Program-made: the position numbers and the translations under genes
Notes under the pieces: model-generated
The model's database searches: none
Seen by the model: only the letters and a program-made list of their open reading frames with translations
Told to the model about the DNA's origin: nothing
Shown: piece after piece, positions 1 to 64,000 of the stretch
How the letters are laid out: each line of letters opens with the position of its first letter
How positions within the stretch are numbered: position 1 is the stretch's first letter
Source of the DNA: Candidatus Sumerlaeia bacterium
GTDB lineage: Bacteria; Sumerlaeota; Sumerlaeia; SLMS01; JAHLLQ01
Reading direction: 5' to 3'
Assembly (NCBI GenBank): GCA_019634695.1
Contig: JAHCAW010000004.1
Coordinates: 64,831 to 128,830 of the forward strand
Length of the DNA: 64,000 nt

Positions 1-200
1 CCCTGCGGGCGATGGGCGTAGGGGGCGATCTTCTGCTCGGGCCAGCGACAGCCGGCCAATCCAGTGAAGGCCGCCGACGCGGCCAGCAGCGCCAGGAAGC
101 GCCGCCGCGGGAAGGTCGCCGGGTCGTCGTCGCCGACCCCTTCGGGCATCGTGCCTTCCAGATCTTCCAAGCTTCGCCAGGTGTCGGGGTAGGAATCCAT
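1..200 (-). CDS. actB: Alternative complex III subunit ActB (molybdopterin-family/FeS subunit), N-terminal fragment running off the window start
   Basis: My own reverse translation from the ATG at 200 gives MDSYPDTWRSLEDLEGTMPEGVGDDDPATFPRRRFLALLAASAAFTGLAGCRWPEQKIAPYAHRPQG. It has a twin-arginine RRRFL signal and the WRSLE-type opening typical of ActB. It starts 8 nt after the actA stop. It is absent from the ORF track because it is truncated. Confidence 0.7.
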   Translation of the reverse strand, partial: MDSYPDTWRSLEDLEGTMPEGVGDDDPATFPRRRFLALLAASAAFTGLAGCRWPEQKIAPYAHRPQ

Positions 201-208
201 GGGCTCTC

Positions 209-904
209 TCATCGGTGGCACGTGGAACAATCGGTGGAGGCGAAGACGCCGGGGTGGCTGGCTTGGCCGCTGCCCAGCGACATCCAGCCGTCCGTGGGCA
301 CCCAGTCCATCCGCGTGACGGCCTCGGGTGGCCGCAGGTGCGGTGTCGGGTCGCGATGGCAGTCCAGGCACCAGCCCATGCTCAGGGGCTGCACCTGCGT
401 GACGACTCCCATCTGGTCCACCCGGCCATGGCACGAGGCGCAGCCGACGCCGGCGGCGACGTGCGCCGAGTGGTCGAAGTAGGCGTAATCGGGCAGGTCG
501 TGTACCTTGATCCAAGGGATCGGGGTGCCTTCGGCGAAGCTGGTCCGCACGAGGTCGAGCGTCTCGACGGTCGTGCCGATCGAGGCATGGCAGTTCATGC
601 AGGTCGACGTCGGCGGGATGCCGGCATGGGCGGATCGCTCGACCGAACTGTGGCAGTAGCGGCAGTCCAGCCCGAGCTGGCCGGCATGCACCTCATGGCT
701 GAAGGGCACCGGCTGGATCGGGGCGTAGCCCACGTCCAGGGTCATCGGGGAGCCGCCGTACCAGACCAGGGCGACCAGATAGACCGGGGCGCCGAGCAGC
801 ACGACGGCCGCGCCGTACTTGATCCGATTCGTCCACTTCGAAAGACAACCATGATCGACGGAAAGCTCGCAGGGGCCTGTTCCGGTGGGTCCGGGGTGGC
901 GCAC
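209..904 (-). CDS. actA: Alternative complex III pentaheme cytochrome c subunit ActA
   Basis: One N-terminal TM helix (KYGAAVVLLGAPVYLVALVWY) is followed by five CxxCH motifs (CRYCH, CMNCH, CASCH, CLDCH, CSTCH). The gene lies directly upstream of actB. The track ORF runs to GTG 1024. I prefer the in-frame GTG at 904, but the start is uncertain. Confidence 0.75.
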   Translation of the reverse strand: MRHPGPTGTGPCELSVDHGCLSKWTNRIKYGAAVVLLGAPVYLVALVWYGGSPMTLDVGYAPIQPVPFSHEVHAGQLGLDCRYCHSSVERSAHAGIPPTSTCMNCHASIGTTVETLDLVRTSFAEGTPIPWIKVHDLPDYAYFDHSAHVAAGVGCASCHGRVDQMGVVTQVQPLSMGWCLDCHRDPTPHLRPPEAVTRMDWVPTDGWMSLGSGQASHPGVFASTDCSTCHR

Positions 905-1045
905 CTCGCAGCGTCGCAGTGTCGAGAGTCGGGCACAAAAAAAGCCGGGAGTGCAAGACAAAACGACATTGACATCCAGAAATCCTTTGAGCACGCTTCG
1001 GCCACGCTCAACGACTTCGACCACCCCTCACCGGCAGCCCTCCCC

Positions 1046-2158
1046 ATGGCGACCTCCTCCTCCCGCCCCACCTGCCTGCTGTGCTCCGTCCGGCCCCCGG
1101 CGCTGCTCGTGGATGCGGGCCTGGTCGGTCTGGCGGGCATTTGGGCGGGCGTGGCGCTGGTCAGCGTGCTGGCGGTGGTAGTGGCGCGGTTCTACCACCC
1201 GGTGGAGTTCGCGGCCGCGACGGCGCTGGTCGAGTCCGGCTGGCCGATGCTGTCGACGGCGGCGCTGCTGGTCGGGGCGCTGACGGCGGCGTTGGCGGTT
1301 CGGGCGGCGTTGTGTGACGAGCGGGCAAAGGCGGCCGTGTTGCTGGCGGTGACGGTGGTGGCGGGCGCGGACTTCGTGGCCGTGCGTGTGATTGAGGGCG
1401 TCCGCATGGGGCGCGAGCACGCCGAGTGGGTGCGTCTGGCGGCGCAGCCGGTCGAGTTGCCGGCGGGCGCCGCGTTGGTGAAGGCGCCGGATGCGGCGCG
1501 CGGGGCGGAGCTCTATGGCGCGACGTGCGCGGCCTGCCATGGTCGGCAAGGCGAAGGCGTGCCGCGTCTGGGCAGTCCGCTGGCCGGCAGCGCCTTCCTG
1601 AAGGAACTCGACGCCGAAGGCATGGTGGCCTTCCTGCGCACCGGTCGCCAGCCAACCGATCCGCGCAGCCTCATGCGCATGGTGATGCCGGCACGCGGCG
1701 GCAATCCGATGCTGACCGACGGCGACCTCGGCGACATCGCCGCGTTCCTTGAGGAGCGTCTGGCCGCCGAGGCCGGCGCCGGAAATGTCGCTGCGGCGAC
1801 AACGCCCGCAGCACCGGTCTTCGAGCGCCATCGCTCGGCAGTCCCGCCGGCTGCGGTGGGGCCCTCCGGGCTGAGCGAGCGCTACCGCGCCGCGCACGCC
1901 TTCGACGGCACCGGGCCGATTCCGGAGGTGCTGATGGCGGCGCCCAATCGCTTTCCGACGTGGCTGATGATCCTGACCGGCCTGCACGGATTGCTCGTGG
2001 CGGGCGGGCTCGTGGTGCTCGGGGCGCTGGCGGTGCCGCTGCTGCGCGGGCCGCTGGGCCATGTGCCGCGCGTGGCATTGTTCCTGGCATGTGCCGCTTA
2101 CCAGATGATGGCGGCTTTGTGGCTGGTGCTGGTCCCATTCTTGTACGGTCCGTCCTGA
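1046..2158 (+). CDS. COX3/NorE-like polytopic membrane protein with an inserted class I monoheme cytochrome c domain
   Basis: The N-terminal TM helices carry a COX3/NorE-like pattern (PMLSTAALLVGALTAALAVRA...LLAVTVVAGADFVAVRVIEG). The C-terminal helices read LTGLHGLLVAGG and AAYQMMAALWLVLVPFLY. A soluble segment between them carries CAACH (ELYGATCAACHGRQGEG) and a downstream MVMPARGG Met region. The first ~277 codons of track ORF 215..2158 are antisense to actA and were trimmed to ATG 1046. Confidence 0.65.
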   Translation: MATSSSRPTCLLCSVRPPALLVDAGLVGLAGIWAGVALVSVLAVVVARFYHPVEFAAATALVESGWPMLSTAALLVGALTAALAVRAALCDERAKAAVLLAVTVVAGADFVAVRVIEGVRMGREHAEWVRLAAQPVELPAGAALVKAPDAARGAELYGATCAACHGRQGEGVPRLGSPLAGSAFLKELDAEGMVAFLRTGRQPTDPRSLMRMVMPARGGNPMLTDGDLGDIAAFLEERLAAEAGAGNVAAATTPAAPVFERHRSAVPPAAVGPSGLSERYRAAHAFDGTGPIPEVLMAAPNRFPTWLMILTGLHGLLVAGGLVVLGALAVPLLRGPLGHVPRVALFLACAAYQMMAALWLVLVPFLYGPS

Positions 2159-2198
2159 TGGGCGGCGGTCGAACGATCCTGTCTGGGAGGTGCCCGGC

Positions 2199-5100
2199 GT
2201 GAACGTGACGCGCAGAAAGTTCCTGAAGTGGTCGCTCGGCGGCGCGGTGGTCGCCGTCGGCAGCCTGCAACTGGGCTATGCGCTCGACGGCCTGCAACCG
2301 GCCGTGGGCGTCGAGAACCCGTTGCTGTCGTATCCCAACCGCGACTGGGAGAAGGTGTATCGCAACATCTTCCAGCCCGACCAGTCCTACTACTTCATGT
2401 GCACGCCGAACTGCACGCACAACTGCCTGCTGCGGGCGGAGGTGAAGAACGGCGTCGTGGTGCGCGTGGGGCCGTCGATGCGCTATCACGAAGCGACGGA
2501 CCTGTACGGGACGAAGGCGAGCCAGCGCTGGGATCCGCGCATCTGCAACAAGGGGACGATCCTGCCGCGGCGCATTCACGGCGACCGGCGCGTGAAGCAC
2601 CCGATGGTGCGCAAGGGCTACAAGCAGTGGGTCGAGCAGGGGTTCCCGCGCGATGCGAACGGCCTGCCGCCGGCCGAGATGTTCCGCCGGGGCGAGGACG
2701 AGTACATCGAGGTTACCTGGGAGGAGGCGTTCGCGCTGGCGGCCAAGGGGCTGCACGAGACGGCCCGGCGCTACTCGGGCAAGGAGGGCGCGGCGATGCT
2801 GACGCGCCAGGGCTACGACGAGGCGATGGTTGCCAAGGCTGGCGGGGCGGGCACGCGCTGTATGAAGTTCCGCGGCGGCATGCCGGCGCTCGGTCCGATC
2901 AAGCTCTTCGGCCTCTACCGCATGGCGAACATGATGGCCCTCGTCGATGCGAACGTGCGCGGCGTCGGCCCCGACGCGGCTCGCGGCGGCATCGGGTTCG
3001 ACAACTACTCATGGCACACCGACCTGCCGCCCGGGCACCCGATGGTCACCGGCCAGCAGACCGTCGACTTCGACCTGTCGAACACCGAGTACTGCGACGT
3101 CGTGATCTGCTGGGGCATGAACTGGCTGTGCACCAAGATGCCCGACTCGCACTGGCTCACCGAAGCCAAGCTCAAGGGCAAGCGCGTCATCGCGATCATG
3201 ACGGACTACAACGCGACGGCGGCGAAGGCGCACGAGGTGGTGATCGTGCGGCCGGGCACCGACCCGGCGCTGGCGCTCGGCATGGCGCAGGTCATCATCG
3301 CCGAGAAGCTGTACGACGAGGACTTCGTCAAGTCGTTCACGGACCTGCCGCTGCTGGTGCGCACGGACACCGGGACGCTGGTGCGCGCCGGCGACGTGCT
3401 GCCGGGCTACACGAACAAGACGCTCGAACGCACCGAGGTTGCTTCCACACGCGGCGACCTGCCGCCGGCCTACAAGGTCGATCGCGAGTTCGGCGCCGTC
3501 ACGGCCGAGCTGCGCGAGAAGTGGGGCGACCTGCTGATGTGGGACAAGCGCACGAACGCCCCCGTGGCCGTCAACCGCGACGAGGTCGGCAAGTACTTCC
3601 CCGGCGACACGATCGACCCGGCTCTCGAGGGTGAGTTCACTGTCACGATCGACGGCGAGTCCGTTGCCGTCCGCACGGTCTTCTCGCTCGTCCGCCAGCA
3701 CCTCGACGACACCTGGACGCCGGAGGCGACCTCGCGCGTGACGTGGGCGCCCGTCTCGGCGATCCGCAGCCTCGCGCGCCAATGCGCCGCGCACCCCGAG
3801 CGCGTCCTCTTCGCCACTGGCATGGGGCCCAACCAGATGTTCAACGCGGACCTGAAGGACCGCGCGATCTTCCTCGTGGCGGCGCTGACGCGCAACGTCG
3901 GATTCCCCGGCGGCAACGTCGGCAGCTACGCCGGCAACTATCGCTCCGCCTACTTCAACGGCATCCCCCAGTACGTCGGCGAGAATCCCTTCGACATCAA
4001 CCTTGATCCCGACACGCCGGCCCGCGTGCGCACCTTCTTCTCCATGCAGTCGGCGCACTTCTACTCGCACTGCGACCGCCCGCTGCGCGTGCACGGCCGC
4101 AACTTCACCGGCGACACCCACATGCCGACGCCCACCAAGTCGCTCTGGTTCGCCGGCTCGAACTCGCTGCTCGGCAACTCCAAGGGCCACTTCGACGTCG
4201 TGATGAACCTGCTGCGGCATCCCGACTACCGCGCGAAGTCCGAGTACGGCCGCATGATCGAGTGCGTCTTCGTCAACGAGTGGTGGTGGAGCGGCTCGTG
4301 CGAGTACGCCGACATCGTCTTCGCGATCGACAGTTGGGCCGAGTACCGCCAGCACGACGTGACGCAGTCCTGCACGAACCCCTTCATGCAGGTGATGCCG
4401 CTGGGCGAGATTCCGCGCATCCACAACACGCGGTCGAACGCCGAGGTCTACAAGGGCGTCGCGCAGGAGCTGGCGCGCCTGACCGGCGACACGCGCTGCG
4501 CCGACTACTGGGCCTTCATCTCCGACACCCACCGCGCAAAGCCCTACATCCAGCGGATCCTCGACCACTGCAACATGTTCAAGGGCTACCGCGTCGACGA
4601 CCTTGTCGAGCAGTGCAAGCAGGGCATCCCCGCCATGATGATGGGGCCGACGTATCCGAAGTACATTGGCCACCGCCAGAGCATCGAGTCCCGGCCTTGG
4701 TACACCCGCACCGGCCGCCTCGAGTTCTACCGCGACGAGAAGGAGTTCCTCGAGCACGGCGAAAACCTGCCCGTCTACCGCGAGCCGGTCGACTCGACCT
4801 TCTACGAACCCAACGCCATCGTCGCCCAGCCGCATCCGTCGATCCACCCGACGACGCCCGAGCAGTACGGCTTCGATTCCGCCGACATGAGCGGCGACAC
4901 GCTGCAAGTGCGCAATGTCGTCCGCACGGTCGACGAGTTGATGCTCACGAAGCATCCCATGATGGGCCAGGGCTACACGCACATCTGGCTGACGCCCAAG
5001 TACCGCCATGCGGTGCACACCTTCGGCGTGGACATCGACTTCATGTCGCTGCACTTCGGTCCGTTCGGCGACATGTATCGGCACGACAAGCGCAAGCCGT

Positions 5101-5687
5101 GGGTGGGCGAGGGCTACGTCGAGATGAACCCACACGACGCCCGCGAACTCGGTCTCGACGACGGCGACTACGTCTGGATCGACGGCAACCCGGAGACGCT
5201 GCCCTTCCGTGGCTGGCAGGAACGCCCCGAGGAGTACAAGGTCGCCCGCTGCATGCTGCGGCTGCGTTACTTCCCGGGCATCCCGCGCGGCGTCACGCGC
5301 ACGTGGTTCAACATGTACATGGCCTCGTTCGGCACGGTGAAGGCGCAGGCCACACGCGCCGACGGCCTGGCACGCAGCGCCGCCACGGGCTACCAATCCA
5401 TGTATCGCTTCGGCGGCCACCAGAGCGGCACGCGCACTTGGCTGCGCCCGACGCTGCTGACCGACACGCTCGTCCGGAAGGACTACCTCGGCCAGATCAT
5501 CTCAACCGGATTCTCGCCTGACGTGCACTGCGCCAACGGCGCGCCGCGCGAGTCGTTCGTCAAGTTCACCAAGGCCGAGGACGGCGCTCCGGAGGGTGGG
5601 CTTTGGCCGCGTGCCCGTCAGGGCATGCGCCCGGGCTACGAGACGGAAACCGTTCGCAAGTACATCGCAGGCAGCTTCGTGTCCTGA
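2199..5687 (+). CDS. Type II DMSO-reductase-family molybdopterin catalytic subunit, NarG/NxrA-like, Tat-exported
   Basis: Twin-arginine signal ([28 protein letters not shown]). FS0-type N-terminal cluster motif CTPNCTHNC...RICNKG. The segment [11 protein letters not shown] aligns with the NarG Asp-ligand region. The ~1160-aa length is in the range of NarG/NxrA. GTG 2199 sits 8 nt after GGGAGG; the track start GTG 2190 overlaps that RBS. Confidence 0.85.
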
Positions 5688-5707
5688 TCCCGCTGGAGGT
5701 GATTCCC

Positions 5708-6847
5708 GTGCCCAAGGTCTACAACTGGCAAATCGGCCGCGAGATGGAATACCCCTACGAGCCCGGCCGGCCCGACAAGCAGTTCTCCGCCGTCTTCGAC
5801 ACGAACAAGTGCATCGCGTGCCAGACGTGCTCGATCGCCTGCAAGACCACATGGACCTCCGGTCGCGGCCAGGAGTACATGCTCTGGAACAACGTCGAGT
5901 CCAAGCCCTACGGCAGCTTCCCGCTCCAGTGGGACCTCAAGGTCCTGGACATGATCGGCGGCGCGTCCTGGGAGGGCGACCGCTATGTCGGCAAGACGAT
6001 CTTCGAGAAGGCCGTTGAGAACGGCCAGACTGTTGAAGGCTTCCTGCCCACGCTCGAGGACTGGTCCTACCCCAACTGCGGCGAGGACGAAATGGCCGGC
6101 GAACCGCTCGTCGGCGGCTACCACATCGACGAGGTCGCCCATCCCGTCTGGTTCTACTACCTGCCGCGCATCTGCAATCATTGCAGCTTCCCCGGCTGCC
6201 TTGCCAACTGTCCGCGTCAGTCCATCTACAAGCGTCCGGACAACGGCATCGTGCTCATCGATCAGGAGCGCTGCCACGGCTACAAGCAGTGCGTGAAGGG
6301 CTGCCCGTACAAGAAGGCCATGTTCAACTCGGAGACGGGCCGCTCGGAGAAGTGTATCGGCTGCTATCCGAAGGCCGAAGCGGGCCTGGCCACGCAGTGC
6401 ATCGAGCAGTGCATCGGCAAGATTCGCATTCAGGGCTGGATCAGCCCGCCAGAGCAGGCGCGCGAGGACAACCCGATGGACTACCTCGTGCACGTCCGCA
6501 AGGTCGCGCTGCCGATCTATCCGCAGTTCGGCACGCTGCCCAACGTGTACTACATCCCGCCGATGACGGTGCCGGAGCCCTTCCTGCGTCAGATGTTCGG
6601 ACCGGGTGTGACGCGCGCGCTGCGCATCTACCGCGAGGAGCTGCCCAACGATCCCGAGCTGCAAGGGCTTCTCCTGCTGTTCGGCTCGACGAATCAGATC
6701 ATGACGCGCTTCGACGTGCGTGACGGTTGGGCCCACGGCTATCGCCGCGACGGCAAGGAAGTCGCCCGCGTGCCGATCACCGAGCCGCTCGTCGTGCGCC
6801 CCGCCTACGATCCGCAGTACGACGTCGTTCGCCTCGACACCACCTGA
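5708..6847 (+). CDS. Type II DMSO-reductase-family FeS beta subunit, NarH/NxrB-like
   Basis: Four ferredoxin-type Cys groups are present: CIACQTCSIACK, CNHCSFPGCLANCP, CHGYKQCVKGCPYKK and CIGCYPKAEAGLATQCIEQCIGKIR. They closely mirror the NarH motifs. GTG 5708 is preceded by GGAGG. The upstream part of track ORF 5603..6847 overlaps the alpha subunit and was trimmed. Confidence 0.85.
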   Translation: MPKVYNWQIGREMEYPYEPGRPDKQFSAVFDTNKCIACQTCSIACKTTWTSGRGQEYMLWNNVESKPYGSFPLQWDLKVLDMIGGASWEGDRYVGKTIFEKAVENGQTVEGFLPTLEDWSYPNCGEDEMAGEPLVGGYHIDEVAHPVWFYYLPRICNHCSFPGCLANCPRQSIYKRPDNGIVLIDQERCHGYKQCVKGCPYKKAMFNSETGRSEKCIGCYPKAEAGLATQCIEQCIGKIRIQGWISPPEQAREDNPMDYLVHVRKVALPIYPQFGTLPNVYYIPPMTVPEPFLRQMFGPGVTRALRIYREELPNDPELQGLLLLFGSTNQIMTRFDVRDGWAHGYRRDGKEVARVPITEPLVVRPAYDPQYDVVRLDTT

Positions 6848-6865
6848 CCCCGGGACCGGAGCATC

Positions 6866-8515
6866 ATGACGCCCCCCTCTGCCCCCACGCCCAAAGCAAC
6901 GCCGGTCGGCCTGGTGCTCGCCGCCGTCGCGGCCGTCTTCGTGCTCAACTTCCTGATCCTGGGCTATTCGACGCAGATGGCGCTGAAGCCCGCGCCGACG
7001 CGCGTCGCGCCTCCCGCGCCTATCGCCCGCGCGACGCCGGCGCCCGTGCCGCCGCCCGCGCTGCTGGCACGCTTCATCGCCGTTCCGCCGCCGGCGGACC
7101 CGCACGATGCCGCGTGGGCCAACGCGCCGGAGCTCCCCGTGCTCCTCGGGCCGCAGGAAGTCTCGTTGCCCTTCGGCGGCGGATCGGTCGCCGAGGTCTC
7201 GCTGCGTGCGCTGCACGATGGCGATACGATCGCCTTCCGGCTCGAGTGGGCCGACGACTCGGTGAACAGCGCGCGCGCCGTCGATGCGTATCGCGACGGC
7301 GCGGCGCTCCAGTTCCCGCTGGCCGGTTCGCCGACGCCGCCGTCGGCGCTCATGGGCGAGCGCGGCAAGCCGGTCGCCATCTGGCATTGGCGCGCCGACT
7401 GGCAGGATCCTGCGCCCACGGCATCTGCGGCCGAGGCGACATGGTATCCGCCGAACTCGGAACTGGTCGCGCGTGGCTTCGCGCAACCGCCCGCGCCGGC
7501 CGTTGCATGCGTCGAGTATCTCTCCGAGGGCTGGGGCACGCTGACGCGGCAGCCCGCGCACCACGTCGCTGCGCGCGGCAATCACCGCGACGGCGTCTGG
7601 GCTGTGGTCTTCCAGCGTCCGCTCGGTCGCGTCATGCCGCACGAACCGGTCTTCGTCGCCGGCGAATCCACGCATGTCAACATCGCCGTCTGGAATGGAT
7701 CCGAGGGCGACGTCAACGGGCTCAAGTCGGTCTCGACTTCGTGGACGCCGCTCGAGATCGAGAAGCTTCCCGAGTCCGACCGCCTCACCGCGCGTTATGT
7801 TGCGGGCGCGTTGCCGCTCGATCCGACGGACCCCTTCTGGGCCGCGCAGCCCGCACAGGTCGTTGGCCTCGTGCCGCAGCGGCTCGTGCTGCCGTTCGGC
7901 GGGGGAGCGGTCGGCCGGTTGCACTTCCGCGCCGCGCATGACGGGCGCCGGATTGCCTTCCACTTGCAGTGGCGCGACGACACGGCCGACATGGAGAATG
8001 GCGTGGACACCTATCGAGACTCGGTGGCGATGCAGTTCCCGAGCCGCGGCGCCACGACGATGCCATCGCCGCTGATGGGCGAGCGCGACAAGCCGGTCGC
8101 CATCTGGCAGTGGCGCGCCGACTGGCAGGCCGGCGCCGGCGACCGTCTGCGTCGCCAGCCCGCACCCGAAAGCCTGCTCGTCGCCGCCACGTCGTTCGAC
8201 ACGCTGCCGCGCGGGATGTTCGACCGTCCCGTGCCCGAGACCAGCGCCGCCAAGTTCGTCGCCGCCGGCTGGGGTACTCTCACCCGTCAGGTGCGCCAGG
8301 ACATCGCCGCCCATGGCGTTCACGCCGATGGCCACTGGCACGTCGTCTTCGTGCATGACCTGGCCACGGACGATCCCACCGATCCCGCGTTCCGACCCGG
8401 CGAGACCACGGCCGTCAACTTCGCCGTCTGGAACGGCATCGCCCGCGAGGTCAATGGCCTGAAGTCCATCCGCATGGAGTGGATGCCGCTGCACGTCGAG
8501 CCGGCGCCGAAGTGA
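6866..8515 (+). CDS. Putative gamma subunit with two tandem EB_dh (ethylbenzene-dehydrogenase gamma, heme-b-type) domains and an N-terminal membrane anchor
   Basis: N-terminal TM/signal anchor (VGLVLAAVAAVFVLNFLILGY). Two internally repeated modules are visible. Module 1: LRALHDGDTIAFRLEWADDSV...YRDGAALQFP...LMGERGKPVAIWHWRADWQ. Module 2: FRAAHDGRRIAFHLQWRDDTA...YRDSVAMQFP...LMGERDKPVAIWQWRADWQ. Its position after alpha and beta matches type II DMSOR operons. Confidence 0.7.
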   Translation: MTPPSAPTPKATPVGLVLAAVAAVFVLNFLILGYSTQMALKPAPTRVAPPAPIARATPAPVPPPALLARFIAVPPPADPHDAAWANAPELPVLLGPQEVSLPFGGGSVAEVSLRALHDGDTIAFRLEWADDSVNSARAVDAYRDGAALQFPLAGSPTPPSALMGERGKPVAIWHWRADWQDPAPTASAAEATWYPPNSELVARGFAQPPAPAVACVEYLSEGWGTLTRQPAHHVAARGNHRDGVWAVVFQRPLGRVMPHEPVFVAGESTHVNIAVWNGSEGDVNGLKSVSTSWTPLEIEKLPESDRLTARYVAGALPLDPTDPFWAAQPAQVVGLVPQRLVLPFGGGAVGRLHFRAAHDGRRIAFHLQWRDDTADMENGVDTYRDSVAMQFPSRGATTMPSPLMGERDKPVAIWQWRADWQAGAGDRLRRQPAPESLLVAATSFDTLPRGMFDRPVPETSAAKFVAAGWGTLTRQVRQDIAAHGVHADGHWHVVFVHDLATDDPTDPAFRPGETTAVNFAVWNGIAREVNGLKSIRMEWMPLHVEPAPK

Positions 8516-8543
8516 GCCGCATGTCCCCGAGAGGAGTTCTTCC

Positions 8544-9200
8544 ATGACCGACACGCCCACCGCACTCGAACAGGCCGCACTGCGCTCGCGCGTCTACGGC
8601 CTGCTGGCCCGCGCGCTCCGTCCGCCCGACGAAACGGAGCACGCCTGGCTGCGCGAGGAGTTCCTGCCCGCCGCGCATGCGCTTGCCGTCACGCCGGACG
8701 ACCTGCTTGCCGAGGACGAACTCCCCACTCTCGAGCAGCACCGTCGCGACTTCCACCAGCTCTTCGACTCGCACGGGCCCATGACGGTCACGCCCTACGC
8801 CATCGAGTACCTCAAGGAGTGGCCGCAGCAGTCGCTGCTCGACACCGTGCAGCTCGCCGACGTCCAGGGCTTCTACCGCGCGTTTGGGCTCGAGGTTTCC
8901 CAGACGGGATCGGAGCGATGCGACCATGTGCGTCTCGAACTCGAATTCCTGCACTTCCTCGGTCTCAAGGAGGCCATCGCGCTCGACCGCGAGGACGCCG
9001 AGCACCTCGAGGTTGTCCGGCACGCGCAGAAGCGCTTTCTCGAGGACCATGCGGGTCGCTGGCCCGCCCGCTTTGCCGACGCCGTCGAGCGTCACGACGC
9101 CCCGGTCTACTACTGCAAGCTCGCCCGCCTCATCCGCACCTGGGTCGAGACGGACATGAAAATGGTGGGCTGCACGCCCCGCCGACCCGTCACCGTTTGA
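8544..9200 (+). CDS. TorD/NarJ-family maturation chaperone for the type II DMSO-reductase-family enzyme
   Basis: This ~218-aa acidic cytoplasmic protein has the opening LRSRVYGLLARALRPPDE typical of TorD/NarJ-like chaperones. It occupies the fourth position of the operon and has a GAGAGGAG RBS. Confidence 0.7.
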   Translation: MTDTPTALEQAALRSRVYGLLARALRPPDETEHAWLREEFLPAAHALAVTPDDLLAEDELPTLEQHRRDFHQLFDSHGPMTVTPYAIEYLKEWPQQSLLDTVQLADVQGFYRAFGLEVSQTGSERCDHVRLELEFLHFLGLKEAIALDREDAEHLEVVRHAQKRFLEDHAGRWPARFADAVERHDAPVYYCKLARLIRTWVETDMKMVGCTPRRPVTV

Positions 9201-9218
9201 CTTCCGGAGCCCGCCGCC

Positions 9219-9539
9219 ATGACCTCGCCCGAGACACCCGACGACGCCCTGCCGCCCCCTGCCTCCTCCGGCCTGACTTTTCTGGTCGCCATCGGCCTGC
9301 TGGCGGTCGCCTTGGTCCAGATCGTCCTGCTGCGGGGCGGACTCTCCTGGAGCGCGCCGGCCAGCCTCGCCCTGGCGTCCGCCCAGGCGATTCTCGTCGG
9401 AGCGCTGATGATCCCGATCCGCCGCCGGCCGTTTGTCCTCTTCCTCTGGATCGTGACCGTCCTGTTCGTGGCGGCCTTCATCGGCATGGTCGCGGCGGAC
9501 CTGCAAGCCCACTTCGGCCCGCCGGTCTGGGCGCGCTGA
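9219..9539 (+). CDS. Small three-TM membrane protein (weak resemblance to prokaryotic COX4/NorF-type small subunits)
   Basis: The 106-aa product has three hydrophobic helices, is tightly linked to the chaperone gene (18-nt gap) and is followed by a hairpin. The family assignment is weak. Confidence 0.5.
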   Translation: MTSPETPDDALPPPASSGLTFLVAIGLLAVALVQIVLLRGGLSWSAPASLALASAQAILVGALMIPIRRRPFVLFLWIVTVLFVAAFIGMVAADLQAHFGPPVWAR

Positions 9540-9565
9540 CCCCGGCTCGGCATCGGGCATTCGGC

Positions 9566-9595
9566 GGACACCCTCAAGAGATGATGAGGGTGTCC
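9566..9595 (+). terminator. Perfect 11-bp hairpin closing the respiratory operon
   Basis: GGACACCCTCA-agagatga-TGAGGGTGTCC lies 27 nt after the stop at 9539. It has no clear U-tract, so intrinsic-terminator function is uncertain. Confidence 0.4.
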
Positions 9596-9673
9596 CCAAA
9601 ATCCCTTGTGTCCGATCAAAGAATCACTTAGGGGACTTGCCGCCGGCCCAACTTTCGTAAGGGGGTTCCCCGA

Positions 9674-10621
9674 ATGCAACCGAAGCATTTGTCACTGCTC
9701 GCCGCTGGGGCATTGTGCCTCGTCGGTACCGCCGTCCAGGCCCAGCCGCACAAGCTGTTGATCTCCGAGGTGATCATCGACTGCATTAACCCGGAGGCGT
9801 CCAACGACTCCAGCGAGTGGATGGAAATCTACAATCCCAACAACTTTGCGGTCAGCCTCGACAACTACTACATCACCGACGTGAACTCCTACTGGACCTT
9901 CACGACCGCGACGGACAACAAGCTGCCGACGGCCGACTCGGACCACCTGATCGGCTTCCCGATCGGCTCGTCGATTCCGGCCAACGGCATCGTCGTCGTC
10001 ACGGCCCTGGCGAGCCGCTTCCTGACAGACTACCTCGACGGCAATCTGGCGACCTTCACCTCCCTGCCGGGCAACCCGCAGCTCTTCCAGGTGGGGCCGA
10101 CGCCGCCGGTCGGCGTCGAGCGCATGCGCAACTTCCACACCCTCGAGACTGCCAACGCCCAGACGAACTTCAGCCGCACGAATGCCGCCGCCGCCAACGG
10201 CGAATTCTCCGTCCTCTTCTACTGGGACGGCAACGCGTCCAACAACGTCGTGGACATCGACATGGTCTCGTGGGGCAACCCGACCGGCGGAAACCTGATC
10301 GCGCCGAAGACGGGCGTCAACGCGCCGGGCTACCAGGTCGATGGCGGCTCGCACACGAATCTCAGCGTCGGAACATTCGCGGCGATCTATCGCATCAGTG
10401 CGGCCGAACCCGGCCAGCCGAGCTCGGGCGGCAACGGCGTCGGCGGCACCGACGAGACGATGGAGATCAACGGCGCCACCGAGGCGAGTTCCTCCTGGCG
10501 CGGTCTGGCCATTGCCAATGTGCCAACCTACACGAACAACGACTTGGTCAACCCCGACGGAGTGACGCCGGGCGTCTCGCCGTTGCAGACCTCCAACGTC
10601 TCGACCTGGCCGATGTACTGA
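9674..10621 (+). CDS. Secreted lamin-tail-domain (LTD) protein
   Basis: Signal peptide (LLAAGALCLVGTAVQAQ), then an LTD signature: LLISEVIIDC...SSEWMEIYNPNNFAVSLDNYYITD. Confidence 0.7.
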   Translation: MQPKHLSLLAAGALCLVGTAVQAQPHKLLISEVIIDCINPEASNDSSEWMEIYNPNNFAVSLDNYYITDVNSYWTFTTATDNKLPTADSDHLIGFPIGSSIPANGIVVVTALASRFLTDYLDGNLATFTSLPGNPQLFQVGPTPPVGVERMRNFHTLETANAQTNFSRTNAAAANGEFSVLFYWDGNASNNVVDIDMVSWGNPTGGNLIAPKTGVNAPGYQVDGGSHTNLSVGTFAAIYRISAAEPGQPSSGGNGVGGTDETMEINGATEASSSWRGLAIANVPTYTNNDLVNPDGVTPGVSPLQTSNVSTWPMY

Positions 10622-10773
10622 CGACGATCGCAGTCCCTTGTCCTTTCGGCCGCCGCGGAGTTCGCTCCCGGCGGCCGGTTCTGTTGTCTGCCCTGCATCG
10701 CGTTTCGCGGTTGCAGGCGGGCGACTGCGGACGAACCCTGTGGCGCGACGGTTCGATCGAGCGGGAGGTGGCG

Positions 10774-12306
10774 GTGCGACACACGCTGATCCTGACACTC
10801 AGCCTGGCTCTTCCGGCATCGGCGTGGCCTTTCGATCCGTGGGCCGGAGATCTGGCCAAAGACAATCCGGCCTATGTGCGCGTGCTCACCTACAACGTCC
10901 TCAATGCTTTCCCGGCAGGCACGTCGGCCCAGACCGCCGCGCACGAACGCATCCTGACGGCAATACAACCCGATGTCATCTCCTACCAGGAGATGGACCC
11001 GGGCATCGGCGCGACGCTCAAGACAACCCTCGAGCGCGTTCTCGGCGGCACCTGGCACACCTACGAAGGCCTCAGCGATGGCTTCAACGTCAATGTCGTG
11101 GCGTCGCGCTGGCCCCAGAGCCTGCGACGTCGGGACACCTTCCCCGCCTCCTCGTTTCGAGGCACGACGATCGCCCTGATCGACCTGCCGAACGAAACCT
11201 ATCCGGTGGACCTGTACTTCATGGCGGTTCACTTCGCCTGCTGCGCCGGGACGGACCGCGACGCGTTTCGCCAGCGCCACGCCGACGCGATCGCGGCGTG
11301 GATGGGCGACGCCCGACAACCCGGCGGCAACATCACGCTGCCCACGGGCACGCCGATGGCCGTCGTCGGCGATTTCAACTTCAACGACAGTTCCGCGCCC
11401 GGCGCCCGCACCACCCTGTTGACCGGTGCGATCGCCGACACCGCAACCTTCGGCCCGCCGGTCAAGGGCGACTGGGACGGCACCGATCTCGGCGAGGCAC
11501 TGCCGCTCGATCCCTACACGATGCGATTCAATACGTTCAGCAGCGCCGGCTCGAATCCAGGCTCGTGGCTGGACCGTTTCTACTACACCGACTCGGTGGC
11601 GAACGTCGCGCAGGCTTTCGTTCTCAACACGCTGACGATCCCGGCCGCGCAACTCGCGTCGCTCGGTCTCCAGTCGACCGACACCCAGACCGCGTCGGAC
11701 CACTTGCCCGTCGTGGTCGACTTCGCCTTCGCCCCGATTCCCGTGTCGGAAGCCGGGTACGGCGAGCTGTTCGTCACCGAGTTCCAGCCCGACCCGACCC
11801 TCGTTCCCGACGCCGACGGCGAGTGGTTCGAGCTGTTCAACGCCTCCGCCGGTCCGGTCGACATGAACGGATGGATTCTGCGCGACTCGGGCAGCAACCT
11901 TCATGTCCTCCGGCGGACCGGCGGCGTCGTGGTGCCGCCGAAAAGCCACTTCGTCTTCGGGCTCGACGCGAATCCTGCGACGAATGGGGGCGTGCCGGTC
12001 GACTACGCGATCCCGAGTGGATTCCGGCTGGCAAACGGAGCGGACACGATCGAACTCTACCGCGGCTCGATCAAGATCGACGGCATCGAGTACAACAGCG
12101 GTGCGGCGGGAATGGCGCCGGCGAATCGATCTGCTGGCCCGGTCGGCCCCGCCAGCGCGCGCGCCATGCAGGGGCTCTACTTTCGCGGCGCCACGCAGAC
12201 ATGGGGGAACGCGACGACTCCATACAACGCGCAGGATCGCGGCACCCCAGGCACATGGAACGAGACCTCGAAGCCGGTGCTCGAGTCGCTCTGGATCGTC
12301 GAGTAG
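10774..12306 (+). CDS. Secreted endonuclease/exonuclease/phosphatase (EEP) family enzyme with a C-terminal LTD
   Basis: Signal peptide (LILTLSLALPASA). EEP motifs: VLTYNVLN, VISYQEM, SDHLPVVVDF. C-terminal LTD: ELFVTEFQPDP...GEWFELFNASAGPVDMNGWILRD. GTG 10774 follows GGGAGG. The upstream part of track ORF 9817..12306 overlaps the previous gene out of frame and was trimmed. Confidence 0.75.
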   Translation: MRHTLILTLSLALPASAWPFDPWAGDLAKDNPAYVRVLTYNVLNAFPAGTSAQTAAHERILTAIQPDVISYQEMDPGIGATLKTTLERVLGGTWHTYEGLSDGFNVNVVASRWPQSLRRRDTFPASSFRGTTIALIDLPNETYPVDLYFMAVHFACCAGTDRDAFRQRHADAIAAWMGDARQPGGNITLPTGTPMAVVGDFNFNDSSAPGARTTLLTGAIADTATFGPPVKGDWDGTDLGEALPLDPYTMRFNTFSSAGSNPGSWLDRFYYTDSVANVAQAFVLNTLTIPAAQLASLGLQSTDTQTASDHLPVVVDFAFAPIPVSEAGYGELFVTEFQPDPTLVPDADGEWFELFNASAGPVDMNGWILRDSGSNLHVLRRTGGVVVPPKSHFVFGLDANPATNGGVPVDYAIPSGFRLANGADTIELYRGSIKIDGIEYNSGAAGMAPANRSAGPVGPASARAMQGLYFRGATQTWGNATTPYNAQDRGTPGTWNETSKPVLESLWIVE

Positions 12307-12453
12307 TGTCGCACCCGAATCGGGACGCGGCTCCCGGCACAACCTTCCGGCGCAACCTTCGGCCTTGACGCGAGCGGCCAATATCCCCGACTTCCGGTTC
12401 CCGGCGGCAAGGAAGCGCCCGCTTCAACCGCCGATCCCCCTCGAGGGTGTCGA

Positions 12454-12948
12454 ATGAACCGGGCCACCGCCACGTCGTTGCGCATCGAGCACGCCCGCGT
12501 CGCCCACGCGCCGCACATCCATCGGCTCATCTCCTACTGGGCCGCCCGCACCCCCGTGCTGCCCAAGAGCCTCGGCCAGATCTACGAGAACCTGCGCGAG
12601 TTCGTCGTCGCGCTCGACGGCGAGAACGTCGTCGGCGCCGCCGCCATGCACATCGACTGGGCGGACCTTGCCGAGATTCGCTCCGTCGTCGTCGAGGACG
12701 GCCGCCGCGGTCAGGGTGTCGGTCAGCTGCTGATCGAAGCCCAGATTCGCGAGGCCGAGCACCTTGGCATCGAGAAGGTCTTCGTCCTGACGGACCAACC
12801 GGGCTGGTTTGCCCGTCTGGGCTTCGGTCCCATCGACAAGGCCGACCTGCCGCACAAGGTCTGGCGCGACTGCGTGCACTGCCCGATCTTCACGGCCTGC
12901 ACCGAGGTGGCGCTGGCTCGCAGCGTCGTCCTGCCGCCGCAAAGCTGA
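12454..12948 (+). CDS. GNAT-family amino-acid N-acetyltransferase (short ArgA-like)
   Basis: GNAT core: EIRSVVVEDGRRGQGVGQLLI...KVFVLT. ArgA-like C-terminus: LPHKVWRDCVHCPIFTACTEVAL. Confidence 0.8.
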   Translation: MNRATATSLRIEHARVAHAPHIHRLISYWAARTPVLPKSLGQIYENLREFVVALDGENVVGAAAMHIDWADLAEIRSVVVEDGRRGQGVGQLLIEAQIREAEHLGIEKVFVLTDQPGWFARLGFGPIDKADLPHKVWRDCVHCPIFTACTEVALARSVVLPPQS

Positions 12949-12952
12949 TTCG

Positions 12953-13633
12953 TCAATCCGGCATGCCGCACAACACGGCCCGGCCGGCGTCGGGCGTGGC
13001 TTGGGTCGCGGCCAGCGTCTCGAGCAGGCGCGCCGCGAGTTGTTCGCCCACCGCGGCCGGGCGGTCGCGCAGCCGCCGGCGCTCCCGCCGATCCAGCGCA
13101 TCCGCCGACACCACCCCGTCCAGCAGCGCATCCGCCAACTCGCGCAGGCACGCCGCATCGGCCGGGTTCGCCGGGTCGAGCAGTCCACGCGCCTGCAACT
13201 GCACTTCGAGGATCGCGCGTTGCCGCGGAGGCAGCGCACGCCGGTTCTCGATCGGGAACACCATCGCGAACGGAATCGCCCGCCGCGTTGTGACCCACAG
13301 GTGGTCGGCGCCCTCGGGCCAGACGAGCCCGGCGTCCTGCGCCGGCGAGCGGTCGCCCGGCAGCCGGGCGTCCCGCAGGTGCGGTTGGTCCACTTCGGGC
13401 CATCCGGCGACTGCCTCCCACGGACCGGTGCGCAAGACGAACGAGCCGGTGACCCAGGAGGTCTGTTGCCGCTGTTCGAGCGTGCGCAGGCAGACCTGAT
13501 GCACCTCGGCAGGACCGGCCAGCAGGACGGCGATGCCGACAATGGGCAGCAGGACCATCGTAAGCAGGAGCTTGCGGCGCCCCGAGCGGCGCGTCGCGAC
13601 GGCCGGAGGAGCACTGGCGGGGGGGGCGTTCAA
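12953..13633 (-). CDS. Hypothetical membrane-anchored protein
   Basis: One TM helix (LLLTMVLLPIVGIAVLLAG). The TTG start overlaps the clpS stop (TTGA), which suggests translational coupling. I recognise no family. Confidence 0.5.
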   Translation of the reverse strand: MNAPPASAPPAVATRRSGRRKLLLTMVLLPIVGIAVLLAGPAEVHQVCLRTLEQRQQTSWVTGSFVLRTGPWEAVAGWPEVDQPHLRDARLPGDRSPAQDAGLVWPEGADHLWVTTRRAIPFAMVFPIENRRALPPRQRAILEVQLQARGLLDPANPADAACLRELADALLDGVVSADALDRRERRRLRDRPAAVGEQLAARLLETLAATQATPDAGRAVLCGMPD

Positions 13634-13965
13634 TCGGCGGCTCGCTCGATCATGCAGGCCATCGAGCCGGAGCTCGACGGCATCCGCGGGTCGGCCCCGT
13701 AGGTGATGATCCGCTGGCGGGCCTCTAGGGCCTCCTCGTGCGGCACGGTCATGACGATCGCCTGGCCGATGTGGTCCACCTCGTACGCCACGCGAAAGCC
13801 GTCCTCGGCAGACATGGCGAACAGGACGACCATCATCTCGATCACGTAGTCATAGGTGTGGGTGTCGTCGTCGAACAGGATCACGTGGTAGCGCGGAGCG
13901 GGTTCGCGCGCGGTTTCGATCTGTCCCTGGGTTTCGGGTTCGGCAACGGGCAGCGTCGTCGGCAT
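13630..13965 (-). CDS. clpS: ATP-dependent Clp protease adaptor ClpS
   Basis: The core RYHVILFDDDTHTYDYVIEMMVVLFAMSAEDGFRVAYEVDHIGQAIVMT matches ClpS. The start was trimmed to the internal ATG (MPTTLPV) to give about 111 aa. Confidence 0.85.
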   Translation of the reverse strand: MPTTLPVAEPETQGQIETAREPAPRYHVILFDDDTHTYDYVIEMMVVLFAMSAEDGFRVAYEVDHIGQAIVMTVPHEEALEARQRIITYGADPRMPSSSGSMACMIERAAD

Positions 13966-14175
13966 GCGGGCGACTGGTCGGGCGGTGGAGTCGGGCCGAA
14001 CGCGGCGTCGGATTGCCTCCGCGGCCGCCGACCGAGCCTCGGGCCAACAGCCGAAATCTGGCAAGGCAGAAGTGGCACCCTTGCTCGACGGGACTCGTTG
14101 GGCGCCAGAATCGGATTGGCCTCCGACGTTCGGCCGGGCACCCTCCCCCCATCGGAGAAGGCGGGTTCACCTCCC

Positions 14176-15477
14176 ATGACCTCCGGCAGGGACGACATCG
14201 GCAGGATGCCTCCGGCGGGCGACTGGTCCCGCCTGCGGAACCTGCTTGCCGAGGTTCAGGGGCTCGACCGCGTCGAGTCCCCCGACCACCTCCTGCGCCA
14301 GCTCAAGATCATGGCCGCGCTGTTCGACCACTCCCGCACCGGCATCGTCATCGAAAGCCCCGAGGGCATCATCCTCGATGCCAATCCGGCCTACTGCGAG
14401 TTCATGGGCTTCGCGCGCGAGGAACTCGTTGGCCACAGCATCACCGTCGTCGTCCCCGAGGAGCTGCACCCCACCGTGCCGGCCAACATCGCGCGCGTGC
14501 TTGCCGGCGAGACGCTCCACCATGTCGCCCGCTCGATCGATCATGCCGGCCAGCCGCGCGACCTCGAACTGCTCGAGACGCGCATCCCGCCCGACGGCCG
14601 CGAAGGGCTTATCGTGCTCGTCAACGACGTCACCGACCGCCGGCGCGCCGACCAGCTCCACGAGCAGGTCGTTCGCCGCAACGTCGAACTCGCCCGCACC
14701 GTCGAGCAACTCCACGCCCGCGAAGGGCTCCTCGCCCAGCAACTCGACCTCGCCCGCCAGGTGCAGCAGCGCTTTCTGCCGCACGAGTTTCCGTTCCCCG
14801 ATAGGGTCGAAACCGCGGCCGTCTATCGCGCTCATGCCAGCATCGGCGGCGATCTGTTCGACCTGTTCGCCCTCGGCCCCGACATGCTCGGCTTCCTCGT
14901 CGCCGACGTCTCGGGTCATGGCGTCTCGGCCGCACTCGTCACCGCCCTGCTGAAGGTGAACATCGATCGCCTGCGCGAGCATTTGCGCACGGCACCCCGC
15001 ACCGCCCGTGCACTCGCCGAAGCCACCGCGCGCCTCAACGATGCGCTCGTCGCCTCGATCCCAGAGGAGACCTTCGTCAGCCTGTTGCTCGGCACACTCG
15101 ACCTCGAGACTGGCGAGTTGACGCTGGCCAACGCCGGCCACGAGCCCCCGATTGTCTGCCGCTCGTCAACCGGGGCCGAGTTCCTCGAGGTGCCACCCAA
15201 CATCGCCGCCGGCATTCTGGCCGGGCAGGAATTCGTTCCCGTGCGCACGCGCCTCGCGCCCGGCGAACTGCTCTTCCTCTATACCGACGGCCTGCCGGAG
15301 TCGAACGACAGTCAGGGACGGGAGTGGGGTTCGGAGGCGCTGCGAGCGCTCGTCGGCGAACGGGGAGCGGATGGCCCCGCCCGGTTGCTCGAAGCCTTGG
15401 AGGCCGTCATCGAGAACTTCACCAGTCACAGTGGCCCGCAGGACGATTTCACGGCGGTGGTGCTTCGGAGGCGATAG
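14176..15477 (+). CDS. PAS-domain PP2C/SpoIIE-type serine phosphatase (RsbU-like)
   Basis: PAS segment: GIVIESPEGIILDANPAYCEFMGFAREELVGHSI. SpoIIE/PP2C motifs: IGGDLFDLF, VADVSGHGVSAAL, LANAGHEPP, LFLYTDGL, DDFTAVVL. The upstream part of track ORF 13738..15477 is antisense to clpS and was trimmed. Confidence 0.8.
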   Translation: MTSGRDDIGRMPPAGDWSRLRNLLAEVQGLDRVESPDHLLRQLKIMAALFDHSRTGIVIESPEGIILDANPAYCEFMGFAREELVGHSITVVVPEELHPTVPANIARVLAGETLHHVARSIDHAGQPRDLELLETRIPPDGREGLIVLVNDVTDRRRADQLHEQVVRRNVELARTVEQLHAREGLLAQQLDLARQVQQRFLPHEFPFPDRVETAAVYRAHASIGGDLFDLFALGPDMLGFLVADVSGHGVSAALVTALLKVNIDRLREHLRTAPRTARALAEATARLNDALVASIPEETFVSLLLGTLDLETGELTLANAGHEPPIVCRSSTGAEFLEVPPNIAAGILAGQEFVPVRTRLAPGELLFLYTDGLPESNDSQGREWGSEALRALVGERGADGPARLLEALEAVIENFTSHSGPQDDFTAVVLRRR

Positions 15478-15580
15478 CGCGCAATTGGGACTCAAGACCT
15501 CTGATTTGTCGTTTCCTCTTGCGGACTTCGGCGTCCGAATATACACACACCCCGGCAAGCGCAACGAGGGGGACAGTCGC

Positions 15581-16072
15581 GTGAAACGCTGGGCGCTGAT
15601 CGCAGTCTTTCTTGGGATCTCCTTCGGGGTGGCGGGGGGGCTGGGGCTCTACACGTTCTACTACGCCGAGGGCGCCTCGTACCTCTCCAACGACCCGGCA
15701 GCCTGCATGAACTGCCACGTCATGCGCGAGCAGTTCGACGGTTGGACCAAGTCGAGCCACAAGCACGTCGCCTCCTGCAACGACTGCCACACGCCGCATG
15801 ACTTCTTCGGCAAGTACATGACGAAGGCGATCAACGGCTACTATCACTCGCTGGCGTTCACGACCGGCAACTTCCACGAGCCGATCCGCATCAACGCCCG
15901 CAACCTGCGCGTGACCGAGAGCACCTGCCGCAGTTGCCACGCCGACATCGTCAACGCCATCGACGCGCATCCCCTGATCCCCGCCGAACCCACCGCCGCG
16001 GCCGCCGACCCGGCCGCCTGGCAAAGCATCTCCTGCGTGCGCTGCCACGCCTCGGTCGGACACCTGCACTGA
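15581..16072 (+). CDS. nrfH: NrfH tetraheme cytochrome c quinol dehydrogenase (NapC/NirT family)
   Basis: N-terminal TM helix plus four CxxCH motifs (CMNCHVM, CNDCH, CRSCH, CVRCH). The first is in the CxxCHxM context typical of NrfH. The gene is immediately upstream of nrfA. Start is GTG 15581. Confidence 0.85.
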   Translation: MKRWALIAVFLGISFGVAGGLGLYTFYYAEGASYLSNDPAACMNCHVMREQFDGWTKSSHKHVASCNDCHTPHDFFGKYMTKAINGYYHSLAFTTGNFHEPIRINARNLRVTESTCRSCHADIVNAIDAHPLIPAEPTAAAADPAAWQSISCVRCHASVGHLH

Positions 16073-16088
16073 CGAGGAAAGGAACCCC

Positions 16089-17513
16089 GTGATGGAAACC
16101 CCCGCACCCCGCAAGGAACGTCGTCGCCTGGTCATGCTGTTCGTCGGCACCGCCGGCGCCACGGCGCTCGTCACGGCCCTGATCGCCGCCCTGCTCCTGA
16201 CGATCTTCGAGCACAAGCAGGAGGAGAAGACGCTGTTCTTCCGCGTGGTCGAGATCGACGACGAAACCTACGACCCGGCGATCTGGGCGAAGAACTTCCC
16301 CCAGCAGTACGACTCCTACATGCGCACGGTTGACATGGAGCGCACCCGCTACGGCGGCAGCGAGGCGATCCCGCGCGAGCCCGACGACGCCGACCCCCGC
16401 AAGTTCGTCGCCTACTCCAAGCTCGTCGAGGACCCGCGCTTGGTCACGATGTGGGCCGGCTATCCCTTCGCCCACGACTTCCGCGAGGAACGTGGCCACG
16501 CCTACATGCTCGAGGACCAGTCCTTCACCAAGCGCCACGAGGCCGCGCCGCAGCCCGGCGCCTGCATCAACTGCCATTCCTCCGCCTACGAGGCCTACAA
16601 GACATTGGGCAACGGCGACATCGTCGCGGGCTTCCACAAGCTCAATGCCCTGCCCTACCCCGAGGCCCGCGCCCACGTCTCGCATCCGGTCGCCTGCATC
16701 GACTGCCACGACCCCAAGACCATGCAACTGCGCATCACCCGCCCCGCCTTCATGGAAGGCATCAAGCTCGTCAAGGCCGCCGAAGGCATCGAGAACTACG
16801 ACGTCAACCTGATGGCCACCCGCCAGGAGATGCGCTCGTTCGTCTGCGGCCAGTGCCACGTCGAGTACTACTTCAAGGGCGCCGAGAAGACGCTCACCTA
16901 TCCGTGGCACAAGGGCCTGCGCGGCGACGACATTCTGGCGTACTTCGACGAGGTGGGCTTCAAGGACTGGACGCACGCCAAGACCGGCGCGCCGATGCTC
17001 AAGGCCCAGCACCCCGAGTTCGAGATGTGGAACCAGGGCGTGCACTCCAAGGCCGGCGTCTCGTGCGCCGACTGCCACATGCCCTACGAGCGCGTCGGCG
17101 CCATGAAGGTCAGCAGCCACCACGTGCGCAGCCCACTGCTCAACATCGCGTCGTCCTGCCAAACCTGCCACCGCGTGCCCGAGGAGGAGTTGCTCAACCG
17201 AGTCCACGCAATCCAGGACCGGCACTACGAGTTGCGCAACATCGCCATGGATGCGCTGATGGACCTTGTCGGCGCGATCGTCGAGGCACAGGAGGCCGGC
17301 GCCTCGCCCGACGAGATGGCCGCCGCGTGCGACTTCCAGCGCAAGGCGACCTTCCTGCTCGACTTCGCCGAGGCCGAGAACTCGATGGGCTTCCATGCGC
17401 CGCAGGAGGGCGCCCGCATTCTGGGCAAGTCGCTCGACTACGCGCGCCAGGGCTTCAAGTCCGTCAGCGAATTCTGGCGCGAACGCCAGACCGCCGTCGC
17501 GGCCGGCAACTGA
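16089..17513 (+). CDS. nrfA: Pentaheme cytochrome c nitrite reductase NrfA (ammonia-forming)
   Basis: Five heme motifs: CINCH, CIDCH, CGQCH, CADCH, CQTCH. The NrfA signature LKAQHPEFEMWNQGVHSKAGVSCADCHMP closely matches enterobacterial NrfA. There is an N-terminal anchor/signal. The start is GTG 16089 or ATG 16092. Confidence 0.9.
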   Translation: MMETPAPRKERRRLVMLFVGTAGATALVTALIAALLLTIFEHKQEEKTLFFRVVEIDDETYDPAIWAKNFPQQYDSYMRTVDMERTRYGGSEAIPREPDDADPRKFVAYSKLVEDPRLVTMWAGYPFAHDFREERGHAYMLEDQSFTKRHEAAPQPGACINCHSSAYEAYKTLGNGDIVAGFHKLNALPYPEARAHVSHPVACIDCHDPKTMQLRITRPAFMEGIKLVKAAEGIENYDVNLMATRQEMRSFVCGQCHVEYYFKGAEKTLTYPWHKGLRGDDILAYFDEVGFKDWTHAKTGAPMLKAQHPEFEMWNQGVHSKAGVSCADCHMPYERVGAMKVSSHHVRSPLLNIASSCQTCHRVPEEELLNRVHAIQDRHYELRNIAMDALMDLVGAIVEAQEAGASPDEMAAACDFQRKATFLLDFAEAENSMGFHAPQEGARILGKSLDYARQGFKSVSEFWRERQTAVAAGN

Positions 17514-17702
17514 ACCGATCCGCGCGCGGCCAGCAACTACGGCATCTCTCGGAAACTCGTGGCCACCCCACCGCCTGCGCGTTCGAGGCGGCCGCACAGA
17601 ACCTCACGACGCGGTATGGGTCATATAGGACTCATGCGTCCTATCGATGCGCTTCTCGGCATTTCGTCGTCGGCCACAAGAGACTGCAAGACGCTGTAAC
17701 GA

Positions 17703-19148
17703 CTAACCGCCCCGCTTCCACTTCGTCCCCGCGGGCGAGTCCTCGAGCACGATCCCCATGCCCGACAGCCGATTGCGGATGTCGTCGGCGAGCTCGAACA
17801 TCTTCGCCCTGCGGGCCTTGGCGCGCACGTCGATGAGCAACTCGACGAGTTGGCCCGAGATGTCCGAGAGTCCAGCCTCCTCGGCCGGCTCGAGGTTGGC
17901 CGTCGTGCCGAGGATGCCGCGGAAGAGATCGAGCAGCGCGGCGAGCGCCTCGAGTTCCCCCCGATCGCCGGCGCCGCGCTCGACCGCCGTGCGCACCGTG
18001 TTCAAGTCCGTCACCAGATCGAACAGGGAGGCGAGTGCCTGCGCGGTGTTGAAGTCGTCGTTCATCGCCTCGGCGAAGCGGGCCTCGAGTTCGCGGGCGC
18101 GGGCGGAGTGCTTCCAGGCGTCCGCCGCCGGCTCCGCACCGAGCACCCGGGCCGCCTCGCGCCGCGCCTCCGCATAGCGCCGTGTCGCCTTGCGCGCCGC
18201 CTCCAGGTTCTCCTGCGTGAAGTCCAGCTCGCGACGGTACGAGGCCGACACGAGGAAGTGCCTCAGCGTCAGCGCGTCGTAGAGCGCCAGCAGCGCGTCG
18301 ATCGTCTTGAAGTTGCCGAGCGACTTCGACATCTTCTCGCCGTCGATGTTCAGGAAGCCGTTGTGAATCCAATAGCGCGCGAAGGGCCGGCCGGTGGCCG
18401 CCTCGCTTTGCGCGATCTCGTTCTCGTGGTGCGGGAACTGCAAGTCCACGCCGCCGCTGTGGATGTCGATCGTCTCGGCATGGTGGCACTTCATCGCCAT
18501 GCAGGAGCACTCAAGGTGCCATCCCGGGCGGCCCTTGCCCCAGGGCGAATCCCATGCCGGCTCGCCCGGCTTGGCCGCCTTCCACAAGCAGAAGTCCAGC
18601 GCGTTGCGCTTCAGGCGCTGCTGCTCCTCGTCGACGCGTTCGCCCTGGCGCATCTCGTCGATGTTCTTGCGCGACAGCTTGCCGTAGTCGGCGAACGAGC
18701 GCACCTCGAACCAGACCGAGCCATCCTCGGAGGCGTAGGCATGGCCGCCGGCGATCAGGCGTTCGACGAGGGCGATCATCGGCTCCACGTACTGGGTGGC
18801 GCGGGGGTGCTCGTCGGCCGGCCGCACGCCCAGCAGCGCGATGTGCTCGAAGAACAGCTTCGTGTACTTCTCGGCCAACTGACCCGGGGGGATGCCCTCC
18901 TCGGCCGCCCGCGCGATGATCTTGTCGTCCACGTCCGTGATGTTCTGGACGAAGTGGACCGTATAGCCCAGATGCTCGAGCCAGCGCCGCATCACGTCCA
19001 CGACGACGAAGTTGCGGGCGTTGCCGATGTGGAACGGGCCATAGACCGTCGGGCCGCAGTTGTAGAAGCTGACCCGTCGCCCGTCCGGATCCAGGGGCAC
19101 GAAGTCGTCCTTGCGGCGGGTGAGCGAGTTGAAGATGCGGAGAGTCAT
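17703..19148 (-). CDS. cysS: Cysteine--tRNA ligase
   Basis: Class I aaRS motifs HIGNAR and KMSKSLGN. The sequence is CysS-like end to end (FYNCGPTVYGPFHIGN..., WHLECS). Confidence 0.95.
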   Translation of the reverse strand: MTLRIFNSLTRRKDDFVPLDPDGRRVSFYNCGPTVYGPFHIGNARNFVVVDVMRRWLEHLGYTVHFVQNITDVDDKIIARAAEEGIPPGQLAEKYTKLFFEHIALLGVRPADEHPRATQYVEPMIALVERLIAGGHAYASEDGSVWFEVRSFADYGKLSRKNIDEMRQGERVDEEQQRLKRNALDFCLWKAAKPGEPAWDSPWGKGRPGWHLECSCMAMKCHHAETIDIHSGGVDLQFPHHENEIAQSEAATGRPFARYWIHNGFLNIDGEKMSKSLGNFKTIDALLALYDALTLRHFLVSASYRRELDFTQENLEAARKATRRYAEARREAARVLGAEPAADAWKHSARARELEARFAEAMNDDFNTAQALASLFDLVTDLNTVRTAVERGAGDRGELEALAALLDLFRGILGTTANLEPAEEAGLSDISGQLVELLIDVRAKARRAKMFELADDIRNRLSGMGIVLEDSPAGTKWKRGG

Positions 19149-19264
19149 TGCCCTGCGGGCTCCGGGGGAGTCATGAGTGCGCCCAACGGCGGCAGGCTAT
19201 GCCCCGCCCCGCGCGCCGGTGGCAACCGGCGAATCGGGCCTCGATGCCCGGCAGAGGCAACGCG

Positions 19265-21196
19265 ATGGAACCTCCGGTCCACGAATGGCTGGTCACCGAC
19301 GGTCGAGGGGGCTTCGCCTGTGGTTGCTGGGATGACCACATCCGGCGGCGCTGGCACGGACTGTGGGTTGCCCGCCGGCCACCGCGCGACCGCGTGCGCC
19401 TGCTGGCAGGATTCGATCAGCACTTCATCGTCAACGGGCAGCGCATCTCCCCCTGGCCGGTCTGGACCGGCAGCGCCTGGTCTGCCGCGAACGGGATTCC
19501 CGACGGCTCGGGCATCGAGGACTACGGGCAGAGGTTTCAGGCTCTCGCCTCCCCGTTCGCCGGACTGAGGTTTCCCATTCGGGTTGTGTGCAAGCCCGGG
19601 GTTGCGGTGCAGATGGTCTTCAATCCCCTGCTGCCCTTCGCTCCGGAGCCGAAGCAGCTCCATGCGCACCTGATCGAGTTGGGAACCCATCAGGGGTTGA
19701 CGCTCTACATCCATTGCACGCGGGCGATGGCCCTGCGAGGCGAAGCCGTGCGACTGGACAACGTGGACCTGGAGCTCGAGCACGAGTGCGAGGCCGTGTG
19801 GACCGAGACGCTGTGGCGGGCACCCGATATCGCCATCGATCTCGAAGGCGACTGCCAATTCATGCTCGTCGCCTCCACGACGGCGGACCCGGCGTGCCTG
19901 TCGGACGCCCCCTCAAGAAGCGACGATGGATGGAATAGGATCGATGGACCCGTGCCTCCGGGCGATGCGCGCGAAGACCCCGCTGAGATCGACGCCTACT
20001 TGGAAGACCTGAAGGACTTCCTGCGTCATGGAATCATGCTGGCGGGGTTCGCGCGTCAGTTCCTGGTGCGGTCGTCGTCGGGTCGTCCCACGATCATCGC
20101 CGGCTATCCGTGGTTCACCGACTGGGGCCGCGACACGATGATCGCACTGCCGGGTCTGCTGCTCGCCACGGGGAACAAGGCGCTCGCGGCCGAGGTGCTC
20201 GACCACTTCCTCGATCACCTCGACGAGGGACTCATCCCGAACCTCTTCCCCGAGGACGACACCGCACCGCTCTACAACACCATCGACGCCACCTTGTGGA
20301 TGATCGACCGCGCGTTCCTCATCGATGCGGAGTTCGACGGGCAGTTCGTGCACGGCGAGCGCTGGGAGAAGCTCAAGTCCGTCATCGCCCACCACCGCGC
20401 GGGCACGAAGCACGACATTCGACTGGACGACGACGGACTGCTGCGCGGCGGCACCGAGGGCAGCCAGCTCACCTGGATGGACGTGAAGATCGACGGCCAT
20501 GTGCCGACGCCGCGCCACGGCAAGCCGATCGAGATTCAGGGCCTGTGGTTCAACGCGCTCAAGCTGATGGCGGATCGCGCCGCAGCCTTGGGCGAGAAAC
20601 CCCTCGCACTCGAGTACGGCACGTTGGCGAAGCGCTGCGAGGCCGCCGTCGCCGCGCGCTTTTTCGCCGGCCGTCGCGCCTGGGCCGCCGACGTCGTGGA
20701 CCGCGATGGCCCCGGCACGGCCGACTGGGCCATTCGTCCCAACATGATCATTCCGTTCGGACTCGCCCACAATGTGCTGCCCGCCGAACGCCGGGTCGAC
20801 ATCCTCAAGACGGCGACAACGCACCTGCTGACACCCTGCGGCCTGCGGACTCTCTCCAAGAAGGACCCGGCCTACATCAGCATCTACCGCGGCGATGTCC
20901 GTCAGCGCGACCGCGCCTATCATCAGGGCACCGTCTGGCCCTGGCTCCTCGCCCCATTCGTCAAGGGACTGGTCGCGCATCGCGAACAGCTTCCAATCGC
21001 GCCCCGCAAGCTCAGGTCGATTCGGCGGAACCTCGAACGGCTCCTCGGTGCGCCGAGCTGTGAGTGTCAGCTCAATGAAATCTACGACGGCGATCCGCCG
21101 CACACGCCCCGCGGCTGCTTCGCGCAGGCATGGTCGCTCGCCGCCGGCATCGAGGCCCTGGAAATCCTCGACGCACTCGCTCAGAACGAAGAATAG
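19265..21196 (+). CDS. Glycogen debranching enzyme / amylo-alpha-1,6-glucosidase family (GDE_N + GDE_C)
   Basis: N-terminal EWLVTDGRGGFA and the GDE_C signature GYPWFTDWGRDTMIALPGLLLATG. The start was chosen at ATG 19265; the track start is 19148. Confidence 0.8.
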   Translation: MEPPVHEWLVTDGRGGFACGCWDDHIRRRWHGLWVARRPPRDRVRLLAGFDQHFIVNGQRISPWPVWTGSAWSAANGIPDGSGIEDYGQRFQALASPFAGLRFPIRVVCKPGVAVQMVFNPLLPFAPEPKQLHAHLIELGTHQGLTLYIHCTRAMALRGEAVRLDNVDLELEHECEAVWTETLWRAPDIAIDLEGDCQFMLVASTTADPACLSDAPSRSDDGWNRIDGPVPPGDAREDPAEIDAYLEDLKDFLRHGIMLAGFARQFLVRSSSGRPTIIAGYPWFTDWGRDTMIALPGLLLATGNKALAAEVLDHFLDHLDEGLIPNLFPEDDTAPLYNTIDATLWMIDRAFLIDAEFDGQFVHGERWEKLKSVIAHHRAGTKHDIRLDDDGLLRGGTEGSQLTWMDVKIDGHVPTPRHGKPIEIQGLWFNALKLMADRAAALGEKPLALEYGTLAKRCEAAVAARFFAGRRAWAADVVDRDGPGTADWAIRPNMIIPFGLAHNVLPAERRVDILKTATTHLLTPCGLRTLSKKDPAYISIYRGDVRQRDRAYHQGTVWPWLLAPFVKGLVAHREQLPIAPRKLRSIRRNLERLLGAPSCECQLNEIYDGDPPHTPRGCFAQAWSLAAGIEALEILDALAQNEE

Positions 21197-21210
21197 AAGG
21201 GGGACCACGC

Positions 21211-21531
21211 ATGCAGGAAATCACACTCCTATACATCCCCTGTCCCTCCGAAGAGGAGGCATGCCGCATCGCACGCCACCTGCTCGACGCGCGCCTTGTC
21301 GCCTGCGCGAACTGGTTCCCGATCCGCAGCATGTACTGGTGGGAGGCAGCACTCGCCGAGGAGGGCGAGGTCGTGCTGCTTGCCAAGACGCTCCCCGCCA
21401 AGGCCGACGCCGTCGAAGCCGCAATCCGCGCCGTCCATCCCTACCAAGTGCCCTGCATCGCCCGTGTCGCAGCCTGCGTGAATGAAGAGTACGGCCGGTG
21501 GATGGAGAAGGAAGTAGATATTAGCCTTTAG
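21211..21531 (+). CDS. cutA: Divalent-cation tolerance protein CutA
   Basis: The 106-aa product contains CANWFPIRSMYWWEAALAEEGEVVLLAKT...HPYQVPCI, the typical CutA1 fold signature. ATG 21211 follows AGGGGGA. Confidence 0.85.
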   Translation: MQEITLLYIPCPSEEEACRIARHLLDARLVACANWFPIRSMYWWEAALAEEGEVVLLAKTLPAKADAVEAAIRAVHPYQVPCIARVAACVNEEYGRWMEKEVDISL

Positions 21532-21685
21532 TTGTTGGCTGTTGGAACGTGCCCTTCTGGAGCGTAGAGCAGCCGGCGGAACAAGCCTCTCCTCGGTCAA
21601 GGCACGAACCACAACCGCATCAGCTCAACAGCCAACAACTAACAACCAACAACTAGCCTCCAACGACTAACATTTTCTCCCCCCC
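21529..21685 (+). repeat. Heptad-periodic inverted-repeat intergenic element A (GT-rich arm, ~80-nt spacer, CA-rich arm abutting the next start codon)
   Basis: TAGTTGTTGGCTGTTG (21529-21544) is a perfect 16/16 complement of CAACAGCCAACAACTA (21626-21641). The CA arm continues as 7-nt units to about 21670. There is an inner stem CGTGCCCTT / AAGGCACG. The local GC content drops relative to the flanks. Confidence 0.6.
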
Positions 21686-22657
21686 ATGCTCCCCTCCTGC
21701 TCCATCGTCATCGTCACCTGGAACCGCCGCAAGGAGCTCGAGCCCTTGCTGGAGTCCGTCTTTGCACAGACAATCGCGGACCGGCTCGAGGTGATCGTTG
21801 TGGACAACGCCTCGACGGACGGGACGGTTGCGTGGCTGCGCGAGGCCTATGCCGGCCGCGTGCGCGTGTTTGCCTACGCGGAGAATCGCGGCGCGTGCGA
21901 CGGGCGCAACGCCGGCATTCGCGCCGCATCCGCGCCGTACGTCTGCTTCCTCGACTCCGACGCGGAGATACTCTCGCCCGACGCCATCGAGCGCTGCCTC
22001 GAGCACCTCGATGCCAATCCCGGCACCGACGCCGTCGCCGCCCCGATCTGGTTCGATCGCGCGAAGACCAATCCCTTCCTGCTCGGCGGTTATGTTACGC
22101 CCGACGGGCACTATCATGGAATCAGTTGCCGGTCGCGCGACGACGAACCCATGCTGCTCTCGACCTGTTTCGCCGTCTGGCGCAAGGCCACCCTGAAGGA
22201 GGTTCGCGGCTTCGATCCGTGGTACTTCTGGGGCATCGAGGACATGGACCTCGGCCTGCGGACCTATCATCGCCGCAAGCGCCACGATCCCGGCGCGCAA
22301 CCCTTCCGCATCGTGCGCGGCGTCGATGTGCTGCACGAGATGTCCACCGCCGGGCGCCACCACGACCCGCGCAGCTTCGAGCAGACTTTCGTGCGCTACG
22401 AGCGCCAGCGCCTCTACATGGTGCTCTCGTACGGCGGCCTCGGCCAATTCCTGCGCGTCGCCGCGCGTGGCCCATTCCGCATCCGCCGCATGGCCGACGC
22501 ATGGGAGCACGTGCTGACGCGGCGCCAGCGCTGGCAGGCCGCCGTCTGGTTTCCGCTGCTGCGCCTGCTGGCCTTGCCGAAGAACCTGCTCGACGTGCGG
22601 CGCAACCACCTCGCGCGCACGACGATGCCGGTCGAGGTGACGGATCAGAGCGCCTGA
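21686..22657 (+). CDS. Family 2 glycosyltransferase
   Basis: Classic GT2 N-terminus: CSIVIVTWNRRKELEPLLESV...VIVVDNASTDGT...ENRGACDGRNAGI...FLDSDAEI. Confidence 0.85.
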   Translation: MLPSCSIVIVTWNRRKELEPLLESVFAQTIADRLEVIVVDNASTDGTVAWLREAYAGRVRVFAYAENRGACDGRNAGIRAASAPYVCFLDSDAEILSPDAIERCLEHLDANPGTDAVAAPIWFDRAKTNPFLLGGYVTPDGHYHGISCRSRDDEPMLLSTCFAVWRKATLKEVRGFDPWYFWGIEDMDLGLRTYHRRKRHDPGAQPFRIVRGVDVLHEMSTAGRHHDPRSFEQTFVRYERQRLYMVLSYGGLGQFLRVAARGPFRIRRMADAWEHVLTRRQRWQAAVWFPLLRLLALPKNLLDVRRNHLARTTMPVEVTDQSA

Positions 22658-23787
22658 CGCACCATGCCGGCGATGCCGCGCCAAGAGTACTCGACCGCCT
22701 TGCCGTGAAACGAGCCGTGCGTGCAGTGGCAGCAGCGAATCTGCCCGCGGCGCTCCCATGCGGCTTCGCTTTGCCACAGCGCCGAGAAGTCGAAGTCGAA
22801 CTGCGCCAGGTTCGCGAACGGCTTGGTGAACTCGCAGTGCGCCACGTCGCCGTTGGAGTAGATCACGCCGACGGCCGAACCGGCCGTGACGCAGGGAAAC
22901 TGCGGCTTGCCGGTGGCGATCATGCGCAGCGTCGCGATCGTGTGCAGGCGATAGGCGTCGGCACGATACGGCGAGCCCTCATTGATGCGCTCAAGGTCCG
23001 CGACGATCTTCGGGAAGTCCTCGACCGGCGGCAGGTCCATGTTGCTCTTCGGGGCAACGTTCGCCTCGCGGATCTCGGGCAGGATGTTCCAGGCCGTGCG
23101 GTTCACGTCGCGCATGATCTCGAAGCCCTGATAGACGGCGGGGGAGACCTCGCGGCGCAGCAGGTCGTTGAGCTCGACCAGTTCGCGGTAGTTCATGCTG
23201 TTGATGATCGTCAGCACGTTGACGGCGACGGCCGGGTACTTCTCCTGCAGCGGCCAGAGCTTGCGCAGCGACTCGATCACTTTGTCGAAGTTGCCCGGCA
23301 CGCCGCGGATGCGGTCGTGCGTCTCGCGCAGGCCATCGAGCGATATCTGGAAGTCGATGCCGACGTCCGGGAACTCCGCCTTGAAGTCCTCGGCCATGCG
23401 GACCAGTTTGTCGGGGAAGAGCGCGTTGGTGTTGATGCGCAGGACGCTTGCCTTGCGGCGCTTGGCGAAGGCGGCGAGCACCTCGGGCAGGTCGCGGCGC
23501 AGGGTCGGCTCGCCGCCGGTCAGGATCAGGATGTCGAACGGCGGCACCGTCTCCGCCAGCCGGTCCACCTGCTCGAGCGTCAGTTCCGGGATGCCGATGT
23601 TGAGGTCCTGCCAGCAGAAGCAATGGTCGCACTTGGCATTGCAGCGCATCGTGATGAAGAGAAACAGGTTGGCGAGCGGGTAGAGCCCCGTGCGCCGGCG
23701 CGTGCGCTTGTTGGCGACGAGCCGTCGGGCGGTGTTGGCGATGATCTGTCTGTCGATTGCTCGCACGGCGCGCCTCACGCGGGCCAT
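22645..23787 (-). CDS. Radical SAM enzyme with a C-terminal SPASM/twitch-like Cys-rich domain
   Basis: CxxxCxxC motif (CNAKCDHC) in LFLFITMRCNAKCDHCF, followed by ILTGGEPTL. C-terminal Cys cluster: FPCVTAGSAV...AHCEF...IRCCHCTHGSF. Confidence 0.8.
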   Translation of the reverse strand: MARVRRAVRAIDRQIIANTARRLVANKRTRRRTGLYPLANLFLFITMRCNAKCDHCFCWQDLNIGIPELTLEQVDRLAETVPPFDILILTGGEPTLRRDLPEVLAAFAKRRKASVLRINTNALFPDKLVRMAEDFKAEFPDVGIDFQISLDGLRETHDRIRGVPGNFDKVIESLRKLWPLQEKYPAVAVNVLTIINSMNYRELVELNDLLRREVSPAVYQGFEIMRDVNRTAWNILPEIREANVAPKSNMDLPPVEDFPKIVADLERINEGSPYRADAYRLHTIATLRMIATGKPQFPCVTAGSAVGVIYSNGDVAHCEFTKPFANLAQFDFDFSALWQSEAAWERRGQIRCCHCTHGSFHGKAVEYSWRGIAGMVRQAL

Positions 23788-23872
23788 TTCGGCCGGTCAG
23801 TTGGCAGGAAGCACAAGGAGTGCCGCCCCTGCAAGGAGGGAAGCGTGCGGGCGCGCCCTGGAGTTGGCCGGG

Positions 23873-26260
23873 TCAGAATGTCAACTCGCCGTTGAGGAAG
23901 GCCATCGAGCGGGCCATGATCTCGGTGCGATGGGCCTCGTCCTGGATGGTTTCGAACGGGAAGGCAAGGTAGACGAGGCGCCATGGGCCGGCGTAGCGGA
24001 TGGCAGCGGCCTCGCCGGGGGCGCCGTTCGGATAGGTCAGGAACGCTTGGGCGCCGCCCATGGGACGCAGGACATCGGCGGTCGTGACGGGATAGGTGCG
24101 GCCGGTGCCGTCGTCGAAGGCGAGCGTGTCGACGCGCAGCAGCAGGCCGTCGCGAGCGTTTGCCGCCTGATTGATGCGCGCGGCGGGCCGGATGCACTCG
24201 ACCTTGAGCATCTCGCGCAGGAAGTCGCCGGCCAGATCGCGGCTGGCAAAGCCCAAGTCCGAGGCCAGGTTCGAGCCCGACACGAACAGGTTGCCGCCCG
24301 ACTCCAGGTACTCGCGCACCAGACGCCGTTCGAAACCGTCGAACGTCGAGCCCTCGCCCTCGTTGCCCAGCATCCACACGACGATGCGGTAGTCGCGCAG
24401 GCGCACGTCGCCGGCGATCACCGCCTCGTTGCTCGTCGAGTCGAAGTGCCAGCCCGTGGCGTGCAGCGCACTGCCGTGCTGCACCACGTAGTCGAACGTG
24501 TTCATCTTCGCGACGATCGTGCGTTCGAACTCGTTCCCGGGGAACGTCGTCGAGTCGACGAGGTTGAGGCCGCGGTCGAGCCGGTCGAAGCCGTTGACGA
24601 CGAGCACCTCGGGCTGAAGCGTGCGCTCGGGTGCGCGAACGGCCAGCGTCTCGGTCGGCATCGATTCGCCGCCCTCGTTGACGGCCACAACGCGGAAGTA
24701 CTCGACCTGTCCGGGCAGCACACCCTCGAGCACCGTGCTGGTCGTATCCACCACCGTGCCGTTGTCGAACCCGTAGCCATTGCGCGAGCGATACACGCGA
24801 TAGCTCGTCGCGGCGTCGCCCAGCACGCCGTCGCCCTTGTCGAACGCCGGCGGGTTCCACGCCACCTCGATGCGGTTCATGCCCGTCTTGCGCACGCGCA
24901 GGTGCGTGGGCGGCTCGGGCAGGCGCGTCGCGATGTCGAAGCCGTCGACCTCTTCATGGAAGTACTTCAGGATGCCATGGTAGACGGCGCGGGCGGAGAT
25001 GCGCCGGAAGTCCGGATCCAGAATGTGTCCCGCGTCGGCGGGATTGTCGTGATAGCCGTTCTCGACGAGCACCGCCGGCATCTTCGCGTTGGCCGCCGGA
25101 TTCGTCTCGCCCAGCCAGCGCGTGATCAGGCCGACGTCCTCCCAGCGCGCATCGTAGGCCGTGCGCACATGGTGCAGCACCTCGTCGTGGACGATGCGGC
25201 CGAGCACGTCGCCGCCCGGATAGCCCGTGAAGTCCCACGGCGGGCCCCACGCATTCGGTCCGTAGATGTAGGTCGACAGCCCGCTCATCGTGTGCGTCTC
25301 GCTGCCGTTGGTGTGCCACGACACGTAGATCGAGCGATTCTTCTCCCACGGCTCGGCTTCCCACTCGGCATAGCGCGGCATCGCCCGCACCTGGTTCCAG
25401 GTGCGCAGGTCGTCCTCGGCCACCGGCATGCCCATGAACGGGGCGTAGTACAGGCCGGACTCCTCCCAGCGCGGCTTGCCGCTCAGGGTGCCGGCGACGC
25501 GCGTGTCGCCCATGCCGCCGCCAAAGCGCACCGCACCCAGCGCCACATGCTCGCCGGCGCGACTGCTCGAGTTGTCCAGCACCACGGCGCCGCGCAGCGC
25601 GTCGCGTCCCGCCTCGAAGTGATACGTGCCCAGGTACTTCCAGGTGCTGTGGTCGCGGTTCAGGTCCTGCCGCCATTCGGTCGAGCCACCGCTGTGGCGG
25701 ATCGTCAGGCGCGCGTCGGTGCTCGTGCGTCCGCGCCGCACCGGCGAGTACCACGCGTAGACCGCGTAGTAGCCGTCGGCGGGGATGCGCGGCACATAGG
25801 CGACACGCGCGTTCGGCTCGCCCCGCACCGTCGAGGCGACCAGTTGCGTGCCCCCCCAGACGTTTTCGTTGTCCTCGCGCTTCCACGATCCCTGCGTGAC
25901 CGGCGATCCGCTCTCGGCGGTCACCACGGCCATTTGCGTCTGCATGTCGCGCTCGCGCGTCGTCACGACGTTGGCGCCAGCGTTCCACAGGTACGGCAGC
26001 AGAAACTGGTTCACCGCCTCGGCGTTGCTCAGGTCCTCGACGATGCGATTGAGCGGACCCCGCTGGGTGGTCCAGCGGCCGTTGGTGTGGTGCCAGCCGT
26101 GGCCGGCACTGACGAAGATCGTCGCGCCGGTCAGGGCGCCCACCGGCTGGGCCTCGCCCCGCTCGGGGGGCTTGGTCTTCGAGGCCGGGGCCGCGGTCGC
26201 CAGCACGGCGGCCAGCCCGGTTCCCGCAACGGCTCGTCCGATTGTCCGAAGTCTGCTCAT
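23873..26260 (-). CDS. Exported multidomain protein, paralog 1: split Amidase_3-like (MurNAc-L-Ala amidase) domain with a golvesin-like insertion, an FN3 domain and an uncharacterised C-terminal domain
   Basis: Signal peptide present. Amidase_3-like elements: SAGHGW, NAEAVNQ, NVVTTRERD, IYVSWHTN, VLVENGYHDN. Golvesin-like pattern: PADGYYAVYAWY...WKYLGTYHF...GAVRF. FN3-like segment: PTHLRVRKTGMNRIEVAWNPP...YRVYRS. The start was trimmed to ATG 26260 (MSRLRTIG); track ORF 23873..27232 reads through into the paralog. Confidence 0.7.
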   Translation of the reverse strand: MSRLRTIGRAVAGTGLAAVLATAAPASKTKPPERGEAQPVGALTGATIFVSAGHGWHHTNGRWTTQRGPLNRIVEDLSNAEAVNQFLLPYLWNAGANVVTTRERDMQTQMAVVTAESGSPVTQGSWKREDNENVWGGTQLVASTVRGEPNARVAYVPRIPADGYYAVYAWYSPVRRGRTSTDARLTIRHSGGSTEWRQDLNRDHSTWKYLGTYHFEAGRDALRGAVVLDNSSSRAGEHVALGAVRFGGGMGDTRVAGTLSGKPRWEESGLYYAPFMGMPVAEDDLRTWNQVRAMPRYAEWEAEPWEKNRSIYVSWHTNGSETHTMSGLSTYIYGPNAWGPPWDFTGYPGGDVLGRIVHDEVLHHVRTAYDARWEDVGLITRWLGETNPAANAKMPAVLVENGYHDNPADAGHILDPDFRRISARAVYHGILKYFHEEVDGFDIATRLPEPPTHLRVRKTGMNRIEVAWNPPAFDKGDGVLGDAATSYRVYRSRNGYGFDNGTVVDTTSTVLEGVLPGQVEYFRVVAVNEGGESMPTETLAVRAPERTLQPEVLVVNGFDRLDRGLNLVDSTTFPGNEFERTIVAKMNTFDYVVQHGSALHATGWHFDSTSNEAVIAGDVRLRDYRIVVWMLGNEGEGSTFDGFERRLVREYLESGGNLFVSGSNLASDLGFASRDLAGDFLREMLKVECIRPAARINQAANARDGLLLRVDTLAFDDGTGRTYPVTTADVLRPMGGAQAFLTYPNGAPGEAAAIRYAGPWRLVYLAFPFETIQDEAHRTEIMARSMAFLNGELTF

Positions 26261-28644
26261 GGGCGCACGTCCTGCGTCAGGCGTTTGTCGCTCTGCAAGT
26301 CCAGAAAGCGCATGGCGTTGTTGACGACGGCACGCCGCGCCAACGGGTCCTCGATCGTCTCGATCGGAAAGCCCAGCACCACCAGGCGATGCGGATACTG
26401 GGTTTGCAGCGCGGCGACTCCCTTGCCGCCGGCGTAGTTCAACGCCGCGCGCGCCCCGCCCGTCGCCGCCAGAACGTCGGGCGTCTTCACCGGATAGACC
26501 GCCGCGTCGCCGCCGAAAGCGAATGGCGCAATGCCCTCGAAGATCGAGCCGGCCGCGGGCTCCGCCGTGCGCGTGCCCGAGTCGGTGGCGACGAAGCTGG
26601 CTTGCAGCACGCCGCGCAGGAAGCCGCTGTCGGCCCGCTCGAGGTCCGCCGCGATCTCCGAACCCGAGAGCAGCATCGTGCCCCCGCCGCCCAGGTACGA
26701 CCGCACCAGCTCGCGCTCGACGGCGTCCAGCGTCCCCGCCTCGCCACCCTGTTGTCCCAGCATCCACACCACCACGTCGTAGCCGGCCAGTGCCACCGCT
26801 CCATCGCGCACGGCCGCACGGCCCACCGACTCGAACGGATATCCCGCTGCCGCCAACCCGTCGGCGTGCTGGATCACGTAGTCGAACGTGTTCATCTTCG
26901 CGAGAATGCCGCGCTCGACACCGGCCTCGGTGACCAGGTTGAGCCCGCGGTCCAGGCGGTCGAAGCCGTTGACCACCAGCACGCGGGGCTTCTGGCCCGC
27001 GAGGTGGCGCACGGCCAGCGTCTCGGTCGGCAGCGACTCGCCGCCTGCGTTCGTTGCCGCCACGCGCACGAACAGCGTTTCGCCCGAGGGCACCGGTCCC
27101 AGCGTCGTCGTTGTGCCCTCGACGGCCATGCCGTTGTCGAAGCCCTTGCCGTCGCGCGAGCGATACAGACGATAGCCGGTCGCCGCATGGCCGAGCTGCG
27201 CGCCGTCGGTCTCGAACGGCGGTGGATTCCATGCCACTGTCACGCGTCCGCCGGTCGTCGCCAGCACCCGCAGGTGCGTTGGCGGCTCCGGCAGGAACGT
27301 CGCGTTGTCGAAGCCGGGCATCTGCTCGGCATAGTGATGGACGATGCCTTGATATACCGCCCGCGCCACCAGTTGACGGAAGCGCGGATCGAGGATGTAG
27401 CCCGCGTCCTCGACGTTGTCATGGAAGCCCATCTCGTACAGCGCGGCCGGCATCTTCGTGTTGTTGCGCGGATTCGTCTCGCCCAGCCAACGGCAGACCA
27501 CGTTGCCATTGCGCCACTGCGGGTCCCAGTCGGCGCGCACGGCGCCCAGGATTCGATTGTGCACCGCCACGCCCAGCACGTCGCCGCCCGGGATGCCCGA
27601 GAACTCCTCCAGCCCGCCCCAGGAATTCGGTCCATACACGAAGCTGAACAGCCCGCGTGCCGTCCCGTTGTGCGCGTTCGTGTGCCACGACACGTAGACC
27701 GAGCGATCCTTCTCCCACGGCTCGCACTCCCACGAGGCATAGAACGGCATCGCGTTGACGGAGTTGAGCGGGCGCGAGTCGGCCGCGGCATTGTAGCCCA
27801 TGAACGGCGCGTAATACAGACCGGACTCTTCCCAGCGCGGGTAGCCACTCTGGCCCATGCCGCCGCCGAAGCGGATGGCGTCGATCGTGATGCGGTCGCC
27901 GTCGCGGCCGGTGGCGTTCGTCACCAGCACGGAGCCCTCGGCGGCGCGCGCTCCCTTGCGGAAGTGGTACGTTCCGAGATACTTCCAGGTCTCGGAGTCG
28001 CGATTCAGGTCCTGCTGCCAGATGGTCGTGCCGCCGGTGTGCTGGATCGCGAACTCGGCCGAGGTGGTGGTGCGGCCGGTGCGCGAGGCATTGTACCAGG
28101 CGTAGACGGCGTAGTGGCCATCCTCGGGGATGTCGGGGGTGAAGGTGGCCTTGGCGACATCGCCATTCTGACCGGGCTTGAGCCGGGCGGCATCGATCGT
28201 GCGGGCTACGCGGTGGCGCCCGTCGCGGGCGGCCGGGTGGGCCTCGTCGGTCCAGGGGCCGGACTCGGCGTAGCCAGTACTGCCCGGCGCCGCCTCGACG
28301 ATCACCATGTTCGTCTGCATGTCGCGCTCGCGCGTCGTCACGACGTTGGCGCCCGCGTTCCACAGGTAGGGGAGCAGATACTGCAGCACCGATTCGGCGT
28401 TGCTGTGATCCTCGATGACGCCGTGGCTGTTGCCGCGCTGCGTGACCCAGCGGCCCAGCCGCTCGTTCCACAGCCAGCCATGGCCCGGGCTGACGAAGAC
28501 GGTCGCGCCCGAGAGCGCCCCGGTGGGCTGTGCGCGCCGCACGTCCTGCGGCGCCGGCTCCGTGGCCGGCGCGCCCACAGGCACCGCCAGCATCAGGCCA
28601 GCCAACATGCCGACGGCCACCGCCGGCGTCGCCTGTCGTTTCAT
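26257..28644 (-). CDS. Exported multidomain protein, paralog 2, with the same architecture as 23873..26260
   Basis: It aligns with paralog 1 from end to end (GHGW, NAESVLQYLLPYLWNAGANVVTTRERDMQT, VYVSWHTN, PEDGHYAVYAWY, PTHLRVLATTGGRVTVAWNPP). Its stop overlaps the paralog 1 start (ATGA at 26257-26260). Confidence 0.7.
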   Translation of the reverse strand: MKRQATPAVAVGMLAGLMLAVPVGAPATEPAPQDVRRAQPTGALSGATVFVSPGHGWLWNERLGRWVTQRGNSHGVIEDHSNAESVLQYLLPYLWNAGANVVTTRERDMQTNMVIVEAAPGSTGYAESGPWTDEAHPAARDGRHRVARTIDAARLKPGQNGDVAKATFTPDIPEDGHYAVYAWYNASRTGRTTTSAEFAIQHTGGTTIWQQDLNRDSETWKYLGTYHFRKGARAAEGSVLVTNATGRDGDRITIDAIRFGGGMGQSGYPRWEESGLYYAPFMGYNAAADSRPLNSVNAMPFYASWECEPWEKDRSVYVSWHTNAHNGTARGLFSFVYGPNSWGGLEEFSGIPGGDVLGVAVHNRILGAVRADWDPQWRNGNVVCRWLGETNPRNNTKMPAALYEMGFHDNVEDAGYILDPRFRQLVARAVYQGIVHHYAEQMPGFDNATFLPEPPTHLRVLATTGGRVTVAWNPPPFETDGAQLGHAATGYRLYRSRDGKGFDNGMAVEGTTTTLGPVPSGETLFVRVAATNAGGESLPTETLAVRHLAGQKPRVLVVNGFDRLDRGLNLVTEAGVERGILAKMNTFDYVIQHADGLAAAGYPFESVGRAAVRDGAVALAGYDVVVWMLGQQGGEAGTLDAVERELVRSYLGGGGTMLLSGSEIAADLERADSGFLRGVLQASFVATDSGTRTAEPAAGSIFEGIAPFAFGGDAAVYPVKTPDVLAATGGARAALNYAGGKGVAALQTQYPHRLVVLGFPIETIEDPLARRAVVNNAMRFLDLQSDKRLTQDVRP

Positions 28645-28695
28645 CCTGTCACCTCATCGCTCGGGAGTCGTCGTGCCGGATTGCCGCCGGGGCCT

Positions 28696-28992
28696 TCAGG
28701 GATAGGCCACGACGACGCGGTTGTTCGCGTCGTAGACGACGCTGCGCACGACCGTCCCGTACTGGTATTGGGCGTAGGTGTTGCCGCCCTTGGCGGGCGC
28801 GATCGCCGTCGGCATTCCCAGCACCGACTCGACCCGCTTGCGCGACTGCCCGGGGCTGACCGTGTAGGCCGCCTTCACATCCACCGGGATGTCCTCGGCC
28901 TTCAGGCGCGAGCCGGCACAGCCCGCCAGCACTCCGGCGACGAGCATCGCCGCCAGTCCTGCCGCACATCGCTTCGAGACAGACGAAAACAT
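28696..28992 (-). CDS. Small lipoprotein (SmpA/OmlA/BamE-like size and pattern)
   Basis: The 98-aa product has a lipobox LAGC (MLVAGVLAGCAG) and leads the minus-strand amidase operon. The start was trimmed to ATG 28992 from track ORF 28696..29487. Confidence 0.55.
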   Translation of the reverse strand: MFSSVSKRCAAGLAAMLVAGVLAGCAGSRLKAEDIPVDVKAAYTVSPGQSRKRVESVLGMPTAIAPAKGGNTYAQYQYGTVVRSVVYDANNRVVVAYP

Positions 28993-29335
28993 CGCTAACC
29001 CTCGTGTTGCCAGTCTCTCGCAGCGCTTGCCGCGGGAACCCCAAGGGCGGGCGCGGGGGCTGCAAGTCGGCACGATACCGCCAGCATCGGCGCACGCCGG
29101 CAGGTGGTCGAGCGGAATTGGTTGCGACCTCCGGGTGCGCTTGCACCTCGAAAGCCCTTGCGTCGGACAGCCTGATGCCGGCACGGTGTGGGCAATCGTT
29201 GAGTGGAAGTGTCGCTGATCCCCTTGTCCGGCCCTCCGGACCCCATGGGGCTGTAAGGCCCCCCAAGGTTCCTGCTTCGGACAATCAGGAGAAGTTTCGC
29301 ACCACCACCCATTTTCTGACGGAGGATCCCACGTC

Positions 29336-30073
29336 ATGCGTCGTCTCAAAGGTTTCACCCTGATCGAACTGCTCATCGTGGTGGCCATCATCGCCATCCT
29401 GGCCGCCATCGCGGTGCCCAACTTCCTTGAGGCCCAGGTACGCTCGAAGGTCTCGCGCGCCAAGTCCGACATGCGCACAGTGGCCACGGCCCTCGAGGCC
29501 TACACGGTCGACTACAACAAGCCCCCTTCCATTGTCGCCCGCCATGCCAGCATCACCAACTCGCCGCTGACGCCCAACAGCGTCCTCAACGGCCCCAGCC
29601 TCTATTATCCTCAGCAGACCCCGGGCGTTAGCTCGCGCCTGCTCGTCCTGACCACCCCCGTTTCCTACATCACCAGCGTCGGCCGCGACCCGTTCATCAA
29701 CCCGGCCGTCCGCTTCGCCATCTCCTGCAACGGCACCGCCCCCCTTCCCGAGTACGACACCTACGACTACGTCGACTCGTTCACCATCAACCCCAATGGC
29801 CCGTACCCGACCTTCAACACCGGCGTGAACGCCAACCGCGCGGCCGGCCTCTCCTCCGGTTCCGCCTGGCACCTCGTCAGTGCCGGCCCGGACCTTGAGA
29901 ACTGCTTCGGTGGTGGCCACCAGGGCCAGACCGCCTTCCATGAGGGCGGCGCCGACTACGATCCGACCAACGGCAGCGTTTCGCGCGGCGACATCGTCCG
30001 CGTCTCGTCCGCCCGCGGCGAGGTCTATCCGAACTTCGCCCCGGCCCACAACCGCGCCGCTCGCGGCAACTGA
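29336..30073 (+). CDS. GspG-like pseudopilin with a prepilin-type N-terminal cleavage/methylation domain
   Basis: MRRLKG/FTLIELLIVVAIIAILAAIAVPNFLEAQVRSKVSRAKSDMRTVATALEAY. No other secretion-system genes are adjacent. Confidence 0.85.
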   Translation: MRRLKGFTLIELLIVVAIIAILAAIAVPNFLEAQVRSKVSRAKSDMRTVATALEAYTVDYNKPPSIVARHASITNSPLTPNSVLNGPSLYYPQQTPGVSSRLLVLTTPVSYITSVGRDPFINPAVRFAISCNGTAPLPEYDTYDYVDSFTINPNGPYPTFNTGVNANRAAGLSSGSAWHLVSAGPDLENCFGGGHQGQTAFHEGGADYDPTNGSVSRGDIVRVSSARGEVYPNFAPAHNRAARGN

Positions 30074-30272
30074 TCGTCCCGCGGCAACGCCGCGACTTGA
30101 CGCACCCTTACACCCCCGGCCCGCAGCCCCAACGCTGCGGGCCGGTTTGCGTCTGGCGGCCAGTCCCCCAACGTCGCAAATCCACCTCTTTTGAGTTGCA
30201 CCGCTTGGGCTTCCCGGCTCGTTGTATTATGTCTGGAAATACTTGGGAATCCTCCTCATGGAGAGTGCGACG

Positions 30273-31496
30273 ATGGGCGAACGGTGCTGGATCGGAAGAG
30301 TCGGGACTATCGTGGCGCTGGCCCTGTGGGCGATCGGCACGGCGGCGTGCGCCGGAGGCGCAGGGCGACAGGCGAGTGAGGTCGCTCCCGGCGCCGGGCA
30401 CCTGATCATCATCGGCGGGGCGCTCAGCGCGGAGAACGAGGAGATCTACGGCCGCATGGTCCAGTTGGCCGGCGATGGCCCGATCGGCATCGTGCCAACG
30501 GCCAGCGGCGTGCCCGACGAATCGCTGACCGGCGCCCTCGCGCGATTCGACCGCTGGGGAGGCGCGGGGCGCTCGGTGGCGATCGACATCCGGCACGACC
30601 AACCCGAGCAGGCCGCCAATCCCGAGTGGGCCGCCCGAATCGCCACCTGCCGCGGCATCTTCTTCACCGGCGGCGTGCAGACCCGCATCCTGAACGCATT
30701 CCGACCCGAGGCGGGCGACACAGTGTGCCACCACGCCGTGCAGGGCGTGCTGGCGGCGGGGGGCTTCGTGGCCGGTTCCTCGGCGGGCGCGGCGATGATG
30801 TCGGACCCGATGATCGCCGGCGGCACAAGTCGCGCCGCGCTGCGCTTTGGCGTCGTGGACGCGGACGCCGCGGATCGCGGAGTCCGCATCGGGCGCGGCA
30901 TGGGGTACTTCCCGTACGGACTCACCGATCAGCACTTCCTTGCCCGCGGCCGCCTTGGACGCCTGATCGTCGCACTTGAGCAGACCGGCCTCGATTTCGG
31001 CTATGGCGTCGAGGAGAACCGCGCCATCCACGCCGACCTTGCACGCCACCGGATCGAAGCGATCGGCGGCCCGCATGCGGTGCTCATGGTGGACGTCTCG
31101 CGCATGCAGCGCCAGGGCGCCAGCCTGCACAACGTGCGGCTGGCGCTGCTGAGTTCGGGTGACGCGGTGAACGCGCTGGACGGTCGCGTCGTCCCGGCGC
31201 CCGGCCGGATGCCCGCAACGATCCCCGTGGAGGCAGGCGCGTCGGAGCTGCGGCACGACAACGCTTGGGGGCGCAATGTCATCCCCGAGCTGATGGCCGA
31301 CCTTGTCCTCGGGCCCGCACCACGTGCCGTCGCACTCGATCCCGACTTCGAGATCGTCCTCTCAACCGACGCCGAGACCCGGCGGTTCGACGATCCCGAG
31401 CCGGGCTCGCGTACCCCCACGATCGTCAACTTGCGACTCGACATTCGGCCGCGCGCGACAGGCACCGCGAGCGTCGACGGGAGCCGGACGCCATGA
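30273..31496 (+). CDS. Exported cyanophycinase (peptidase S51), CphE-like
   Basis: HLIIIGGA, FFTGGVQ, the catalytic-Ser motif GSSAGAAMMS, and LTDQHFLARGRLGRLIVAL. The N-terminus looks like a signal or lipoprotein sequence (IVALALWAIGTAAC). ATG 30273 follows GGAGAG; the track start is 30222. Confidence 0.8.
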   Translation: MGERCWIGRVGTIVALALWAIGTAACAGGAGRQASEVAPGAGHLIIIGGALSAENEEIYGRMVQLAGDGPIGIVPTASGVPDESLTGALARFDRWGGAGRSVAIDIRHDQPEQAANPEWAARIATCRGIFFTGGVQTRILNAFRPEAGDTVCHHAVQGVLAAGGFVAGSSAGAAMMSDPMIAGGTSRAALRFGVVDADAADRGVRIGRGMGYFPYGLTDQHFLARGRLGRLIVALEQTGLDFGYGVEENRAIHADLARHRIEAIGGPHAVLMVDVSRMQRQGASLHNVRLALLSSGDAVNALDGRVVPAPGRMPATIPVEAGASELRHDNAWGRNVIPELMADLVLGPAPRAVALDPDFEIVLSTDAETRRFDDPEPGSRTPTIVNLRLDIRPRATGTASVDGSRTP

Positions 31497-33583
31497 GCCG
31501 CCGTCCTCTCGCGTTGCTCGCCTGTGCCCTTTGGGGCGCGCATCTGCCCGCACAGAACGCCGACCGCCCGTGGACGCACACGCGCTACGAGTTGCTGCCC
31601 CCGCACACGGCCAGCTTCCGCATTCACTATCGCCTGTCGGCCGCGACGCCCGGCCAGACCCACGCCTTCAACACGGTCCGCCGCGGCAGCGAATGCTCCG
31701 ACATCGCCGTCTTCGACGAGGCCACCGGCGCCCCGCTGGCGCACACCGTGCTCGACGGCGAGGCCGCACGCGCAGCCGGTCACGAACAGGCCAGACCGGA
31801 CACTTCGTACATCCACGTCGATCTCCGCACGCCGGTTCCGGAGCACGCCGAACGACGGCTGCGCATCGAGAAGACCTATCGCGACGCGGCGACGTACTAC
31901 CGCGATCAGGAGCGTATCGTCTTCGACCGCGCGCTGTCCGTGCCGCGAAACACGATCGTCCTGCCGCCGCACTACGAACTGATCGATTGCAGCGTGCCCG
32001 TGCAACTGACCGTGGACGACGCCGGGCGCCTCGCGGTGTCGATGGTCCACAACACGCCGGGCAGCCTGCTGGTGCACCTGGTCGGCCGCCCGCTGCCGGG
32101 CAGCCTGTGGCGGCCGGGAAAACTCTCCGCCGAACTGGAACCCGCCAGCGCCGTCGCCAGCGATCCGGCCTTCCAGCCGCGCGCCGAAGACTCGCGCACC
32201 ATCGTCTACTTTCTCCAGCCCCCCGAGACGCACTCGTTCGATCTCTATCACGACCTGACCGTCACGCGCACGGGCCAGGACGCCTACCTCAATTGGGTAC
32301 GTGGCGGCAGCACGGTGGCGAATCCGCGCGGATGGAATCTCGACACGGGGCGCGAACTGGAAGCGCGCATCCTGCGGGGCGCGGAGATCGAAGCCGCCGG
32401 CCGCGCCGGCGCGAGTCCGATCGCCGCGGACCAGGAACTGGTCGTCGTTGGCTTCGACCCGATCGCCCCTGGCACGTCGATGCGGCTGCGCATCGAGGAG
32501 ACCTACACGGACCCGGGCCGCTACCGCATCGAGGAGGGCGAGCTCGTCTGGCATCGCGCGTTCGGTCGCGCGCGCAACGCCGTCGTGCTGCCCGAGGGCT
32601 GGTATCCCGTGGTGTCGAACATGCCCGCGACGATCACCGAGCAGGAGGACGGACGGGTGCGGCTGGAGTATGCAAATCCGCGCGCGGATCGGCTGGACGT
32701 GTACCTGCGCGCCCGGCCGCGACGGGTCGCCGAGGCCCGGCGCGTGCAGGGTGGGCCGCTGTGGCCGCTCGAAGTGACGTCGCCGCGGCAACTCGTACGC
32801 GAGGACAACTTGGCGCGCGCGCTCGAGGGGTTTGCCGCGAATCCCGACGACGAAGCGCTCGCCATCTCTGCCGGCCGCCATCTTGCCTGGTACGGCAGGT
32901 TTCAGGACGCGCTGGCACTCTACACCGACGCGCTCGCCCGTCACCCCGACAGCTTCCGCCTCCTTCGACACCGCGGTCATCGTCACCTGACCCTGCGGCA
33001 ATTCGACCGCGCGACCGACGATCTTTCCCGCGCGGCAGAAAAGCTCGAGGCCAACTGGCAGGCCGTTGCCACGCAGGACTTCGGCGACGACGACACCCCC
33101 GCCCAATATCGATGGTCCACGTGGTATCATCTCGGCCTCGCGCACTACTCCGCGCGGTCGTTCCCGGCCGCCGAGGCCGCATTCCGGCGCACGCTCGAAC
33201 TCTCGCCCGATGCCGACAAGCAGGCCGCCGCGACGTACTGGCTGGTCAACGCGCTGCGGCAACTCGGTCGCCAGGACGAAGCGCGCACGCTCGTCGAGCC
33301 CTTTCACGGCGGCATGACGATCAATGCCAACCTCTCCTACTTCGAGCTGATGCTGCTCTTCAAGGGGGAGCGCACCCTTCAGGAAACTCTCGACCTGGAC
33401 GATCCCTCGCATCCGCGCTTCGCGACGCTGGGCTTCGGCATCGCGAACGAGTTCCTGTTCAACGGCCGTCGCGACGAGGCCGTGGCGCTCTATCGTCGGA
33501 TCGTCGCGGGCACCGATTGGCTCGGGTTCGGGCACATCGGCTCGGAAGTCGAACTGCACGCCCTCGGGGAGGAGTTGCCGTGA
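31493..33583 (+). CDS. Secreted protein with an internally duplicated ~190-aa domain and C-terminal TPR repeats
   Basis: Signal peptide: LALLACALWGAHLPAQN. Repeated module: RLRIEKTYRDAATYYRDQERIVFDRAL...VLPPHYEL vs MRLRIEETYTDPGRYRIEEGELVWHRAF...VLPEGWYP. TPR-like C-terminus: ALALYTDALARHPDS..., AEAAFRRTLELSPD. The start overlaps the cyanophycinase stop (ATGA). Confidence 0.6.
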   Translation: MSRRPLALLACALWGAHLPAQNADRPWTHTRYELLPPHTASFRIHYRLSAATPGQTHAFNTVRRGSECSDIAVFDEATGAPLAHTVLDGEAARAAGHEQARPDTSYIHVDLRTPVPEHAERRLRIEKTYRDAATYYRDQERIVFDRALSVPRNTIVLPPHYELIDCSVPVQLTVDDAGRLAVSMVHNTPGSLLVHLVGRPLPGSLWRPGKLSAELEPASAVASDPAFQPRAEDSRTIVYFLQPPETHSFDLYHDLTVTRTGQDAYLNWVRGGSTVANPRGWNLDTGRELEARILRGAEIEAAGRAGASPIAADQELVVVGFDPIAPGTSMRLRIEETYTDPGRYRIEEGELVWHRAFGRARNAVVLPEGWYPVVSNMPATITEQEDGRVRLEYANPRADRLDVYLRARPRRVAEARRVQGGPLWPLEVTSPRQLVREDNLARALEGFAANPDDEALAISAGRHLAWYGRFQDALALYTDALARHPDSFRLLRHRGHRHLTLRQFDRATDDLSRAAEKLEANWQAVATQDFGDDDTPAQYRWSTWYHLGLAHYSARSFPAAEAAFRRTLELSPDADKQAAATYWLVNALRQLGRQDEARTLVEPFHGGMTINANLSYFELMLLFKGERTLQETLDLDDPSHPRFATLGFGIANEFLFNGRRDEAVALYRRIVAGTDWLGFGHIGSEVELHALGEELP

Positions 33584-34551
33584 GGATCGGCGCGTCGCTG
33601 GCATTGGCCCTGATGCTGTCCGGCTGCGGCGCGGCCGTGCGCACGGAGCGCACATCGTGCCCGCCGGACGCGGCGTGTGTCATTGCTCACGATCTCGGCG
33701 GCGGCGTGATCCTCGAAGCGGTGGTGCTGCCGGCAGGCACGTTCACGATGGGTTCCCCGGAATCCGAGGTGCCGCGCAAGGAAGACGAAGGCCCGCAGAC
33801 GCGCGTGACTCTCACGCGGTCGTTCGCGATCGGTCGCGCGCCCGTCACCGTCGAGCAGTTTGCGCGCTTCGTCGAGGCGACCGGCTATCGCACGGTTGCG
33901 GAGGTGGAAGGATGGTCGCACGAGTACACCGATGATGGAATCGCAGAGATGCCCGGCCGATCGTGGCGATTCCCGGGATTCGAGCAGGACGGTACGCACC
34001 CGGTGGTCTGCATCCATTGGGACGATATCATGGCCTTCTGCGCGTGGGCCTCGGCCGTGCTGGGAGCGCCGGTGCGCCTGCCCACCGAGGCCGAATGGGA
34101 GTACGCCTGTCGCGCGGGAACGGCGACGGCCTACTGGTGGGGGGACGACGTCGCCGACGGGTTCGGCCGTGCGAATCTGGCCGACGCCAGTGCCCGCCGC
34201 GCGATCCCCGCATGGGATCCGCCCGACGTTCCGTGGGACGACGGCTTTCCCCACACGTCGCCTGTCGGCGCCTTCGCGCCGAATCCATGGGGATTGTATG
34301 ACATGCACGGCAACGTCTGGGAGTGGTGCGCCGACTGGTATGGCGGGCCGCATGCGGGCGGAACGATAATCGATCCGGTCGGCGCGATCGACGGGGAGTA
34401 TCGTGTGCGACGCGGCGGCTCGTGGTATCGCGGGCCGGGCACCGCGCGATCCGCCAATCGGGGTCGCAGTCGCGCCGACTTCCGCGTCAACAATCGTGGC
34501 TTCCGGATCGTGATCGAGCTGGGCAACAACGGGGAGGCAGACCGGCGATGA
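33580..34551 (+). CDS. Lipoprotein with a formylglycine-generating-enzyme (FGE-sulfatase/SUMF1) domain
   Basis: Lipobox: LMLSGCGA. FGE-domain motifs: GTFTMGSP, HPVVCIHWDD, RLPTEAEWEYACRAG, GLYDMHGNVWEWCADWY, RVRRGGSW. The GTG start overlaps the previous stop (GTGA). Confidence 0.8.
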   Translation: MRIGASLALALMLSGCGAAVRTERTSCPPDAACVIAHDLGGGVILEAVVLPAGTFTMGSPESEVPRKEDEGPQTRVTLTRSFAIGRAPVTVEQFARFVEATGYRTVAEVEGWSHEYTDDGIAEMPGRSWRFPGFEQDGTHPVVCIHWDDIMAFCAWASAVLGAPVRLPTEAEWEYACRAGTATAYWWGDDVADGFGRANLADASARRAIPAWDPPDVPWDDGFPHTSPVGAFAPNPWGLYDMHGNVWEWCADWYGGPHAGGTIIDPVGAIDGEYRVRRGGSWYRGPGTARSANRGRSRADFRVNNRGFRIVIELGNNGEADRR

Positions 34552-35567
34552 GGAAGAGCAAACAGGCGGCAACGATTCTCGTGGCATTGGCCATGGGCAT
34601 TCTCGGATGCGGAAAGGCACCAACGATGGACGAGCGGGGCAATGGGGCAGAGCGGCGGGACTGGGCAATTGCGCTGCACGGCGGCGCGGGCACGATCGGT
34701 CGCGGGGGAAGCGAGCAGATCGCCGCCGAGTATCGCGTGGCGCTGGCCGTGGCCCTCGAGGTCGGCGTCCGCATCCTGAACGACGGAGGCACGAGCCTGG
34801 ACGCCGTCGAGGCAGTCGTCCGCCATCTGGAGGACTCGCCGCTGTTCAACGCGGGCAAGGGCGCGGCGATCACGCGCGACGGCGAACACCAGATGGATGC
34901 CGCGATCATGGACGGCGCGACGCTGGACAACGGCGCCGTGGCGGCCGTGCGCTTCGTGCGCAACCCGGTCTCGCTCGCCCGCCACGTCATGACCTCCACG
35001 CCGCATGCGCTGATCTCCGGCCCGGGGGCCGAACAGCTTGCCGAGCAGGCCGGCATGCCGACCGAACCGGCCGAGTACTTTCACACGCCGATGCGCTACG
35101 AGCGGTGGCTTCGGATGAAGCAACGCGAAGCCGTCAGCTCCGAAGCCGGCGAAATCGAGAAGGGCACGGTCGGCGCCGTCGCGCTCGACCGTCACGGAAA
35201 CCTCGCCGCGGCCACGTCGACTGGTGGGCTCACGAACAAGCTGTCGGGTCGCATTGGTGACTCGCCCCTGATCGGCATCGGCACCTACGCCAACAACGCG
35301 ACTCTGGCGATTTCCTGCACGGGGCACGGCGAGGAGTTCATTCGTCGCACGGCGGCGTTCCGCGTCTCCGCGTTGATGGAGTACGGTGGGCTTGGCGTCG
35401 GCGATGCGCTGGCGGAGGTGGTGCACAAGCAACTGGCACCGGACAGCGGCGGTGCCGTCGCCGTCGATTCCCACGGCACCATCGCGATGGACTACAGCAC
35501 GCGCGGAATGTACCGCGGCGCCGCTGACTCCACCGGACGATTCGAAGTCGCCATCTGGGAAGAGTAA
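34548..35567 (+). CDS. Exported isoaspartyl peptidase / L-asparaginase (Ntn hydrolase, Asparaginase_2 family)
   Basis: Lipobox: LAMGILGCGK. WAIALHGGAG, and the autoprocessing site GTVGAVALDRHGNLAAATSTGG followed by GRIGDSPLIGIGTYAN. The start overlaps the previous stop (ATGA). Confidence 0.85.
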   Translation: MRKSKQAATILVALAMGILGCGKAPTMDERGNGAERRDWAIALHGGAGTIGRGGSEQIAAEYRVALAVALEVGVRILNDGGTSLDAVEAVVRHLEDSPLFNAGKGAAITRDGEHQMDAAIMDGATLDNGAVAAVRFVRNPVSLARHVMTSTPHALISGPGAEQLAEQAGMPTEPAEYFHTPMRYERWLRMKQREAVSSEAGEIEKGTVGAVALDRHGNLAAATSTGGLTNKLSGRIGDSPLIGIGTYANNATLAISCTGHGEEFIRRTAAFRVSALMEYGGLGVGDALAEVVHKQLAPDSGGAVAVDSHGTIAMDYSTRGMYRGAADSTGRFEVAIWEE

Positions 35568-35746
35568 GGGAGAAGAAGGCGGAGTGCTGAGGGCAAAGGG
35601 CGGTCAGCGCCCCGAGCTCCCGCGAGGTCGCGTGCCTGCGCCCTCCAAGTGCTCCTCGTCATCTGCCAACCAGTCCCTGTCATCCATGGCGACAGTCTCC
35701 GAGTTCCCAAACTCGTTCGATGTCCAATCTGATCCTGCACGAAGAA

Positions 35747-35786
35747 CGACCGCCGAAGCCCAAGGAGCGGGAGGCTTCGGCGGTCG
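35747..35786. terminator. Perfect 14-bp hairpin between convergent genes
   Basis: CGACCGCCGAAGCC-(12 nt)-GGCTTCGGCGGTCG. On the minus strand it is followed by TTCTTCGT, so it most plausibly terminates the gene ending at 35811. Confidence 0.55.
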
Positions 35787-35810
35787 GTGTTGAGGAGGGC
35801 GGGGCTGGGA

Positions 35811-37763
35811 TTACCGGTAGAGATTCCAGAGGGGGTCGGCGCTGGACTGGAAGCCCGCGGTGCCGATGACGTTGGCGGTGATCGTGCCCTGTCCGGGCGT
35901 GGTGGTCGTGATGGTCAGGGTGTCGGTCTGGGGGCCGGCGAGGTTCGTGGTGTCGAACTCGACCTCGAGGTCCAGGCTGGAGCGCGCCGGCAGGTTGATC
36001 GGGAAGCCGGTCGTCAGGAGCGTGAAGCCGCTGCCGCCGCCCAGCGATGCGGAGTTGATCGTCGTGGCGAGCGTGCCCTCGTTGACGATCGTGTAGGTCT
36101 CGGTCGCGGTGGTGTCGAACTGAACGGCGCCGAAATCAAGCACGCCGGCGTTCGGTGCCAGTCGGTGGAAGGGGCTGGCGAAGTCGTTGTAGACGGCCGT
36201 GAAGAGATCGAAGGCGGACGGGTGGTCGTCGAGGCTGTAGAGACCAAAGTGGTCCATGCTGACGGCGGCCTGCCAGGGGAGCTGGGCGGAGCGGATAACG
36301 GCCCCGAAGCCCGCGCGGCGCACGATGTTCGTGCGGACATTGGCGCGGGGTTCGTTCGTCGTCGCATCCAGAAGCGTCGTGACGTCCACAAGCAATTCCG
36401 TGTCGCCCGTGTCGGGATCGACCACCCACCAGGTGGCGCGCGGTTCGCCGATGGTCAGCGACGGCGTGATGCGGCCGACGAGCACGCGCCACTTGCCATC
36501 GTTCCAGTTGTTCACACTGTTCGCGTTGAACGCGTCCTGGCTGAGGACGACGGTCACCCAGCCGTTGTCGGCGGACATGCGCAGGGTGCCGTCGAAGACT
36601 TGCAGGCCGGCGAGCTGCGCGCCGCCGGAGGTGCCCGACGTGTTGGTGGTCAGCAGGAACAGGTCGATGTTGTTGAGCAGGTTGTCACTGCCGCTCAGGT
36701 TGTCGACGCGCAGGGCGAAGGCCATCTGGATGGTCTCCTCGGTGCCTTCGAGACCGCCGGGTTCGACGACTTCGAGGATCGAATCGACGCTGGAGTTCCA
36801 GGTGATGTAGCGCGGGTCACCGCCCTGCGGGAAAGCCTGCGGGGCGTTGTTCTGGACCGACGGAGGCGGCGAGGCGCTGAAGATGCGGGTCTGGAAGTAG
36901 GAAGTGCCCGTGAGGGTGGAGGTGCCGGTCAGAGGATCGGTGTTGGTCAGGTTCTCGAAGGTCTCGATTCCGGGGACCTCGGGATCGGGGTCGGGCGGCG
37001 GCGGGGGAGCGGTTGTGTTGCTGGCTCCCGGCGTGACGGCCTGCGGATGCGTCGGGTAGTTGCCGGTCGTGGCCGGAAACTCGTAGGGGACCCAGTTGCC
37101 GGTGCCGTCGACATCGCGATAGGCGCCGTTGCCTTCGCCGCCCTCCGAGTTCCAGCCGATGAAGGTGGCGGATTCAGTGGCGACGTCGATCCAGCGTCCG
37201 TTGTTGTCGACCGTCGGCGGATTGTGGTCATTGAAGAACGACTGGCTGATGCGGTAGGCCTTGTCGATGATGTCGGCGCCGTTGTTGAACTCCGCTCCGG
37301 TGAAGCGGTAGGTCGTCCCGGCGGTGCTGGTGCTGACGGTCCAGGAGTTGTCGATCGAGGCGGTCGGCACGAGGTAGAACTCCTCGATGCCGTTGGGGCG
37401 GTGGATCTGGCTCGCCTCGGTCTGGTCGGCGGGTGCGGGTGGCGCCTGGATGGTCGCGTCGTTGGTTGTGTAGGTGCTGCTGCCAACGAGGTAGAAGTTC
37501 CCCGTCGCGGTGCCATTGAGGTCGACTCGATAGGCGAACATGTACGGCGGCGTCACGGATGTGCGCACGACGACGATGGACAGTCCGGTGATCGACTGGT
37601 TGGCGACCGGGTGATGGAGTTCGATGAACTGGCCGCGCAGGGCGGCGGTGCCGGTGGTGCGTCCGAACTCGTTGAAGCGCCAGCCGTCGAGCTGGGCGTG
37701 GACGGTGCCGGTGGCGAGCAGCAGGCCGGCGAGTCCGAGGGCGAAGCGTTTGGTGAGGGCCAT
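35811..37763 (-). CDS. Secreted hypothetical protein (~650 aa; possible N-terminal LTD-like and C-terminal Ig-like/choice-of-anchor-type region)
   Basis: Signal peptide: LGLAGLLLATGTVHAQ. It shows consistent coding composition and a Pro-rich linker (PPPPPDPDPE). The start was trimmed to ATG 37763 from track ORF 35811..38513. Domain calls are weak. Confidence 0.55.
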   Translation of the reverse strand: MALTKRFALGLAGLLLATGTVHAQLDGWRFNEFGRTTGTAALRGQFIELHHPVANQSITGLSIVVVRTSVTPPYMFAYRVDLNGTATGNFYLVGSSTYTTNDATIQAPPAPADQTEASQIHRPNGIEEFYLVPTASIDNSWTVSTSTAGTTYRFTGAEFNNGADIIDKAYRISQSFFNDHNPPTVDNNGRWIDVATESATFIGWNSEGGEGNGAYRDVDGTGNWVPYEFPATTGNYPTHPQAVTPGASNTTAPPPPPDPDPEVPGIETFENLTNTDPLTGTSTLTGTSYFQTRIFSASPPPSVQNNAPQAFPQGGDPRYITWNSSVDSILEVVEPGGLEGTEETIQMAFALRVDNLSGSDNLLNNIDLFLLTTNTSGTSGGAQLAGLQVFDGTLRMSADNGWVTVVLSQDAFNANSVNNWNDGKWRVLVGRITPSLTIGEPRATWWVVDPDTGDTELLVDVTTLLDATTNEPRANVRTNIVRRAGFGAVIRSAQLPWQAAVSMDHFGLYSLDDHPSAFDLFTAVYNDFASPFHRLAPNAGVLDFGAVQFDTTATETYTIVNEGTLATTINSASLGGGSGFTLLTTGFPINLPARSSLDLEVEFDTTNLAGPQTDTLTITTTTPGQGTITANVIGTAGFQSSADPLWNLYR

Positions 37764-37825
37764 CTTGCGTCTCCTGAGGGTGGGAGTGGGTTTGCGGTCG
37801 AGGGTTCCGGGGTGGTGTTGGCGAG

Positions 37826-38974
37826 CTACGCGGGCTGTTTGGCGAAGGGAACGGGCACCAGTCCGGCGCGGCCCTTCATGAGGTACCGGGTGTAGTCGTG
37901 CGGGATGATCGGGCGAGGTTGCGTGCCCGCGCCGCAGGCGCGACCGAGCGCGGCGATCATGGCAACGAGCGCCTCGGCATCGGCTACCGACACCATCTCG
38001 GTGGCGATCAAACCCGAGGAGAAGTCCTGGTTGTGATAGTGGCGCACGGGCATGCAGACCCCGCCGGCTCGCAACCCGGCGCGCGCCAGCGGCGTGGCCT
38101 CGCAGGTGCCCTTGTCCATGAGTGCGCGGCGGGCGTTGATCTCCTGGGCGCCGGTCAGGCCCCACAACAGGTCCACGAGGGCGCCGTCGAAGGTGGTGGA
38201 CCGGTCGCCGCACCGGATGATGGCTCCCTCTCCAGCGACCACGGGGCCGACCTCGCCGCTGGTTTCGACCGACAGAAACAGCGCGTCGGGATTCACCAGC
38301 GAGGCGAAGTCGGGGTCCTCGATCAGGCAGAGCAGGCCGCAGAATCCGGCCTCCTCGGCACGCGTGAAGATCAGCGTGAAGTCGAGCGGGGCGTCGTCGG
38401 ACTCGGCGAGTCGGCGCAGAGCCTCGATCATCGCCGCGCATCCGGCCAGGTCGTCGCACGCGCGCGAGCGCAGGAAACCATCCTCGCCGACACGAAACGC
38501 CGGCAGATCCCACATGCCCAGGACGGCGCCGTCGATGGATTCCCCGGACTCGAAGACCACGAGACGATTGCCGGTCTCGGGCAGGTCTTCGCTCACCTCG
38601 ACGATGCGGGCGGGCACGCCCTCGTCGTCGCGCGAGCGGAAGAAGCGCACGGCCGCGCCGGGAAAGAAGCGCGTCATGACCCTGCCCTCGAAGCGGGCGT
38701 GGAACGTCGAATCGTGTCCGTTGCGATACGGGCCGTCACCGTCGAAGACGAAGCCCGGGTGGTCCAGATGCGCCACGAAGATGACCGGCGCGCCGACGGA
38801 CTCGCCTCGCGCCAGCCGGGCGATTCGGTTGCCGAAGGCGTCGCACCGGACCTTCACGCCCGGGATCGTGGCTAGCAGGCTGTCGAGCTCGCCGCACATC
38901 CAGTGCTCGCGGAAAGGCGCCGTCGGCACCCGCATCAGGCGCTCCGCGATCGTCAGGTACTGACTGTTGTTCAT
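37826..38974 (-). CDS. Metallopeptidase-like protein (M42/M28-type aminopeptidase fold)
   Basis: The motif VIFVAHLDHPGFVF resembles the M42 AHxDExGF metal site, but with His in place of Glu. Length is ~382 aa. The start was trimmed to ATG 38974. The family assignment is tentative. Confidence 0.5.
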   Translation of the reverse strand: MNNSQYLTIAERLMRVPTAPFREHWMCGELDSLLATIPGVKVRCDAFGNRIARLARGESVGAPVIFVAHLDHPGFVFDGDGPYRNGHDSTFHARFEGRVMTRFFPGAAVRFFRSRDDEGVPARIVEVSEDLPETGNRLVVFESGESIDGAVLGMWDLPAFRVGEDGFLRSRACDDLAGCAAMIEALRRLAESDDAPLDFTLIFTRAEEAGFCGLLCLIEDPDFASLVNPDALFLSVETSGEVGPVVAGEGAIIRCGDRSTTFDGALVDLLWGLTGAQEINARRALMDKGTCEATPLARAGLRAGGVCMPVRHYHNQDFSSGLIATEMVSVADAEALVAMIAALGRACGAGTQPRPIIPHDYTRYLMKGRAGLVPVPFAKQPA

Positions 38975-39015
38975 GCGTGTTATCCTGCCTCTTCGAGGCT
39001 CCGTGGTCTCGGTAC

Positions 39016-39708
39016 TCACTGGCCGGTGTAGGTGCCGACCGTCTGCTTTTGGGTGCGGGTGATGCTGCCCAGCGACACGGTGCCGTTCGTCGGGTCGTAG
39101 GGGAGCATGACGGAATGCCCGAGCAGGGTCGGGTGCGAGACGAGCATGCGCTGGCGGCCCGGCCCCAGCGAGGCGAGCACCCACATGCCCTGGATGTTGC
39201 GGGCGGCGATGGCGCCGTCGGTGTCAGGGTGGAAGCTGACGCGCCGATAGTCCATGTTGCACTGGTAGTAGTAGCGCTTGCCTGCGTGCGCGTCGCCGCC
39301 CGGATCCAGCGGATAGCCTGCCAGCGGGCCGTAGGGGACGACCTCGCCCGTGCGCGTCAGTCCCTGGAAGTCGCCCAGATTGGGCATGATGAACGGGTCG
39401 GGGAAGTTGGCCGTCGAGACATAGGCAATGGGGGTGCTCAGGTGATTGGGCACCACGCGCAGGACCCCGACGTCGCCCTGCGAGACGAATGGCGTCGGCG
39501 GATACTGAGGGTTGTCGATGCGGTAGGCTTCCAGAGCCGTGGCAAGGCTGCGCATGTCGGAGTGCGCCCGGCTGACCTTTGAACGGACCTGGGCCTCCAG
39601 GAAGTTCGGGACCGCGATCGCCGCCAGAATGGCGATGATCGCCACGACGATCAGGAGTTCGATGAGGGTGAAGGCGCGCGTAGGGGAATGGAGGGGATGC
39701 GATCGCAT
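39016..39708 (-). CDS. GspG-like pseudopilin, paralog of 29336..30073
   Basis: ...PTRA/FTLIELLIVVAIIAILAAIAVPNFLEAQVRSKVSRAHSDMRSLATALEAY. The N-terminal 55 aa are nearly identical to the other pseudopilin at protein level but diverge at synonymous sites. Confidence 0.85.
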   Translation of the reverse strand: MRSHPLHSPTRAFTLIELLIVVAIIAILAAIAVPNFLEAQVRSKVSRAHSDMRSLATALEAYRIDNPQYPPTPFVSQGDVGVLRVVPNHLSTPIAYVSTANFPDPFIMPNLGDFQGLTRTGEVVPYGPLAGYPLDPGGDAHAGKRYYYQCNMDYRRVSFHPDTDGAIAARNIQGMWVLASLGPGRQRMLVSHPTLLGHSVMLPYDPTNGTVSLGSITRTQKQTVGTYTGQ

Positions 39709-40022
39709 TGAGGGATGACTCCAGAGAAGTCAGGGGTGCCGGTGAGGGGCGGCGCTCCTGCCGAAAAGCCGGACGAACTCGAGGCTGCACCCATTCATAG
39801 CGAGAGAGTTGCAATCCTCCTAGCGCTCGTGCTTCGGTCATAAAAAATCTTCCTTGGTTTGCGACTTCACCTCCCTGCCCCGGGCGGACGATTTTCGCCC
39901 CCCGGCATCGCGTTCCTTCTTGCATCGATGCCACGCCGCCGCCAACACTCGCAAGTTGCCTCCCCACTTCCCTGATCGGATGGTTGCCCGGCGTGTTTTC
40001 GATCAATGCAACGAATTCTTCG

Positions 40023-41513
40023 ATGACCCCCTCACGGCGGACGGGAATCCTCGCGGCGCTGCTGCTCGGCGCCTGCCTGTCGCAACTGCCCGCCCAAACC
40101 CTTCTTCCCAGCGTCGAGGAGACGACCGTGACCTTCTCCCATGACACGGTGACCGCCTACCTCGAGCAGGCCGCCGCGGCGCCCCACATCGAGGTCACCG
40201 TCGAGGGCACCAGTCTTCAGGGCCGTCCGATCCATCTCGTGCGGGCCCGCCATCCCGGCACGGACCCGACGTTCCGCATTCTCTTCTTCGGCCTCCAGCA
40301 CGGCGACGAAATCGCCGGCAAAGACGCCCTCGTCCACCTCATCCGGCGCATCGAAACCAAGCCCGACCTGCTGCCCCGCCATGTGGACCTGTACGTGATG
40401 CCTTCGCTGAACCCCGACGGCGGCGAGGCCGGCACGCGCACCAACGCGGCCGAACGCGACCTGAACCGCGATCACCAGTGGCTGCACGAGCCCGAAACAC
40501 AGGCCCTGCACCGCGTCGCCCGGCGCATTCGACCGCACCTCGCCGTCGACGCCCACGAGTACGGGCGCGACCCCGCGCGCTATCGCCAGCGCGGCTGGAT
40601 GCGCTGGCCCGACATCATGATGGACACCGCCGGACATCCGGCCTTCGACCAGACAATCTATCAGGCCGGGCTGCGTTGGGTGGACAGCGCAACCGCCGAC
40701 CTTGCCGCCCGCGGCCACACCTACAGCCGCTACTACGTCGGCGGACCGCCCCCCGACGCCGAGCTGCGCTTCAGCACACTCGAACTCGACGACGCCCGCA
40801 ACGGCCTCGGCACCTACGGCGGACTCTCCTTCATTATCGAGTCCGGGCGCCGCTCCGGCCCCAACGCCGATGCCGACCTGCCCAAGCGCATCGATGCCTA
40901 CCTCGTCCTGCTCGAGCGATTCCTGACCCAAACCGAGTGGCACGAGTCCGACCGTCAGGCCGTCGAGCAATCCCGCTCGGCACCGCTGCCCGCCTTCCTT
41001 CCCACCAACTCGTTCTGGGGCAACGTCGGCCTCGTCGAGACCGACTATCCGGTGCTCGACATCGCGACCGGCGAAACGGTCCGCGTGCGCACCGCGAACT
41101 TCATGACCGAGCGCATCGTCAAGAGCACCGTCCCCACCCCACAGGCCTATGCCATCGCCCCCGAGGCGGCCGCCGTGCTCGGCGCGCTGCTCGATCGCCA
41201 TGGCATCGCGCATCGGGTGCTGGCCGAACCGCTCGAGCGCGTCGTCGAATCCGTCCGCCTGGTTTCCATCGACGATGCGGCGGATCCGCTGTACAACCGC
41301 TTCAGTGGTCGCCAGATGACCGAGCGCGGCGCTCCTGCGTCGCGCATGCTTGACGCCGGCACCCTGCTCGTCGACCTCGAAGGCCCCGACGCTCTGCGTG
41401 CCGCCCTGCTGCTCGAGCCCACAATGCTCTACGGCATCTACAAGCATGAAACGTATCGCGCGCTTGTGGCCTCCGACGGCACGATGCCCGTGCTGCGTGT
41501 CCTTGCCAAGTGA
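40023..41513 (+). CDS. Secreted M14-family zinc carboxypeptidase
   Basis: Signal peptide: ILAALLLGACLSQLPAQ. M14 motifs: FFGLQHGDEIAG, SLNPDGGE, RTNAAERDLNRDH. The start was chosen at ATG 40023; the track start is 39984. Confidence 0.75.
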   Translation: MTPSRRTGILAALLLGACLSQLPAQTLLPSVEETTVTFSHDTVTAYLEQAAAAPHIEVTVEGTSLQGRPIHLVRARHPGTDPTFRILFFGLQHGDEIAGKDALVHLIRRIETKPDLLPRHVDLYVMPSLNPDGGEAGTRTNAAERDLNRDHQWLHEPETQALHRVARRIRPHLAVDAHEYGRDPARYRQRGWMRWPDIMMDTAGHPAFDQTIYQAGLRWVDSATADLAARGHTYSRYYVGGPPPDAELRFSTLELDDARNGLGTYGGLSFIIESGRRSGPNADADLPKRIDAYLVLLERFLTQTEWHESDRQAVEQSRSAPLPAFLPTNSFWGNVGLVETDYPVLDIATGETVRVRTANFMTERIVKSTVPTPQAYAIAPEAAAVLGALLDRHGIAHRVLAEPLERVVESVRLVSIDDAADPLYNRFSGRQMTERGAPASRMLDAGTLLVDLEGPDALRAALLLEPTMLYGIYKHETYRALVASDGTMPVLRVLAK

Positions 41514-41534
41514 CCTCCAACGAAAGGCCCGACC

Positions 41535-43007
41535 GTGAGCCATTCGCCTTCCAGCCAGCCCCTCGGCCATCGTGAACCCACGCTGCTCGAGGCCCTGATC
41601 CCGGTCGCCGCCATGATTACCTTCCTGGGCGTCGGCTACGGCCTCCTTGGTATCCGCATCGAGCTGCTGCTCATCGCCTCCGCGATGGTGACGGGCATGA
41701 TCGCCTGGCGGCTCGGCATGACGTGGGGCCAGATGCAGGAGGGCATCGTCGAGAGCGTCTCGAAGGCCATGCCTGCGATCCTGATCGTCATCGTGGTCGG
41801 GGCGCTGATTGCCTCGTGGTTGGTCGCCGGCACGATTCCCTACATTGTCCATCACGGCCTGCGACTGATCTCGCCCACGTGGTTTCTCGTGACGGCCTGC
41901 TTGTTGTGCAGCCTCGTGTCGCTGGTCATCGGCACGTCGTGGGGCACCATCGGCACGGTGGGCGTCGCCTTGATCGGCATCGCGGAGGGTCTCGGTGTTC
42001 CGCTGGCTCCCGCGGCCGGCGCCATTGTTGCCGGTGCCTATTTTGGCGACAAGCTCTCGCCCTTCTCCGACACGACGAATCTCGCGCCCATCGCGGCGCG
42101 CTCCAACCTGTACGATCACATCGGGCACATGTTGTGGACCACGACGCCCGCCTGGCTGCTCGGCATGGTGGTCTACATGATCGTCGGGCGCGGCTCGGGC
42201 AACGTCGCCGAGTCCGCCTCCGTCGTCGAGCTGTCCACGGCGATCGAGACGCACTTCAATCTGCACGTCGTGTTGCTGCTGCCCGCGCTGATCACGCTGG
42301 TCGCCGCGGTGCTCAAGAAGCCGGTGATTCCCGGCATGCTGCTCTCGATCGTCGTGGCACTGGGCCTCTCCTTCCTGATGCAGGATCTCGACGAGCGCGT
42401 GCTCGGCGCAGCGGGCCGTTGGGAACAGGGCCATCCGTCCTGGGTGCGCACGACGCGCACGCTGGTCTTCGGCGTCAAGCCCGCCACGGACAGCACGGCG
42501 CTCAACAGCATCCTGGGCCGCGGCGGCATGGAGTCCATGATGGGCACCACGCTGATCGCGCTCTGTGCGTTCGCCTTTGCCGGCATCGCCAGCCGCGCCG
42601 GCATGCTCGCCGTCATCCTGCGCGCCCTCAGCCGCATCGCCCGCACCACCGGCCAGCTCGTCGCCGCCACCGTCGCCTCCTGCCTGACCGTCGCCGGCAT
42701 CACCGGCAACTCCTACCTGTCGATCCTCGTTCCCGGCGAACTCTTCGCCGACGCCTACAAGGAGCGTGGTCTGGCGGCCAAGAACCTCTCCCGCACCACC
42801 GAGGACTCCGGAACCGTCGTCGTGCCCCTCATCCCGTGGAGCATCGCCTCCGTTTTCATCTTCAGCGTCCTCGATGTCCCGGCGACGCAGTACGCCCCAT
42901 GGGCCATCATGTGCTATGCGGGCTTCGTGATCGCCCTGATCTACGGCTTCACGGGCTTCAAGATCGCCCCCCGCACGCGCGACGACGAGACCATCCCGGG
43001 CAGTTGA
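41535..43007 (+). CDS. nhaC: Na+/H+ antiporter, NhaC family
   Basis: Polytopic membrane protein with NhaC signatures: GTSWGTIGTVGVALIGIA, AGAYFGDKLSPFSDTTNLAP, SGTVVVPLIPW. Confidence 0.85.
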   Translation: MSHSPSSQPLGHREPTLLEALIPVAAMITFLGVGYGLLGIRIELLLIASAMVTGMIAWRLGMTWGQMQEGIVESVSKAMPAILIVIVVGALIASWLVAGTIPYIVHHGLRLISPTWFLVTACLLCSLVSLVIGTSWGTIGTVGVALIGIAEGLGVPLAPAAGAIVAGAYFGDKLSPFSDTTNLAPIAARSNLYDHIGHMLWTTTPAWLLGMVVYMIVGRGSGNVAESASVVELSTAIETHFNLHVVLLLPALITLVAAVLKKPVIPGMLLSIVVALGLSFLMQDLDERVLGAAGRWEQGHPSWVRTTRTLVFGVKPATDSTALNSILGRGGMESMMGTTLIALCAFAFAGIASRAGMLAVILRALSRIARTTGQLVAATVASCLTVAGITGNSYLSILVPGELFADAYKERGLAAKNLSRTTEDSGTVVVPLIPWSIASVFIFSVLDVPATQYAPWAIMCYAGFVIALIYGFTGFKIAPRTRDDETIPGS

Positions 43008-43092
43008 TCCGCATTCCCCGCTTTACTCGGGCCCTCTGCCGGTGTAATCGGAAACTGGATAGCGAAGCACCGATCTGCCCGGGGATCCCCAC

Positions 43093-44082
43093 ATGAATCG
43101 CAAACAGATCGAAGCCCTCATCTACGTCAACCGGCACGGTACCTTCAAGAAGGCGGCCGAGGCCATCTACTTCGAGTCCGCCGGCGACGAGTACATCACT
43201 CCCGAGTCGATCCAGTATCGCGTCAAGCAACTCGAGCAGGAACTCGGCGTCACGCTCTATCGCAAGAAGCAGGGCAGCACCCAGGTGCGCATCACGCGCG
43301 AGGGCCAGCTCTTCCTCAAGGAGGCCGTCGACGTCTACTCCCGCATGATGGAGTGGCGCGACCTCTTCCTCGAGCGGCCCGGTGGCCTGCTCACCCTCGC
43401 GGCCACGCAGACCGTCCTGATCAACCGCATCCACGGTGTCATCGAGCGCTACCACCGGCTCTATCCCGACGTCACCATCCGAGCGCACAACTCGCACGGC
43501 CTCGAGATGGAGCAGATGGTGGCCGAGGGACGAATCGACTTCGCGATCTCCACGCGTCCGCCGTCGGACTCCGACCTCGAGTACGTGCTGTGGATGCGCA
43601 CCGATCTGGTCGTGGTCACTCCGAAGGGGCACCCCCTGACCAAGAAGAAGAAGGTGACGGTCGAGGAGGTGGCCGAGTATCCGCTCGTCCTGCTCGAGCC
43701 CGAGCCGCACAGCGACCGCGAGAAGCTCGACCAGGCCTTTCGCGACAAGGGCATCCGGAAGCTGAACATCGTCTTCGAGACCTCCAACTCCGAGATCCTC
43801 CTCGCCTACGTGGAGTCCGGCATGGGCGTCACGATCACCTCGGAAACGTCGCTCGTGCGCAACCAGCGCAAGGTCGACCATGTGCCGCTCGCCGACAACA
43901 TCGGCCGCAGCGAGGTCGGCGTGCTGGTGCGCCGAGGCCAGTATCTGCCGGGCAAGGTGCGCGAGTTCCTGCGCCTGCTGGACCCCCGGATCGACGAGTG
44001 GCTGCGCCAGCGCGACACCGAGACTGTGGAGGCGCCGTCCGAACCGCGCATGCGCAAGCGCCGGCCCCGGCTGCCTGGCTGA
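43093..44082 (+). CDS. LysR-family transcriptional regulator
   Basis: N-terminal wHTH (LIYVNRHGTFKKAAEAIY...VKQLEQELGVTLYRK) plus a LysR substrate-binding-type C-terminus. Confidence 0.8.
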   Translation: MNRKQIEALIYVNRHGTFKKAAEAIYFESAGDEYITPESIQYRVKQLEQELGVTLYRKKQGSTQVRITREGQLFLKEAVDVYSRMMEWRDLFLERPGGLLTLAATQTVLINRIHGVIERYHRLYPDVTIRAHNSHGLEMEQMVAEGRIDFAISTRPPSDSDLEYVLWMRTDLVVVTPKGHPLTKKKKVTVEEVAEYPLVLLEPEPHSDREKLDQAFRDKGIRKLNIVFETSNSEILLAYVESGMGVTITSETSLVRNQRKVDHVPLADNIGRSEVGVLVRRGQYLPGKVREFLRLLDPRIDEWLRQRDTETVEAPSEPRMRKRRPRLPG

Positions 44083-44164
44083 ACGGTACGCGCGCCCGCT
44101 TTCAGGTTGATCCCCGCCTGTCCCCGCCGCGCGAATTGATTGGCCCGCACGTCGCGGCGTCGTC

Positions 44165-45289
44165 GTGTCGTCGATTCCCTGCACCCGCCGGGCTCTCCAT
44201 GGACCGCTCATGCGCGCCCTGATTCGCACCAAGCGCACCATCGTCCGCCGCCTCTTTCCGCCGCTGGCGGAAAAGGAGCTCCGCCCCCGCCTCGAGGAGT
44301 GGCTGCGCACCGAGGCTCCCGCGCGCCTGGGCATCCCGGCCGATGACTTCGGCACGCTCGAGCGCGCCACCGGCGGCCGCAACGTGGTCATCTTCCGCTG
44401 GACGAATCCGCATCTGGGCGTCGTCTACGCGCGCGGCTGGCGCTACGACGTCACCATGCTTCCCGCTGCCGCGCATGCGACCGTCTCGCGCCTGTACGCC
44501 GGGAACGGCGTGCGCGTGCCCGAACTCCTGCTGGCGGACTCGAGCCCCGCAACGCGTCGCCGCCATCGCATCGAGATCGCCATCGAGCGCGCCGCCCCGG
44601 GCACGGCCCTGGCGCAGCGGGGAACGCCCGACGAGTCCCTTGTCGGCGAGATCGCGCGCCAGCTCGCGCTTATGCACCACGTCGGGAACGATGTCTGGGG
44701 CTGGCCCTGGCAGCCCGAGAATCCCATGGCGCGTCCCGGCCCCTACTGGCGCGACCGTCTGGTGCACCTTCGCCGTCGCATGGCAGGCGCCTATCGCACC
44801 ATCGACGGGGACGAACTCTTCGCAGCGCTCGAACGACTCGTGCCCTCGATCGAGACGGTCTGCGCCGCCACACGCCCGCGCCTCGTTCACGGGGACATCG
44901 CCCCCGTGAACCTGTTCGTCGACGATGCCGACCATGTGACCTGGATCGATTTCGGCACCGTGCACTTCGGCCTGACCGCCACCGACATCGTCTGCATCCG
45001 CCCTTGGATGGAGCGCATCGGCCAGTGGCCGGCGTGCTCGCAGGCCTATCGGGCCGCCGGAGGCCCCGCGCCACTCGACAGCGCAATCGAGGAGTACCGC
45101 GTCGCCGCCGCCCTTTTCGGGCTCGAGAAGCTCCGCGGGGTCTTCAGCGCCGAGTCGCGCACCCGCGCCAAGCCGACTTCCGAGACGGGCCAGCGCGCGA
45201 TCCAGTACGAGCGCCGCCTGGCCGAAGTTCTAGGTCTCGCCGTCCGTCCGGCGCCCGGCCCGGCCCCCGACCCGGATCCCGCCCCATGA
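44165..45289 (+). CDS. Aminoglycoside-phosphotransferase-like kinase family protein
   Basis: APH/choline-kinase catalytic motif: RLVHGDIAPVNLFVDDADHVTWIDFG. The start is uncertain (ATG 44165 or 44210). Confidence 0.65.
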   Translation: MSSIPCTRRALHGPLMRALIRTKRTIVRRLFPPLAEKELRPRLEEWLRTEAPARLGIPADDFGTLERATGGRNVVIFRWTNPHLGVVYARGWRYDVTMLPAAAHATVSRLYAGNGVRVPELLLADSSPATRRRHRIEIAIERAAPGTALAQRGTPDESLVGEIARQLALMHHVGNDVWGWPWQPENPMARPGPYWRDRLVHLRRRMAGAYRTIDGDELFAALERLVPSIETVCAATRPRLVHGDIAPVNLFVDDADHVTWIDFGTVHFGLTATDIVCIRPWMERIGQWPACSQAYRAAGGPAPLDSAIEEYRVAAALFGLEKLRGVFSAESRTRAKPTSETGQRAIQYERRLAEVLGLAVRPAPGPAPDPDPAP

Positions 45290-45517
45290 AAATCTTCGAA
45301 TATTCCCCTTGTGTTCCGGACCGGACGCCCCCACCGTCCCGCCCAACATTGCCGTTCTGACCGTAGGAATGCGGAACTTCTCATAACCTCCTCCACTCCC
45401 TTCTCACGTTTCTCTTCGCTTTTCGTCCGGGTGCTTTGCGTGCCGGTGACGGGTGGCGAGCAGCCAGAACCCGTTGCTTTGCACGGCATGCAATGACCCT
45501 CATGCAGGAAGAACCTC

Positions 45518-46798
45518 ATGACGTTTGAAACGCTGCGGATCGATGTCCGCTGCCAGAAAGTCCTCCGCGAACGCGGAATTGCCACACCCACCCCCATTCA
45601 GGCCCAGGCCATTCCCGTCGCGTTGACGGGGTCGGACTTGGTCGCCATCGCCCAGACGGGCACGGGCAAGACGCTCGCCTTCGGGCTGCCGGCGCTGACG
45701 CGCCTGGCCGGCCTGCCGCGCGGCACCACCGGCATGGTCGTCCTCGCGCCCACGCGCGAACTCGTCCAGCAGGTCCACGACGTGCTCGCCCCCATCGCCC
45801 GGGCCCTTGGGCTCACCACCGCGTGCATCTACGGCGGCGTCGGCATGCAGCCGCAAACCGACGCCCTGCGCCGCGGCGCCTCGATCGTCATCGCGTGCCC
45901 CGGCCGCCTGCTCGATCACATGGCACGCCGCAACACGCGCTTCGAGAACGTCTCCATCCTCGTCCTCGACGAGGCGGACCGCATGCTCGACATGGGCTTC
46001 CTTCCCGACATCCGGCGCGTGCTCGCCGGCCTGCCGACCGAGCGCCAGACCATGATGTTCTCGGCGACCTTCCCGCCCGAGATCGCCGGCCTCGCCGATG
46101 CCATGATGCGTCATCCCGAGCGCGTCGAGGTCGGGCCCGTCGCCCGCCCCGTCGACACCGTTCGCCAGGGCGTCTTCAACGTCGCCCGCGAGGAAAAGGT
46201 CGATCTCCTCAAGCACCTGCTCGCCCAGGACCACGTCGGCCCGACGATCGTCTTCGCGCGCACCAAGCGCGGCACCGATCGCCTTGCCCGCATCCTCACC
46301 ACTGCCGGCTTCGCCGCCGAGTCGCTGCATGGCGGCCACTCGCAGAACCAGCGCACCCGCGCCATCAACGGCTTCCGCAACGGCCGCCATCGCATCCTCG
46401 TCGCCACCGACGTCGCCGCCCGCGGGCTCGACGTCAAAGGCATCAGCCACGTCGTCAACTACGACATCCCCGTCGTGCCCGAAGACTACATCCATCGCAT
46501 CGGCCGAACGGCCCGCGCCCAAGCCACCGGCGAGGCCATCACCTTCGTGACGCCCGACGACACGGTCGCCCTGCGTGACATCGAGCGCACGCTCGGCAAG
46601 CGCCTCGACCGCCAGGATTGGGGTAACGCCCCGCGCACCCACACGCCTGCGCACCTGTCGCAGCCCGCACCGCGTCGCTCGCAATCGACCTCGCGTCCGG
46701 CCGACCGGTCCGCAGGCCCCGCGGCGGCCAGTCGTCGCCCGCGCCCGGCCCGCGTGCACGCCGTCGCTCCCTCGCGCGACGAACGCACCAGCCGCTGA
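45518..46798 (+). CDS. DEAD-box ATP-dependent RNA helicase (RhlE-like) with a basic C-terminal tail
   Basis: Q motif PTPIQ, then AQTGTGKT, VLDEADRMLD, SAT, ILVATDVAARGLD, HRIGRTAR. Confidence 0.9.
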   Translation: MTFETLRIDVRCQKVLRERGIATPTPIQAQAIPVALTGSDLVAIAQTGTGKTLAFGLPALTRLAGLPRGTTGMVVLAPTRELVQQVHDVLAPIARALGLTTACIYGGVGMQPQTDALRRGASIVIACPGRLLDHMARRNTRFENVSILVLDEADRMLDMGFLPDIRRVLAGLPTERQTMMFSATFPPEIAGLADAMMRHPERVEVGPVARPVDTVRQGVFNVAREEKVDLLKHLLAQDHVGPTIVFARTKRGTDRLARILTTAGFAAESLHGGHSQNQRTRAINGFRNGRHRILVATDVAARGLDVKGISHVVNYDIPVVPEDYIHRIGRTARAQATGEAITFVTPDDTVALRDIERTLGKRLDRQDWGNAPRTHTPAHLSQPAPRRSQSTSRPADRSAGPAAASRRPRPARVHAVAPSRDERTSR

Positions 46799-46822
46799 CG
46801 CGCCAACACCGTAGCACACAAC

Positions 46823-46863
46823 GCCTCGGCCGCCGAACTCCGTTCGGCGGCCGAGGCGCTTTT
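46823..46863 (+). terminator. Rho-independent terminator of the helicase gene
   Basis: Perfect 16-bp stem GCCTCGGCCGCCGAAC-tcc-GTTCGGCGGCCGAGGC followed by GCTTTTC, 25 nt after the stop. Confidence 0.8.
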
Positions 46864-47012
46864 CAGTCCTGATCGCGGTGCCCTGCACGACATCGCCGCG
46901 AATCGCTGAGAATACGCTCCAAGAGGACAGACGGGTCCTATACGACCCGTGCGTCCCCTACAACGCGTTGCAGCCCTGCGTCAGAATCAACGTCGCCCAG
47001 AAGGGGCGCTGC

Positions 47013-48158
47013 TCACTCCTCGCCGAGCAGCTTGCGCACCTTCTCGACCTTCGGCACCGCCACGGCGCGGATGTACGAATTGCCCGGATTGCGCTCCGCG
47101 TAGTTCTGGTGGTAATCCTCGGCGGGGTAGAACGCCTCCAGCGGTTCGAGCGTCGTCACGATCGGCTTGCGGTGCGCGCCCGAAGCGCCCAGGCGCGCGA
47201 TGAAGTCCTCGGCGATCTTGCGCTGCCTGTCGTCGGCATAGAAGACCGTCGAGCGATACTGTGGTCCCACGTCGTTGCCCTGGCGGTTCAGCGTCGTCGG
47301 ATCGTGCGTCGAGAAGTGAATCTCCAACAGGCGCTCGTAGCTCACCCGCGCCGGGTCGTACACCAGTCGCACCGCCTCGGCGTGCTTCGTTTGTCCGGTG
47401 CAAACCGTTTCGTAGTTCGCCGTCTCCGCCGTCCCGCCCGAGTAGCCGCTCGTCGCCGAAATCACGCCGTCCACTTGCAGGAACACCGCCTCGACGCACC
47501 AGAAGCATCCGCCCGCCACGACGGCCTCCTCGAGCACCGGCGCCTGCTGCGCCAGCGGCATTGCCTTGATCTGCTCCAGCGGCACGAAGTCCAACGCCGC
47601 CGAGTTGATGCAGTAGCGCAGCCCCGTCGGCCGCGGACCGTCCGGGAACACGTGCCCCAGATGCCCGTCGCACCGCGCGCACAAGGTCTCCGTGCGCACC
47701 ATCCCGAAGCTGCGATCGGTCCGCTCCGCCACGTTCTCGCGCGCGATCGGCTGGAACCAACTCGGCCAGCCCGTGCCCGAATCGAACTTCGCCGCCGTGT
47801 GGAACAGCGGCAACGCGCACCCGCCGCACACGTAGACCCCCTCGTCGGCGTTCTTCAGCAACCCGCCGCAGAAGGCTGGCTCCGTCCCGTGCTGGCGCAG
47901 AATGCGGAACCGCTCGTCGTCCTTCAGCCGTACGCGCCACTCCGCATCCGACAGCCGAAGCTTCGTCGTCAGCACCGGCCCCGTTGCCTCGCCATCCGGC
48001 CCCACCAGTCGCACCACCACCGTCTCCACCTGACCCGGCCGATTCGTGTTTGCAGCCACGGATTCCTCGTCCTTTCCGGCACCCCGGGCTCCCAGATTCC
48101 AGCCGGCCACCACGATGGCTGCCAGCAGGAGGACCCAGACGGCGACGCGCGCGTTCAT
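47013..48158 (-). CDS. Exported bifunctional peptide methionine sulfoxide reductase (MsrB-MsrA fusion)
   Basis: N-terminal signal anchor: [14 protein letters not shown]. MsrB motifs: [27 protein letters not shown]. MsrA motifs: [17 protein letters not shown], and a DYHQNY-type end. The start was trimmed to ATG 48158. Confidence 0.9.
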
Positions 48159-48238
48159 GTCGAATGCTTCCTCTTGTCGAACTCGAGGCGACCTTGCGCC
48201 TCCCCCCGCCGTCGAGCCAAACCCATGCCAGCGTCGAG

Positions 48239-49486
48239 ATGAAGCCGACCCGTGTTGACCCGCCCCGCCCCGCCCCGGCATCCTCCGCCAGCCATTCGTC
48301 CGCACGGAGCCACCGCGTGCCCTCTGCCCATCATCGGACCCTCCCCCTGCTGACCGCCCTCCTACTGGCAGGCGCCGCGGCACACGCCCAAGTCCTGGCC
48401 ATCATGTACCACGCCCACCCCAACCTGGGCTACGACCAGAACAACTTCCGCGACCACATGGACTTCCTGGTCGAGAACGGGTTCCATTCCATCACGATGG
48501 ACCAGTTCTACGATTGGCACCAGTTCGACGCCCCCCTGCCCCTGCGCCCCGTCCTCCTCACCGTCGACGACAACTATCTCCAGGGCTACACGGAGATGTA
48601 TCCCATCTTCGCCGAGCGTGGCCTCGTCGCCATCAACTACACGCACACGCTGGGCATTGGTATCGGCGCCCCGAAGGCCAGTTGGGAGCAGGTGCGCGAG
48701 ATGGACGCCGCCGGCGTCTTCCTGCTCGAGTCCCACTCGCGCACGCATCCCGACCTGACAACCCGCACCACCGAGCAGCTCGTCTCCGAAATCGCCGGTT
48801 CGAAGCAGGATATCCTCACCATCGGCGGCAAGGTCAGCCATCACTTCTGCTATCCCTACGGGCGCTACAACCAGGCCGTCATCGACCAGTGCATCGCCGC
48901 CGGCTATCGCACCGCGATCACCACCAATGCAGGGCTCAACTATCGCACCACGCCTCTGTTTGAGCTGGTCCGCTACGGCGGCGACGGCAAGACGCTCGAG
49001 CAACTCAAGACCACCATCGGCTTCGCGAACTATCCGCCCGCGCCTCCCGGCCCGGGATGGATACTCGACGACGCGGATCCGCACGCCTATTACGATCCCG
49101 CGCGCTGGAGCGTCTCGACCAGCCCCACCGGCTTCTACGGCGCGGGCAATCGCGTGCGGGCCGCAGGCGCCTCCGGCGTCATGCGCTGGGCCGCCATCCT
49201 GCCGCAGACCGGCCGCATGGCCGTCCATGCGCGCTGGACATCGAATACGACGCGCGCCAGCGATGCCCTCTACGTCGTGCGCAACCTTGCCGGCGACACC
49301 GAGATCGTCGTCGACCAACGCACCAGTGGCGGCCAATGGGTCGAACTCGGCGTCTTCGACTTCGCCGCCGACGAGCCCGTCGAGGTTCTGCTCGGCGCCG
49401 GCACCAGCGGTTCGCTCTCCGCCGACGCCCTCTGGTTCGAGCCCCGCACGCCCCAACCCACCTCAAGCCTGTGGGTGATTCACTGA
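48239..49486 (+). CDS. Secreted polysaccharide deacetylase (NodB homology) with a C-terminal golvesin-like domain
   Basis: Signal peptide: [15 protein letters not shown]. NodB motifs: [27 protein letters not shown]. The C-terminal pattern [19 protein letters not shown]...[11 protein letters not shown]...ADALWF resembles the insertion in the two amidase paralogs. The start is uncertain. Confidence 0.75.
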
Positions 49487-49547
49487 CGTGACGGCATGAT
49501 GACGGGCCGCAACGACGACGTCGCGGCCCGCAGGCGCAACAACGCGC

Positions 49548-50711
49548 TCAGTCGATGTGGAACAGATCCAACTCGACGGCCACCGTCGCTGCTTCCAACG
49601 GCATCGCCGTCAGCCACAGCGCGTTCAGGTTGTCCGTCGCCGCCAGCCCAAGGGTGACATGCGACGCGATCACAGTCGGTGCCGCCGTTCCGCCCAGGTC
49701 CAGCAACAACAAGTCGCCCGGCGTGGCCGGGATCGTTGAAAGCGAGGGCGAGCCGGGAGCCAGCGACGCCACGGCGTAGCCCATCACATTGTACGGGGAC
49801 GTCGCGCTGGCAAGGTCCACGTAGAGCGCGTCGATCACGTCGTTCACCACCAGGCCCAGAGTGCTGTACGAGAAGGCGACCACCGGATCCGGAGCCGGCA
49901 CCGCCAACGCTCCTGCGCCCGGCACACAGATGTCCGCGCCGCTCGACACGCTGCTGGGCAGACCGCCCGGTGCGCCCGGCCGCAGGCAGAAGAACACCAT
50001 CGGCATATCCGGCGAGCCGTCGCCGTCCGTATCGATGATCACGCCCGTGAACGGAAAGGGCTCGTTGAGGATCAGGCCATCGAGATCGTCCGACGTCGCC
50101 AACCCCAGCGCGCCCTCATCCACCAACAGGGTGTTCGTCCCGGTGCGCGCCGACTCGAACACGTCGCCCGAGGCTTCGCCCAGCGCCGCCTCCGTCGCCA
50201 CATTCGGCGGGAACGGTCCCGGCACGCCCAAGGCCGCCGTGTCCACGGAGAACTGCACGAACCACGGAATCGCCATCGCGATCATCTCGGGAATGTCCAG
50301 CGACAGCGGATCGTTGAGCGCGAGCGCCCCCACGTCGGCCGACTCCGACGCCGTGCGGATCGTCAGGTCCAGCGGGGACAACGGCATGATCCCCGGCACC
50401 GAACCTCCATCATCGATCGCCTTCCCGTTCGTCGGCGTCGGCGGCCCGTTCGGCAACGCCACTTGGAACACGTCGTCCTCGGCGGTATCGAACGTCCCCG
50501 TCTCGCCGGCGATCACTTCCTGCGCCACCTCGTTGGCCACGCCGCTTCCCGCAAGGCCCGCGGCCGAGGCCGTGTCCCCCACGCTGAAGCAGGCGAAGTC
50601 CACCTGGGGCGACCAGACGCTGTCCGCCGCCCATGCGCCCGCGGCGAGGCACAACACTCCCGCCACCGCCCATGGACCGGCACGCGCGTCCTTCTTCCAT
50701 CTGCAAGGCAT
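49548..50711 (-). CDS. Secreted hypothetical acidic protein
   Basis: Signal peptide: WAVAGVLCLAAGAWA. It is rich in Asp, Gly and Pro (IIDTDGDGSPD). I recognise no family. The start was trimmed to ATG 50711. Confidence 0.5.
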   Translation of the reverse strand: MPCRWKKDARAGPWAVAGVLCLAAGAWAADSVWSPQVDFACFSVGDTASAAGLAGSGVANEVAQEVIAGETGTFDTAEDDVFQVALPNGPPTPTNGKAIDDGGSVPGIMPLSPLDLTIRTASESADVGALALNDPLSLDIPEMIAMAIPWFVQFSVDTAALGVPGPFPPNVATEAALGEASGDVFESARTGTNTLLVDEGALGLATSDDLDGLILNEPFPFTGVIIDTDGDGSPDMPMVFFCLRPGAPGGLPSSVSSGADICVPGAGALAVPAPDPVVAFSYSTLGLVVNDVIDALYVDLASATSPYNVMGYAVASLAPGSPSLSTIPATPGDLLLLDLGGTAAPTVIASHVTLGLAATDNLNALWLTAMPLEAATVAVELDLFHID

Positions 50712-50944
50712 GACAGCCCTCCTTTCACGGTTTGGGAACCCGCTACCGCACTTCGTCGCGCCAGGCAATCTTTATTCCGTGTGCGGATAAGTGAAGTCCG
50801 ATTAGCGCTCGCCTCAGGGACGCCGACACGCCACCGCCCGCCGGGCCCCGCCGCAGCGATTCCGGGCCCCGTCGTTATCCTTGCCTCAGCCGACATGGGC
50901 TTCTAATCACACGTACGATCCGGCGCGCCCTCCCGAGCCTCCGC

Positions 50945-51385
50945 ATGCCCTCCCGCAAACCCGCGAAGCAGCCTCCCACCGAACCGCCGAAGCTCCTCTC
51001 CGGCGGCAACCCGCAAATCCCCAAGGGCGACGGCGACGCCCCCGTCCAGGCCTACATCGCCGCCATGCCAGGCTGGAAACAAGCTGTCGGCCGCCGCCTC
51101 GACGACCTCATCGCCCGCACCGTCCCCGACGTCCACAAGGCCGTGAAGTGGAACACCCCGCTGTACGGCCTGAAAGGCCAGGGCTGGTTCCTCAGCTTCC
51201 ACTGTTTCGACCGCTACATCAAGGTCGCCTTCTTCCGCGGAACGTCCCTGCGCCCCATCCCCCCGGTCGAGTCGAAGCAGAACGAGGTCCGCTACTTCCA
51301 CATCCACGAGACCGACACGCTCGACGACGCGCAGTTCGCCTCCTGGGTGAAGCAGGCCAGCGAACTGCCGGGGGAGAAATTGTAA
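50945..51385 (+). CDS. DUF1801 (YdhG-like) domain protein
   Basis: VQAYIAAMPGWKQAVGRRLDDLI...KWNTPLYGLKGQGWFLSFHCFDRYIKVAFF matches the DUF1801 pattern. Confidence 0.75.
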   Translation: MPSRKPAKQPPTEPPKLLSGGNPQIPKGDGDAPVQAYIAAMPGWKQAVGRRLDDLIARTVPDVHKAVKWNTPLYGLKGQGWFLSFHCFDRYIKVAFFRGTSLRPIPPVESKQNEVRYFHIHETDTLDDAQFASWVKQASELPGEKL

Positions 51386-51441
51386 CGCCTGTTCGGACAG
51401 GAAGCGGCATCAGGAAGAACCCCGAAGGAGTCTTCGACACC

Positions 51442-51648
51442 ATGCCCTATGTCAACGTCCGCATCACCAAGGACGGCGTCACCGCCGACCAGAAACGTGC
51501 GATCGTGGAGGAAATCACCGCCACGCTCTGCCGCGTGCTCGGCAAGCGCCCTGAGCACACCCACATCGTCATCGACGAAATCGATCCCGAGAACTGGGGC
51601 TACGCCGGTATGCTGACCAACGAGTGGCGCAGCCGCCCGCGCGAGTGA
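51442..51648 (+). CDS. 4-oxalocrotonate tautomerase family protein
   Basis: The 68-aa product starts MPYVNVRITKDGVTADQKRAIVEEIT, with the catalytic Pro1 context. Trimmed from track ORF 50881..51648. Confidence 0.8.
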   Translation: MPYVNVRITKDGVTADQKRAIVEEITATLCRVLGKRPEHTHIVIDEIDPENWGYAGMLTNEWRSRPRE

Positions 51649-51751
51649 CGCCGCCCGATTCCGCTTGGGCCGTCCGGCCGCTGGCGGTCAGACTGGGGGC
51701 TCGGCCCCGCCGTGGCGGCGGGGGAGTCCCGACTACGGAGGAGAGGTCCCC

Positions 51752-53191
51752 ATGTACACATCTCTTGGCGCCTGGTGCGCCCTTGGTGCCTTGGCCGCCA
51801 TGGCCCTGATGACCGGTTGCGCGGCCGCGCCGCGAAGCGTTCCGCCCATCGACCGGCCTGCGCCCGAGCTGCGACGCGACACGCGCAACCACGCCAAACC
51901 CATCACCGTCTGGTTCGACGCCACGGCCAATTGGGAACGCCTGATGACGCGCGAAGGTGTCGCCGCCATGATGGACAAGTGCGTCGCCGCCGGCGTCGAT
52001 GCTGTCGTGATCGACGTCAAGCCGATCTCCGGCCATGTGCTGCACAACTCGCGCCTGGCGCCGAAGCTGCTCGAGTGGAAGGGCGTCCCGCATGTCGATC
52101 CGGACTACGATCTGCTTGCCGTCGCGATCGACGAGGGCCGGCGCCGCGGGCTCAAGGTGCTCGCCTCGCTCAACATCTTCGCCGAGGGCCACATCGGGTC
52201 CGACGAAGCGGGCGTCGCGCGTCACGGCAACCTGCTCGACGATCCGCGCATGGCCGATTGGGTCAGCATCGACTACGTCGTGCCGCAGGGCGCGACGGCG
52301 CCGGCCTTTGTGCCCGCCACGCAGGGCGTGCGCGGCCACGCCATGTTCGTCAGCGCCGCGAACCGCGAGGCCGTCGCGTACCAGATGGCGCTGCTGCGCG
52401 AGGTCGCCGCCTATCCCGGGCTCGACGGCATCTGTCTGGACCGCTGCCGCTGGTCGGGCGCCACGGCGGACTTTTCGCCCGCCGCGCGCGCCGGCTTCGA
52501 GGCATGGCTCGGCCATCCCGTCGCCAACTGGCCCGAGGACATTCTGCGCTGGGTGCGCGAGGACGCCACCGACGATCAGCCCATCGGCGACGAGGCCGAG
52601 CGCACCGCCCGCGGCGTCGAGGCACGCTTCGCCATGGAACGCGGCCCGCTCTGGCAGCGTTGGATCGTCTGGCGCGCGCAAGTCATCCACGACCTCATCA
52701 TCGAGGCCCGCAACGTCATCCTCGGCACCAACCCGGACCTCGTCTTCGCCAACTACACCGGCGCGTGGTACGCGAGCTACTACGGCGAGGGACTCAACTG
52801 GGCCTCGCCGCGCTACAACCCGGCCGACGACTACGACTGGGCCCTGCCCGAATACCAGCAGACCGCCTTCGCCCATCTGCTCGATCACCTCTACCATGGC
52901 TGGTACTACACCGACGTGACCGAGGAGCAGGCCCGCGCCAACAATCGCCCCGCCTGGGCCAGCATGGAAGGCACCGCACGCCTGGTCGACGACATCATCC
53001 TCGGCGACGTCCCCGTCCACGGCGGGCTCTATCTCTTCCAGTACCAGGGCAACCCGGAGCTCTTCCGCCAATGCATGCGCGCCGCCTACGACGGCAGCCA
53101 GGGCCTCATGCTCTTCGACCTCATCTACCTCGAGGACTACGACTGGTGGGACGAAATCCCGCGCACGTTTCCGGAGCGGAAGCAGCCCTGA
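51752..53191 (+). CDS. Lipoprotein, glycoside-hydrolase-like family 10 (GHL10/DUF187-like TIM barrel)
   Basis: Lipobox: ALMTGCAA. ITVWFDATANW...CVAAGVDAVVIDVKPISGHVLHNS...RRRGLKVLASLNIF resembles GHL10. ATG 51752 follows GGAGGAGAGG. Confidence 0.55.
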   Translation: MYTSLGAWCALGALAAMALMTGCAAAPRSVPPIDRPAPELRRDTRNHAKPITVWFDATANWERLMTREGVAAMMDKCVAAGVDAVVIDVKPISGHVLHNSRLAPKLLEWKGVPHVDPDYDLLAVAIDEGRRRGLKVLASLNIFAEGHIGSDEAGVARHGNLLDDPRMADWVSIDYVVPQGATAPAFVPATQGVRGHAMFVSAANREAVAYQMALLREVAAYPGLDGICLDRCRWSGATADFSPAARAGFEAWLGHPVANWPEDILRWVREDATDDQPIGDEAERTARGVEARFAMERGPLWQRWIVWRAQVIHDLIIEARNVILGTNPDLVFANYTGAWYASYYGEGLNWASPRYNPADDYDWALPEYQQTAFAHLLDHLYHGWYYTDVTEEQARANNRPAWASMEGTARLVDDIILGDVPVHGGLYLFQYQGNPELFRQCMRAAYDGSQGLMLFDLIYLEDYDWWDEIPRTFPERKQP

Positions 53192-53213
53192 CGCGCCGTC
53201 CCGGCGCACGCCG

Positions 53214-53908
53214 CACTTCTGTACCCCGAGCGCCAGCGAGGTGGCATGCCTCCGTCCACCCGCCGGCGTCGCCCGCGTCGGAGCGGCTCAGGAGGATGCC
53301 CACACGTGGATCTTCGCTTCCAGCCCGACGGGCCGTGCGCCTACTTCATCTCATTCAGGACCTACGGGACATGGTTGCACGGCGACGAACGAGGTTCGAC
53401 CGACCGCCGCAGCAGTCGATACGGCGCACCCCTGCTTCCGCCCAATCCGCGCTTCGAGCGGCTACGACGTGGCCGACTCACGCAGCCCCCCACGCTGCTG
53501 GGACACGGCGCCCGCATGTGTGTGGAGCGCGCCATCCGCGAGACTTGCACGCACAGGACATGGAGGCTCCACGCCCTTTCCGTTCGCAGCAACCATGTCC
53601 ATGTAGTGCTGACCGCGCCCGAGCAGAAGCCTGAGCCCGTCATGGGTAGCCTGAAGGCTTGGGCGACACGCCGCTTGCGGCAAGCGGGGCACTTCGACAC
53701 GGCTGTCCGCATCTGGTCGCACCATGGGAGCACCAGATACCTCTGGAACGAGGCGGACATCCTGAGCTGCTGTGAGTATGTCTTGGAATGCCAAGGGGAT
53801 GGTCCCGCCGAAGAACTGTGATTGCCCCGGCCAAGGGTACTGGTGGAGACAGGATGCGGTGGGTGGGCTGAGGCATGCCGCCTCGCTTGCGCTCGGGGTA
53901 CAGAAGTG
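53214..53908 (+). mobile_element. RAYT/IS200-like unit: a Y1 (HUH) transposase gene flanked by 51-bp imperfect inverted repeats
   Basis: Left repeat (53214-53264): CACTTCTGTACCCCGAGCGCCAGCGAGGTGGCATGCCTCCGTCCACCCGCC. Reverse complement of the right repeat (53858-53908): CACTTCTGTACCCCGAGCGCAAGCGAGGCGGCATGCCTCAGCCCACCCACC. They match at 46 of 51 positions by my alignment. Confidence 0.7.
53306..53821 (+). CDS. REP-associated tyrosine transposase-like protein (IS200/IS605 Y1 HUH family)
   Basis: YFISFRTYGTWLHGDERGS, the HUH motif in RSNHVHVVL, and a C-terminal Tyr context GSTRYLWNE. GTG 53306 follows GGAGGA. The track ATG 53246 lies inside the left inverted repeat. Confidence 0.7.
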   Translation: MDLRFQPDGPCAYFISFRTYGTWLHGDERGSTDRRSSRYGAPLLPPNPRFERLRRGRLTQPPTLLGHGARMCVERAIRETCTHRTWRLHALSVRSNHVHVVLTAPEQKPEPVMGSLKAWATRRLRQAGHFDTAVRIWSHHGSTRYLWNEADILSCCEYVLECQGDGPAEEL

Positions 53909-54048
53909 ATGGCGTGCAAGAGTGGGGGACCAGATGCGGGCGTGGCAATGAGGGGCGCGGGTCCACGGGGATCGGCTGATGGCATCGCCCGTATGGTGGC
54001 ATGCCGCTCGCTGAGAGCGTCCAACCAGCAGGGAAGGGTCGGTTCACC

Positions 54049-55242
54049 ATGAAGATCGGCATCGTGTGCTATCCCACGTACGGCGGTTCGGGCGTCGTGG
54101 CCACCGAGTTGGGGCGCTTTCTTGCGCTGCGCGGGCACGAGGTGCATTTCATCTCGTCGTCGATTCCGTTCCGGTTGGTGCACGAGCCCATCGACGGCAT
54201 TGTGTTTCACGAGGTGCAGACGCTCGAGTATCCCGTCCTGCAGGGCGACCTGTACGGCATCGCGCTGGCCTCGAAGATCGTGCAGGTCGTGCAGGACTTC
54301 GGGCTCGACGTCGTGCACGTGCACTACGCCGTGCCGCACGCGATTTCGGCGTTCATGGCGCGCGCGGTGCTCGGCCGTCAGGAGCACCCGTTCAAGGTGG
54401 TGACGACGCTGCACGGCACGGACATCACGCTGGTCGGCCGCGCGCCGTCGTTCTTTCCGATCGTGCGCTATGCGATCGACCGGTCGGATGCCGTCACCGC
54501 GGTGTCGGACTGGTTGCGCATGGAGACGATCCGCGCCTTCGACGTCAAGCGCCCCATCGACGTGATTCCGAACTTCGTGGACGAGAAGAAGTTCCGCCGC
54601 GGGCTGAAGCCCTGCAAGCGCGGCGTCTATGCCCCGCGCGGCGAGAAGATTCTGCTGCACATTTCGAACTTCCGCCCGGTGAAGCGCGTCGTCGACGTCG
54701 TCGAGATCTTCGCGCGCGTTCGCCGCGAGACGCCCGCCGTGCTGCTGATGGTCGGCGACGGGCCGGACCGCGACGCGGCGCGCAACCGCGCGTGCCAACT
54801 CGGCGTCCTCGACGGCGTCCACTTCCTCGGCAAGCAGGAGGCCATCGAGTTCTTCATGTCGTGCGCCGACCTGTTCCTGTTCCCCAGCGAGTACGAGTCG
54901 TTCGGCCTCGCGGCGCTCGAGGCCATGGCGTGCGAAGTGCCCGTCGTCGCGTCCCGTGCCGGCGGCCTGCCCGAAGTGATCGACCACGGCCGCACCGGGT
55001 TCCTCGCCCCGATGGGCCACGTCGAGGAGATGGCCGCGCTTGCGCTCCATGTGCTGAAGGACGACCGGTTGCGCGCCGAGATCGGGCGCGCCGCCCGCGC
55101 CAGCGTCGAGCAGCACTTCCTGCCCGAGCGCATCATTCCGCAGTACGAGGACCTCTACGCGCGCGTCCTGCGCGAGTCGGCACCCGTGCGCGCCGACGAC
55201 GGGAACCGCGAGATGAGTTACCTCTACGCCGACGGCATCTGA
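54049..55242 (+). CDS. bshA: GT4 glycosyltransferase of the BshA type (N-acetyl-alpha-D-glucosaminyl L-malate synthase-like)
   Basis: The sequence resembles BshA end to end: MKIGIVCYPTYGGSGVVATELG...HFISSSIPFRL, VHVHYAVPHA, TTLHGTDITLVG, ISNFRPVKRV, LLMVGDGPD, SEYESFGLAALEAMACEVPVVASRAGGLPEVIDHGRTGFL, IIPQYEDLY. Confidence 0.7.
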   Translation: MKIGIVCYPTYGGSGVVATELGRFLALRGHEVHFISSSIPFRLVHEPIDGIVFHEVQTLEYPVLQGDLYGIALASKIVQVVQDFGLDVVHVHYAVPHAISAFMARAVLGRQEHPFKVVTTLHGTDITLVGRAPSFFPIVRYAIDRSDAVTAVSDWLRMETIRAFDVKRPIDVIPNFVDEKKFRRGLKPCKRGVYAPRGEKILLHISNFRPVKRVVDVVEIFARVRRETPAVLLMVGDGPDRDAARNRACQLGVLDGVHFLGKQEAIEFFMSCADLFLFPSEYESFGLAALEAMACEVPVVASRAGGLPEVIDHGRTGFLAPMGHVEEMAALALHVLKDDRLRAEIGRAARASVEQHFLPERIIPQYEDLYARVLRESAPVRADDGNREMSYLYADGI

Positions 55243-55254
55243 CCGGCCCGCCGC

Positions 55255-57129
55255 CTACTCCCACGTTTCCTTGTCGCTGCGCACGGCGCGCGAGTAGAAG
55301 TTGTCCCCGCGCATCAGCTCGTCGTGCGTGCCGACGGCCACGATGCGGCCCGCGTCCAGGATGGCGATCGCGTTGGCATGGCGCACCGTCGCCAGCCGGT
55401 GCGAGACGATGAACGTCGTGCGGTCCTTCATCACGCGGTCGAGCGCACCCTGCACGAGCGCCTGCGATTCCATGTCGAGCGCGCTGGTGGCCTCGTCCAG
55501 GATCAGGATGCGCGGATTGCGGATCAGTGCGCGTGCGATGGCCAGGCGCTGGCGCTGGCCGCCGGAGAGCTTCACCCCGCCGTCGCCGATGCGCGTGTGG
55601 ATGCCCTGCGGCAGATCCGACACGAACTCCCACGCGTTGGCCAGCTTCAGCGCCTCGATGACACGCTGCTCGTCCACTTCGCGCCGGCCGAAGTTCACGT
55701 TGTCCGCGATCGAACCCGCGAAGAACACCGTCTCCTGCGTGACGACGCCGACGAAGCGCCGCAGCGCGCGCAGATCGAAGTCGCGATAGTCATGGCCGTC
55801 CAGGTGGATGCTGCCCGCGTTCGGCCGCACGAAGCCCATCAGCAGCGACAGCACGGTGGACTTGCCGGAGCCGCTGCCGCCGACCAGCGCCACCGCCGTG
55901 CCCGGCGCCACGCTCAGCGAGAAGTCCCGAATCGCCGGAATCTCCGTCTTCGGGTACGTGAACGTGACGTCGCGGAACTCGATCTCGCCGCGGATGTCGT
56001 CCAGCCAGCGCTTGCCCAGGTTCTCCTCGAGGTCCGGCGCGTTCAGGATTTCGATGATCGAATCCACCGATTCGCGCGACTGCGCGATCTGCGGCAGCGT
56101 CGCCACCACCGCGTTCAGGTTGCCCGTCAACGCGACGAAGAAGCCGTTGAACATCAGCACATCGCCCACCGTGATCGCGCCCCGGAAGGCCGCGTACACC
56201 GAACCCGCCATGAAGATCACCTGCATCAGGTTCATCACCACCCATGCCGACGCGCCGAAGAACGCGTTCACAATGTCCAGCCGCCGCGCCTCCTCGAACA
56301 CCCGCGAGATCGACTCGGACACCGTCTCGAGTTCCTCCTCCTCCAGCGCGTGCGCCCGCGTCACCGGGATCATCGTCATCATGTCCGTCAGCCGCGAGCC
56401 CATGCCCTCCACCGACCGCCGGTACGCGTGCGCCGTCGCCGCCAGCCGACGGCTGAAGTGCCGCATCAGCAGCACCGACACCGGCACCAGCAGCACGAAG
56501 AACAGCAGCGCACGCGGCTCGCGCACCAGGATCGCCGCCACCGCCACCACCACCTGAATCGCGAACACCACGAACGTGATCATGATCGCCGGCGGCGCGT
56601 TCTCGATCAGCTCCACGTCGCGGATCGCCTTCGCCTGCAAGCGCCCCACGCTGCCCACGTCGCTCGCCACCAGCGACAGCCGCTGCAACTGCCGGCACAG
56701 GCTGATGCGCAGGTCCCGCCCGATCGCCCGCATCATCTTGCTCTGGTACTTCGCCCGCAGCACGGTCGACGGCACGTTTTGCCCGACCAGCGTCAACGCG
56801 ATGCCCGCGTATACGAGCAACCACGTCAGCCGCCCGTCGCCCTCCACGCCGATCAGGTCCACCATCCGCGCCACCAGGATCGGCATGAACCAGACCGGCG
56901 AATGCTGAAAGCAGAAGAACAGCACGGTCAGCAGCAGGTTGCGTTGATGCCCCTGCAGGCGGTCGCGCACGAACTCGTTCAACTGCCGCCGGCGCAATGC
57001 GTCGGTCGCCGGCTTCGTGGCATGCGAATCGGAGGAAGGCGAGTTCAGGGCGGCGACTCGGGAAGGGACGTTGTTCGCGGTTCGCGGTTCGTCGTTCGAA
57101 TGGTCCGGTTCATGTGCATGCCGATCCAA
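55255..57129 (-). CDS. ABC exporter, fused permease/ATPase (MsbA-like)
   Basis: Six-TM domain, then Walker A GGSGSGKST, signature LSGGQRQRLAIARA and Walker B ILILDEATSALD. The track start is a TTG at 57129 that lies inside repeat element B, so the true start may be further downstream. Confidence 0.85.
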   Translation of the reverse strand: MDRHAHEPDHSNDEPRTANNVPSRVAALNSPSSDSHATKPATDALRRRQLNEFVRDRLQGHQRNLLLTVLFFCFQHSPVWFMPILVARMVDLIGVEGDGRLTWLLVYAGIALTLVGQNVPSTVLRAKYQSKMMRAIGRDLRISLCRQLQRLSLVASDVGSVGRLQAKAIRDVELIENAPPAIMITFVVFAIQVVVAVAAILVREPRALLFFVLLVPVSVLLMRHFSRRLAATAHAYRRSVEGMGSRLTDMMTMIPVTRAHALEEEELETVSESISRVFEEARRLDIVNAFFGASAWVVMNLMQVIFMAGSVYAAFRGAITVGDVLMFNGFFVALTGNLNAVVATLPQIAQSRESVDSIIEILNAPDLEENLGKRWLDDIRGEIEFRDVTFTYPKTEIPAIRDFSLSVAPGTAVALVGGSGSGKSTVLSLLMGFVRPNAGSIHLDGHDYRDFDLRALRRFVGVVTQETVFFAGSIADNVNFGRREVDEQRVIEALKLANAWEFVSDLPQGIHTRIGDGGVKLSGGQRQRLAIARALIRNPRILILDEATSALDMESQALVQGALDRVMKDRTTFIVSHRLATVRHANAIAILDAGRIVAVGTHDELMRGDNFYSRAVRSDKETWE

Positions 57130-57200
57130 TCCGTCCGATCTTTCGCATCGGCCTCATCAGTGCTTCGGCGTGTGCCTCTCGAACCACGAACCACGAACCA
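57073..57200 (-). repeat. Heptad-periodic inverted-repeat intergenic element B
   Basis: GTTCGCGGTTCGCGGTTCG (57073-57091) pairs with CGAACCACGAACCACGAAC (57180-57198). As RNA, that register gives 17 Watson-Crick plus 2 G-U pairs over 19 nt. The arms are 7-nt tandem units (GCGGTTC / GTGGTTC). Confidence 0.5.
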
Positions 57201-57207
57201 TGAAGAA

Positions 57208-58677
57208 CTAAATCTTCAGGAAGATCTTCTTCCGGTACAGCGGATAGGTCAGCACCAGCCACAGGCAGATGTAGAACAACGCAAAGGCCAGCGAGGCGAA
57301 CTTCATCTGCGACGAGCGGCTCACCTCGGCCAGCAGGTCCACCTTCGAGAACACGGTCAGGATCGGATCCTGAATGCCGCGCTCCCAGATCCAGTTGCGC
57401 AGGTTCCACAGCCCCGTGCCGTCCGCCTTCATCCACGTGATGCCCGACATCGCCCGCGCCAGAATGCCCGAGCCGAAGAAGATGAAGATCGCGTTCGTGC
57501 CGAAGACCATGAACGGCCCGGCCCATTTGCGCTGGCCCTTGATGTCCAGCAGATAGTAGCACACCGCTAGGAAGTGCAGCGCGAAGCCCGTCATCGCCAG
57601 CACGTAGCTGCTCGTCCAGATCTTCTTGTTGATCGGGAACTCATAGCCCCAGAACAACCCGGCCACCACGAGCACGTTGCCCGCGAAGAACAGCCCCAGG
57701 CAGATGCGCTCCTTCGACAGTCCCGAGCGCATCCACGTCCCGGTCAGGATACCGGTAAGCACCGTTGCGATTGCCGGGATCGTGCTCAGCAGCCCCTCGG
57801 GGTCCGGGCGGAACCGGTACAGGTGCGCGCCCAGCAGCTTCGCATCGATCCAGTCGTGCAGCAGCCCCGGATACGGCGCGCCCGCCGTCGCGTCCATCAC
57901 CGTGTTCGGCACGCCGCCGCCGAACTGGTGGCCGAAGAAGTGCGCCACAAAGTCGTGCTTGCAGATCACCCAGTAGCCCGCCAGCAGCACCGCCGTCCAC
58001 GCCACGCGCCCGGCCGTCTGCGTGAACAGCATGATGATCGACGCGAAGAAGTACGCCAGCCCGATGCGCTGCAGCACCCCCGGCACCCGCAGCACCCAGC
58101 CCGACACCTCTCCCCCCGCCGCGTTGATAAACTTCACGTCATTCGACATCGGCCAGAAGAAGTGCCGCGGATCGAAACCGACCACGCGCCCGTTGAAGTG
58201 ATCCCAGTTCAGCACGAACCAGGTCACCGCCACCACGAGCACCCCGGCCCCGACCAAGCGCCGGCTGCCCGCCGGCTCGCCCTCGTGCCGCTCGGGCCAG
58301 AACAGCGTCACCCCGATGATCGTCAGGATAAACGGCCCGGTCAGCCGCAGGTTCGGAAAGCCCTGCAGGATCAGCCCCAGCATCACCAGAATGATCGACC
58401 GCCGCGCCACCTGCTCCATCAGCAGAAATCTGTTTGCGCCCTCCCGCAGCCTGCGGTCGAAGGAGAACGTCATCGCGACACCGACGATGAAGAGGAAGAA
58501 CGGAAAGATGAAGTCGGTGGGCGTAAAGCCGTCCCACTTGGCGTGCCCAAGCGGGTGGTACATCGCCCCCCAAGTGCCCGGGTTGTTCACCAGCACCATC
58601 ATGGCGATGGTGATCCCGCGGAAAACGTCGAGCGACACCAGCCGCTCCTTGCCTTGGGCAACCAGCAAACCGGACAT
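57208..58677 (-). CDS. Membrane acyltransferase, heparan-alpha-glucosaminide N-acetyltransferase-like (DUF1624/DUF5009)
   Basis: RLVSLDVFRGITIAMMVLVNNPGTW...HAKWDGFTPTDFIFPFFLFIVGVAM matches the family signature. The protein is polytopic. The start was trimmed to ATG 58677. Confidence 0.75.
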   Translation of the reverse strand: MSGLLVAQGKERLVSLDVFRGITIAMMVLVNNPGTWGAMYHPLGHAKWDGFTPTDFIFPFFLFIVGVAMTFSFDRRLREGANRFLLMEQVARRSIILVMLGLILQGFPNLRLTGPFILTIIGVTLFWPERHEGEPAGSRRLVGAGVLVVAVTWFVLNWDHFNGRVVGFDPRHFFWPMSNDVKFINAAGGEVSGWVLRVPGVLQRIGLAYFFASIIMLFTQTAGRVAWTAVLLAGYWVICKHDFVAHFFGHQFGGGVPNTVMDATAGAPYPGLLHDWIDAKLLGAHLYRFRPDPEGLLSTIPAIATVLTGILTGTWMRSGLSKERICLGLFFAGNVLVVAGLFWGYEFPINKKIWTSSYVLAMTGFALHFLAVCYYLLDIKGQRKWAGPFMVFGTNAIFIFFGSGILARAMSGITWMKADGTGLWNLRNWIWERGIQDPILTVFSKVDLLAEVSRSSQMKFASLAFALFYICLWLVLTYPLYRKKIFLKI

Positions 58678-58831
58678 GGTTCTCGAATGACCCCCCGTTT
58701 CGGCAGCGCTGCCCCCCACCCCACCACCCCCCGCCCCCGCGGGAAAGCGGAATTGCGGCCCCCTAATTATGACCCGGCCTCGGGGCGTCCCAGCCCCGAC
58801 CACCTTCTCCGAGGGCAAGGACTGCGACCCG

Positions 58832-59569
58832 ATGACGGACCGAATCGAGCGGGAGAAGGCTTTCCACGATAGTCGGTTCGGCGAGGGCGACAAGCTGCGC
58901 GCCCCCGTCCAGAAGTACTATGCGATCATGGATCGCAACCGGGCGCACTACCAGCGCCTCGTGCTCGAACATGCCAAGGGCGCCGACCTGCTCGAGTACG
59001 GCTGCGGCTCCGGCAGCTACTCCAAGTTCTGGGCCGAAGCCGGCGCCCACGTCACCGGCATCGACATCTCCACCGAAGGCATCAAGACCGCCCGCGAGGA
59101 AGCCGCCCAGCGAGGGCTCGATATCCGATTCGAGGAGATGAACGCCGAGGCGCTGGCCTTCTCCGACCAGTCCTTCGACATCGTCGTCGGCACCGGAATC
59201 CTGCACCACCTCGACCTCGACAAGGCGTACCCCGAACTCGCCCGAGTGTTGCGACCCGACGGCTTCGCCGTCTTCATCGAGCCACTCGGCCATAACCCCG
59301 CCATCAATCTGTACCGCCGGCTCACCCCCGCGATGCGCACGGACGACGAGCACCCGCTGATGATGGCAGATCTGCGTCTGGCCCGGCGCTACTTCGGAGA
59401 AGTGGACATTTCCTACTTCAATCTCTTCACTCTGGCAGCCGTCCCGTTCCGGCGATTCGGCATCTTCGGGCCGCTTGTGGGGGCGCTGCACGCCGTCGAC
59501 AAGGGCCTCCTAGCCGTCCTGCCGTTCATGCGCCGCTATGCTTGGACGGTTGTCATGCGCATGTCCTAG
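58832..59569 (+). CDS. Class I SAM-dependent methyltransferase
   Basis: Motif I LLEYGCGSG, followed by VTGIDIS, FDIVVGTGILHHL and RPDGFAVFIEP. The start was trimmed to ATG 58832. Confidence 0.8.
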   Translation: MTDRIEREKAFHDSRFGEGDKLRAPVQKYYAIMDRNRAHYQRLVLEHAKGADLLEYGCGSGSYSKFWAEAGAHVTGIDISTEGIKTAREEAAQRGLDIRFEEMNAEALAFSDQSFDIVVGTGILHHLDLDKAYPELARVLRPDGFAVFIEPLGHNPAINLYRRLTPAMRTDDEHPLMMADLRLARRYFGEVDISYFNLFTLAAVPFRRFGIFGPLVGALHAVDKGLLAVLPFMRRYAWTVVMRMS

Positions 59570-59600
59570 CTCGCCGGCAAGTGAACGTTGCCGCGTGTGA

Positions 59601-60290
59601 TCACGCCTGTTCGCAGCCTCGCGGCCGCGCCCGAAACAGCACATTCGGCGAGCCGGGCAGTCGTTCCGACGTGTAGCCCGCCGCTTCGAGGTTGGCGACG
59701 GTTTGCGCGGATTCGGTCTCGACGATCAGCGTCGGGTGGTGCGCGGCGATGAGGGCGCGCATGCCGGCCAGGACGGGGGCCTCGTGGCCCTCGGCGTCGA
59801 TCTTGACCAGCGACACGCGGCGGTCGATGCCCAGCGCATCGACCGACAGGGTCAGCACCGCGAGTCCGGCGTCGGCCGAACGCGTGAGTTCGGCCTGGTA
59901 GTAGTTCTTCAGCCCGCTGTCGAAGCTCGGGATCGTCATGCCGAGGGCGTCGAAGCGCTCCGAGACGGCCGCGTTGAGCAGCGTGACGTTGGCGTGCGGA
60001 AAGCAGGCCGCGTTGGCGGCCAGCAGCGCGAAGGTCTCCGGCACCGGCTCAAAGGCGATGACGCGTCCCGTCGGGCCGACGAGTTCGGAGAGCCGCTTGG
60101 TGTAGTGGCCCACGTTGGCGCCGATGTCGATGACCCAATCGCCTGGGGCGACGATCTGGGGCAGCAGGGCGTACTCGGGTTCGTTGGTCGCGAAGCTGCC
60201 GCGGCGAATCTGGCGCGCGTACTGGAGGCGCTTGAGTTCGGATTGCCAGCGCGCGGGCAGGCGGGCGGCGAGGCGTTTGGCAAGCGACAT
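59601..60290 (-). CDS. FkbM-family methyltransferase
   Basis: VIDIGANVGHYT...RVIAFEPVPETF...LVKIDAEGHE is typical of FkbM. Trimmed from track ORF 59601..61394, which fuses it with an out-of-frame shadow over the next gene. Confidence 0.8.
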   Translation of the reverse strand: MSLAKRLAARLPARWQSELKRLQYARQIRRGSFATNEPEYALLPQIVAPGDWVIDIGANVGHYTKRLSELVGPTGRVIAFEPVPETFALLAANAACFPHANVTLLNAAVSERFDALGMTIPSFDSGLKNYYQAELTRSADAGLAVLTLSVDALGIDRRVSLVKIDAEGHEAPVLAGMRALIAAHHPTLIVETESAQTVANLEAAGYTSERLPGSPNVLFRARPRGCEQA

Positions 60291-60367
60291 GGCGTGGGCT
60301 CTCGACGCGGCCGTTGGGCCCGGGGGTGGTTGGTTCCCGCAGGGGGTGCCACTGCGCCGCGCGGGGG

Positions 60368-61489
60368 TCAATCGCCGGTTGGGCGGGCGGCGGCCTGGAG
60401 GAGGGCGAGCAGGGCGGCGGCCGCGCGGGGCCAGGTATAGCGCGCGGCGTTGGCGAACCCGCGGGCGCGCAGGTCGGCGCGCAGGGCGTCGTCGAGGCAC
60501 AGGCGCTCGAGGCCGGCGGCCAGGGCGGGGACGCTCGTCGGATCGACGAGCAGCGTGCTGTCGCCGGCAACCTCGGGCATCGGCGGCGCCGTCGAGTTGA
60601 GCACCGGCACGCCGCACGCCTGAGCCTCCAGCACCGTCAGCCCGAAGCCCTCGTAAAGCGACGGGTGCGCGTAGACGTCGGCCATCGTGTACAGCGCCGG
60701 CATGTCCTCGGGCGCGACGTGGCCGAGCAGATGGACGCGGTCGGCGGTGCCCGCGGTCAGGCGGTCGAGGCGATCCATCCCCCAGACGCGGGCGCCGGTC
60801 AGGACAAGATCGTGCGGGATGCGGTCGCGCACAGAGCGGAAGGCGTCGAGCAGGCGGGTGATGTTCTTGCGGGGGCTGAGGCTGCCGGCGTAGAGGATAT
60901 AGCGCGGCGGCAAGCCGAGTCGCCGGCGAACGTCGTCGAGGCAGGCGGGATCGGCAACCGGTTGGAACTCGGGCCCCGGCGCCAGGTGGACGACGTGCAG
61001 GCGTTCGGGCGGCGGGCCGAGCAGGCGCAGCGCGTCGCGGCGGGTCTGGTCGCTGATGCAGACAATGGCGGCGGCGCGGCGGGCGCTGCGGCGAAAGAGC
61101 GGCGGCCAGAGGAGGCGCTCGTGCAGCGGATAGGCGCGGTACTCGGGCATCAGGTAGAGCAGGTCGAGGAAGGTGACGACGGCCGGGGCCTTGAGGCCCA
61201 GGGGCAGCGCGTTCTGCGGCAGCCAGGCGACGTCGAGCCGTGCACGGTTCATCAGGCGCGGCGCCAGCCAGTGGTCCATGACGGCGAAGGGCGCGTCGGG
61301 AACGGGGACGACTTCGGCGAAGGGATAAAGGCGCGCGACGCGGTCGGCCGCCGAGGCGGGCGGGAAGAGGACAAGGCGCGCCGAATCGGCGCACAGCGGC
61401 CCGAGCGCCGTCAGCGTGTGGTGCAGATACTCGGCGACGCCGGACCCGCGCGTGCCCAGCCGTCGGTTGGTGACGCCGATGCGGATCAT
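60368..61489 (-). CDS. GT4-family glycosyltransferase
   Basis: C-terminal GT-B motif ADVYAHPSLYEGFGLTVLEAQACGVPVLNS, with ILYAGSLSPRKN upstream. The start was trimmed to ATG 61489. Confidence 0.8.
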   Translation of the reverse strand: MIRIGVTNRRLGTRGSGVAEYLHHTLTALGPLCADSARLVLFPPASAADRVARLYPFAEVVPVPDAPFAVMDHWLAPRLMNRARLDVAWLPQNALPLGLKAPAVVTFLDLLYLMPEYRAYPLHERLLWPPLFRRSARRAAAIVCISDQTRRDALRLLGPPPERLHVVHLAPGPEFQPVADPACLDDVRRRLGLPPRYILYAGSLSPRKNITRLLDAFRSVRDRIPHDLVLTGARVWGMDRLDRLTAGTADRVHLLGHVAPEDMPALYTMADVYAHPSLYEGFGLTVLEAQACGVPVLNSTAPPMPEVAGDSTLLVDPTSVPALAAGLERLCLDDALRADLRARGFANAARYTWPRAAAALLALLQAAARPTGD

Positions 61490-61499
61490 GGCGCGGCCT

Positions 61500-62855
61500 T
61501 CAGCCTTCGATGCCGAGTTCCTTGATGCGACGCTGGAGCGTGCGGCGGCTGATGCCCAGGGCCTCGGCCGCGCGCGTCCGGTTTCCATCGACTGCCGCCA
61601 GCGTGCGCTTCAGGTACAACGTCTCGACCTCCTCGAGCGGCAACCCCATCGGGATCGCCAGCGTGTCGCTCGGGGCGGTCTTCTCGCTCTTGACGGCGCC
61701 CGGCAGGTCGCGCGCCCCCACCGTGTCGCCCTGCAGGAAGACGAACGTGTTCTCCATGATGTTGCGCAGTTCGCGCACGTTGCCGGGCCAGTGGTAGGCT
61801 TGCAGGGCCTCGACGGCGTCGCGCGAGAGCGTCGGCACGGAGCGCCCGTTCTCGCGTGCGAACTCGGCCAGAAAGTGCTGGGCCAGCACCGGAATGTCGG
61901 AGCGGCGATGGCGCAGCGGGGGCGCGACGATCTGCACCACCTTCAGGCGGTAATACAGGTCCTCGCGGAATCGCCCCTCGGCCACCTCCTCCTCGAGGTC
62001 GCGGTTCGTTGCCACGATCAGGCGCACGTCCACCTTGATCGTTTCGTTGCCGCCGACGCGCTGGATTTCGCGCTGCTCCAGCACGCGCAGCAACTTCACC
62101 TGCATCGACAGCGGAATCTCGCCGATTTCGTCCAGAAACAGCGTGCCGTTGTTGGCCACCTCGAAGCGCCCCGGCCGGCGCGACACCGCGCCCGTGAACG
62201 CCCCGCGCTCGTGTCCGAACAACTCGCTTTCCAGCAACGTCTCCGGCAACGCCGCGCAGTGCACCGGGATGAAGTCCTTGCGCGCCCGCGGGCTCATCTG
62301 GTGCAGCGCCCGCGCCACCAGTTCCTTGCCCGTGCCCGACTCGCCCTGCACCAGCACCGTCGCCTTCGTCGGCCCCACCTGACGGATCATCTGATAGAGC
62401 TGCTGCATCTCGGCCGAATCGCCCACCATGCCCTCGATGCCGAAGCGCCGGTCGATCTGCTGGCGCAGCTCGAAGTTCTCGCGCAGCAGCCGCCGGTGCT
62501 CGGCCGCCTTCTCCACCAGCACCCGCAACTCCTTCACGTTCACCGGCTTCGTCAGGTAATCGAACGCGCCCTCCTTCAGCGCATCGACGGCCGACTCGAT
62601 CGTGCCGTGCGCCGTCAGGATGATGACCGCCGGCGCCGGGTTCAGCGTCAGCGCATGGCGCAGCACGCCCAGCCCGTCGATGCCGTCCATGCGCAGATCC
62701 GTCACCACCACGTCCACATCGTCGCTGTTGAGGATATGGATCGCCTCCTCGCCATTGGCCGCCGTCAGCACGTTGTTGTCCGTGCGCCCAAAGGCAAGGC
62801 GCAGGCCCTCGAGCACATCGGGCTGGTCGTCGATGAGAAGCAGATTGGCGGGCAT
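61500..62855 (-). CDS. Sigma-54-dependent response regulator (NtrC/AtoC type: REC + AAA+ + Fis HTH)
   Basis: REC domain: LLIDDQPDV...VVTDLRMDGIDG. AAA+ motifs: GESGTGKELVARALH, GAFTGA. C-terminal HTH: RTRAAEALGISRRTLQRRIKEL. Confidence 0.9.
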   Translation of the reverse strand: MPANLLLIDDQPDVLEGLRLAFGRTDNNVLTAANGEEAIHILNSDDVDVVVTDLRMDGIDGLGVLRHALTLNPAPAVIILTAHGTIESAVDALKEGAFDYLTKPVNVKELRVLVEKAAEHRRLLRENFELRQQIDRRFGIEGMVGDSAEMQQLYQMIRQVGPTKATVLVQGESGTGKELVARALHQMSPRARKDFIPVHCAALPETLLESELFGHERGAFTGAVSRRPGRFEVANNGTLFLDEIGEIPLSMQVKLLRVLEQREIQRVGGNETIKVDVRLIVATNRDLEEEVAEGRFREDLYYRLKVVQIVAPPLRHRRSDIPVLAQHFLAEFARENGRSVPTLSRDAVEALQAYHWPGNVRELRNIMENTFVFLQGDTVGARDLPGAVKSEKTAPSDTLAIPMGLPLEEVETLYLKRTLAAVDGNRTRAAEALGISRRTLQRRIKELGIEG

Positions 62856-62878
62856 GGAGGGCTCCGGGAGCGGGGGAA

Positions 62879-63155
62879 GTTGTTGGTTGTTGGTGACTAG
62901 TTGTTGGTGATTAGTTGTTGGTGATTAGTTGTTGGTTATTAGTGGTTGGTCATTAGAAGCGAACGTTGTGCCGAAGATCGGAACCCGAGTTGCCCGTCGA
63001 AGCCTTGGCGAAGACGGGAGCCTTTGACGGAGACGAAGGCGTCAGCGACCGGCATTCCCCAGCCTTCCATCAAGCCTCTGTCCCTTCTCCTGCCACCATC
63101 CGCCACAACTCTCCACCCACCAAGAACCAACAACTAATAACTAATAACTAATAAA
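62879..63155 (-). repeat. Heptad-periodic inverted-repeat intergenic element C (largest copy)
   Basis: On the plus strand, 62879-62956 is 11 consecutive heptads: GTTGTTG GTTGTTG GTGACTA GTTGTTG GTGATTA GTTGTTG GTGATTA GTTGTTG GTTATTA GTGGTTG GTCATTA. 63117-63155 carries the same heptads inverted (CCACCAAGAACCAACAACTAATAACTAATAACTAATAAA). There is a perfect 14-nt complement between 62924-62937 and 63125-63138. Confidence 0.65.
62959..62973 (-). promoter_or_regulatory. Weak sigma-54-type -24/-12 candidate inside the spacer of element C
   Basis: The minus strand reads CGGCACAACGTTCGC. It has GG-N10-GC spacing and resembles TGGCAC-N5-TTGC with two core mismatches. It lies about 105 nt upstream of the NtrC-type gene start. 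Confidence 0.25.
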
Positions 63156-63166
63156 CCCGAATTCCG

Positions 63167-63211
63167 CTCTCTGCCCTCTGCCCTCCGCCCTCCGCCCTCT
63201 GCCCTCCCCTC
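63167..63211 (-). repeat. C-rich (minus strand G-rich) heptad array abutting the DUF502 stop codon; G-quadruplex-type sequence
   Basis: Plus strand: CTCTCTGCCCTCTGCCCTCCGCCCTCCGCCCTCTGCCCTCCCCTC. The minus strand therefore has seven GGG(G) runs separated by 1-4 nt. Confidence 0.6.
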
Positions 63212-64000
63212 TTACTCCTCCTCCTCGCTCTTCGCATTCGGCAGATGCACGGTCAGCGGTTCGGGGGGCGGCAGCTTGGGCGGGGTGTCCAGGCCATTGA
63301 ACGGCGCGGTGTGCATCGAGTTCGGCGACAGGATGCCGCCGGAGATGATGAAGCGCACGGCGTCCTCGGTGGTCATGTTGATGTCGTGCACATCCTCGGC
63401 CGGCACCATGAGCAGGAAGCCGCTGGTGGGGTTGGGCGTCGTGGGCAGGAAGACGGTGACGATCTTGCGGTTGCCGGGCTGGAGGAATATCTCGCCGGTG
63501 GCGTAGGCGATGCACCAGATGCCGCGGCGGGGATACTCCAGGGCAACCACGCGTTTGACGCTGTCGCGCTTGGCGGTCAGCGTGCGCAGCACCTCGCGCG
63601 GCGTGACGTAGAAAAAGCGCACGAGCGGGATGCGCTCGACGATGCGCTCGCCGAGACGGATCAGGCGCCGCACCAGGAAGAAGCGCGAGAGCACGCCCGC
63701 GGCCAGGATGAACAGCAGCGTCAGGAAGAGCGAGACGCCGATCGTCAGCGGCGCGGCCAGCCGTTCCGGCCACGCCACAAGGTCCAGAAACGCCCGGACG
63801 ATCGGATCGATCATCTTGCCGACGTTGCGGTTCAGCAGGTCCGCCATGATCATGATCGCCCAGATCGTGATCATGGCCGGGATGACGGTGATCAGGCCGG
63901 CGATGAAGCGGCTGCGCAGCAGCTCGATGATGCCCGGCCGCGGATGCGGGACGGCGCGGATCCCGGCGTCGGGGGGTGTGGGGGATTCTTGCGAGTGACT
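63212..64000 (-). CDS. DUF502-family membrane protein, with its 5' end beyond the window
   Basis: VRRLIRLGERIVERIPLVRFFY...LEYPRRGIWCIAYATG...VFLPTTPNPTSGFLLMVPAEDV matches DUF502. My reverse translation stays open upstream of the track ATG (63874) to the window edge (...IIELLRSRFIAGLITVIPAMITIW). The gene probably starts outside the window, or at a non-ATG codon. Confidence 0.75.
   Translation of the reverse strand, partial: SHSQESPTPPDAGIRAVPHPRPGIIELLRSRFIAGLITVIPAMITIWAIMIMADLLNRNVGKMIDPIVRAFLDLVAWPERLAAPLTIGVSLFLTLLFILAAGVLSRFFLVRRLIRLGERIVERIPLVRFFYVTPREVLRTLTAKRDSVKRVVALEYPRRGIWCIAYATGEIFLQPGNRKIVTVFLPTTPNPTSGFLLMVPAEDVHDINMTTEDAVRFIISGGILSPNSMHTAPFNGLDTPPKLPPPEPLTVHLPNAKSEEEE

Follow-up and report, generated by a model that had tools for sequence, protein, structure and literature searches.

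The closest relative of known structure to the enzyme described here is the nitrite oxidoreductase (NXR) of Kuenenia stuttgartiensis, NXR-ABC (7B04; Chicano et al. 2021), which works in both directions. In Kuenenia NxrA, the FS0 cluster is ligated by C67, D71, C75 and C115, Asn70 is the substrate residue, and Asp275 is the molybdenum ligand (PMC8387239). Next to the Nitrospina/anammox NXRs (clade I) stands a sister clade that includes the NXR of the true nitrite oxidizer Nitrotoga (Kitzinger et al., PMC6050957) and a Hydrogenobacter enzyme reported as a periplasmically oriented nitrate reductase (NAR) (PMC6050957). In the cultured nitrate reducer Thermogutta terrifontis, the only Nar described belongs to a deep lineage and adjoins complex III genes, and nitrite is passed to NrfAH (PMC5673643). 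Sumerlaeota metagenome-assembled genomes (MAGs) have been predicted to represent heterotrophs with nrfAH and "narGHI" (PMC8092238).

The locus that we analyzed, from the MAG of an uncultured "Candidatus Sumerlaeia" bacterium, encodes a known kind of enzyme; what is new is its heme subunit, gamma, which is duplicated in tandem. Alpha, beta and gamma are each homologous to those of Kuenenia NXR-ABC over their full length, and the two systems also share Tat export and a NarJ-like chaperone in the cluster, as well as the Mo-ligand Asp275, the substrate Asn, a Cys as the first FS0 ligand and the Met/Lys heme b of an EB_dh gamma. However, the alpha subunits are 38% identical, belong to different clades and have different Mo loops (the 10-residue WHGDQAPGHP in Kuenenia). 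FS0 has four Cys ligands in the Sumerlaeia alpha but three Cys and Asp71 in Kuenenia, and the Sumerlaeia gamma is membrane anchored and doubled, whereas Kuenenia NxrC is soluble and has a single domain. The Sumerlaeia locus showed no sign of an NXR-T tubule subunit, and its neighborhood, with alternative complex III (ACIII) and NrfHA, differs from that in Kuenenia.

The periplasmic Nar enzymes, with an NXR-like NarG, of the nitrate reducers "Ca. Methanoperedens," Thermogutta and Thermoguttaceae fall into the same major clade (as sister groups, with 95% bootstrap support and 51 to 52% identity) and share the Mo loop, the Tat signal and an EB_dh gamma. Thermogutta also has adjacent complex III genes and NrfAH for nitrite, but the complex there is bc1 rather than ACIII. 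In Methanoperedens and Thermoguttaceae, the gene order is alpha-beta-delta-gamma instead of alpha-beta-gamma-delta, FS0 has an Asp in place of a Cys, and gamma has a single domain. The subclade to which the Sumerlaeia alpha itself belongs (Inmirania thermothiophila, Ca. Magnetominusculus and Myxococcota/Entotheonella/SAR324 MAGs; 60 to 68% identity, 100% bootstrap) shares the alpha-beta-gamma-delta order and a CTPN(C/D)THNC FS0 motif but has single-domain gamma subunits of 275 to 310 aa. Upstream of these orthologues, the gene for the CyoC-like membrane cytochrome c is missing, although in Magnetominusculus another cytochrome c gene occupies this place, and ACIII and nrf genes are absent within 10 kb.

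[quoted passage not shown] 2018), and their N-terminal motifs (25 residues, from machine-read supplement text) resemble that of the Sumerlaeia alpha. Nitrotoga NxrC has a single domain and no transmembrane helix (PMC6050957), in contrast to the anchored double gamma in Sumerlaeia. Escherichia coli NarGHI is alike in its nitrate/nitrite chemistry, Asp Mo ligand, FS0 and four beta clusters, and NarJ chaperone. It differs in being cytoplasmic, without a Tat signal and with His first in FS0, and its membrane subunit is the diheme NarI, not an EB_dh protein.

Operon layout and neighboring genes

Four intact genes for alpha, beta, gamma and a chaperone follow each other with little spacing on the plus strand at positions 2199 to 9200 of the window, i.e., of the whole 64-kb stretch of DNA analyzed (Table 1). 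Profile searches and matches to 7B04 bear out the initial annotation, which had recognized this set with an EB_dh gamma and a TorD/NarJ-like chaperone. The chaperone also matched the NCBIfam profile DMSO_red_II_cha (E = 1.4e-23), under the family cutoff. Beta contains 16 Cys residues, matches Fer4_11 (E = 1e-28) and the NCBIfam profile DMSO_red_II_bet (E = 1.5e-76), and has a nonhydrophobic N terminus without a signal peptide in its hydropathy profile. Its start at 5708 was fixed by 379-aa orthologues in three related loci (L052, L134 and L135); the ORF given initially was longer, starting at 5603.

Table 1. Positions of the operon features and of neighboring genes in the window
Feature	Position	Strand	Evidence
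actB 5′ end (ACIII subunit B), truncated at the left edge of the window	1-212	-	6F0K_B
actA, pentaheme cytochrome c subunit of ACIII	209-1024	-	five CxxCH
Membrane-bound monoheme cytochrome c	1046-2158	+	Cytochrome_CBB3, E = 6e-11
Alpha (Mo-bisPGD catalytic subunit, NxrA/NarG-like, 1162 aa)	2199-5687	+	7B04_B, E = 1.4e-253
Twin-arginine signal peptide, 28 aa	2199-2282	+	S/T-RR-x-F-L-K consensus
FS0 [4Fe-4S] ligands C68/C72/C76/C116 and substrate-positioning Asn71	2400-2555	+	alignment to Kuenenia NxrA
Mo-ligand loop, 11 residues (alpha 271-281), with Asp275	3009-3041	+	aligns to Kuenenia WHGDQAPGHP
Beta (four Fe-S clusters, NxrB/NarH-like, 379 aa)	5708-6847	+	7B04_A, E = 1.6e-108
Gamma (549 aa, two EB_dh domains)	6866-8515	+	EB_dh, E = 3e-60
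EB_dh domain 1	7061-7765	+	predicted heme ligands Met163 (LMGERG), Lys287 (NGLKS)
EB_dh domain 2	7784-8512	+	predicted heme ligands Met404 (LMGERD), Lys533 (NGLKS)
NarJ/TorD-type maturation chaperone (delta)	8544-9200	+	Nitrate_red_del (PF02613), E = 3.5e-18
Small membrane ORF, 106 aa	9219-9539	+	hydropathy, GC3
nrfH, tetraheme NapC/NirT-type quinol dehydrogenase	15581-16072	+	one transmembrane segment, four CxxCH
nrfA, pentaheme ammonia-forming nitrite reductase	16089-17513	+	Cytochrom_C552, E = 3.9e-132; five CxxCH

The operon extends upstream to a membrane cytochrome c gene that lies 40 nt before alpha. In the hydropathy profile, its product has three hydrophobic segments before and two after a class I cytochrome c domain (CAACH motif, residue 161), and both transmembrane blocks give weak CyoC-like matches. 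L052 carries this gene (53% identity) immediately in front of its alpha, which is 76% identical to the one analyzed here; at the other related loci, the gene was not found. Downstream, the operon may end with a small membrane ORF that starts 18 nt past the chaperone gene; this ORF has about three hydrophobic segments in the hydropathy profile and a GC3 of 0.91, as is usual for coding sequence in the window, but found no match in a Pfam search and no counterpart in the related loci.

The ACIII genes are transcribed divergently from the operon. The actA product, of the Cytochrome_C7 family, matches 6F0K_A (E = 1.5e-64), 8K9E_A and 6LOD_A, and its true start probably lies downstream of the first GTG. 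The ATG of actB (212-210) and the stop codon of actA share bases in the sequence ATGA; the actB translation contains Tat-type RRRF and APYAHRPQ motifs and matches residues 45 to 89 of Rhodothermus ACIII 6F0K_B (E = 1e-5). The nrfHA genes lie 6.4 kb downstream of the operon, with six unrelated genes between, and are context outside the operon. As nrfA, nrfH and actA do not occur within 10 kb at any of the related loci, any argument from this context is not generalizable.

The alpha subunit and its place in the NXR/NAR family

Alpha starts with GTG behind a GGGAGG ribosome-binding site (2185-2190). The NCBI call of the identical protein has 1160 aa and starts two residues later, and both starts retain the RR-type Tat motif (TRRKFLK, residues 4 to 10). 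The twin-arginine signal reported initially on a ~1160-aa alpha is therefore real and not a start-site artifact, as almost every one of 66 homologues examined has an RR motif at this site. The FS0-type motif was likewise found where it had been claimed, as CTPNCTHNC (residues 68 to 76; nucleotides 2400 to 2426) and RICNKG (residues 114 to 119). Its pattern, C68-x3-C72-x3-C76 ... C116, fits the general form (H/C)-x3-(C/D)-x3-C ... C, and all four ligands are Cys. In the alignment with Kuenenia NxrA, these ligands pair with those of FS0, Asn71 with Asn70, and Asp275, in the Mo-ligand segment proposed initially, with Asp275. The initial observation of a Cys in the first ligand position of FS0, in contrast to the His of E. 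coli NarG, agrees with Chicano et al. 2021 (PMC8387239).

Kuenenia NXR is the best solved relative of alpha, beta and gamma each, and its match to alpha is full length; the Pfam families of alpha are Molybdopterin (PF00384), Molydop_binding (PF01568) and Molybdop_Fe4S4. [quoted passage not shown] NCBIfam cutoffs were not reached by alpha for narG (144 bits; cutoff, 1084), ebdA (164 bits; cutoff, 2000) or the generic DMSO_red_II_alp (TIGR03479) (321 bits; cutoff, 985), nor by beta for narH (187 bits; cutoff, 524). We placed alpha in a distance-based neighbor-joining tree (100 bootstraps) with more distant type II DMSO-reductase-like representatives as outgroups and without Nitrospira, Nitrotoga, Nitrobacter and Hydrogenobacter sequences. 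There, alpha nests in the periplasmic NXR/NAR family with 100% bootstrap support, and alpha carries a Tat signal while beta has none, as in that family. Within it, alpha belongs not to the Nitrospina/anammox clade itself but to its sister clade (bootstrap support of 85% for the sister clade and 100% for clade I). Alpha is 51 to 52% identical to the Methanoperedens/Thermoguttaceae proteins, 66% to that of Inmirania and 38 to 39% to those of Kuenenia and Nitrospinota, and its Mo loop is the version common to its own clade, not the one of clade I.

Membership in the proven nitrite-oxidizer clade (Nitrospira/Nitrospina/anammox NxrA) was rejected on the sister-clade placement, the other Mo loop and the identity of 38 to 39%. 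A canonical NarGHI was rejected on the narG and narH scores, the absence of a NarI gene from the operon and the Tat signal on alpha, and an Ebd/perchlorate reductase type on the missed ebdA cutoff, the partial matches to 2IVF_A and 4YDD_A, and the retention of Asn71.

The initial proposal of an Nxr-like or pNar-like enzyme of the type II DMSO reductase kind that faces the periplasm is supported by the 7B04 matches and the family profile scores, and the enzyme is not a canonical NarG. Its verdict of an unknown substrate was right in that the direction of the reaction is unreadable from sequence but was too cautious regarding the substrate pair. Nitrate/nitrite is likely that pair, as suggested by the nesting at 100% bootstrap, the nitrate/nitrite conversion by the phenotyped members cited, and the conservation of the Mo-ligand Asp275 and the substrate Asn71. 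It is highly improbable that the enzyme is instead of an Ebd/Ser/Clr/Pcr/Ddh-like kind acting on another substrate. Although alpha, beta, an EB_dh gamma, a chaperone and Tat export are common to those enzymes and no NCBIfam equivalog cutoff was reached, the matches to PcrA (4YDD; E = 1e-52) and EbdA (2IVF; E = 2e-42) cover only part of the protein and fall short of that to NxrA by ~200 orders of magnitude. [quoted passage not shown]

A gamma subunit with two heme domains

Gamma consists of an N-terminal transmembrane anchor (residues ~8 to 40 in the hydropathy profile), a Pro/Ala-rich linker and two tandem EB_dh heme b domains, the second of which was overlooked in the initial annotation. It matches the EB_dh profile in two stretches, scores 273 bits against DMSO_red_II_gam (TIGR03477), thereby passing the cutoff of 170 bits, and matches 7B04_C (E = 8e-40). 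Domain 1 was aligned to NxrC Met155 and EbdC Met108, and domain 2 was aligned to NxrC Lys305 and EbdC Lys201; the Met and Lys ligand positions are invariant among 13 sequences compared. AlphaFold2 models of domain 1 (pLDDT, 80) and domain 2 (pLDDT, 76.5) both found 7B04_C in Foldseek (E = 2e-21 and TM = 0.82 for domain 1; E = 1e-19 and TM = 0.77 for domain 2). Each half is thus predicted to be an intact NxrC-like fold with a Met/Lys pair for one heme b.

No other tandem double EB_dh gamma was found: at all 121 related loci, gamma has a single domain. The doubled gamma is known from one MAG contig only, and in the closest relative (L052) the contig stops 136 codons into gamma, which would fit an assembly or annotation artifact or a decaying duplicate in a functional enzyme with an ordinary one-heme gamma. 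We consider this very unlikely. The two halves are only 47% identical and hence are not collapsed strain variants, and the frame is open over the junction, with clean domain boundaries and a GC3 (0.87) usual for genes in the window. Met, Lys and the other invariant columns are kept in both halves, both model as complete folds, and the NCBI annotation has the same 549-aa ORF.

Direction of the reaction

We propose that the operon encodes a periplasm-acting, NXR-like nitrate/nitrite oxidoreductase that is probably a respiratory nitrate reductase, the direction being judged from context. Nitrate reduction is favored by the nrfHA genes downstream, the divergent ACIII operon and the upstream membrane cytochrome c, and also by the closer relationship of alpha to Methanoperedens NarG and Thermoguttaceae than to Kuenenia/Nitrospinota. 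The Mo loop of alpha, the Thermogutta Nar with its link to NrfAH, the Hydrogenobacter NAR and the predicted heterotrophy of Sumerlaeota point the same way. Alpha is synthesized in the cytoplasm, where the NarJ/TorD chaperone presumably helps to insert Mo-bisPGD, and carries a Tat signal; beta, which has no signal peptide of its own, would be exported along with it. Electrons from quinol would pass through the neighboring ACIII to a c-type heme and then through the membrane cytochrome c of the operon, the two gamma hemes, FS4 to FS1 and the all-Cys FS0 to Mo. There, nitrate, positioned by Asn71 at the Asp275-ligated Mo, would be reduced to nitrite in the periplasm, and NrfHA would convert nitrite to ammonium, so that the whole DNRA chain would run in the periplasm. 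Like Kuenenia NXR, the enzyme would probably be reversible in vitro. The position of ACIII next to the operon may be a coincidence; ACIII usually feeds cytochrome oxidases.

A true NXR would oxidize nitrite in the periplasm and send electrons through the two gamma hemes b and the membrane cytochrome c to a terminal oxidase, which would make the Sumerlaeia bacterium a facultative nitrite oxidizer or, at the minimum, able to detoxify nitrite. In favor of this reading, the closest enzyme of known structure is an NXR, the gamma hemes have the predicted NxrC-type high-potential Met/Lys ligation, and a nitrite oxidizer needs a dedicated cytochrome c as an acceptor (PMC3578206). Moreover, Nitrotoga shows that nitrite oxidation is possible in the sister clade (PMC6050957), and similar genes of Planctomycetota MAGs have been read as nitrite oxidizing (PMC10732223). 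High-potential Met/Lys heme b is, however, compatible with either direction, and alpha is distant from the clade I NXRs in both identity and Mo loop. The relatives with a reported phenotype, as far as found, are nitrate reducers (Methanoperedens, PMC10732223; Thermogutta, PMC5673643), the nearby nrfHA uses up nitrite reductively, the 64-kb window has no carbon fixation or oxidase genes, and Sumerlaeota are predicted organoheterotrophs (PMC8092238). A true NXR therefore seems unlikely, and a respiratory nitrate reductase remains our preferred reading.

More speculatively, the tandem two-heme-b gamma, the five-helix membrane cytochrome c and ACIII might form a single membrane-attached electron wire dedicated to a bidirectional NXR-type enzyme, an idea that we regard as doubtful. 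If it were true, Sumerlaeia would conserve energy in anoxia by coupling nitrate reduction in the periplasm to ACIII and could oxidize nitrite in the presence of oxygen, and a heterotrophic phylum would join the organisms able to make nitrate.

An exported molybdenum enzyme encoded in a cluster of six genes

Six closely packed plus-strand genes, with intergenic gaps of 18 to 40 nt, occupy positions 1046 to 9539 of the window. The initial annotation had read four of them as the alpha (molybdopterin), beta (four-cluster) and gamma (EB_dh-type) subunits and the chaperone (delta) of a Tat-exported NarG/NxrA-like enzyme of unknown substrate, and these four genes were borne out by Pfam and NCBIfam. 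A membrane cytochrome c gene precedes them, and an ORF encoding 106 amino acids (aa) with about three hydrophobic segments begins 18 nt after the chaperone gene. This ORF had no family match and no counterpart among the related loci; it may encode an extra membrane subunit. Across related loci L001 to L051, gene order follows the alpha phylogeny, with alpha-beta-gamma-delta in the window's subclade and alpha-beta-delta-gamma in most of the Methanoperedens/Planctomycetota/Acidobacteriota group.

Features of the window discussed in the text
Feature	Position	Strand	Remark
ACIII operon: actA and start of actB	1-1024	-	Divergent from nitrate reductase operon; runs past left window edge
Membrane monohaem cytochrome c	1046-2158	+	
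Alpha	2199-5687	+	
Beta	5708-6847	+	
Gamma	6866-8515	+	
NarJ/TorD chaperone	8544-9200	+	
106-aa membrane ORF	9219-9539	+	
Lamin-tail-domain (LTD) gene	9674-10621	+	LTD match 33.1 bits, marginally under Pfam cut-off (34.3)
LTD gene	10867-12306	+	LTD fused to endonuclease/exonuclease/phosphatase domain
nrfH	15581-16072	+	
nrfA	16089-17513	+	Cytochrom_C552, E 4e-132
Golvesin_C protein	26257-28644	-	
Long ORF	30222-31496	+	424 aa
Long ORF	35811-38513	-	900 aa
Golvesin_C protein	47984-49486	+	
Long ORF	49548-50768	-	406 aa

The alpha gene starts with GTG, has GGGAGG upstream, and encodes an N-terminal TRRKFLK motif followed by a hydrophobic stretch. As the RR motif lies at the equivalent position in nearly all of the 66 homologues inspected, the Tat signal noted earlier is real. 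For all three subunits, the best solved relative was 7B04, the nitrite oxidoreductase (NXR) of Kuenenia stuttgartiensis (alpha, E = 1.4e-253 over the full length; beta, E = 1.6e-108; gamma, E = 8e-40). Alpha falls far short of the NCBIfam thresholds for narG, for ebdA and for the general type II alpha model and is therefore annotated only as a "molybdopterin-dependent oxidoreductase." In the Kuenenia alpha subunit, the N-terminal [4Fe-4S] cluster (FS0) is held by C67/D71/C75/C115, the substrate residue is Asn70, and the Mo ligand is Asp275 (Chicano et al. 2021). The equivalents in the window are C68/C72/C76/C116, Asn71 and Asp275. Only 3Cys/Asp or 3Cys/His ligation of FS0 was described in that study (Chicano et al. 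2021). We considered the all-Cys set an unusual feature and rejected the idea, as either Cys or Asp can stand at that position within each of the two major clades of the family; all-Cys FS0 is also present in Nitrospinota, NC10 and outgroups. Alpha and beta are the catalytic Mo/Fe-S dimer of an NXR/NAR-family enzyme and are exported by the Tat route.

Phylogenetic position of the alpha subunit

We built a neighbor-joining tree of 66 sequences (1120 columns, 100 bootstraps) from relatives found in genomes and protein searches, 50% representatives, and the Kuenenia NxrA transcribed from its PDB alignment. The periplasmic NXR/NAR family was recovered with 100% bootstrap support and consists of two clades. 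Anammox, Nitrospinota and NC10 sequences, with the Mo loop WHGDQAPGHP, make up clade I (100%), and clade II (85%) is marked by a 10-residue Mo loop (letters not shown). The window alpha falls inside clade II, in a subclade with 100% support that also includes Inmirania thermothiophila, Ca. Magnetominusculus, metagenome-assembled genomes of Myxococcota, Entotheonella and SAR324, and L052, the locus with the closest alpha relative. Its sister (95%) is a group with the Methanoperedens NarG and Thermoguttaceae. Alpha identity is 76% to L052, 66% to Inmirania thermothiophila, 52% to the Methanoperedens NarG, 51% to Thermoguttaceae, and 38 to 39% to Kuenenia and Nitrospinota. Papers naming Inmirania had nothing on its physiology, and its nitrate respiration was not counted as evidence.

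Clade II corresponds to the "sister clade" of the Nitrospira/Nitrospina/anammox NXRs, in which the nitrate reducers Methanoperedens, Thermogutta and Hydrogenobacter have been placed, the Hydrogenobacter enzyme reportedly having been characterized as a periplasmic NAR, and likewise the nitrite oxidizer Nitrotoga (PMC6050957; PMC10732223). The placement of Nitrospira, Nitrotoga and Hydrogenobacter is that of the literature: neither the 50%-representative search nor cluster look-ups returned named sequences from these genera, and a search seeded with the transcribed Kuenenia NxrA gave anammox, Nitrospinota and NC10 relatives and no Nitrospira. Given the reported position of the Nitrotoga NXR, we dropped the reading of clade II as nitrate reducers only. 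Since the sister clade holds both nitrate reducers and a nitrite oxidizer, membership fixes the substrate pair, which is very probably nitrate/nitrite, and not the direction of the reaction. The initial annotation was correct in what it observed and essentially right in its interpretation; its "unknown substrate" was overcautious.

Two haem-b domains in the gamma subunit

The 549-aa gamma subunit is membrane anchored and has two haem-b sites. A transmembrane anchor (residues ∼8 to 40) and a Pro/Ala-rich linker are followed by two complete EB_dh domains. Both contain the Met (LMGERG and LMGERD) and the Lys (NGLKS) that align to Met155/Lys305 of NxrC, the Kuenenia gamma subunit, and to Met108/Lys201 of EbdC, and in an alignment of 13 sequences neither residue varies. 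As MAFFT alignment of the full-length protein split single-domain homologues over both halves, we modeled the halves one by one. Each gave a confident fold (pLDDT 80 and 76.5) with 7B04_C as the top structural match (TM 0.82 and 0.77). The two domains share 47% identity, while either shares at most 42% with any other gamma, which points to duplication within the lineage followed by divergence and not to an assembly artifact.

In 121 related genome and metagenome loci, no gamma match was longer than 801 nt, and a word-limited protein search with only 12 hits gave no second two-domain homologue. In relatives whose alpha is 68% identical, gamma is 276 and 301 aa long, and the L052 contig stops inside gamma. 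Some of the metagenome gamma homologues found (P0128, P0130 and P0131) are fusions of EB_dh with Cytochrome_CBB3/Cytochrom_C domains, a different route to a second haem in gamma, and EB_dh proteins carrying added haem c sites are known from Nitrospina. Variable gamma architecture is already known in the family; the doubled haem-b domain, of which the literature examined makes no mention, is a new observation.

Genomic context and direction of the reaction

The membrane cytochrome c has three hydrophobic segments, a class I haem domain and two more hydrophobic segments, with faint CyoC-like similarity in both transmembrane blocks. Its gene is kept in the same position in L052 (53%) and is absent from the other loci. 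On the divergent side lies an operon for alternative complex III (ACIII), in which actA encodes five CxxCH motifs (match to 6F0K_A, E = 1.5e-64) and its stop codon overlaps the actB ATG (ATGA); the start of actB encodes a Tat motif and matches 6F0K_B (E = 1e-5). The genes nrfH and nrfA lie 6.4 kb downstream of the nitrate reductase operon. Neither they nor actA had a tblastn match in 53 related loci. All five haem motifs of the NrfA homologue are CxxCH (CINCH, CIDCH, CGQCH, CADCH and CQTCH), and CxxCK is absent; in classical NrfA, the active-site haem has a CxxCK motif.

The two LTD genes are adjacent and directly downstream of the operon. The other 45 kb of the window is given over to housekeeping genes and genes related to polysaccharides, with no oxidase, carbon-fixation or further nitrogen-cycle genes. 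The two Golvesin_C proteins there differ in their second domain, an N-acetylmuramoyl-L-alanine amidase in one and a polysaccharide deacetylase in the other, and the three long ORFs have coding-typical codon bias and no Pfam match.

We favor nitrate reduction as the physiological role, with some reservation. Electrons would pass from quinol through ACIII and the membrane cytochrome c to the two gamma haems, the alpha-containing enzyme would reduce nitrate to nitrite in the periplasm, and the nrfH-nrfA products (NrfHA) would convert nitrite to ammonium. A precedent has been described in Thermogutta terrifontis, where a Nar of this type is encoded beside complex III genes and nitrite is dealt with by NrfAH. 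The specific path from ACIII to gamma is less certain than nitrate reduction itself. Nitrite oxidation is a live rival for the physiological direction, as the Kuenenia NXR is bidirectional in vitro and the sister clade is said to include Nitrotoga as well.

The enzyme family is known and widespread, and similar genes of other phyla have been described before; the variations specific to this lineage are the tandem gamma with its two haems and the dedicated membrane cytochrome c. Periplasmic enzymes of the NXR-like kind have by now turned up in many non-nitrifier phyla, where pipelines call them "narG" or "molybdopterin oxidoreductase," and the direction of their reaction decides whether an organism counts as a sink or as a source of nitrate. 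With NrfHA downstream, ACIII adjoining and a dedicated membrane cytochrome c, this locus is among the few that offer a usable contextual argument for direction. It would give the little-known phylum Sumerlaeota a periplasmic DNRA chain, and its doubled haem-b subunit offers a natural experiment in how such enzymes, Nitrospira and Nitrospina NXR included, connect to the membrane.

Follow-up and report, generated by a model that had tools for sequence, protein, structure and literature searches.

Paired heptanucleotide repeat arrays between the stop and start codons of neighboring genes in a Sumerlaeia genome

Heptad arrays between cutA and a glycosyltransferase gene

In the window (the whole analyzed stretch of 64,000 nucleotides from a Candidatus Sumerlaeia bacterium), the region between cutA and the gene of a GT2 glycosyltransferase contains an inverted pair of heptanucleotide arrays. 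Further in this study it is referred to as element A, and two elements of similar layout as B and C. The features of all three are listed in Table 1.

Table 1. Features of elements A, B and C and the adjacent genes. Positions are those of the window; the arms of B are named in mRNA sense.
Feature	Position	Strand	Remarks
cutA (CutA1 protein)	21211-21531	+	Pfam CutA1, E 1.8e-29; stop TAG 21529-21531
Element A, 5' G/T-rich heptad arm	21513-21547	+	Register gTAGata tTAGcct tTAGttg tTGGctg tTGG
Element A, spacer/loop	21548-21625	+	Small inner stem 21548-21553 with 21601-21606 (MFE)
Element A, 3' C/A-rich heptad arm	21626-21672	+	CAACAGC CAACAAC TAACAAC CAACAAC TAGCCTC CAACGAC TAA
C/T-rich leader directly 5' of GT2 ATG	21673-21685	+	No Shine-Dalgarno (SD) motif in the sequence
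GT2 glycosyltransferase gene, downstream of A	21686-22657	+	Pfam Glycos_transf_2, E 3e-29
Element C, 3' arm	57066-57100	-	CGAACGA CGAACCG CGAACCG CGAACAA
Element C, 5' arm	57178-57210	-	Stop TAG 57210-57208, then TTCTTCA, then TGGTTCG x3.6; TRF 57180-57204
ABC-transporter ORF at element C	55255-57129	-	Pfam ABC_membrane, ABC_tran
Sigma-54-dependent response-regulator gene, downstream of B	61500-62855	-	Pfam; ATG at 62855
Element B, 3' arm	62856-62956	-	Five 14-nt units (CCAACAACTAATCA-like), then C-rich leader with GGAG
Element B, central spacer	62957-63119	-	No second copy among the sequences compared
Element B, 5' G/T-rich arm	63120-63155	-	TTTATTAG TTATTAG TTATTAG TTGTTGG TTCTTGG
Element B, G-rich heptads GGGCAGA/GGGCGGA (G3N4 motif)	63163-63211	-	TRF period 7, 5.4 copies

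The 5' arm of element A contains C at 3 of its 35 positions, and the array supplies the last codons of cutA together with its stop codon. The sequence TAGTTGTTGGCTGTTG (21529-21544), which opens with this stop codon, has its exact reverse complement at 21626-21641, just as an earlier sequence-only reading of this DNA had claimed. The pairing can be extended to 30 nt at 80% (21515-21544 with 21626-21655), and in an alternative register 21529-21543 pairs with 21641-21655 at 93%. The odd CAGCC in one arm is mirrored by GGCTG in the partner arm. The 7-nt steps described for the CA arm are recovered by TRF, which finds period 7 at 21634-21655 and period 14 at 21627-21672 (3.3 copies). The stop codons said to be embedded there in three frames pass the frame check as well (TAA 21640, TAG 21654 and TAA 21668, frames 1, 0 and 2, respectively). 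As for the inner stem, which had been proposed with arms of 9 and 8 nt, 6 bp (CGUGCC with GGCACG) are retained in the MFE structure, whereas the longer version needs a bulge.

The 3' end of the CA arm lies 13 nt upstream of the GT2 ATG. The 68-nt GT2 leader (21618-21685) contains only 4 G (6%, vs 32% in the window), has no ATG, GTG or TTG, and carries five ACA motifs. A GGAG-like motif is present in 34 of the 53 called genes (~64%) in close relatives, and the GT2 gene lacks one in either genome. The paired part of the CA arm stops ~30-45 nt before the ATG, and therefore the predicted hairpin of element A leaves the initiation region open; the ribosome-binding region of the GT2 gene lies outside the perfect 16-bp stem.

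At no more than one mismatch, CCAACAACTA occurs 14 times in the window vs 0.48 expected, with 12 of these 14 occurrences located within elements A and B. The same two elements are at the top of the window's list of long-range inverted repeats. Folding gave z-scores of -2.8 (A), -3.5 (B) and -1.7 (C). The scan for promoters and terminators at element A found nothing. In Rfam, no match at the gathering score was found in the window; at E<=1, element A produced only chance matches to eukaryotic families, and B none. The literature search by sequence strings yielded primer matches only.

Two further elements with the same layout

Both further elements are located on the minus strand, C at 57079-57210 and B at 62856-63211. 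Within the 64 kb, A, B and C share the order of stop codon, G-containing arm, spacer, G-poor arm and start codon. The sequence-only reading held that the orientation relative to the downstream gene is always the same, and the CA arm indeed points towards this gene in three of three elements. The same reading regarded its own elements B and C, possibly the ones described here, as further copies. The elements found do have the same architecture, but they are not copies: each has repeat units of its own (CAACAAC/TAACAAC in A, the 14-mer CCAACAACTAATCA in B, CGAACCR in C), and the spacers are mutually unrelated, with no further copy in the window and the sequences compared. Despite the differing units, each arm is complementary to its own partner in all three elements.

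In element B, the CA arm occupies 62879-62956, and TRF finds 5.1 copies of period 14 at 62886-62956 with 92% matches. The GT arm participates in inverted repeats I1-I3 and I12 and is paired with the CA arm in the MFE structure. The G-rich heptads adjoin the stop codon of the DUF502 gene (63214-63212), and in the MFE structure the SD/AUG region of the response-regulator gene is their pairing partner. The spacer of B is 83% identical to that of a 97% relative, L206, vs 77% at 4-fold sites of the neighboring gene. A candidate sigma-54 promoter in this spacer (CGGCACAACGTTCGC, 62959-62973, minus strand, conserved in L206) was rejected, given that matches with two mismatches number 43 in the window vs 67 in shuffles.

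The gene ending at the stop codon of element C (57210-57208) is HGSNAT/DUF5009-like according to Pfam. The MFE structure pairs 57199-57178 with 57100-57079. The 3' arm is located upstream of the ABC-transporter ORF or inside its start region; the start of this ORF is putative (ATG 57023 is out of frame).

Gain and loss of arrays among relatives

In L202, a relative with 94% CysS identity, both arms of element A are absent. At the position of the CA arm only CGAACCA x2.4 is found, and the C-terminus encoded by cutA reads EAQITPPV* vs EKEVDISL* here. The synteny of cutA and GT2 is kept in a relative with a spacer of 66 nt. Element B is present in L206, where the CA arm is ~2 units shorter, three TTATTAG units are missing, and the G-rich heptads are found in two copies. 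It is missing in relatives whose response regulator is 80-91% identical, including L207 and L209; in the 91% relative, the entire 300-350 nt are gone and a 13-nt spacer is in place. The density of period-7 arrays is ~1 per 16 kb here vs 1 per 150 kb in unrelated contigs totaling 450 kb.

Judging from these genomes, the arrays turn over fast, and over short evolutionary distances the element can be dispensed with. The low-GC composition of element A had been called foreign to the surrounding sequence. Since close relatives have no arrays or shorter ones, this composition is ascribed to repeat growth within the lineage and gives no pointer to horizontal transfer. The arrays are locally grown heptanucleotide tandem repeats of the STRR or long SSR kind, not dispersed copies of one sequence.

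Position of heptad arrays relative to genes in other phyla

A genome scan for the CAACAAC/TAACAAC unit outside the host found it, among the matches listed, mainly in Stigonema, Calothrix, Tolypothrix, Scytonema and Fischerella. This one-unit scan gave at least 120 loci, several per genome, and 101 CAACAAC-type arrays from other phyla, among the matches listed, were taken for comparison. Gene calls in these loci are simple long-ORF calls. As a GT...CA inverted repeat reads alike on both strands, its orientation is informative only relative to the CA...GT order.

Among these 101 listed arrays, a CA arm followed by a start codon was observed 42 times vs 3 for a GT arm (p 9e-10), and a stop codon was followed by a GT arm 35 times vs 7 for a CA arm. 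The complementary partner was located upstream in 40 cases and downstream in 4 (p 2e-8), which is the 5'-GT...CA-3' order, so that the orientation claimed for the window reflects a general bias. The CA-before-start and partner-upstream biases persist in the 40 non-cyanobacterial arrays among the matches listed, where the stop bias is not significant (11 vs 6). In 21 of the 25 paired cases listed, the stop codon of a co-directional upstream ORF falls within -21 to +15 nt of the GT-arm start. The gap between the array and the ATG has a median of ~8 nt among the matches listed, a distance into which an SD would usually not fit. Roughly half the arrays listed from elsewhere have no complementary partner, and 16 of 82 are located between convergent genes.

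The bias is not confined to one unit. In 93 heptad arrays with unrelated units, among the matches listed, G is rarer than C before starts (37 vs 7) and more frequent than C after stops (38 vs 3), whereas ordinary flanks in the same loci have nearly no G/C skew. A Mu-like prophage in a Sumerlaeota relative, where the arms consist of purines and pyrimidines, obeys the polarity as well. Thus, as far as the compared sequences go, a rule holds across phyla, whatever the unit: the sense strand is G-poor just before starts and C-poor just after stops. In four of five elements, the predicted fold is weaker for the sense RNA than for the antisense RNA, which fits selection for an open leader.

Substitutions in the arms

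Compensatory changes in the arms, anticipated in the sequence-only reading, did not materialize as a signal: substitutions give no evidence of RNA-level selection on pairing. Being non-homologous, low-complexity and unequal in length, the arrays would give a covariance model little to reflect but their composition. In 48 arm pairs, G-U and A-C mismatches on the sense strand number 61 and 75, respectively (p 0.26), and the apparent asymmetry between them is an ascertainment effect, as the seed pattern fixes one arm. RNAalifold with pair counts on two B orthologues gave 3 compensatory pairs and 12 wobble-preserved changes, with the structure derived from the very two orthologues that were scored, and 60 of 500 shuffles were as good. 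When the structure from one B orthologue was scored on the other, 21 pairs were kept and 38 broken on the sense strand vs 24 kept and 32 broken on the antisense strand.

Comparison with known systems

Among the long simple-sequence repeats of bacteria, heptamer tandem repeats are the most common. In cyanobacteria they have been known since 1990, to our knowledge with no function established. REPs are conserved units of 20-40 nt, many copies of which are dispersed by the RAYT transposase. Like REP, BIME and REPIN elements, those described here are intergenic inverted repeats between or after genes, with hairpins that are predicted here; unlike them, they have no conserved unit or spacer in the sequences compared, and their arms are tandem heptads.

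The STRR of filamentous cyanobacteria (PMC2670836, PMC4692102) and the arrays described here both consist of intergenic 7-nt tandem units, often form complementary hairpin arrays between co-transcribed genes, hairpins and co-transcription being predicted here, and are highly variable between relatives. For STRR hairpins between hupS and hupL, transcript stabilization or translation coupling has been proposed (PMC2670836). In keeping with heptameric long SSR and STRR, we found 7-nt head-to-tail repeats at several intergenic loci in 64 kb, with variation among relatives. The host, however, is a 67.6% G+C member of Sumerlaeota rather than a cyanobacterium, which makes the arrays STRR-like and places them outside the strict taxonomic definition; they are also short (3-5 units) and few (3 per 64 kb). 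The assignment of the host agrees with the top named hits of CysS and the response regulator, which belong to Candidatus Sumerlaeia/Sumerlaeota.

TAACTGA repeats (MacGregor 2015) occur in marine Beggiatoaceae, some Cyanobacteria and Bacteroidetes and abut start codons without an RBS (PMC4679880). They share with element A "forward" heptamers a few nucleotides from the start in place of a canonical RBS and stop codons in all frames, and with the arrays here in general, a patchy distribution across phyla. The unit is different, and TAACTGA sets are 169 direct and 1 indirect (PMC4679880), vs three of three paired here.

In the 5'-UTR of hmw1A/hmw2A of Haemophilus influenzae, a heptamer SSR with a complementary arm is cleaved by RNase III and governs both expression and repeat dynamics (PMC12721329). 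Both systems have a long hairpin, predicted here, in which a heptamer array faces its complementary arm. In hmw the repeat arm is 5' and pyrimidine-rich, the 3' arm is G-rich, and the location is promoter-proximal, whereas here the G-poor arm is 3' and the location intercistronic. Transcription of the array, the effect of repeat number on downstream expression and the role of RNase III have been demonstrated for hmw; the elements described here are known from sequence and predicted folds.

Translation is enhanced by CA-rich or ACA leaders, which also function as standby sites and are silenced by the G/U-rich region of the sRNA GcvB (PMC3879156, PMC5934652). The leader here is likewise G-poor, ACA-rich, predicted to be single-stranded and located 5' of the start, with a G/U-rich complement that would mask it in cis. 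ACA enhancers are short, non-repetitive, enterobacterial and accompanied by an SD, so that their likeness to element A concerns mechanism, not family. The GGGCAGA/GGGCGGA heptads of element B resemble the GGGNATC G-quadruplex heptamers of Xanthomonas and Nostoc (PMC4692102) in being intergenic G3N4 arrays; they differ from these in the unit and in that the array of B pairs with the C-rich start region in the predicted fold.

Interpretation

The observations to be explained are the anatomy of the elements, their repeat nature, fast turnover, the complementarity of arms within each element and the polarity with respect to genes. Our best reading, put forward tentatively, is that of a repeat-built mRNA leader with a hairpin that tunes or couples downstream translation, the arrays having grown by slippage. 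Element A would then be an inverted pair of heptanucleotide arrays that grew by slippage in place in this Sumerlaeia lineage and came to fill the spacer between two co-directional genes, cutA and GT2. These genes are presumably co-transcribed, judging from synteny and spacing. We infer transcription across the element, the hairpin in vivo, the enhancer effect and the coupling. The 3' arm is G-depleted, ACA-rich, start-free, probably unable to fold on itself and located upstream of an SD-less ATG; it may offer the 30S subunit and protein S1 an open site for landing or standby. Its complement, the 5' arm, would be anchored on the upstream stop, with the cutA stop codon at the foot of the hairpin. 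On completing cutA, a ribosome would open the 16-bp stem and thereby release the entire leader. Translation of the upstream cistron would in this way bear on the expression or stability of the downstream one, and gain or loss of repeats could tune the latter. According to the predicted folds, strict coupling by occlusion would fit B better than A.

A serious rival, which we consider possible if on the unlikely side, regards the arrays as a non-functional by-product of slippage in slack intergenic DNA up to the coding sequence, with selection purging harmful orientations only. G/T-rich arrays before a gene would add TTG and GTG starts, SD-like GG and structure, C-rich and G-poor arrays after a stop might load Rho, and the hairpin would be incidental or result from inverted copying. 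This agrees with the quick gain, loss and copy-number shifts and with arrays that reach or overrun stop and start codons: the tail of cutA is overwritten, and in 14 of 35 cases listed the stop codon is the array's first TAG. It also agrees with the substitutions, which give no evidence for structure, and with the spread of arrays over intergenic types, similar to that of intergenic regions generally. Two papers (PMC4679880, PMC4692102, both citing Mrazek 2007) ascribe the heptamer excess to polymerase slippage. Left unexplained by such a by-product are the same-unit complementary arm within 300 nt in ~40% of the arrays listed and in three of three here, though arrays are rare and their units diverse, the joint change of both arms in A and B, and a skew far above that of ordinary flanks.

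A bolder extension of the leader-and-hairpin reading, which we think improbable, is that complementary heptad arrays in many phyla are a convergently evolved and evolvable device that passes ribosomes from one cistron to the next. With the hairpin formed, the upstream stop codon would sit at the foot of the stem, beside the next start codon. Ribosomes that have just terminated, or 30S subunits drawn to the freed 3' arm, itself G-free and devoid of SD and start codon, would re-initiate across 100-350 nt with no Shine-Dalgarno, and repeat slippage would set the strength of the link.

Another possibility is that the hairpin serves processing or stability, as an RNase III substrate or an exonuclease barrier that uncouples the half-lives of the cistrons or sets downstream expression, on the model of the hmw 5'-UTR of H. 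influenzae and of REP/BIME elements. The duplexes are long enough to invite it (30 bp in A, >50 bp in B), RNase III cuts the duplex of the H. influenzae heptamer SSR 5'-UTR (PMC12721329), and a gain in transcript stability has been suggested for STRR hairpins (PMC2670836). Nevertheless, we find it quite unlikely: many arrays are unpaired, a nuclease site needs no G-free arm beside the ATG, and the sense strand is the less stable one.

Still less probable is an array for proteins that bind single-stranded RNA or DNA at ~7 nt per domain (S1, cold-shock proteins, Hfq or other), or a Rho loading site, acting as a titratable mRNA operator. The arm is periodic, C/A-rich and predicted to be single-stranded, and binding was proposed for TAACTGA repeats (PMC4679880) and Nostoc heptamers (bioRxiv 10.1101/2022.06.06.494920). 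However, the polarity holds for dozens of unrelated units, which favors a property of composition over a reader of specific sequences, and no candidate protein is linked to the arrays.

A mobile element of the MITE or REPIN type with the arms as terminal inverted repeats, suggested by the inverted arms flanking a spacer and by the 300-350 nt of B replaced with a 13-nt spacer in the 91% relative, is largely refuted within the sequences compared: A, B and C each have a spacer of their own and differ in their arms, the arms are tandem heptads varying by whole units, a target-site duplication is not evident, and the CAACAAC-type scan pattern is very rare in viral contigs. With only 4 matches in the viral collection, phage origin was rejected too. 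An intrinsic terminator or attenuator between cutA and GT2, for which a stable predicted hairpin right behind a stop codon would speak, is scarcely credible, since this hairpin has an A/T-rich stem, an 81-nt loop and a 3' foot without a U-tract, the scan of 21300-21800 contains no terminator-like site, and the cutA-GT2 synteny is kept in the relative with the 66-nt spacer.

Significance

Sumerlaeota, a candidate phylum of high G+C content that is represented by few genomes, now joins the hosts of heptad arrays, which are conspicuous against this background. The polarity rule (G-poor before starts, C-poor after stops, the 5'-GT...CA-3' order, stop and start codons at the hairpin feet) makes a vague class of repeats testable. 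Should the arrays have no function, the rule still indicates what kind of sequence is tolerated beside start and stop codons. Were ribosomes indeed handed over between cistrons as outlined above, the STRR, a puzzle for 35 years, would acquire a function, and the G-poor pre-start and C-poor post-stop composition would amount to a general grammar of intergenic repeats in bacteria. Provided that translation is tuned or coupled by the arrays, they would give a cheap and quickly evolvable control of the expression of downstream genes. The genes located downstream here encode a glycosyltransferase (A), a sigma-54 regulator with a glycosyltransferase (B), and an ABC exporter (C).

Structure of element A

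The heptad hairpin in the spacer between cutA and the GT2 glycosyltransferase gene (element A) is confirmed. As the sequence-only reading had claimed, it contains a perfect 16-nt arm pair: TAGTTGTTGGCTGTTG at 21529-21544 and the sequence at 21626-21641 are exact reverse complements. Complementarity reaches 30 nt at 80% (21515-21544 against 21626-21655), and a second pairing register is also present. Tandem repeats of period 7/14 (TRF, 21627-21672) make up the 3' arm, in which TAA 21640, TAG 21654 and TAA 21668 indeed lie in three different frames. Thirteen nt separate this array from the GT2 start codon (ATG 21686). The 68 nt preceding this codon contain four G (6% vs 32% overall), five ACA motifs, and no start-like ATG, GTG or TTG. 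The predicted RNA fold (-51 kcal/mol, z -2.8) consists of the long-range stem and an inner stem; the latter had been proposed earlier and is recovered as 6 bp. The G+C content of the window is 67.6%, and CCAACAACTA occurs in it 14 times with at most one mismatch, versus 0.48 expected. The top-ranked long-range inverted repeats of the window are element A and a second element. In a short-read assembly of this genome (Logan contig L001, SRR25057006, approximately window 21589-22992) the break falls inside the loop of element A, as expected of an assembler at an inverted repeat; MAGs may therefore lack some of these elements or carry them truncated.

Elements B and C

Two further elements of the same layout, probably the two copies claimed for the window, lie on the minus strand. 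They are not copies of one sequence: the repeat units differ among A, B and C, and the spacers are each unique and mutually unrelated. Every arm is complementary to its own partner; for instance, the unusual CAGCC of element A is mirrored by GGCTG in the partner arm. Element B folds with z -3.5, the outermost helix pairing its G-heptads with the Shine-Dalgarno (SD)/AUG region of the response regulator. The ORF downstream of element C encodes an ABC transporter, and its true start is uncertain.

Features of the three elements in the window (identity of the relative refers to the response regulator)
Element	Feature	Position	Strand	Remark
A	cutA (CutA1) gene	21211-21531	plus	stop codon is the start of TAGTTGTTGGCTGTTG
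B	DUF502 gene stop	63214-63212	minus	followed by the G3N4 heptads
B	G3N4 heptads	63211-63163	minus	GGGCAGA/GGGCGGA, 5-6 copies
B	G/T-rich arm	63155-63120	minus	
B	spacer		minus	~160 nt, between G/T-rich arm and C/A-rich units
B	sigma-54-like GG-N10-GC box	62959-62973	minus	CGGCACAACGTTCGC; just 5' of the C/A-rich arm; kept in the 97% relative
B	C/A-rich arm	62956-62879	minus	five 14-nt units
B	C-rich leader with GGAG, then start codon	ATG 62855	minus	sigma-54-dependent response regulator
C	stop TAG	57210-57208	minus	HGSNAT/DUF5009-like gene
C	5' arm		minus	after the stop: TTCTTCA, then TGGTTCG x3.6
C	3' arm		minus	after the spacer: CGAACGA CGAACCG CGAACCG CGAACAA

The G3N4 heptads, directly 3' of the DUF502 stop, form a canonical G-quadruplex motif; just two copies are found in the 97% relative. 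The sigma-54-like box may be a chance match, since matches of equal quality are not enriched in the window.

Orientation of arrays across phyla

A pattern scan for CCAACAACTANNNNCCAACAACTA, with one genome per species, yielded at least 120 stretches. The matches listed come mostly from filamentous cyanobacteria and Bacteroidota, and also from Chloroflexota, Acidobacteriota, Planctomycetota, Hydrogenedentota, Poribacteria and a few others; only 4 matches came from the viral collection. From the matches listed, 101 arrays were oriented by the C/A strand, with genes taken from simple long-ORF calls. A gene start lay within 30 nt downstream of 42 of these arrays, versus 3 in the mirror orientation, and on the G/T strand 35 arrays, versus 7, adjoined a gene end. 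In 14 of these 35 the stop codon is the first TAG of the array, as in element A. A complementary arm (at least 12/14 nt, at most 300 nt from the array) was upstream for 40 of the 101 arrays and downstream for 4, so the constant orientation relative to the downstream gene, noticed earlier in the window, holds as a bias beyond it. Among the 40 non-cyanobacterial arrays listed, the C/A strand preceded a start in 19 cases versus 2 and the partner was upstream in 12 versus 1; their stop bias (11 vs 6) was not significant.

In 21 of the 25 listed arrays having both a partner and a downstream start, an upstream co-directional ORF stops from -21 to +15 nt relative to where the paired arm begins. The hairpin thus takes up the entire intercistronic spacer, flanked by the stop codon at one foot and the start codon at the other. 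The median gap between array and ATG among the matches listed is about 8 nt, and an SD is rarely found inside it.

In two Flavobacterium genomes (L096, ~4180-4260; L103, ~1210-1310) the whole spacer before atpG, the ATP synthase gamma subunit gene identified from its N-terminal sequence, is one such hairpin: TAA, G/T arm, short loop, CAACAAC arm, 7 nt, ATG. The long ORF upstream is presumably atpA, given the usual gene order. The E. coli atp operon is a classical case of coupling via mRNA structure.

At the end of a Bryobacteraceae MAG contig (L091, 7270-7531), CAACAAC-type heptads by eye lie inside an apparently longer tandem unit, CGAACCAACAACTACGAACCAACAACTAACAACGCCCGGCCGG..., a higher-order repeat that differs from the simple arrays seen elsewhere. 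Two unrelated metagenome contigs with GT2 homologues carry short heptad arrays (L167, 3964-3988; L199, 1404-1434); one is AACTGTG x3.6, ending 12 nt 5' of the GT2-homologue start, and the other is TGGGATT x4.4.

Composition of other period-7 arrays

The same loci (matches listed) held 180 other period-7 arrays with unrelated units, 93 of them at most 30 nt from a start or stop codon. On the sense strand, arrays ending within 30 nt before a start had G<C in 37 cases versus 7 (mean G 11%, C 29%), and those beginning within 30 nt after a stop had G>C in 38 versus 3 (mean C 7%, G 29%). Ordinary non-repeat flanks at these loci showed nearly no skew. The polarity rule is therefore compositional and not sequence-specific. 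As a GT...CA inverted repeat reads identically on both strands, the polarity amounts to one statement on the mRNA sense strand, valid for any gene arrangement.

A Mu-like prophage (Portal_Mu, Phage_Mu_Gp36) of an 82% Sumerlaeota relative (L211, 8400-13100) carries at least seven different intergenic heptad arrays. At 8440-8625 (minus strand) a purine-rich arm covers a stop codon and is complementary to a G-free pyrimidine arm lying 12 nt 5' of the following ATG.

Turnover among relatives

By CysS and the response regulator the window belongs to Candidatus Sumerlaeia/Sumerlaeota; the regulator has a 100% identical counterpart among NCBI MAG proteins. On the syntenic contig of a close relative (L202; amino acid identity 94% for CysS and 93% for GT2, 4-fold sites 73% identical) the cutA-GT2 spacer is 66 nt long and has neither arm of element A, only CGAACCA x2.4 before the ATG. 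CutA ends with EKEVDISL* in the window (21505-21531) and with EAQITPPV* in the relative (7618-7650). Given the short armless spacer and the other CutA end, the array has overwritten the last cutA codons, and the stop is its own.

The 97% relative does carry element B, with fewer units in the GT arm, the CA arm and the G-heptads; the two genomes share 83% identity in the spacer of the element, versus 77% at 4-fold sites. At this site the spacer measures 13 nt in the 91% and 81% relatives; in those at 87, 82 and 80% it is 70-109 nt long and unrelated. The window carries about one period-7 array per 16 kb; the 450 kb of unrelated metagenome contigs carry one per 150 kb. Judged from these sequences, the elements are repeat arrays grown in place with fast turnover, not copies of a mobile sequence and not horizontally acquired DNA.

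Relation to known repeats and possible function

Element A is real and of a kind already known but unexplained, that of bacterial heptamer-repeat (STRR) hairpins, here in a new phylum. According to work cited in PMC4692102 and PMC4679880, heptamers outnumber all other long simple-sequence repeats (SSRs) of bacteria, and the STRR heptamers of Calothrix were described in 1990. TAACTGA repeats adjoin start codons in Beggiatoaceae, Cyanobacteria and Bacteroidetes (PMC4679880), the hupS-hupL spacer holds STRR hairpins (PMC2670836), and in Haemophilus a 5'-UTR hairpin of heptamer SSRs is cut by RNase III and sets expression (PMC12721329). No statement of the polarity across phyla, or of stop and start codons lying at the hairpin feet, was found in the literature searched; both extend known observations rather than define a new category.

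The best-supported reading of the start-adjacent arm is that it would act as a G-depleted leader, unable to fold on itself and free of a competing start or SD. C/A-rich and ACA leaders are initiation enhancers and standby sites in enterobacteria, where a G/U-rich sRNA silences them (PMC3879156, PMC5934652). The GT2 gene has no SD in either genome; a GGAG-like motif precedes about two-thirds of genes of the lineage. In this reading both arms would share one transcript and form the hairpin. The complementary arm lies over the upstream stop codon, and the terminating ribosome would melt it, giving translational coupling by structure, a role already proposed for cyanobacterial STRR hairpins (PMC2670836). 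Coupling suits element B well, since its start region pairs with the bases immediately 3' of the stop. The match is only partial for element A, since its paired segment stops 30-45 nt short of the ATG and its final heptads are free either way. In 4 of 5 elements the sense RNA is predicted to be less stable than the antisense RNA, which fits selection for an open leader and not for a maximally stable hairpin. We propose this mechanism as a whole tentatively, at slightly below an even chance.

A strong rival is that the arrays are by-products of slippage whose orientation is filtered by selection on the neighbouring genes. It stays strong because elements are gained and lost among close relatives, roughly half of the listed arrays from other genomes have no partner, arrays also occur between convergent genes, and RNA pairing of the arms, including the compensatory change that the sequence-only reading had suggested as a check, received no support from substitution tests. 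The rival is weak in that a complementary arm of the same unit is frequent beside the array, and that both arms change jointly. Judged from the sequences compared, the terminator, MITE/REPIN and Rfam-family readings were rejected.

Follow-up and report, generated by a model that had tools for sequence, protein, structure and literature searches.

The window, the whole 64,000-nt stretch of Candidatus Sumerlaeia DNA that was analysed, carries on its minus strand four co-oriented genes, for a small lipoprotein, two large exported proteins (exoproteins A and B) and a radical SAM (rSAM) enzyme, and on its plus strand a gene for a GT2 glycosyltransferase (Table 1). The minus-strand open reading frames have a coding GC3 of 0.79 to 0.92, as expected of coding sequence, and they lie close together: 51 nt separate the lipoprotein gene from A, the stop codon of A overlaps the start of B by 4 nt, and B is followed after 85 nt by the rSAM gene. 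An earlier note on this DNA had described these tiny gaps, and also the GT2 gene converging on the rSAM gene, correctly in both cases apart from a first gap given as 52 nt; the 3′ ends of the two convergent genes overlap by 13 nt. An operon of all four genes is a putative one, deduced from spacing alone. Our scan of positions 21500-29500 found no sigma-70-like promoters or intrinsic terminators above chance expectation, and the 85-nt gap between B and the rSAM gene folds no better than shuffled sequence (z = 0.27).

Table 1. Genes and predicted domains at the locus. Module 1 spans 28992-23873 and module 2 spans 23787-21686.
Feature	Coordinates	Strand	Description	Basis
Lipoprotein	28696..28992	(-)	98 aa, lipobox LAG|C; module 1	ORF call
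Exoprotein A	26257..28644	(-)	795 aa; Sec signal peptide, split Amidase_3, FN3, GATase1-like C-terminal domain; module 1	
Exoprotein B	23873..26260	(-)	795 aa, paralogue of A, same architecture; module 1	
rSAM	22645..23787	(-)	380 aa, cytoplasmic; module 2	
GT2	21686..22657	(+)	323 aa, without TM segment; module 2	
Exoprotein A, Golvesin_C/CBM6-like beta-sandwich	27868..28275	(-)		PF25275 + Foldseek
Exoprotein A, FN3 module	27010..27294	(-)		Pfam + Foldseek
Exoprotein A, C-terminal domain, GATase1/ThuA-like	26260..27012	(-)		AF2 + Foldseek

Exoproteins A and B and their lipoprotein

In both exoproteins, the C-terminal half of the catalytic domain matches Amidase_3 (PF01520) at 41.6 and 40.8 bits (Pfam cut-off, 27). 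When the insertion is spliced out, the scores are 52.1 and 53.7 bits (E = 1e-13 and 3.5e-14), and the match runs end to end, over positions 1-172/173 of the 174 in the model. Domain searches thus agree with the earlier note, with Amidase_3, Golvesin_C and Radical_SAM all above their Pfam cut-offs. The zinc ligands and catalytic Glu (H55, E78, H321, and E404 in A numbering) fall on the motifs PGHG, E, SxH, and ExG in an alignment to LytH/CwlV and do not vary among 44 homologues, B being one of them, so that missing zinc ligands are ruled out. The motifs that had been quoted for the amidase scaffold are all there, but the second ligand is the invariant E78 of "IED" and not the Glu of "NAE". In a Foldseek search, the AF2 model of A (pLDDT 91, pTM 0.92) matched the peptidoglycan amidases 4rn7, 4lq6, 7agm, 7rag, 5emi, 8c0j, and 7tj4, with target-normalised TM-scores (TMt) of 0.46 to 0.62 and a probability of 1.0. 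A and B are about 52% identical, and the catalytic residues are intact in B too. Because one other locus, L087, carries distinct orthologues of B (70%) and A (63%), the duplication is old.

The region that splits the amidase contains a sandwich matching Golvesin_C (PF25275; 55.3 bits in A and 56.4 in B, cut-off 31.6), placed between E78 and H321. Its best structural match is a xanthan lyase module (6f2p, 24% identity, E 9e-9), followed by the agarase CBM6 modules 2cdo/2cdp and the xanthan-binding module 7ehg. These matches suggest a CBM6-like, putative carbohydrate-binding module, with the beta-sandwich fold common to CBM6/CBM35 modules and Golvesin_C. A golvesin-like insertion had been predicted from the sequence and is present, at about 190 aa (residues ~113-300) rather than the ~240 aa proposed. 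A CE4 deacetylase elsewhere in the window also bears a Golvesin_C module; there the sandwich is appended, whereas in A and B it lies inside the enzyme domain.

The FN3 module that follows has Pfam fn3 matches in both exoproteins (in A at 20.4 bits, under the cut-off of 25; Ig_RIMBP2, 23.7), and FN3 structures match the A model at a TMt of 0.6 to 0.75, in agreement with the earlier assignment. Beyond it lies the C-terminal domain, found in about 2000 clusters at 50% identity. Its AF2 model (pLDDT 86) has as Foldseek matches in the PDB a domain of 7vkz, the ThuA-like 4jqs/4pxy, 3fij, 1o1y, 6vtv, and the IFT52 GIFT domain (query-normalised TM-score, TMq, ~0.5-0.59; probability 1.0; E 1e-6 to 1e-5). 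The fold is therefore recognisable by model search as like that of GATase1/ThuA, GH42 trimerisation, and IFT52/GldG GIFT domains; the earlier note had rightly seen a separate domain here but called it uncharacterised, and had put it at ~300 rather than ~250 aa. By sequence, the ThuA HMM reaches 16.2 bits on the domain of B (cut-off, 33.4) and does not match that of A, and one homologue, P0208, carries a precomputed PF06283 annotation. No Cys is conserved anywhere in the exoprotein family alignment, so the domain lacks the Cys-His-Glu triad of GATase1 and has instead a conserved polar set (R19, D21, N25, R34, N41, Y78, S116, and Y173 in domain numbering). By model and alignment, the domain has a fold like that of class-I glutamine amidotransferases and ThuA, lacks the catalytic Cys, and is probably non-catalytic.

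A and B have the catalytic fold, the His-Glu-His zinc site, the catalytic Glu, and export in common with the Amidase_3 amidases AmiA/B/C, CwlD, LytH, Rv3717/Ami1, and CwlV, at 15 to 18% identity to the solved structures. They differ from these enzymes in that the catalytic domain is interrupted by the ~190-aa region with its CBM6-like sandwich, in the added FN3 and GATase1/ThuA-like domains, and in having no AMIN, LysM, or SPOR targeting domain in Pfam searches. To our knowledge, no member of this split-amidase architecture, which has hundreds of homologues, has been characterised.

The lipoprotein may be a dedicated partner of these enzymes. BamE/SmpA_OmlA (PF04355) is sub-threshold on the window protein (16.2 bits against 23.2) and in five of six homologues (best E, 6.5e-4), and a sequence search of the PDB gave no match. 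A homologous small ORF (hmmsearch E 1e-30 to 1e-39) is found directly upstream of the amidase gene at L085, a near-identical relative, and at L087, L119, L120, and L121; L087 keeps the order lipoprotein-A-B, followed by a convergent TIR gene. No lipoprotein homologue was found beside the more distant amidase homologues. On gene order, then, this small, putatively BamE-like lipoprotein is a recurrent partner of the amidases in five lineages, L085 included. Such a neighbour resembles the partners in GerS-CwlD, ActH-LytH, and EnvC/NlpD-Ami, although it is a small, putatively BamE-like protein and not a LytM factor.

A role in envelope-glycan or peptidoglycan metabolism is the best-supported function for the exoproteins, because the amidase residues are intact, the predicted fold matches peptidoglycan amidases, and the proteins carry a CBM-like insertion; fold and residues likewise point to peptidoglycan as the probable substrate. 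Module 1 is probably a Sumerlaeota-type envelope module, a BamE-like lipoprotein followed by two old zinc-amidase paralogues. The amidases would cut the amide bond between glycan strand and stem peptide, in peptidoglycan or a closely related glycopeptide, while the inserted beta-sandwich holds the glycan and the FN3 and GATase-like domains serve as a spacer and as a module for binding or oligomerisation. In analogy to GerS-CwlD, ActH-LytH, and EnvC/NlpD-AmiABC, the lipoprotein may tether or activate the amidases at a membrane.

One can also envision that the amidases are secreted for scavenging or predation rather than for housekeeping remodelling of the wall, and that they remove peptides from peptidoglycan of foreign origin or from another glycopeptide polymer, as in feeding on necromass. 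The family is expanded, with several paralogues per Sumerlaeota genome (one MAG has PWP23_704, _1343, and _1344); some homologues are longer, with additional C-terminal modules, the insertion resembles CBM6 and xanthan-binding modules, and peptidase and asparaginase genes are among the neighbours. The catalytic mechanism would be the same and only the physiological role would differ, but the close association with a membrane-anchoring lipoprotein favours the cell's own envelope, and we rather doubt the scavenging role while regarding it as possible.

The radical SAM enzyme and its glycosyltransferase

The rSAM enzyme scores 64.2 bits with Radical_SAM (PF04055; cut-off, 29.5), and its core CX3CX2C motif (C49/C53/C56) is invariant in 24 of 24 sequences. 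The only conserved C-terminal Cys, again in 24/24, form the motif C299-x18-C318-x34-C353-x-C355. The earlier note had called the protein a radical SAM/SPASM enzyme. The radical SAM core and the C-terminal Cys stand, but SPASM (PF13186) is sub-threshold at 14.6 bits (cut-off, 21.5) and a full SPASM domain, with seven Cys and two auxiliary clusters, is rejected on that score and on the count of Cys. Since just four are conserved, the C-terminal domain fits a twitch-like one with a single auxiliary cluster. It has the rSAM core in common with the SPASM maturases (anSME, PqqE, MftC, and the sactisynthases), along with the first half of the SPASM motif (C-x13-G-x4-C), but differs from them in its four rather than seven conserved C-terminal Cys and in not being co-conserved with the exoproteins; we found no precursor peptide or target motif for it. 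The twitch sugar rSAMs BtrN and BlsE also combine a CX3CX2C core with a single C-terminal four-Cys auxiliary-cluster motif, the spacing of which, in the window protein, we take to be BtrN-like; there is a weak sequence match to BlsE (7vob, E 1.5e-5).

Orthologues of the rSAM enzyme occur in Sumerlaeota at 55 to 86% identity. No NCBIfam family was reached at its cut-off among the matches listed (25 of 63), the best being 74.7 against 425. The heme-pathway enzymes AhbC/AhbD/NirJ are rejected on the same grounds, at 52.6 to 73.7 bits against equivalog cut-offs of 500 to 650.

The neighbour that recurs beside this enzyme is a glycosyltransferase. The window GT2 matches PF00535 at 102 bits, and at 64 of 81 loci a homologous GT2/GT21 gene is no more than 400 nt away from the rSAM gene, the majority of the 64 belonging to one family, Pyrinomonadaceae, where the partner is GT21-type. 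The adjacency is seen in about ten phyla, of Bacteria and of Archaea, and the two genes occur in three orientations; pairs that are co-directional and often overlapping occur in DPANN, CPR, Omnitrophota, Nitrospirae, and Gammaproteobacteria, and in a Vicinamibacteria MAG (L038) the two are fused in a single ORF. The Sumerlaeota partner has no TM segment and the acidobacterial GT21 has four. The pair is present in cultured Pyrinomonas methylaliphatogenes and in CPR/DPANN lineages with small genomes. By comparative gene order, the recurrent partner of the rSAM enzyme is thus a GT2/GT21 glycosyltransferase and not the amidases.

We consider it improbable that the adjacency is due to chance, GT2 genes being abundant, and that the rSAM enzyme stands alone in an unrelated cofactor or lipid pathway. 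GT2 is not adjacent in three of seven close Sumerlaeota orthologue lineages (L002, L008, and L009), and the loci without an adjacent glycosyltransferase also include L027, L059, L062, L069, L080, L083, and L084; JGI names rSAM homologues "Fe-coproporphyrin III synthase", after the heme-pathway enzymes. Against this reading stand the spread over phyla and orientations, the often overlapping stop and start codons, the fused ORF, and the distance of the heme-pathway models from their cut-offs.

In module 2, as we imagine it, a twitch-type rSAM enzyme encoded tail-to-tail with GT2 would act on the sugar that GT2 moves to a lipid or glycan acceptor, rather than as an amidase maturase; its radical chemistry might be an oxidation, epimerisation, dehydration, or ring contraction. 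Pairing of a glycosyltransferase with an rSAM enzyme has been proposed in the calditol synthase (Cds) and HpnI/HpnJ head-group pathways (PMC13459092, PMC9385802). The obligate-looking pairing here resembles Cds/HpnJ as a mechanistic analogy, compared by description; HpnJ is a B12-domain rSAM of another class, and it is absent among the NCBIfam matches listed for the window enzyme (25 of 63).

A more speculative proposal, which we hold to be somewhat unlikely, is that the window pair represents a pathway of two enzymes, undescribed but widespread, of Sumerlaeota, Acidobacteriota, Omnitrophota, Gemmatimonadota, Nitrospirota, CPR bacteria, and DPANN archaea, in which the glycosyltransferase adds a hexose to a lipid or glycan and the twitch rSAM rearranges or oxidises the sugar. 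By analogy, an example of the chemistry would be a Cds/HpnJ-like ring contraction giving a cyclitol-type head group. As a separate part of the proposal, the lipoprotein and amidases may represent a new kind of regulated peptidoglycan amidase, with its putative glycan-binding insertion built in.

Two probable modules at one junction

That leaves the link between the rSAM gene and the amidase genes. The comparison took in 85 loci that carry an rSAM homologue and 37 that carry an amidase homologue, and only the window and L085 had the two side by side. With both amidases as tblastn queries, the 84 rSAM loci besides L085 gave no match within 10 kb, and an amidase was within 10 kb in 0 of 10 other Sumerlaeota rSAM loci. 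Conversely, neither rSAM nor GT2 was found in the 36 amidase loci outside L085/L086, in tblastn searches that covered L087, L088, L119-121, and 30 amidase loci from metagenomes. L085 shares the arrangement of the window, but at 92 to 95% identity it is near-identical and is not independent evidence. At L005, from the next-closest genome (rSAM 81% identical), the rSAM-GT2-CutA-GDE-cysS block, which is syntenic in L005 and L085, is inverted relative to the NrfA side and has no amidases; because of this, the junction between rSAM and amidase genes is a rearrangement boundary, namely, that of an inversion.

We think it likely, therefore, that two independent modules, the lipoprotein with the amidases and the rSAM enzyme with GT2, were juxtaposed here by a lineage-specific rearrangement. 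Modules that were ancestrally independent might still be coupled in this lineage, if transcription from the amidase promoter runs on into the rSAM gene and so ties its expression to envelope remodelling; the product of rSAM and GT2 could even be the amidases' glycan. The short gap, with no detectable terminator, makes read-through and hence a lineage-specific link possible; there is also no obvious promoter or RBS in it, and envelope glycoconjugates would be the concern of both modules. However, GT2, on the opposite strand, would escape co-transcription, comparative support is lacking, and the promoter scan is blind to promoters not of the sigma-70 type, and we regard such coupling as quite unlikely.

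The earlier note had gone further, proposing envelope-glycan or peptidoglycan remodelling with a radical-SAM-dependent maturation step, and suggesting a check for Cys/Ser motifs in the exoproteins that could be its targets. The remodelling part survives in the amidase domains and their fold. The coupling to rSAM does not, by the note's own yardstick: it is not co-conserved beyond L085 (0/84 rSAM loci, 0/36 amidase loci), and the exoproteins lack both an invariant Cys and a C/S-x-P/A-x-R motif of the sulfatase type, so that an anSME-like maturase is rejected. A single operon in which the rSAM enzyme matures or modifies the exoproteins or their substrate is consistent with the co-orientation, the 85-nt gap without a terminator-like site, the same arrangement at L085, and the protein maturases known among twitch/SPASM rSAMs, but it is highly improbable given the near-identity of L085, the missing linkage elsewhere, the inversion boundary, the lack of target residues, and the fact that no peptide-maturase NCBIfam model was reached among the matches listed. 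The sequences, then, do not support a radical-SAM step in amidase maturation, and follow-up effort on a false lead is spared.

The stretch appears to hold an uncharacterised amidase architecture and, beside it, an uncharacterised rSAM-GT2 pair. The former is abundant and could reveal another mode of targeting or controlling peptidoglycan amidases in poorly studied phyla. The rSAM-GT2/GT21 pair is a candidate, both defined and tractable, for new radical chemistry on sugars or glycolipids; if the proposed pathway is true, ring-contraction-type chemistry would reach well past Sulfolobales and hopanoid producers.

Gene layout and the radical SAM–amidase junction

Between 22645 and 28992, the window, with a G+C content of about 68%, carries four minus-strand ORFs of coding-type GC3, and a glycosyltransferase gene (GT2) converges on the last of them. 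The arrangement of the genes is as the earlier note gave it, except that its first gap of 52 nt measures 51 nt. That note had read the four genes as one operon in which a radical SAM enzyme (rSAM) might mature two exported amidases, the paralogues A and B. Scanning for promoters and terminators, and folding the 85-nt gap between B and rSAM, gave no signal pointing either way; read-through across so short a gap would be possible. An Rfam scan of window 1-64000 found no family at gathering score, and a repeat search recovered only the tandem A/B paralogy, with a spacing of ~2372 nt.

Coordinates of the genes discussed, by locus
Feature	Locus	Coordinates	Strand	Remark
Lipoprotein	window	28696-28992	-	98 aa, lipobox LAG|C
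Exoprotein A	window	26257-28644	-	795 aa
Exoprotein B	window	23873-26260	-	795 aa; start overlaps A stop by 4 nt
rSAM	window	22645-23787	-	380 aa; 85 nt downstream of B
GT2	window	21686-22657	+	converges on rSAM; 13-nt overlap with its 3' end
Prepilin-type gene	window	29336-30073	+	divergent from lipoprotein-A-B
Prepilin-type gene	L085	8572-9288		divergent from lipoprotein-A-B
Prepilin-type gene	L087	8807-9418		co-directional with lipoprotein-A-B
Second prepilin-type gene	window	39016-39708	-	
CE4-Golvesin_C protein	window	47984-49486	+	500 aa
CE4-Golvesin_C orthologue	L085	1-1301		
ORF	window	30222-31496	+	424 aa; no Pfam match
Neighbouring genes	window	16089-17513, 34323-35567, 39984-41513	+	include an NrfA-type cytochrome c552 nitrite reductase, an Asparaginase_2 family protein and an M14 carboxypeptidase-like protein

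Gene neighbourhoods in other genomes separate the amidases from rSAM. When 84 loci around rSAM homologues were searched with A, B, the lipoprotein and GT2, none (0/84) had an amidase or lipoprotein homologue within the 10-kb flanks. The sole locus that repeats the window's arrangement, L085, belongs to a 92-95% identical relative and entered the sample from the amidase side, outside those 84. The next-closest genome (locus L005, rSAM 81% identical) retains the rSAM ... GT2-CutA-GDE-cysS block, inverted relative to the NrfA-side genes (6949-17850 in L005, 15581-23787 in the window), and has no amidase in the locus. In the window, rSAM and the amidases therefore meet at a rearrangement boundary. 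Among loci around amidase homologues, L087 keeps the lipoprotein-A-B order and the 4-nt overlap (A 63%, B 70% and lipoprotein 66% identical) and has a convergent TIR gene after these three. No rSAM or GT2 homologue was found nearby in amidase loci L088, L119, L120 and L121 or in 30 metagenome loci. The proposed coupling is thus not co-conserved from either side, which is the outcome that the earlier note had itself named as telling against it. As for the Cys/Ser target motifs it had suggested looking for, the exoproteins carry neither a conserved Cys nor a sulfatase-type C/S-x-P/A-x-R motif, and no NCBIfam maturase model was reached; anSME-like maturation was rejected on these grounds. The radical SAM gene and the amidases are a juxtaposition, not a system.

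Exoproteins A and B and their lipoprotein

Both exoproteins match Golvesin_C, fn3 and, over its C-terminal half, Amidase_3 in Pfam. With residues ~113-300 spliced out, Amidase_3 matched over positions 1-172 of 174 in each (E 1e-13 and 3.5e-14). This end-to-end match means that the catalytic domain is truly interrupted by an insertion, bearing out the split scaffold first read from the sequence. A family alignment of 44 sequences and a comparison with LytH and CwlV locate the Zn site at H55, E78 and H321, with E404 as the catalytic Glu (all numbered as in A). These four are invariant in the 44 sequences and present in both paralogues, so that no Zn ligand is missing. The second ligand is the Glu of "IED" and not that of "NAE", which the earlier note had named.

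A confident AlphaFold model of A (pLDDT 91, pTM 0.92) gave Foldseek matches in the PDB that fall into four groups: peptidoglycan amidases (C. difficile 4rn7, Rv3717/Ami1, CwlD, AmiC2, AmiB and LytH, with the CwlD-GerS complex 7rag and LytH-ActH 7tj4 among them); for the insertion, a xanthan lyase 6f2p module (24% identity), CBM6 modules and a xanthan-binding module; FN3 domains; and GATase1-like proteins. This four-part architecture is common (524 matches at E <= 1e-5), mainly in Sumerlaeota, with further members from Wenzhouxiangella and Puniceicoccaceae. The source names for these proteins are "N-acetylmuramoyl-L-alanine amidase," "golvesin C-terminal-like domain-containing protein" or "hypothetical," and nothing else; almost all of the 15 papers listed under "golvesin" concern Dictyostelium Golgi markers. 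A and B agree with characterised amidases on every testable Amidase_3 criterion but differ from them in domain architecture, and are therefore a variant of a known amidase kind.

The C-terminal domain, which the earlier note had called uncharacterised, has a recognisable GATase1/ThuA-like fold. The C-terminal 251 residues of A, modelled separately (pLDDT 86), matched ThuA-like proteins and class-I glutamine amidotransferases in Foldseek, as well as an Ignavibacterium beta-1,2-glucosyltransferase domain and the IFT52 GIFT domain (query-normalised TM-scores of 0.5-0.59). No conserved Cys was found in the exoprotein family alignment, and the amidotransferase triad is thus absent; the invariant polar residues suggest a binding surface. 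A nucleophile-elbow Ser like that of S51 peptidases was rejected: the invariant S116 (numbered within the domain) precedes the junction of strand and helix by two residues, the residue at the junction itself is variable, and no catalytic role is ascribed to S116. The domain occurs in ~2000 50%-identity clusters with many architectures.

In L085, L087, L119, L120 and L121, the amidase gene is directly preceded by a small ORF that is a homologue of the lipoprotein gene, at distances from a 4-nt overlap to 82 nt; with five of the sequences made into an HMM, these ORFs scored E 1e-30 to 1e-39. With this local HMM, no such ORF was found next to more distant amidase homologues. In a homology search with a word prefilter, the window lipoprotein found no sequence but itself, and a profile search of the PDB gave nothing meaningful. 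Five of the six homologues gave BamE matches, which are sub-threshold.

Judging by fold and residues, A and B are most likely Sec-exported Zn amidases that would sever stem peptides from peptidoglycan glycan strands, or act likewise on a closely related glycopeptide. The glycan would be positioned by the inserted CBM-like sandwich; the FN3 and GATase1-like domains would provide a spacer and a module for binding or oligomerisation. The pairs GerS-CwlD, ActH-LytH and EnvC/NlpD-Ami offer analogies for an amidase partner, and the lipoprotein would likewise anchor or activate A and B. The two enzymes could serve either to remodel the cell's own wall or to scavenge foreign peptidoglycan.

Prepilin-type genes (N-terminal methylation motif, T2SS-G-like) adjoin the lipoprotein-amidase module in three loci; this may be meaningful or may merely reflect the abundance of such genes in the phylum. 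The window also encodes a second envelope-glycan enzyme with the same beta-sandwich module, a CE4 polysaccharide deacetylase (PF01522) with a C-terminal Golvesin_C domain (PF25275, 73.8 bits).

The radical SAM enzyme

The earlier designation as radical SAM/SPASM holds for the core, whose CX3CX2C motif is C49/C53/C56, but not for SPASM. The SPASM HMM reached 14.6 bits against a threshold of 21.5, and the C-terminal region has exactly four conserved Cys (C299-x18-C318-x34-C353-x-C355, in 24/24 homologues). On this pattern, the enzyme is best described as twitch-like, with a predicted single auxiliary cluster. No NCBIfam family came near its cut-off (best 74.7 versus 425), and sequence matches in the PDB (SkfB, Tes, MoaA and BlsE) are remote; the enzyme is a radical SAM superfamily member in no curated family. 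Candidatus Sumerlaeota is the source of its orthologues, which share 55-86% identity with it, and a second tier, at 31-38%, comes from Pyrinomonadaceae, Omnitrophota, CPR and DPANN.

Many homologues bear the JGI name "Fe-coproporphyrin III synthase," probably a COG-level over-annotation; a heme-pathway identity (AhbC/AhbD/NirJ) was rejected at NCBIfam scores of 52-74 bits against cut-offs of 500-650. Identity with HpnH, MoaA or Tes was rejected too, as all three scored far under their cut-offs. The link to Acidobacteria raised the idea of a bacterial membrane-spanning-lipid synthase (Mss), which was set aside: the paper on Mss reports no mss homologues from Acidobacteria and does not mention a glycosyltransferase.

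Pairing of rSAM with a glycosyltransferase

A homologue of the window GT2 or a GT21-type enzyme (PF13506) lies within 400 nt of rSAM in 64 of 81 evaluable loci; ~50 of these 64 are Pyrinomonadaceae and phylogenetically redundant. In these ~50, the order topoisomerase I - GT21 - rSAM - atpZ/I/B/E is strictly kept. The pairing recurs, convergent and co-directional, in other Sumerlaeota, and also in Omnitrophota, Gemmatimonadota, Nitrospirae, one gammaproteobacterium, three CPR lineages and four DPANN archaea; beyond Pyrinomonadaceae, stop and start codons overlap in many pairs. On one Vicinamibacteria MAG contig (DATBIO010000149.1, locus L038, 9655-11964), a single 769-aa ORF carries rSAM at 55-368, GT2 at 441-632 and a C-terminal membrane tail with two hydrophobic segments, and has the look of a Rosetta-stone fusion of the rSAM and GT2 genes. 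Ten loci have unrelated neighbours at rSAM, and the link is therefore strong but not universal. About four TM segments are present in the GT21 partners and none in the Sumerlaeota GT2.

In L005, an additional ~530-aa repeat protein ("ISPDG" repeats) lies between rSAM and GT2. In the DPANN loci, the pair is accompanied by additional GT2s, another rSAM and a NeuB-like gene in what looks like a cluster for surface glycans. Read by eye, the order in two of them (L011 1403-8642, L013 419-7197) is GT2, GT2, rSAM, a ~640-aa CDP-glycerol-transferase-like gene, a second rSAM with a Cys-rich C terminus and a NeuB-like gene of the sialic-acid-synthase type.

Judging by the gene linkage, the most likely course is that GT2 would place a sugar on a lipid or glycan acceptor and that the twitch rSAM would modify this sugar by radical chemistry. 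Head-group pathways with a glycosyltransferase and a radical SAM enzyme have been described for calditol synthase and for the ring contraction by HpnI/HpnJ (PMC13459092, PMC9385802), and we found no other such precedent in the literature; the likeness of the GT2-rSAM module to these is a mechanistic analogy. In a literature search that was not exhaustive, the pair appears to be undescribed. Loci L003 and L004, from Pyrinomonas methylaliphatogenes K22, have the Pyrinomonadaceae gene order, and as this species is cultured, the function of the GT21-rSAM pair should be tractable there.
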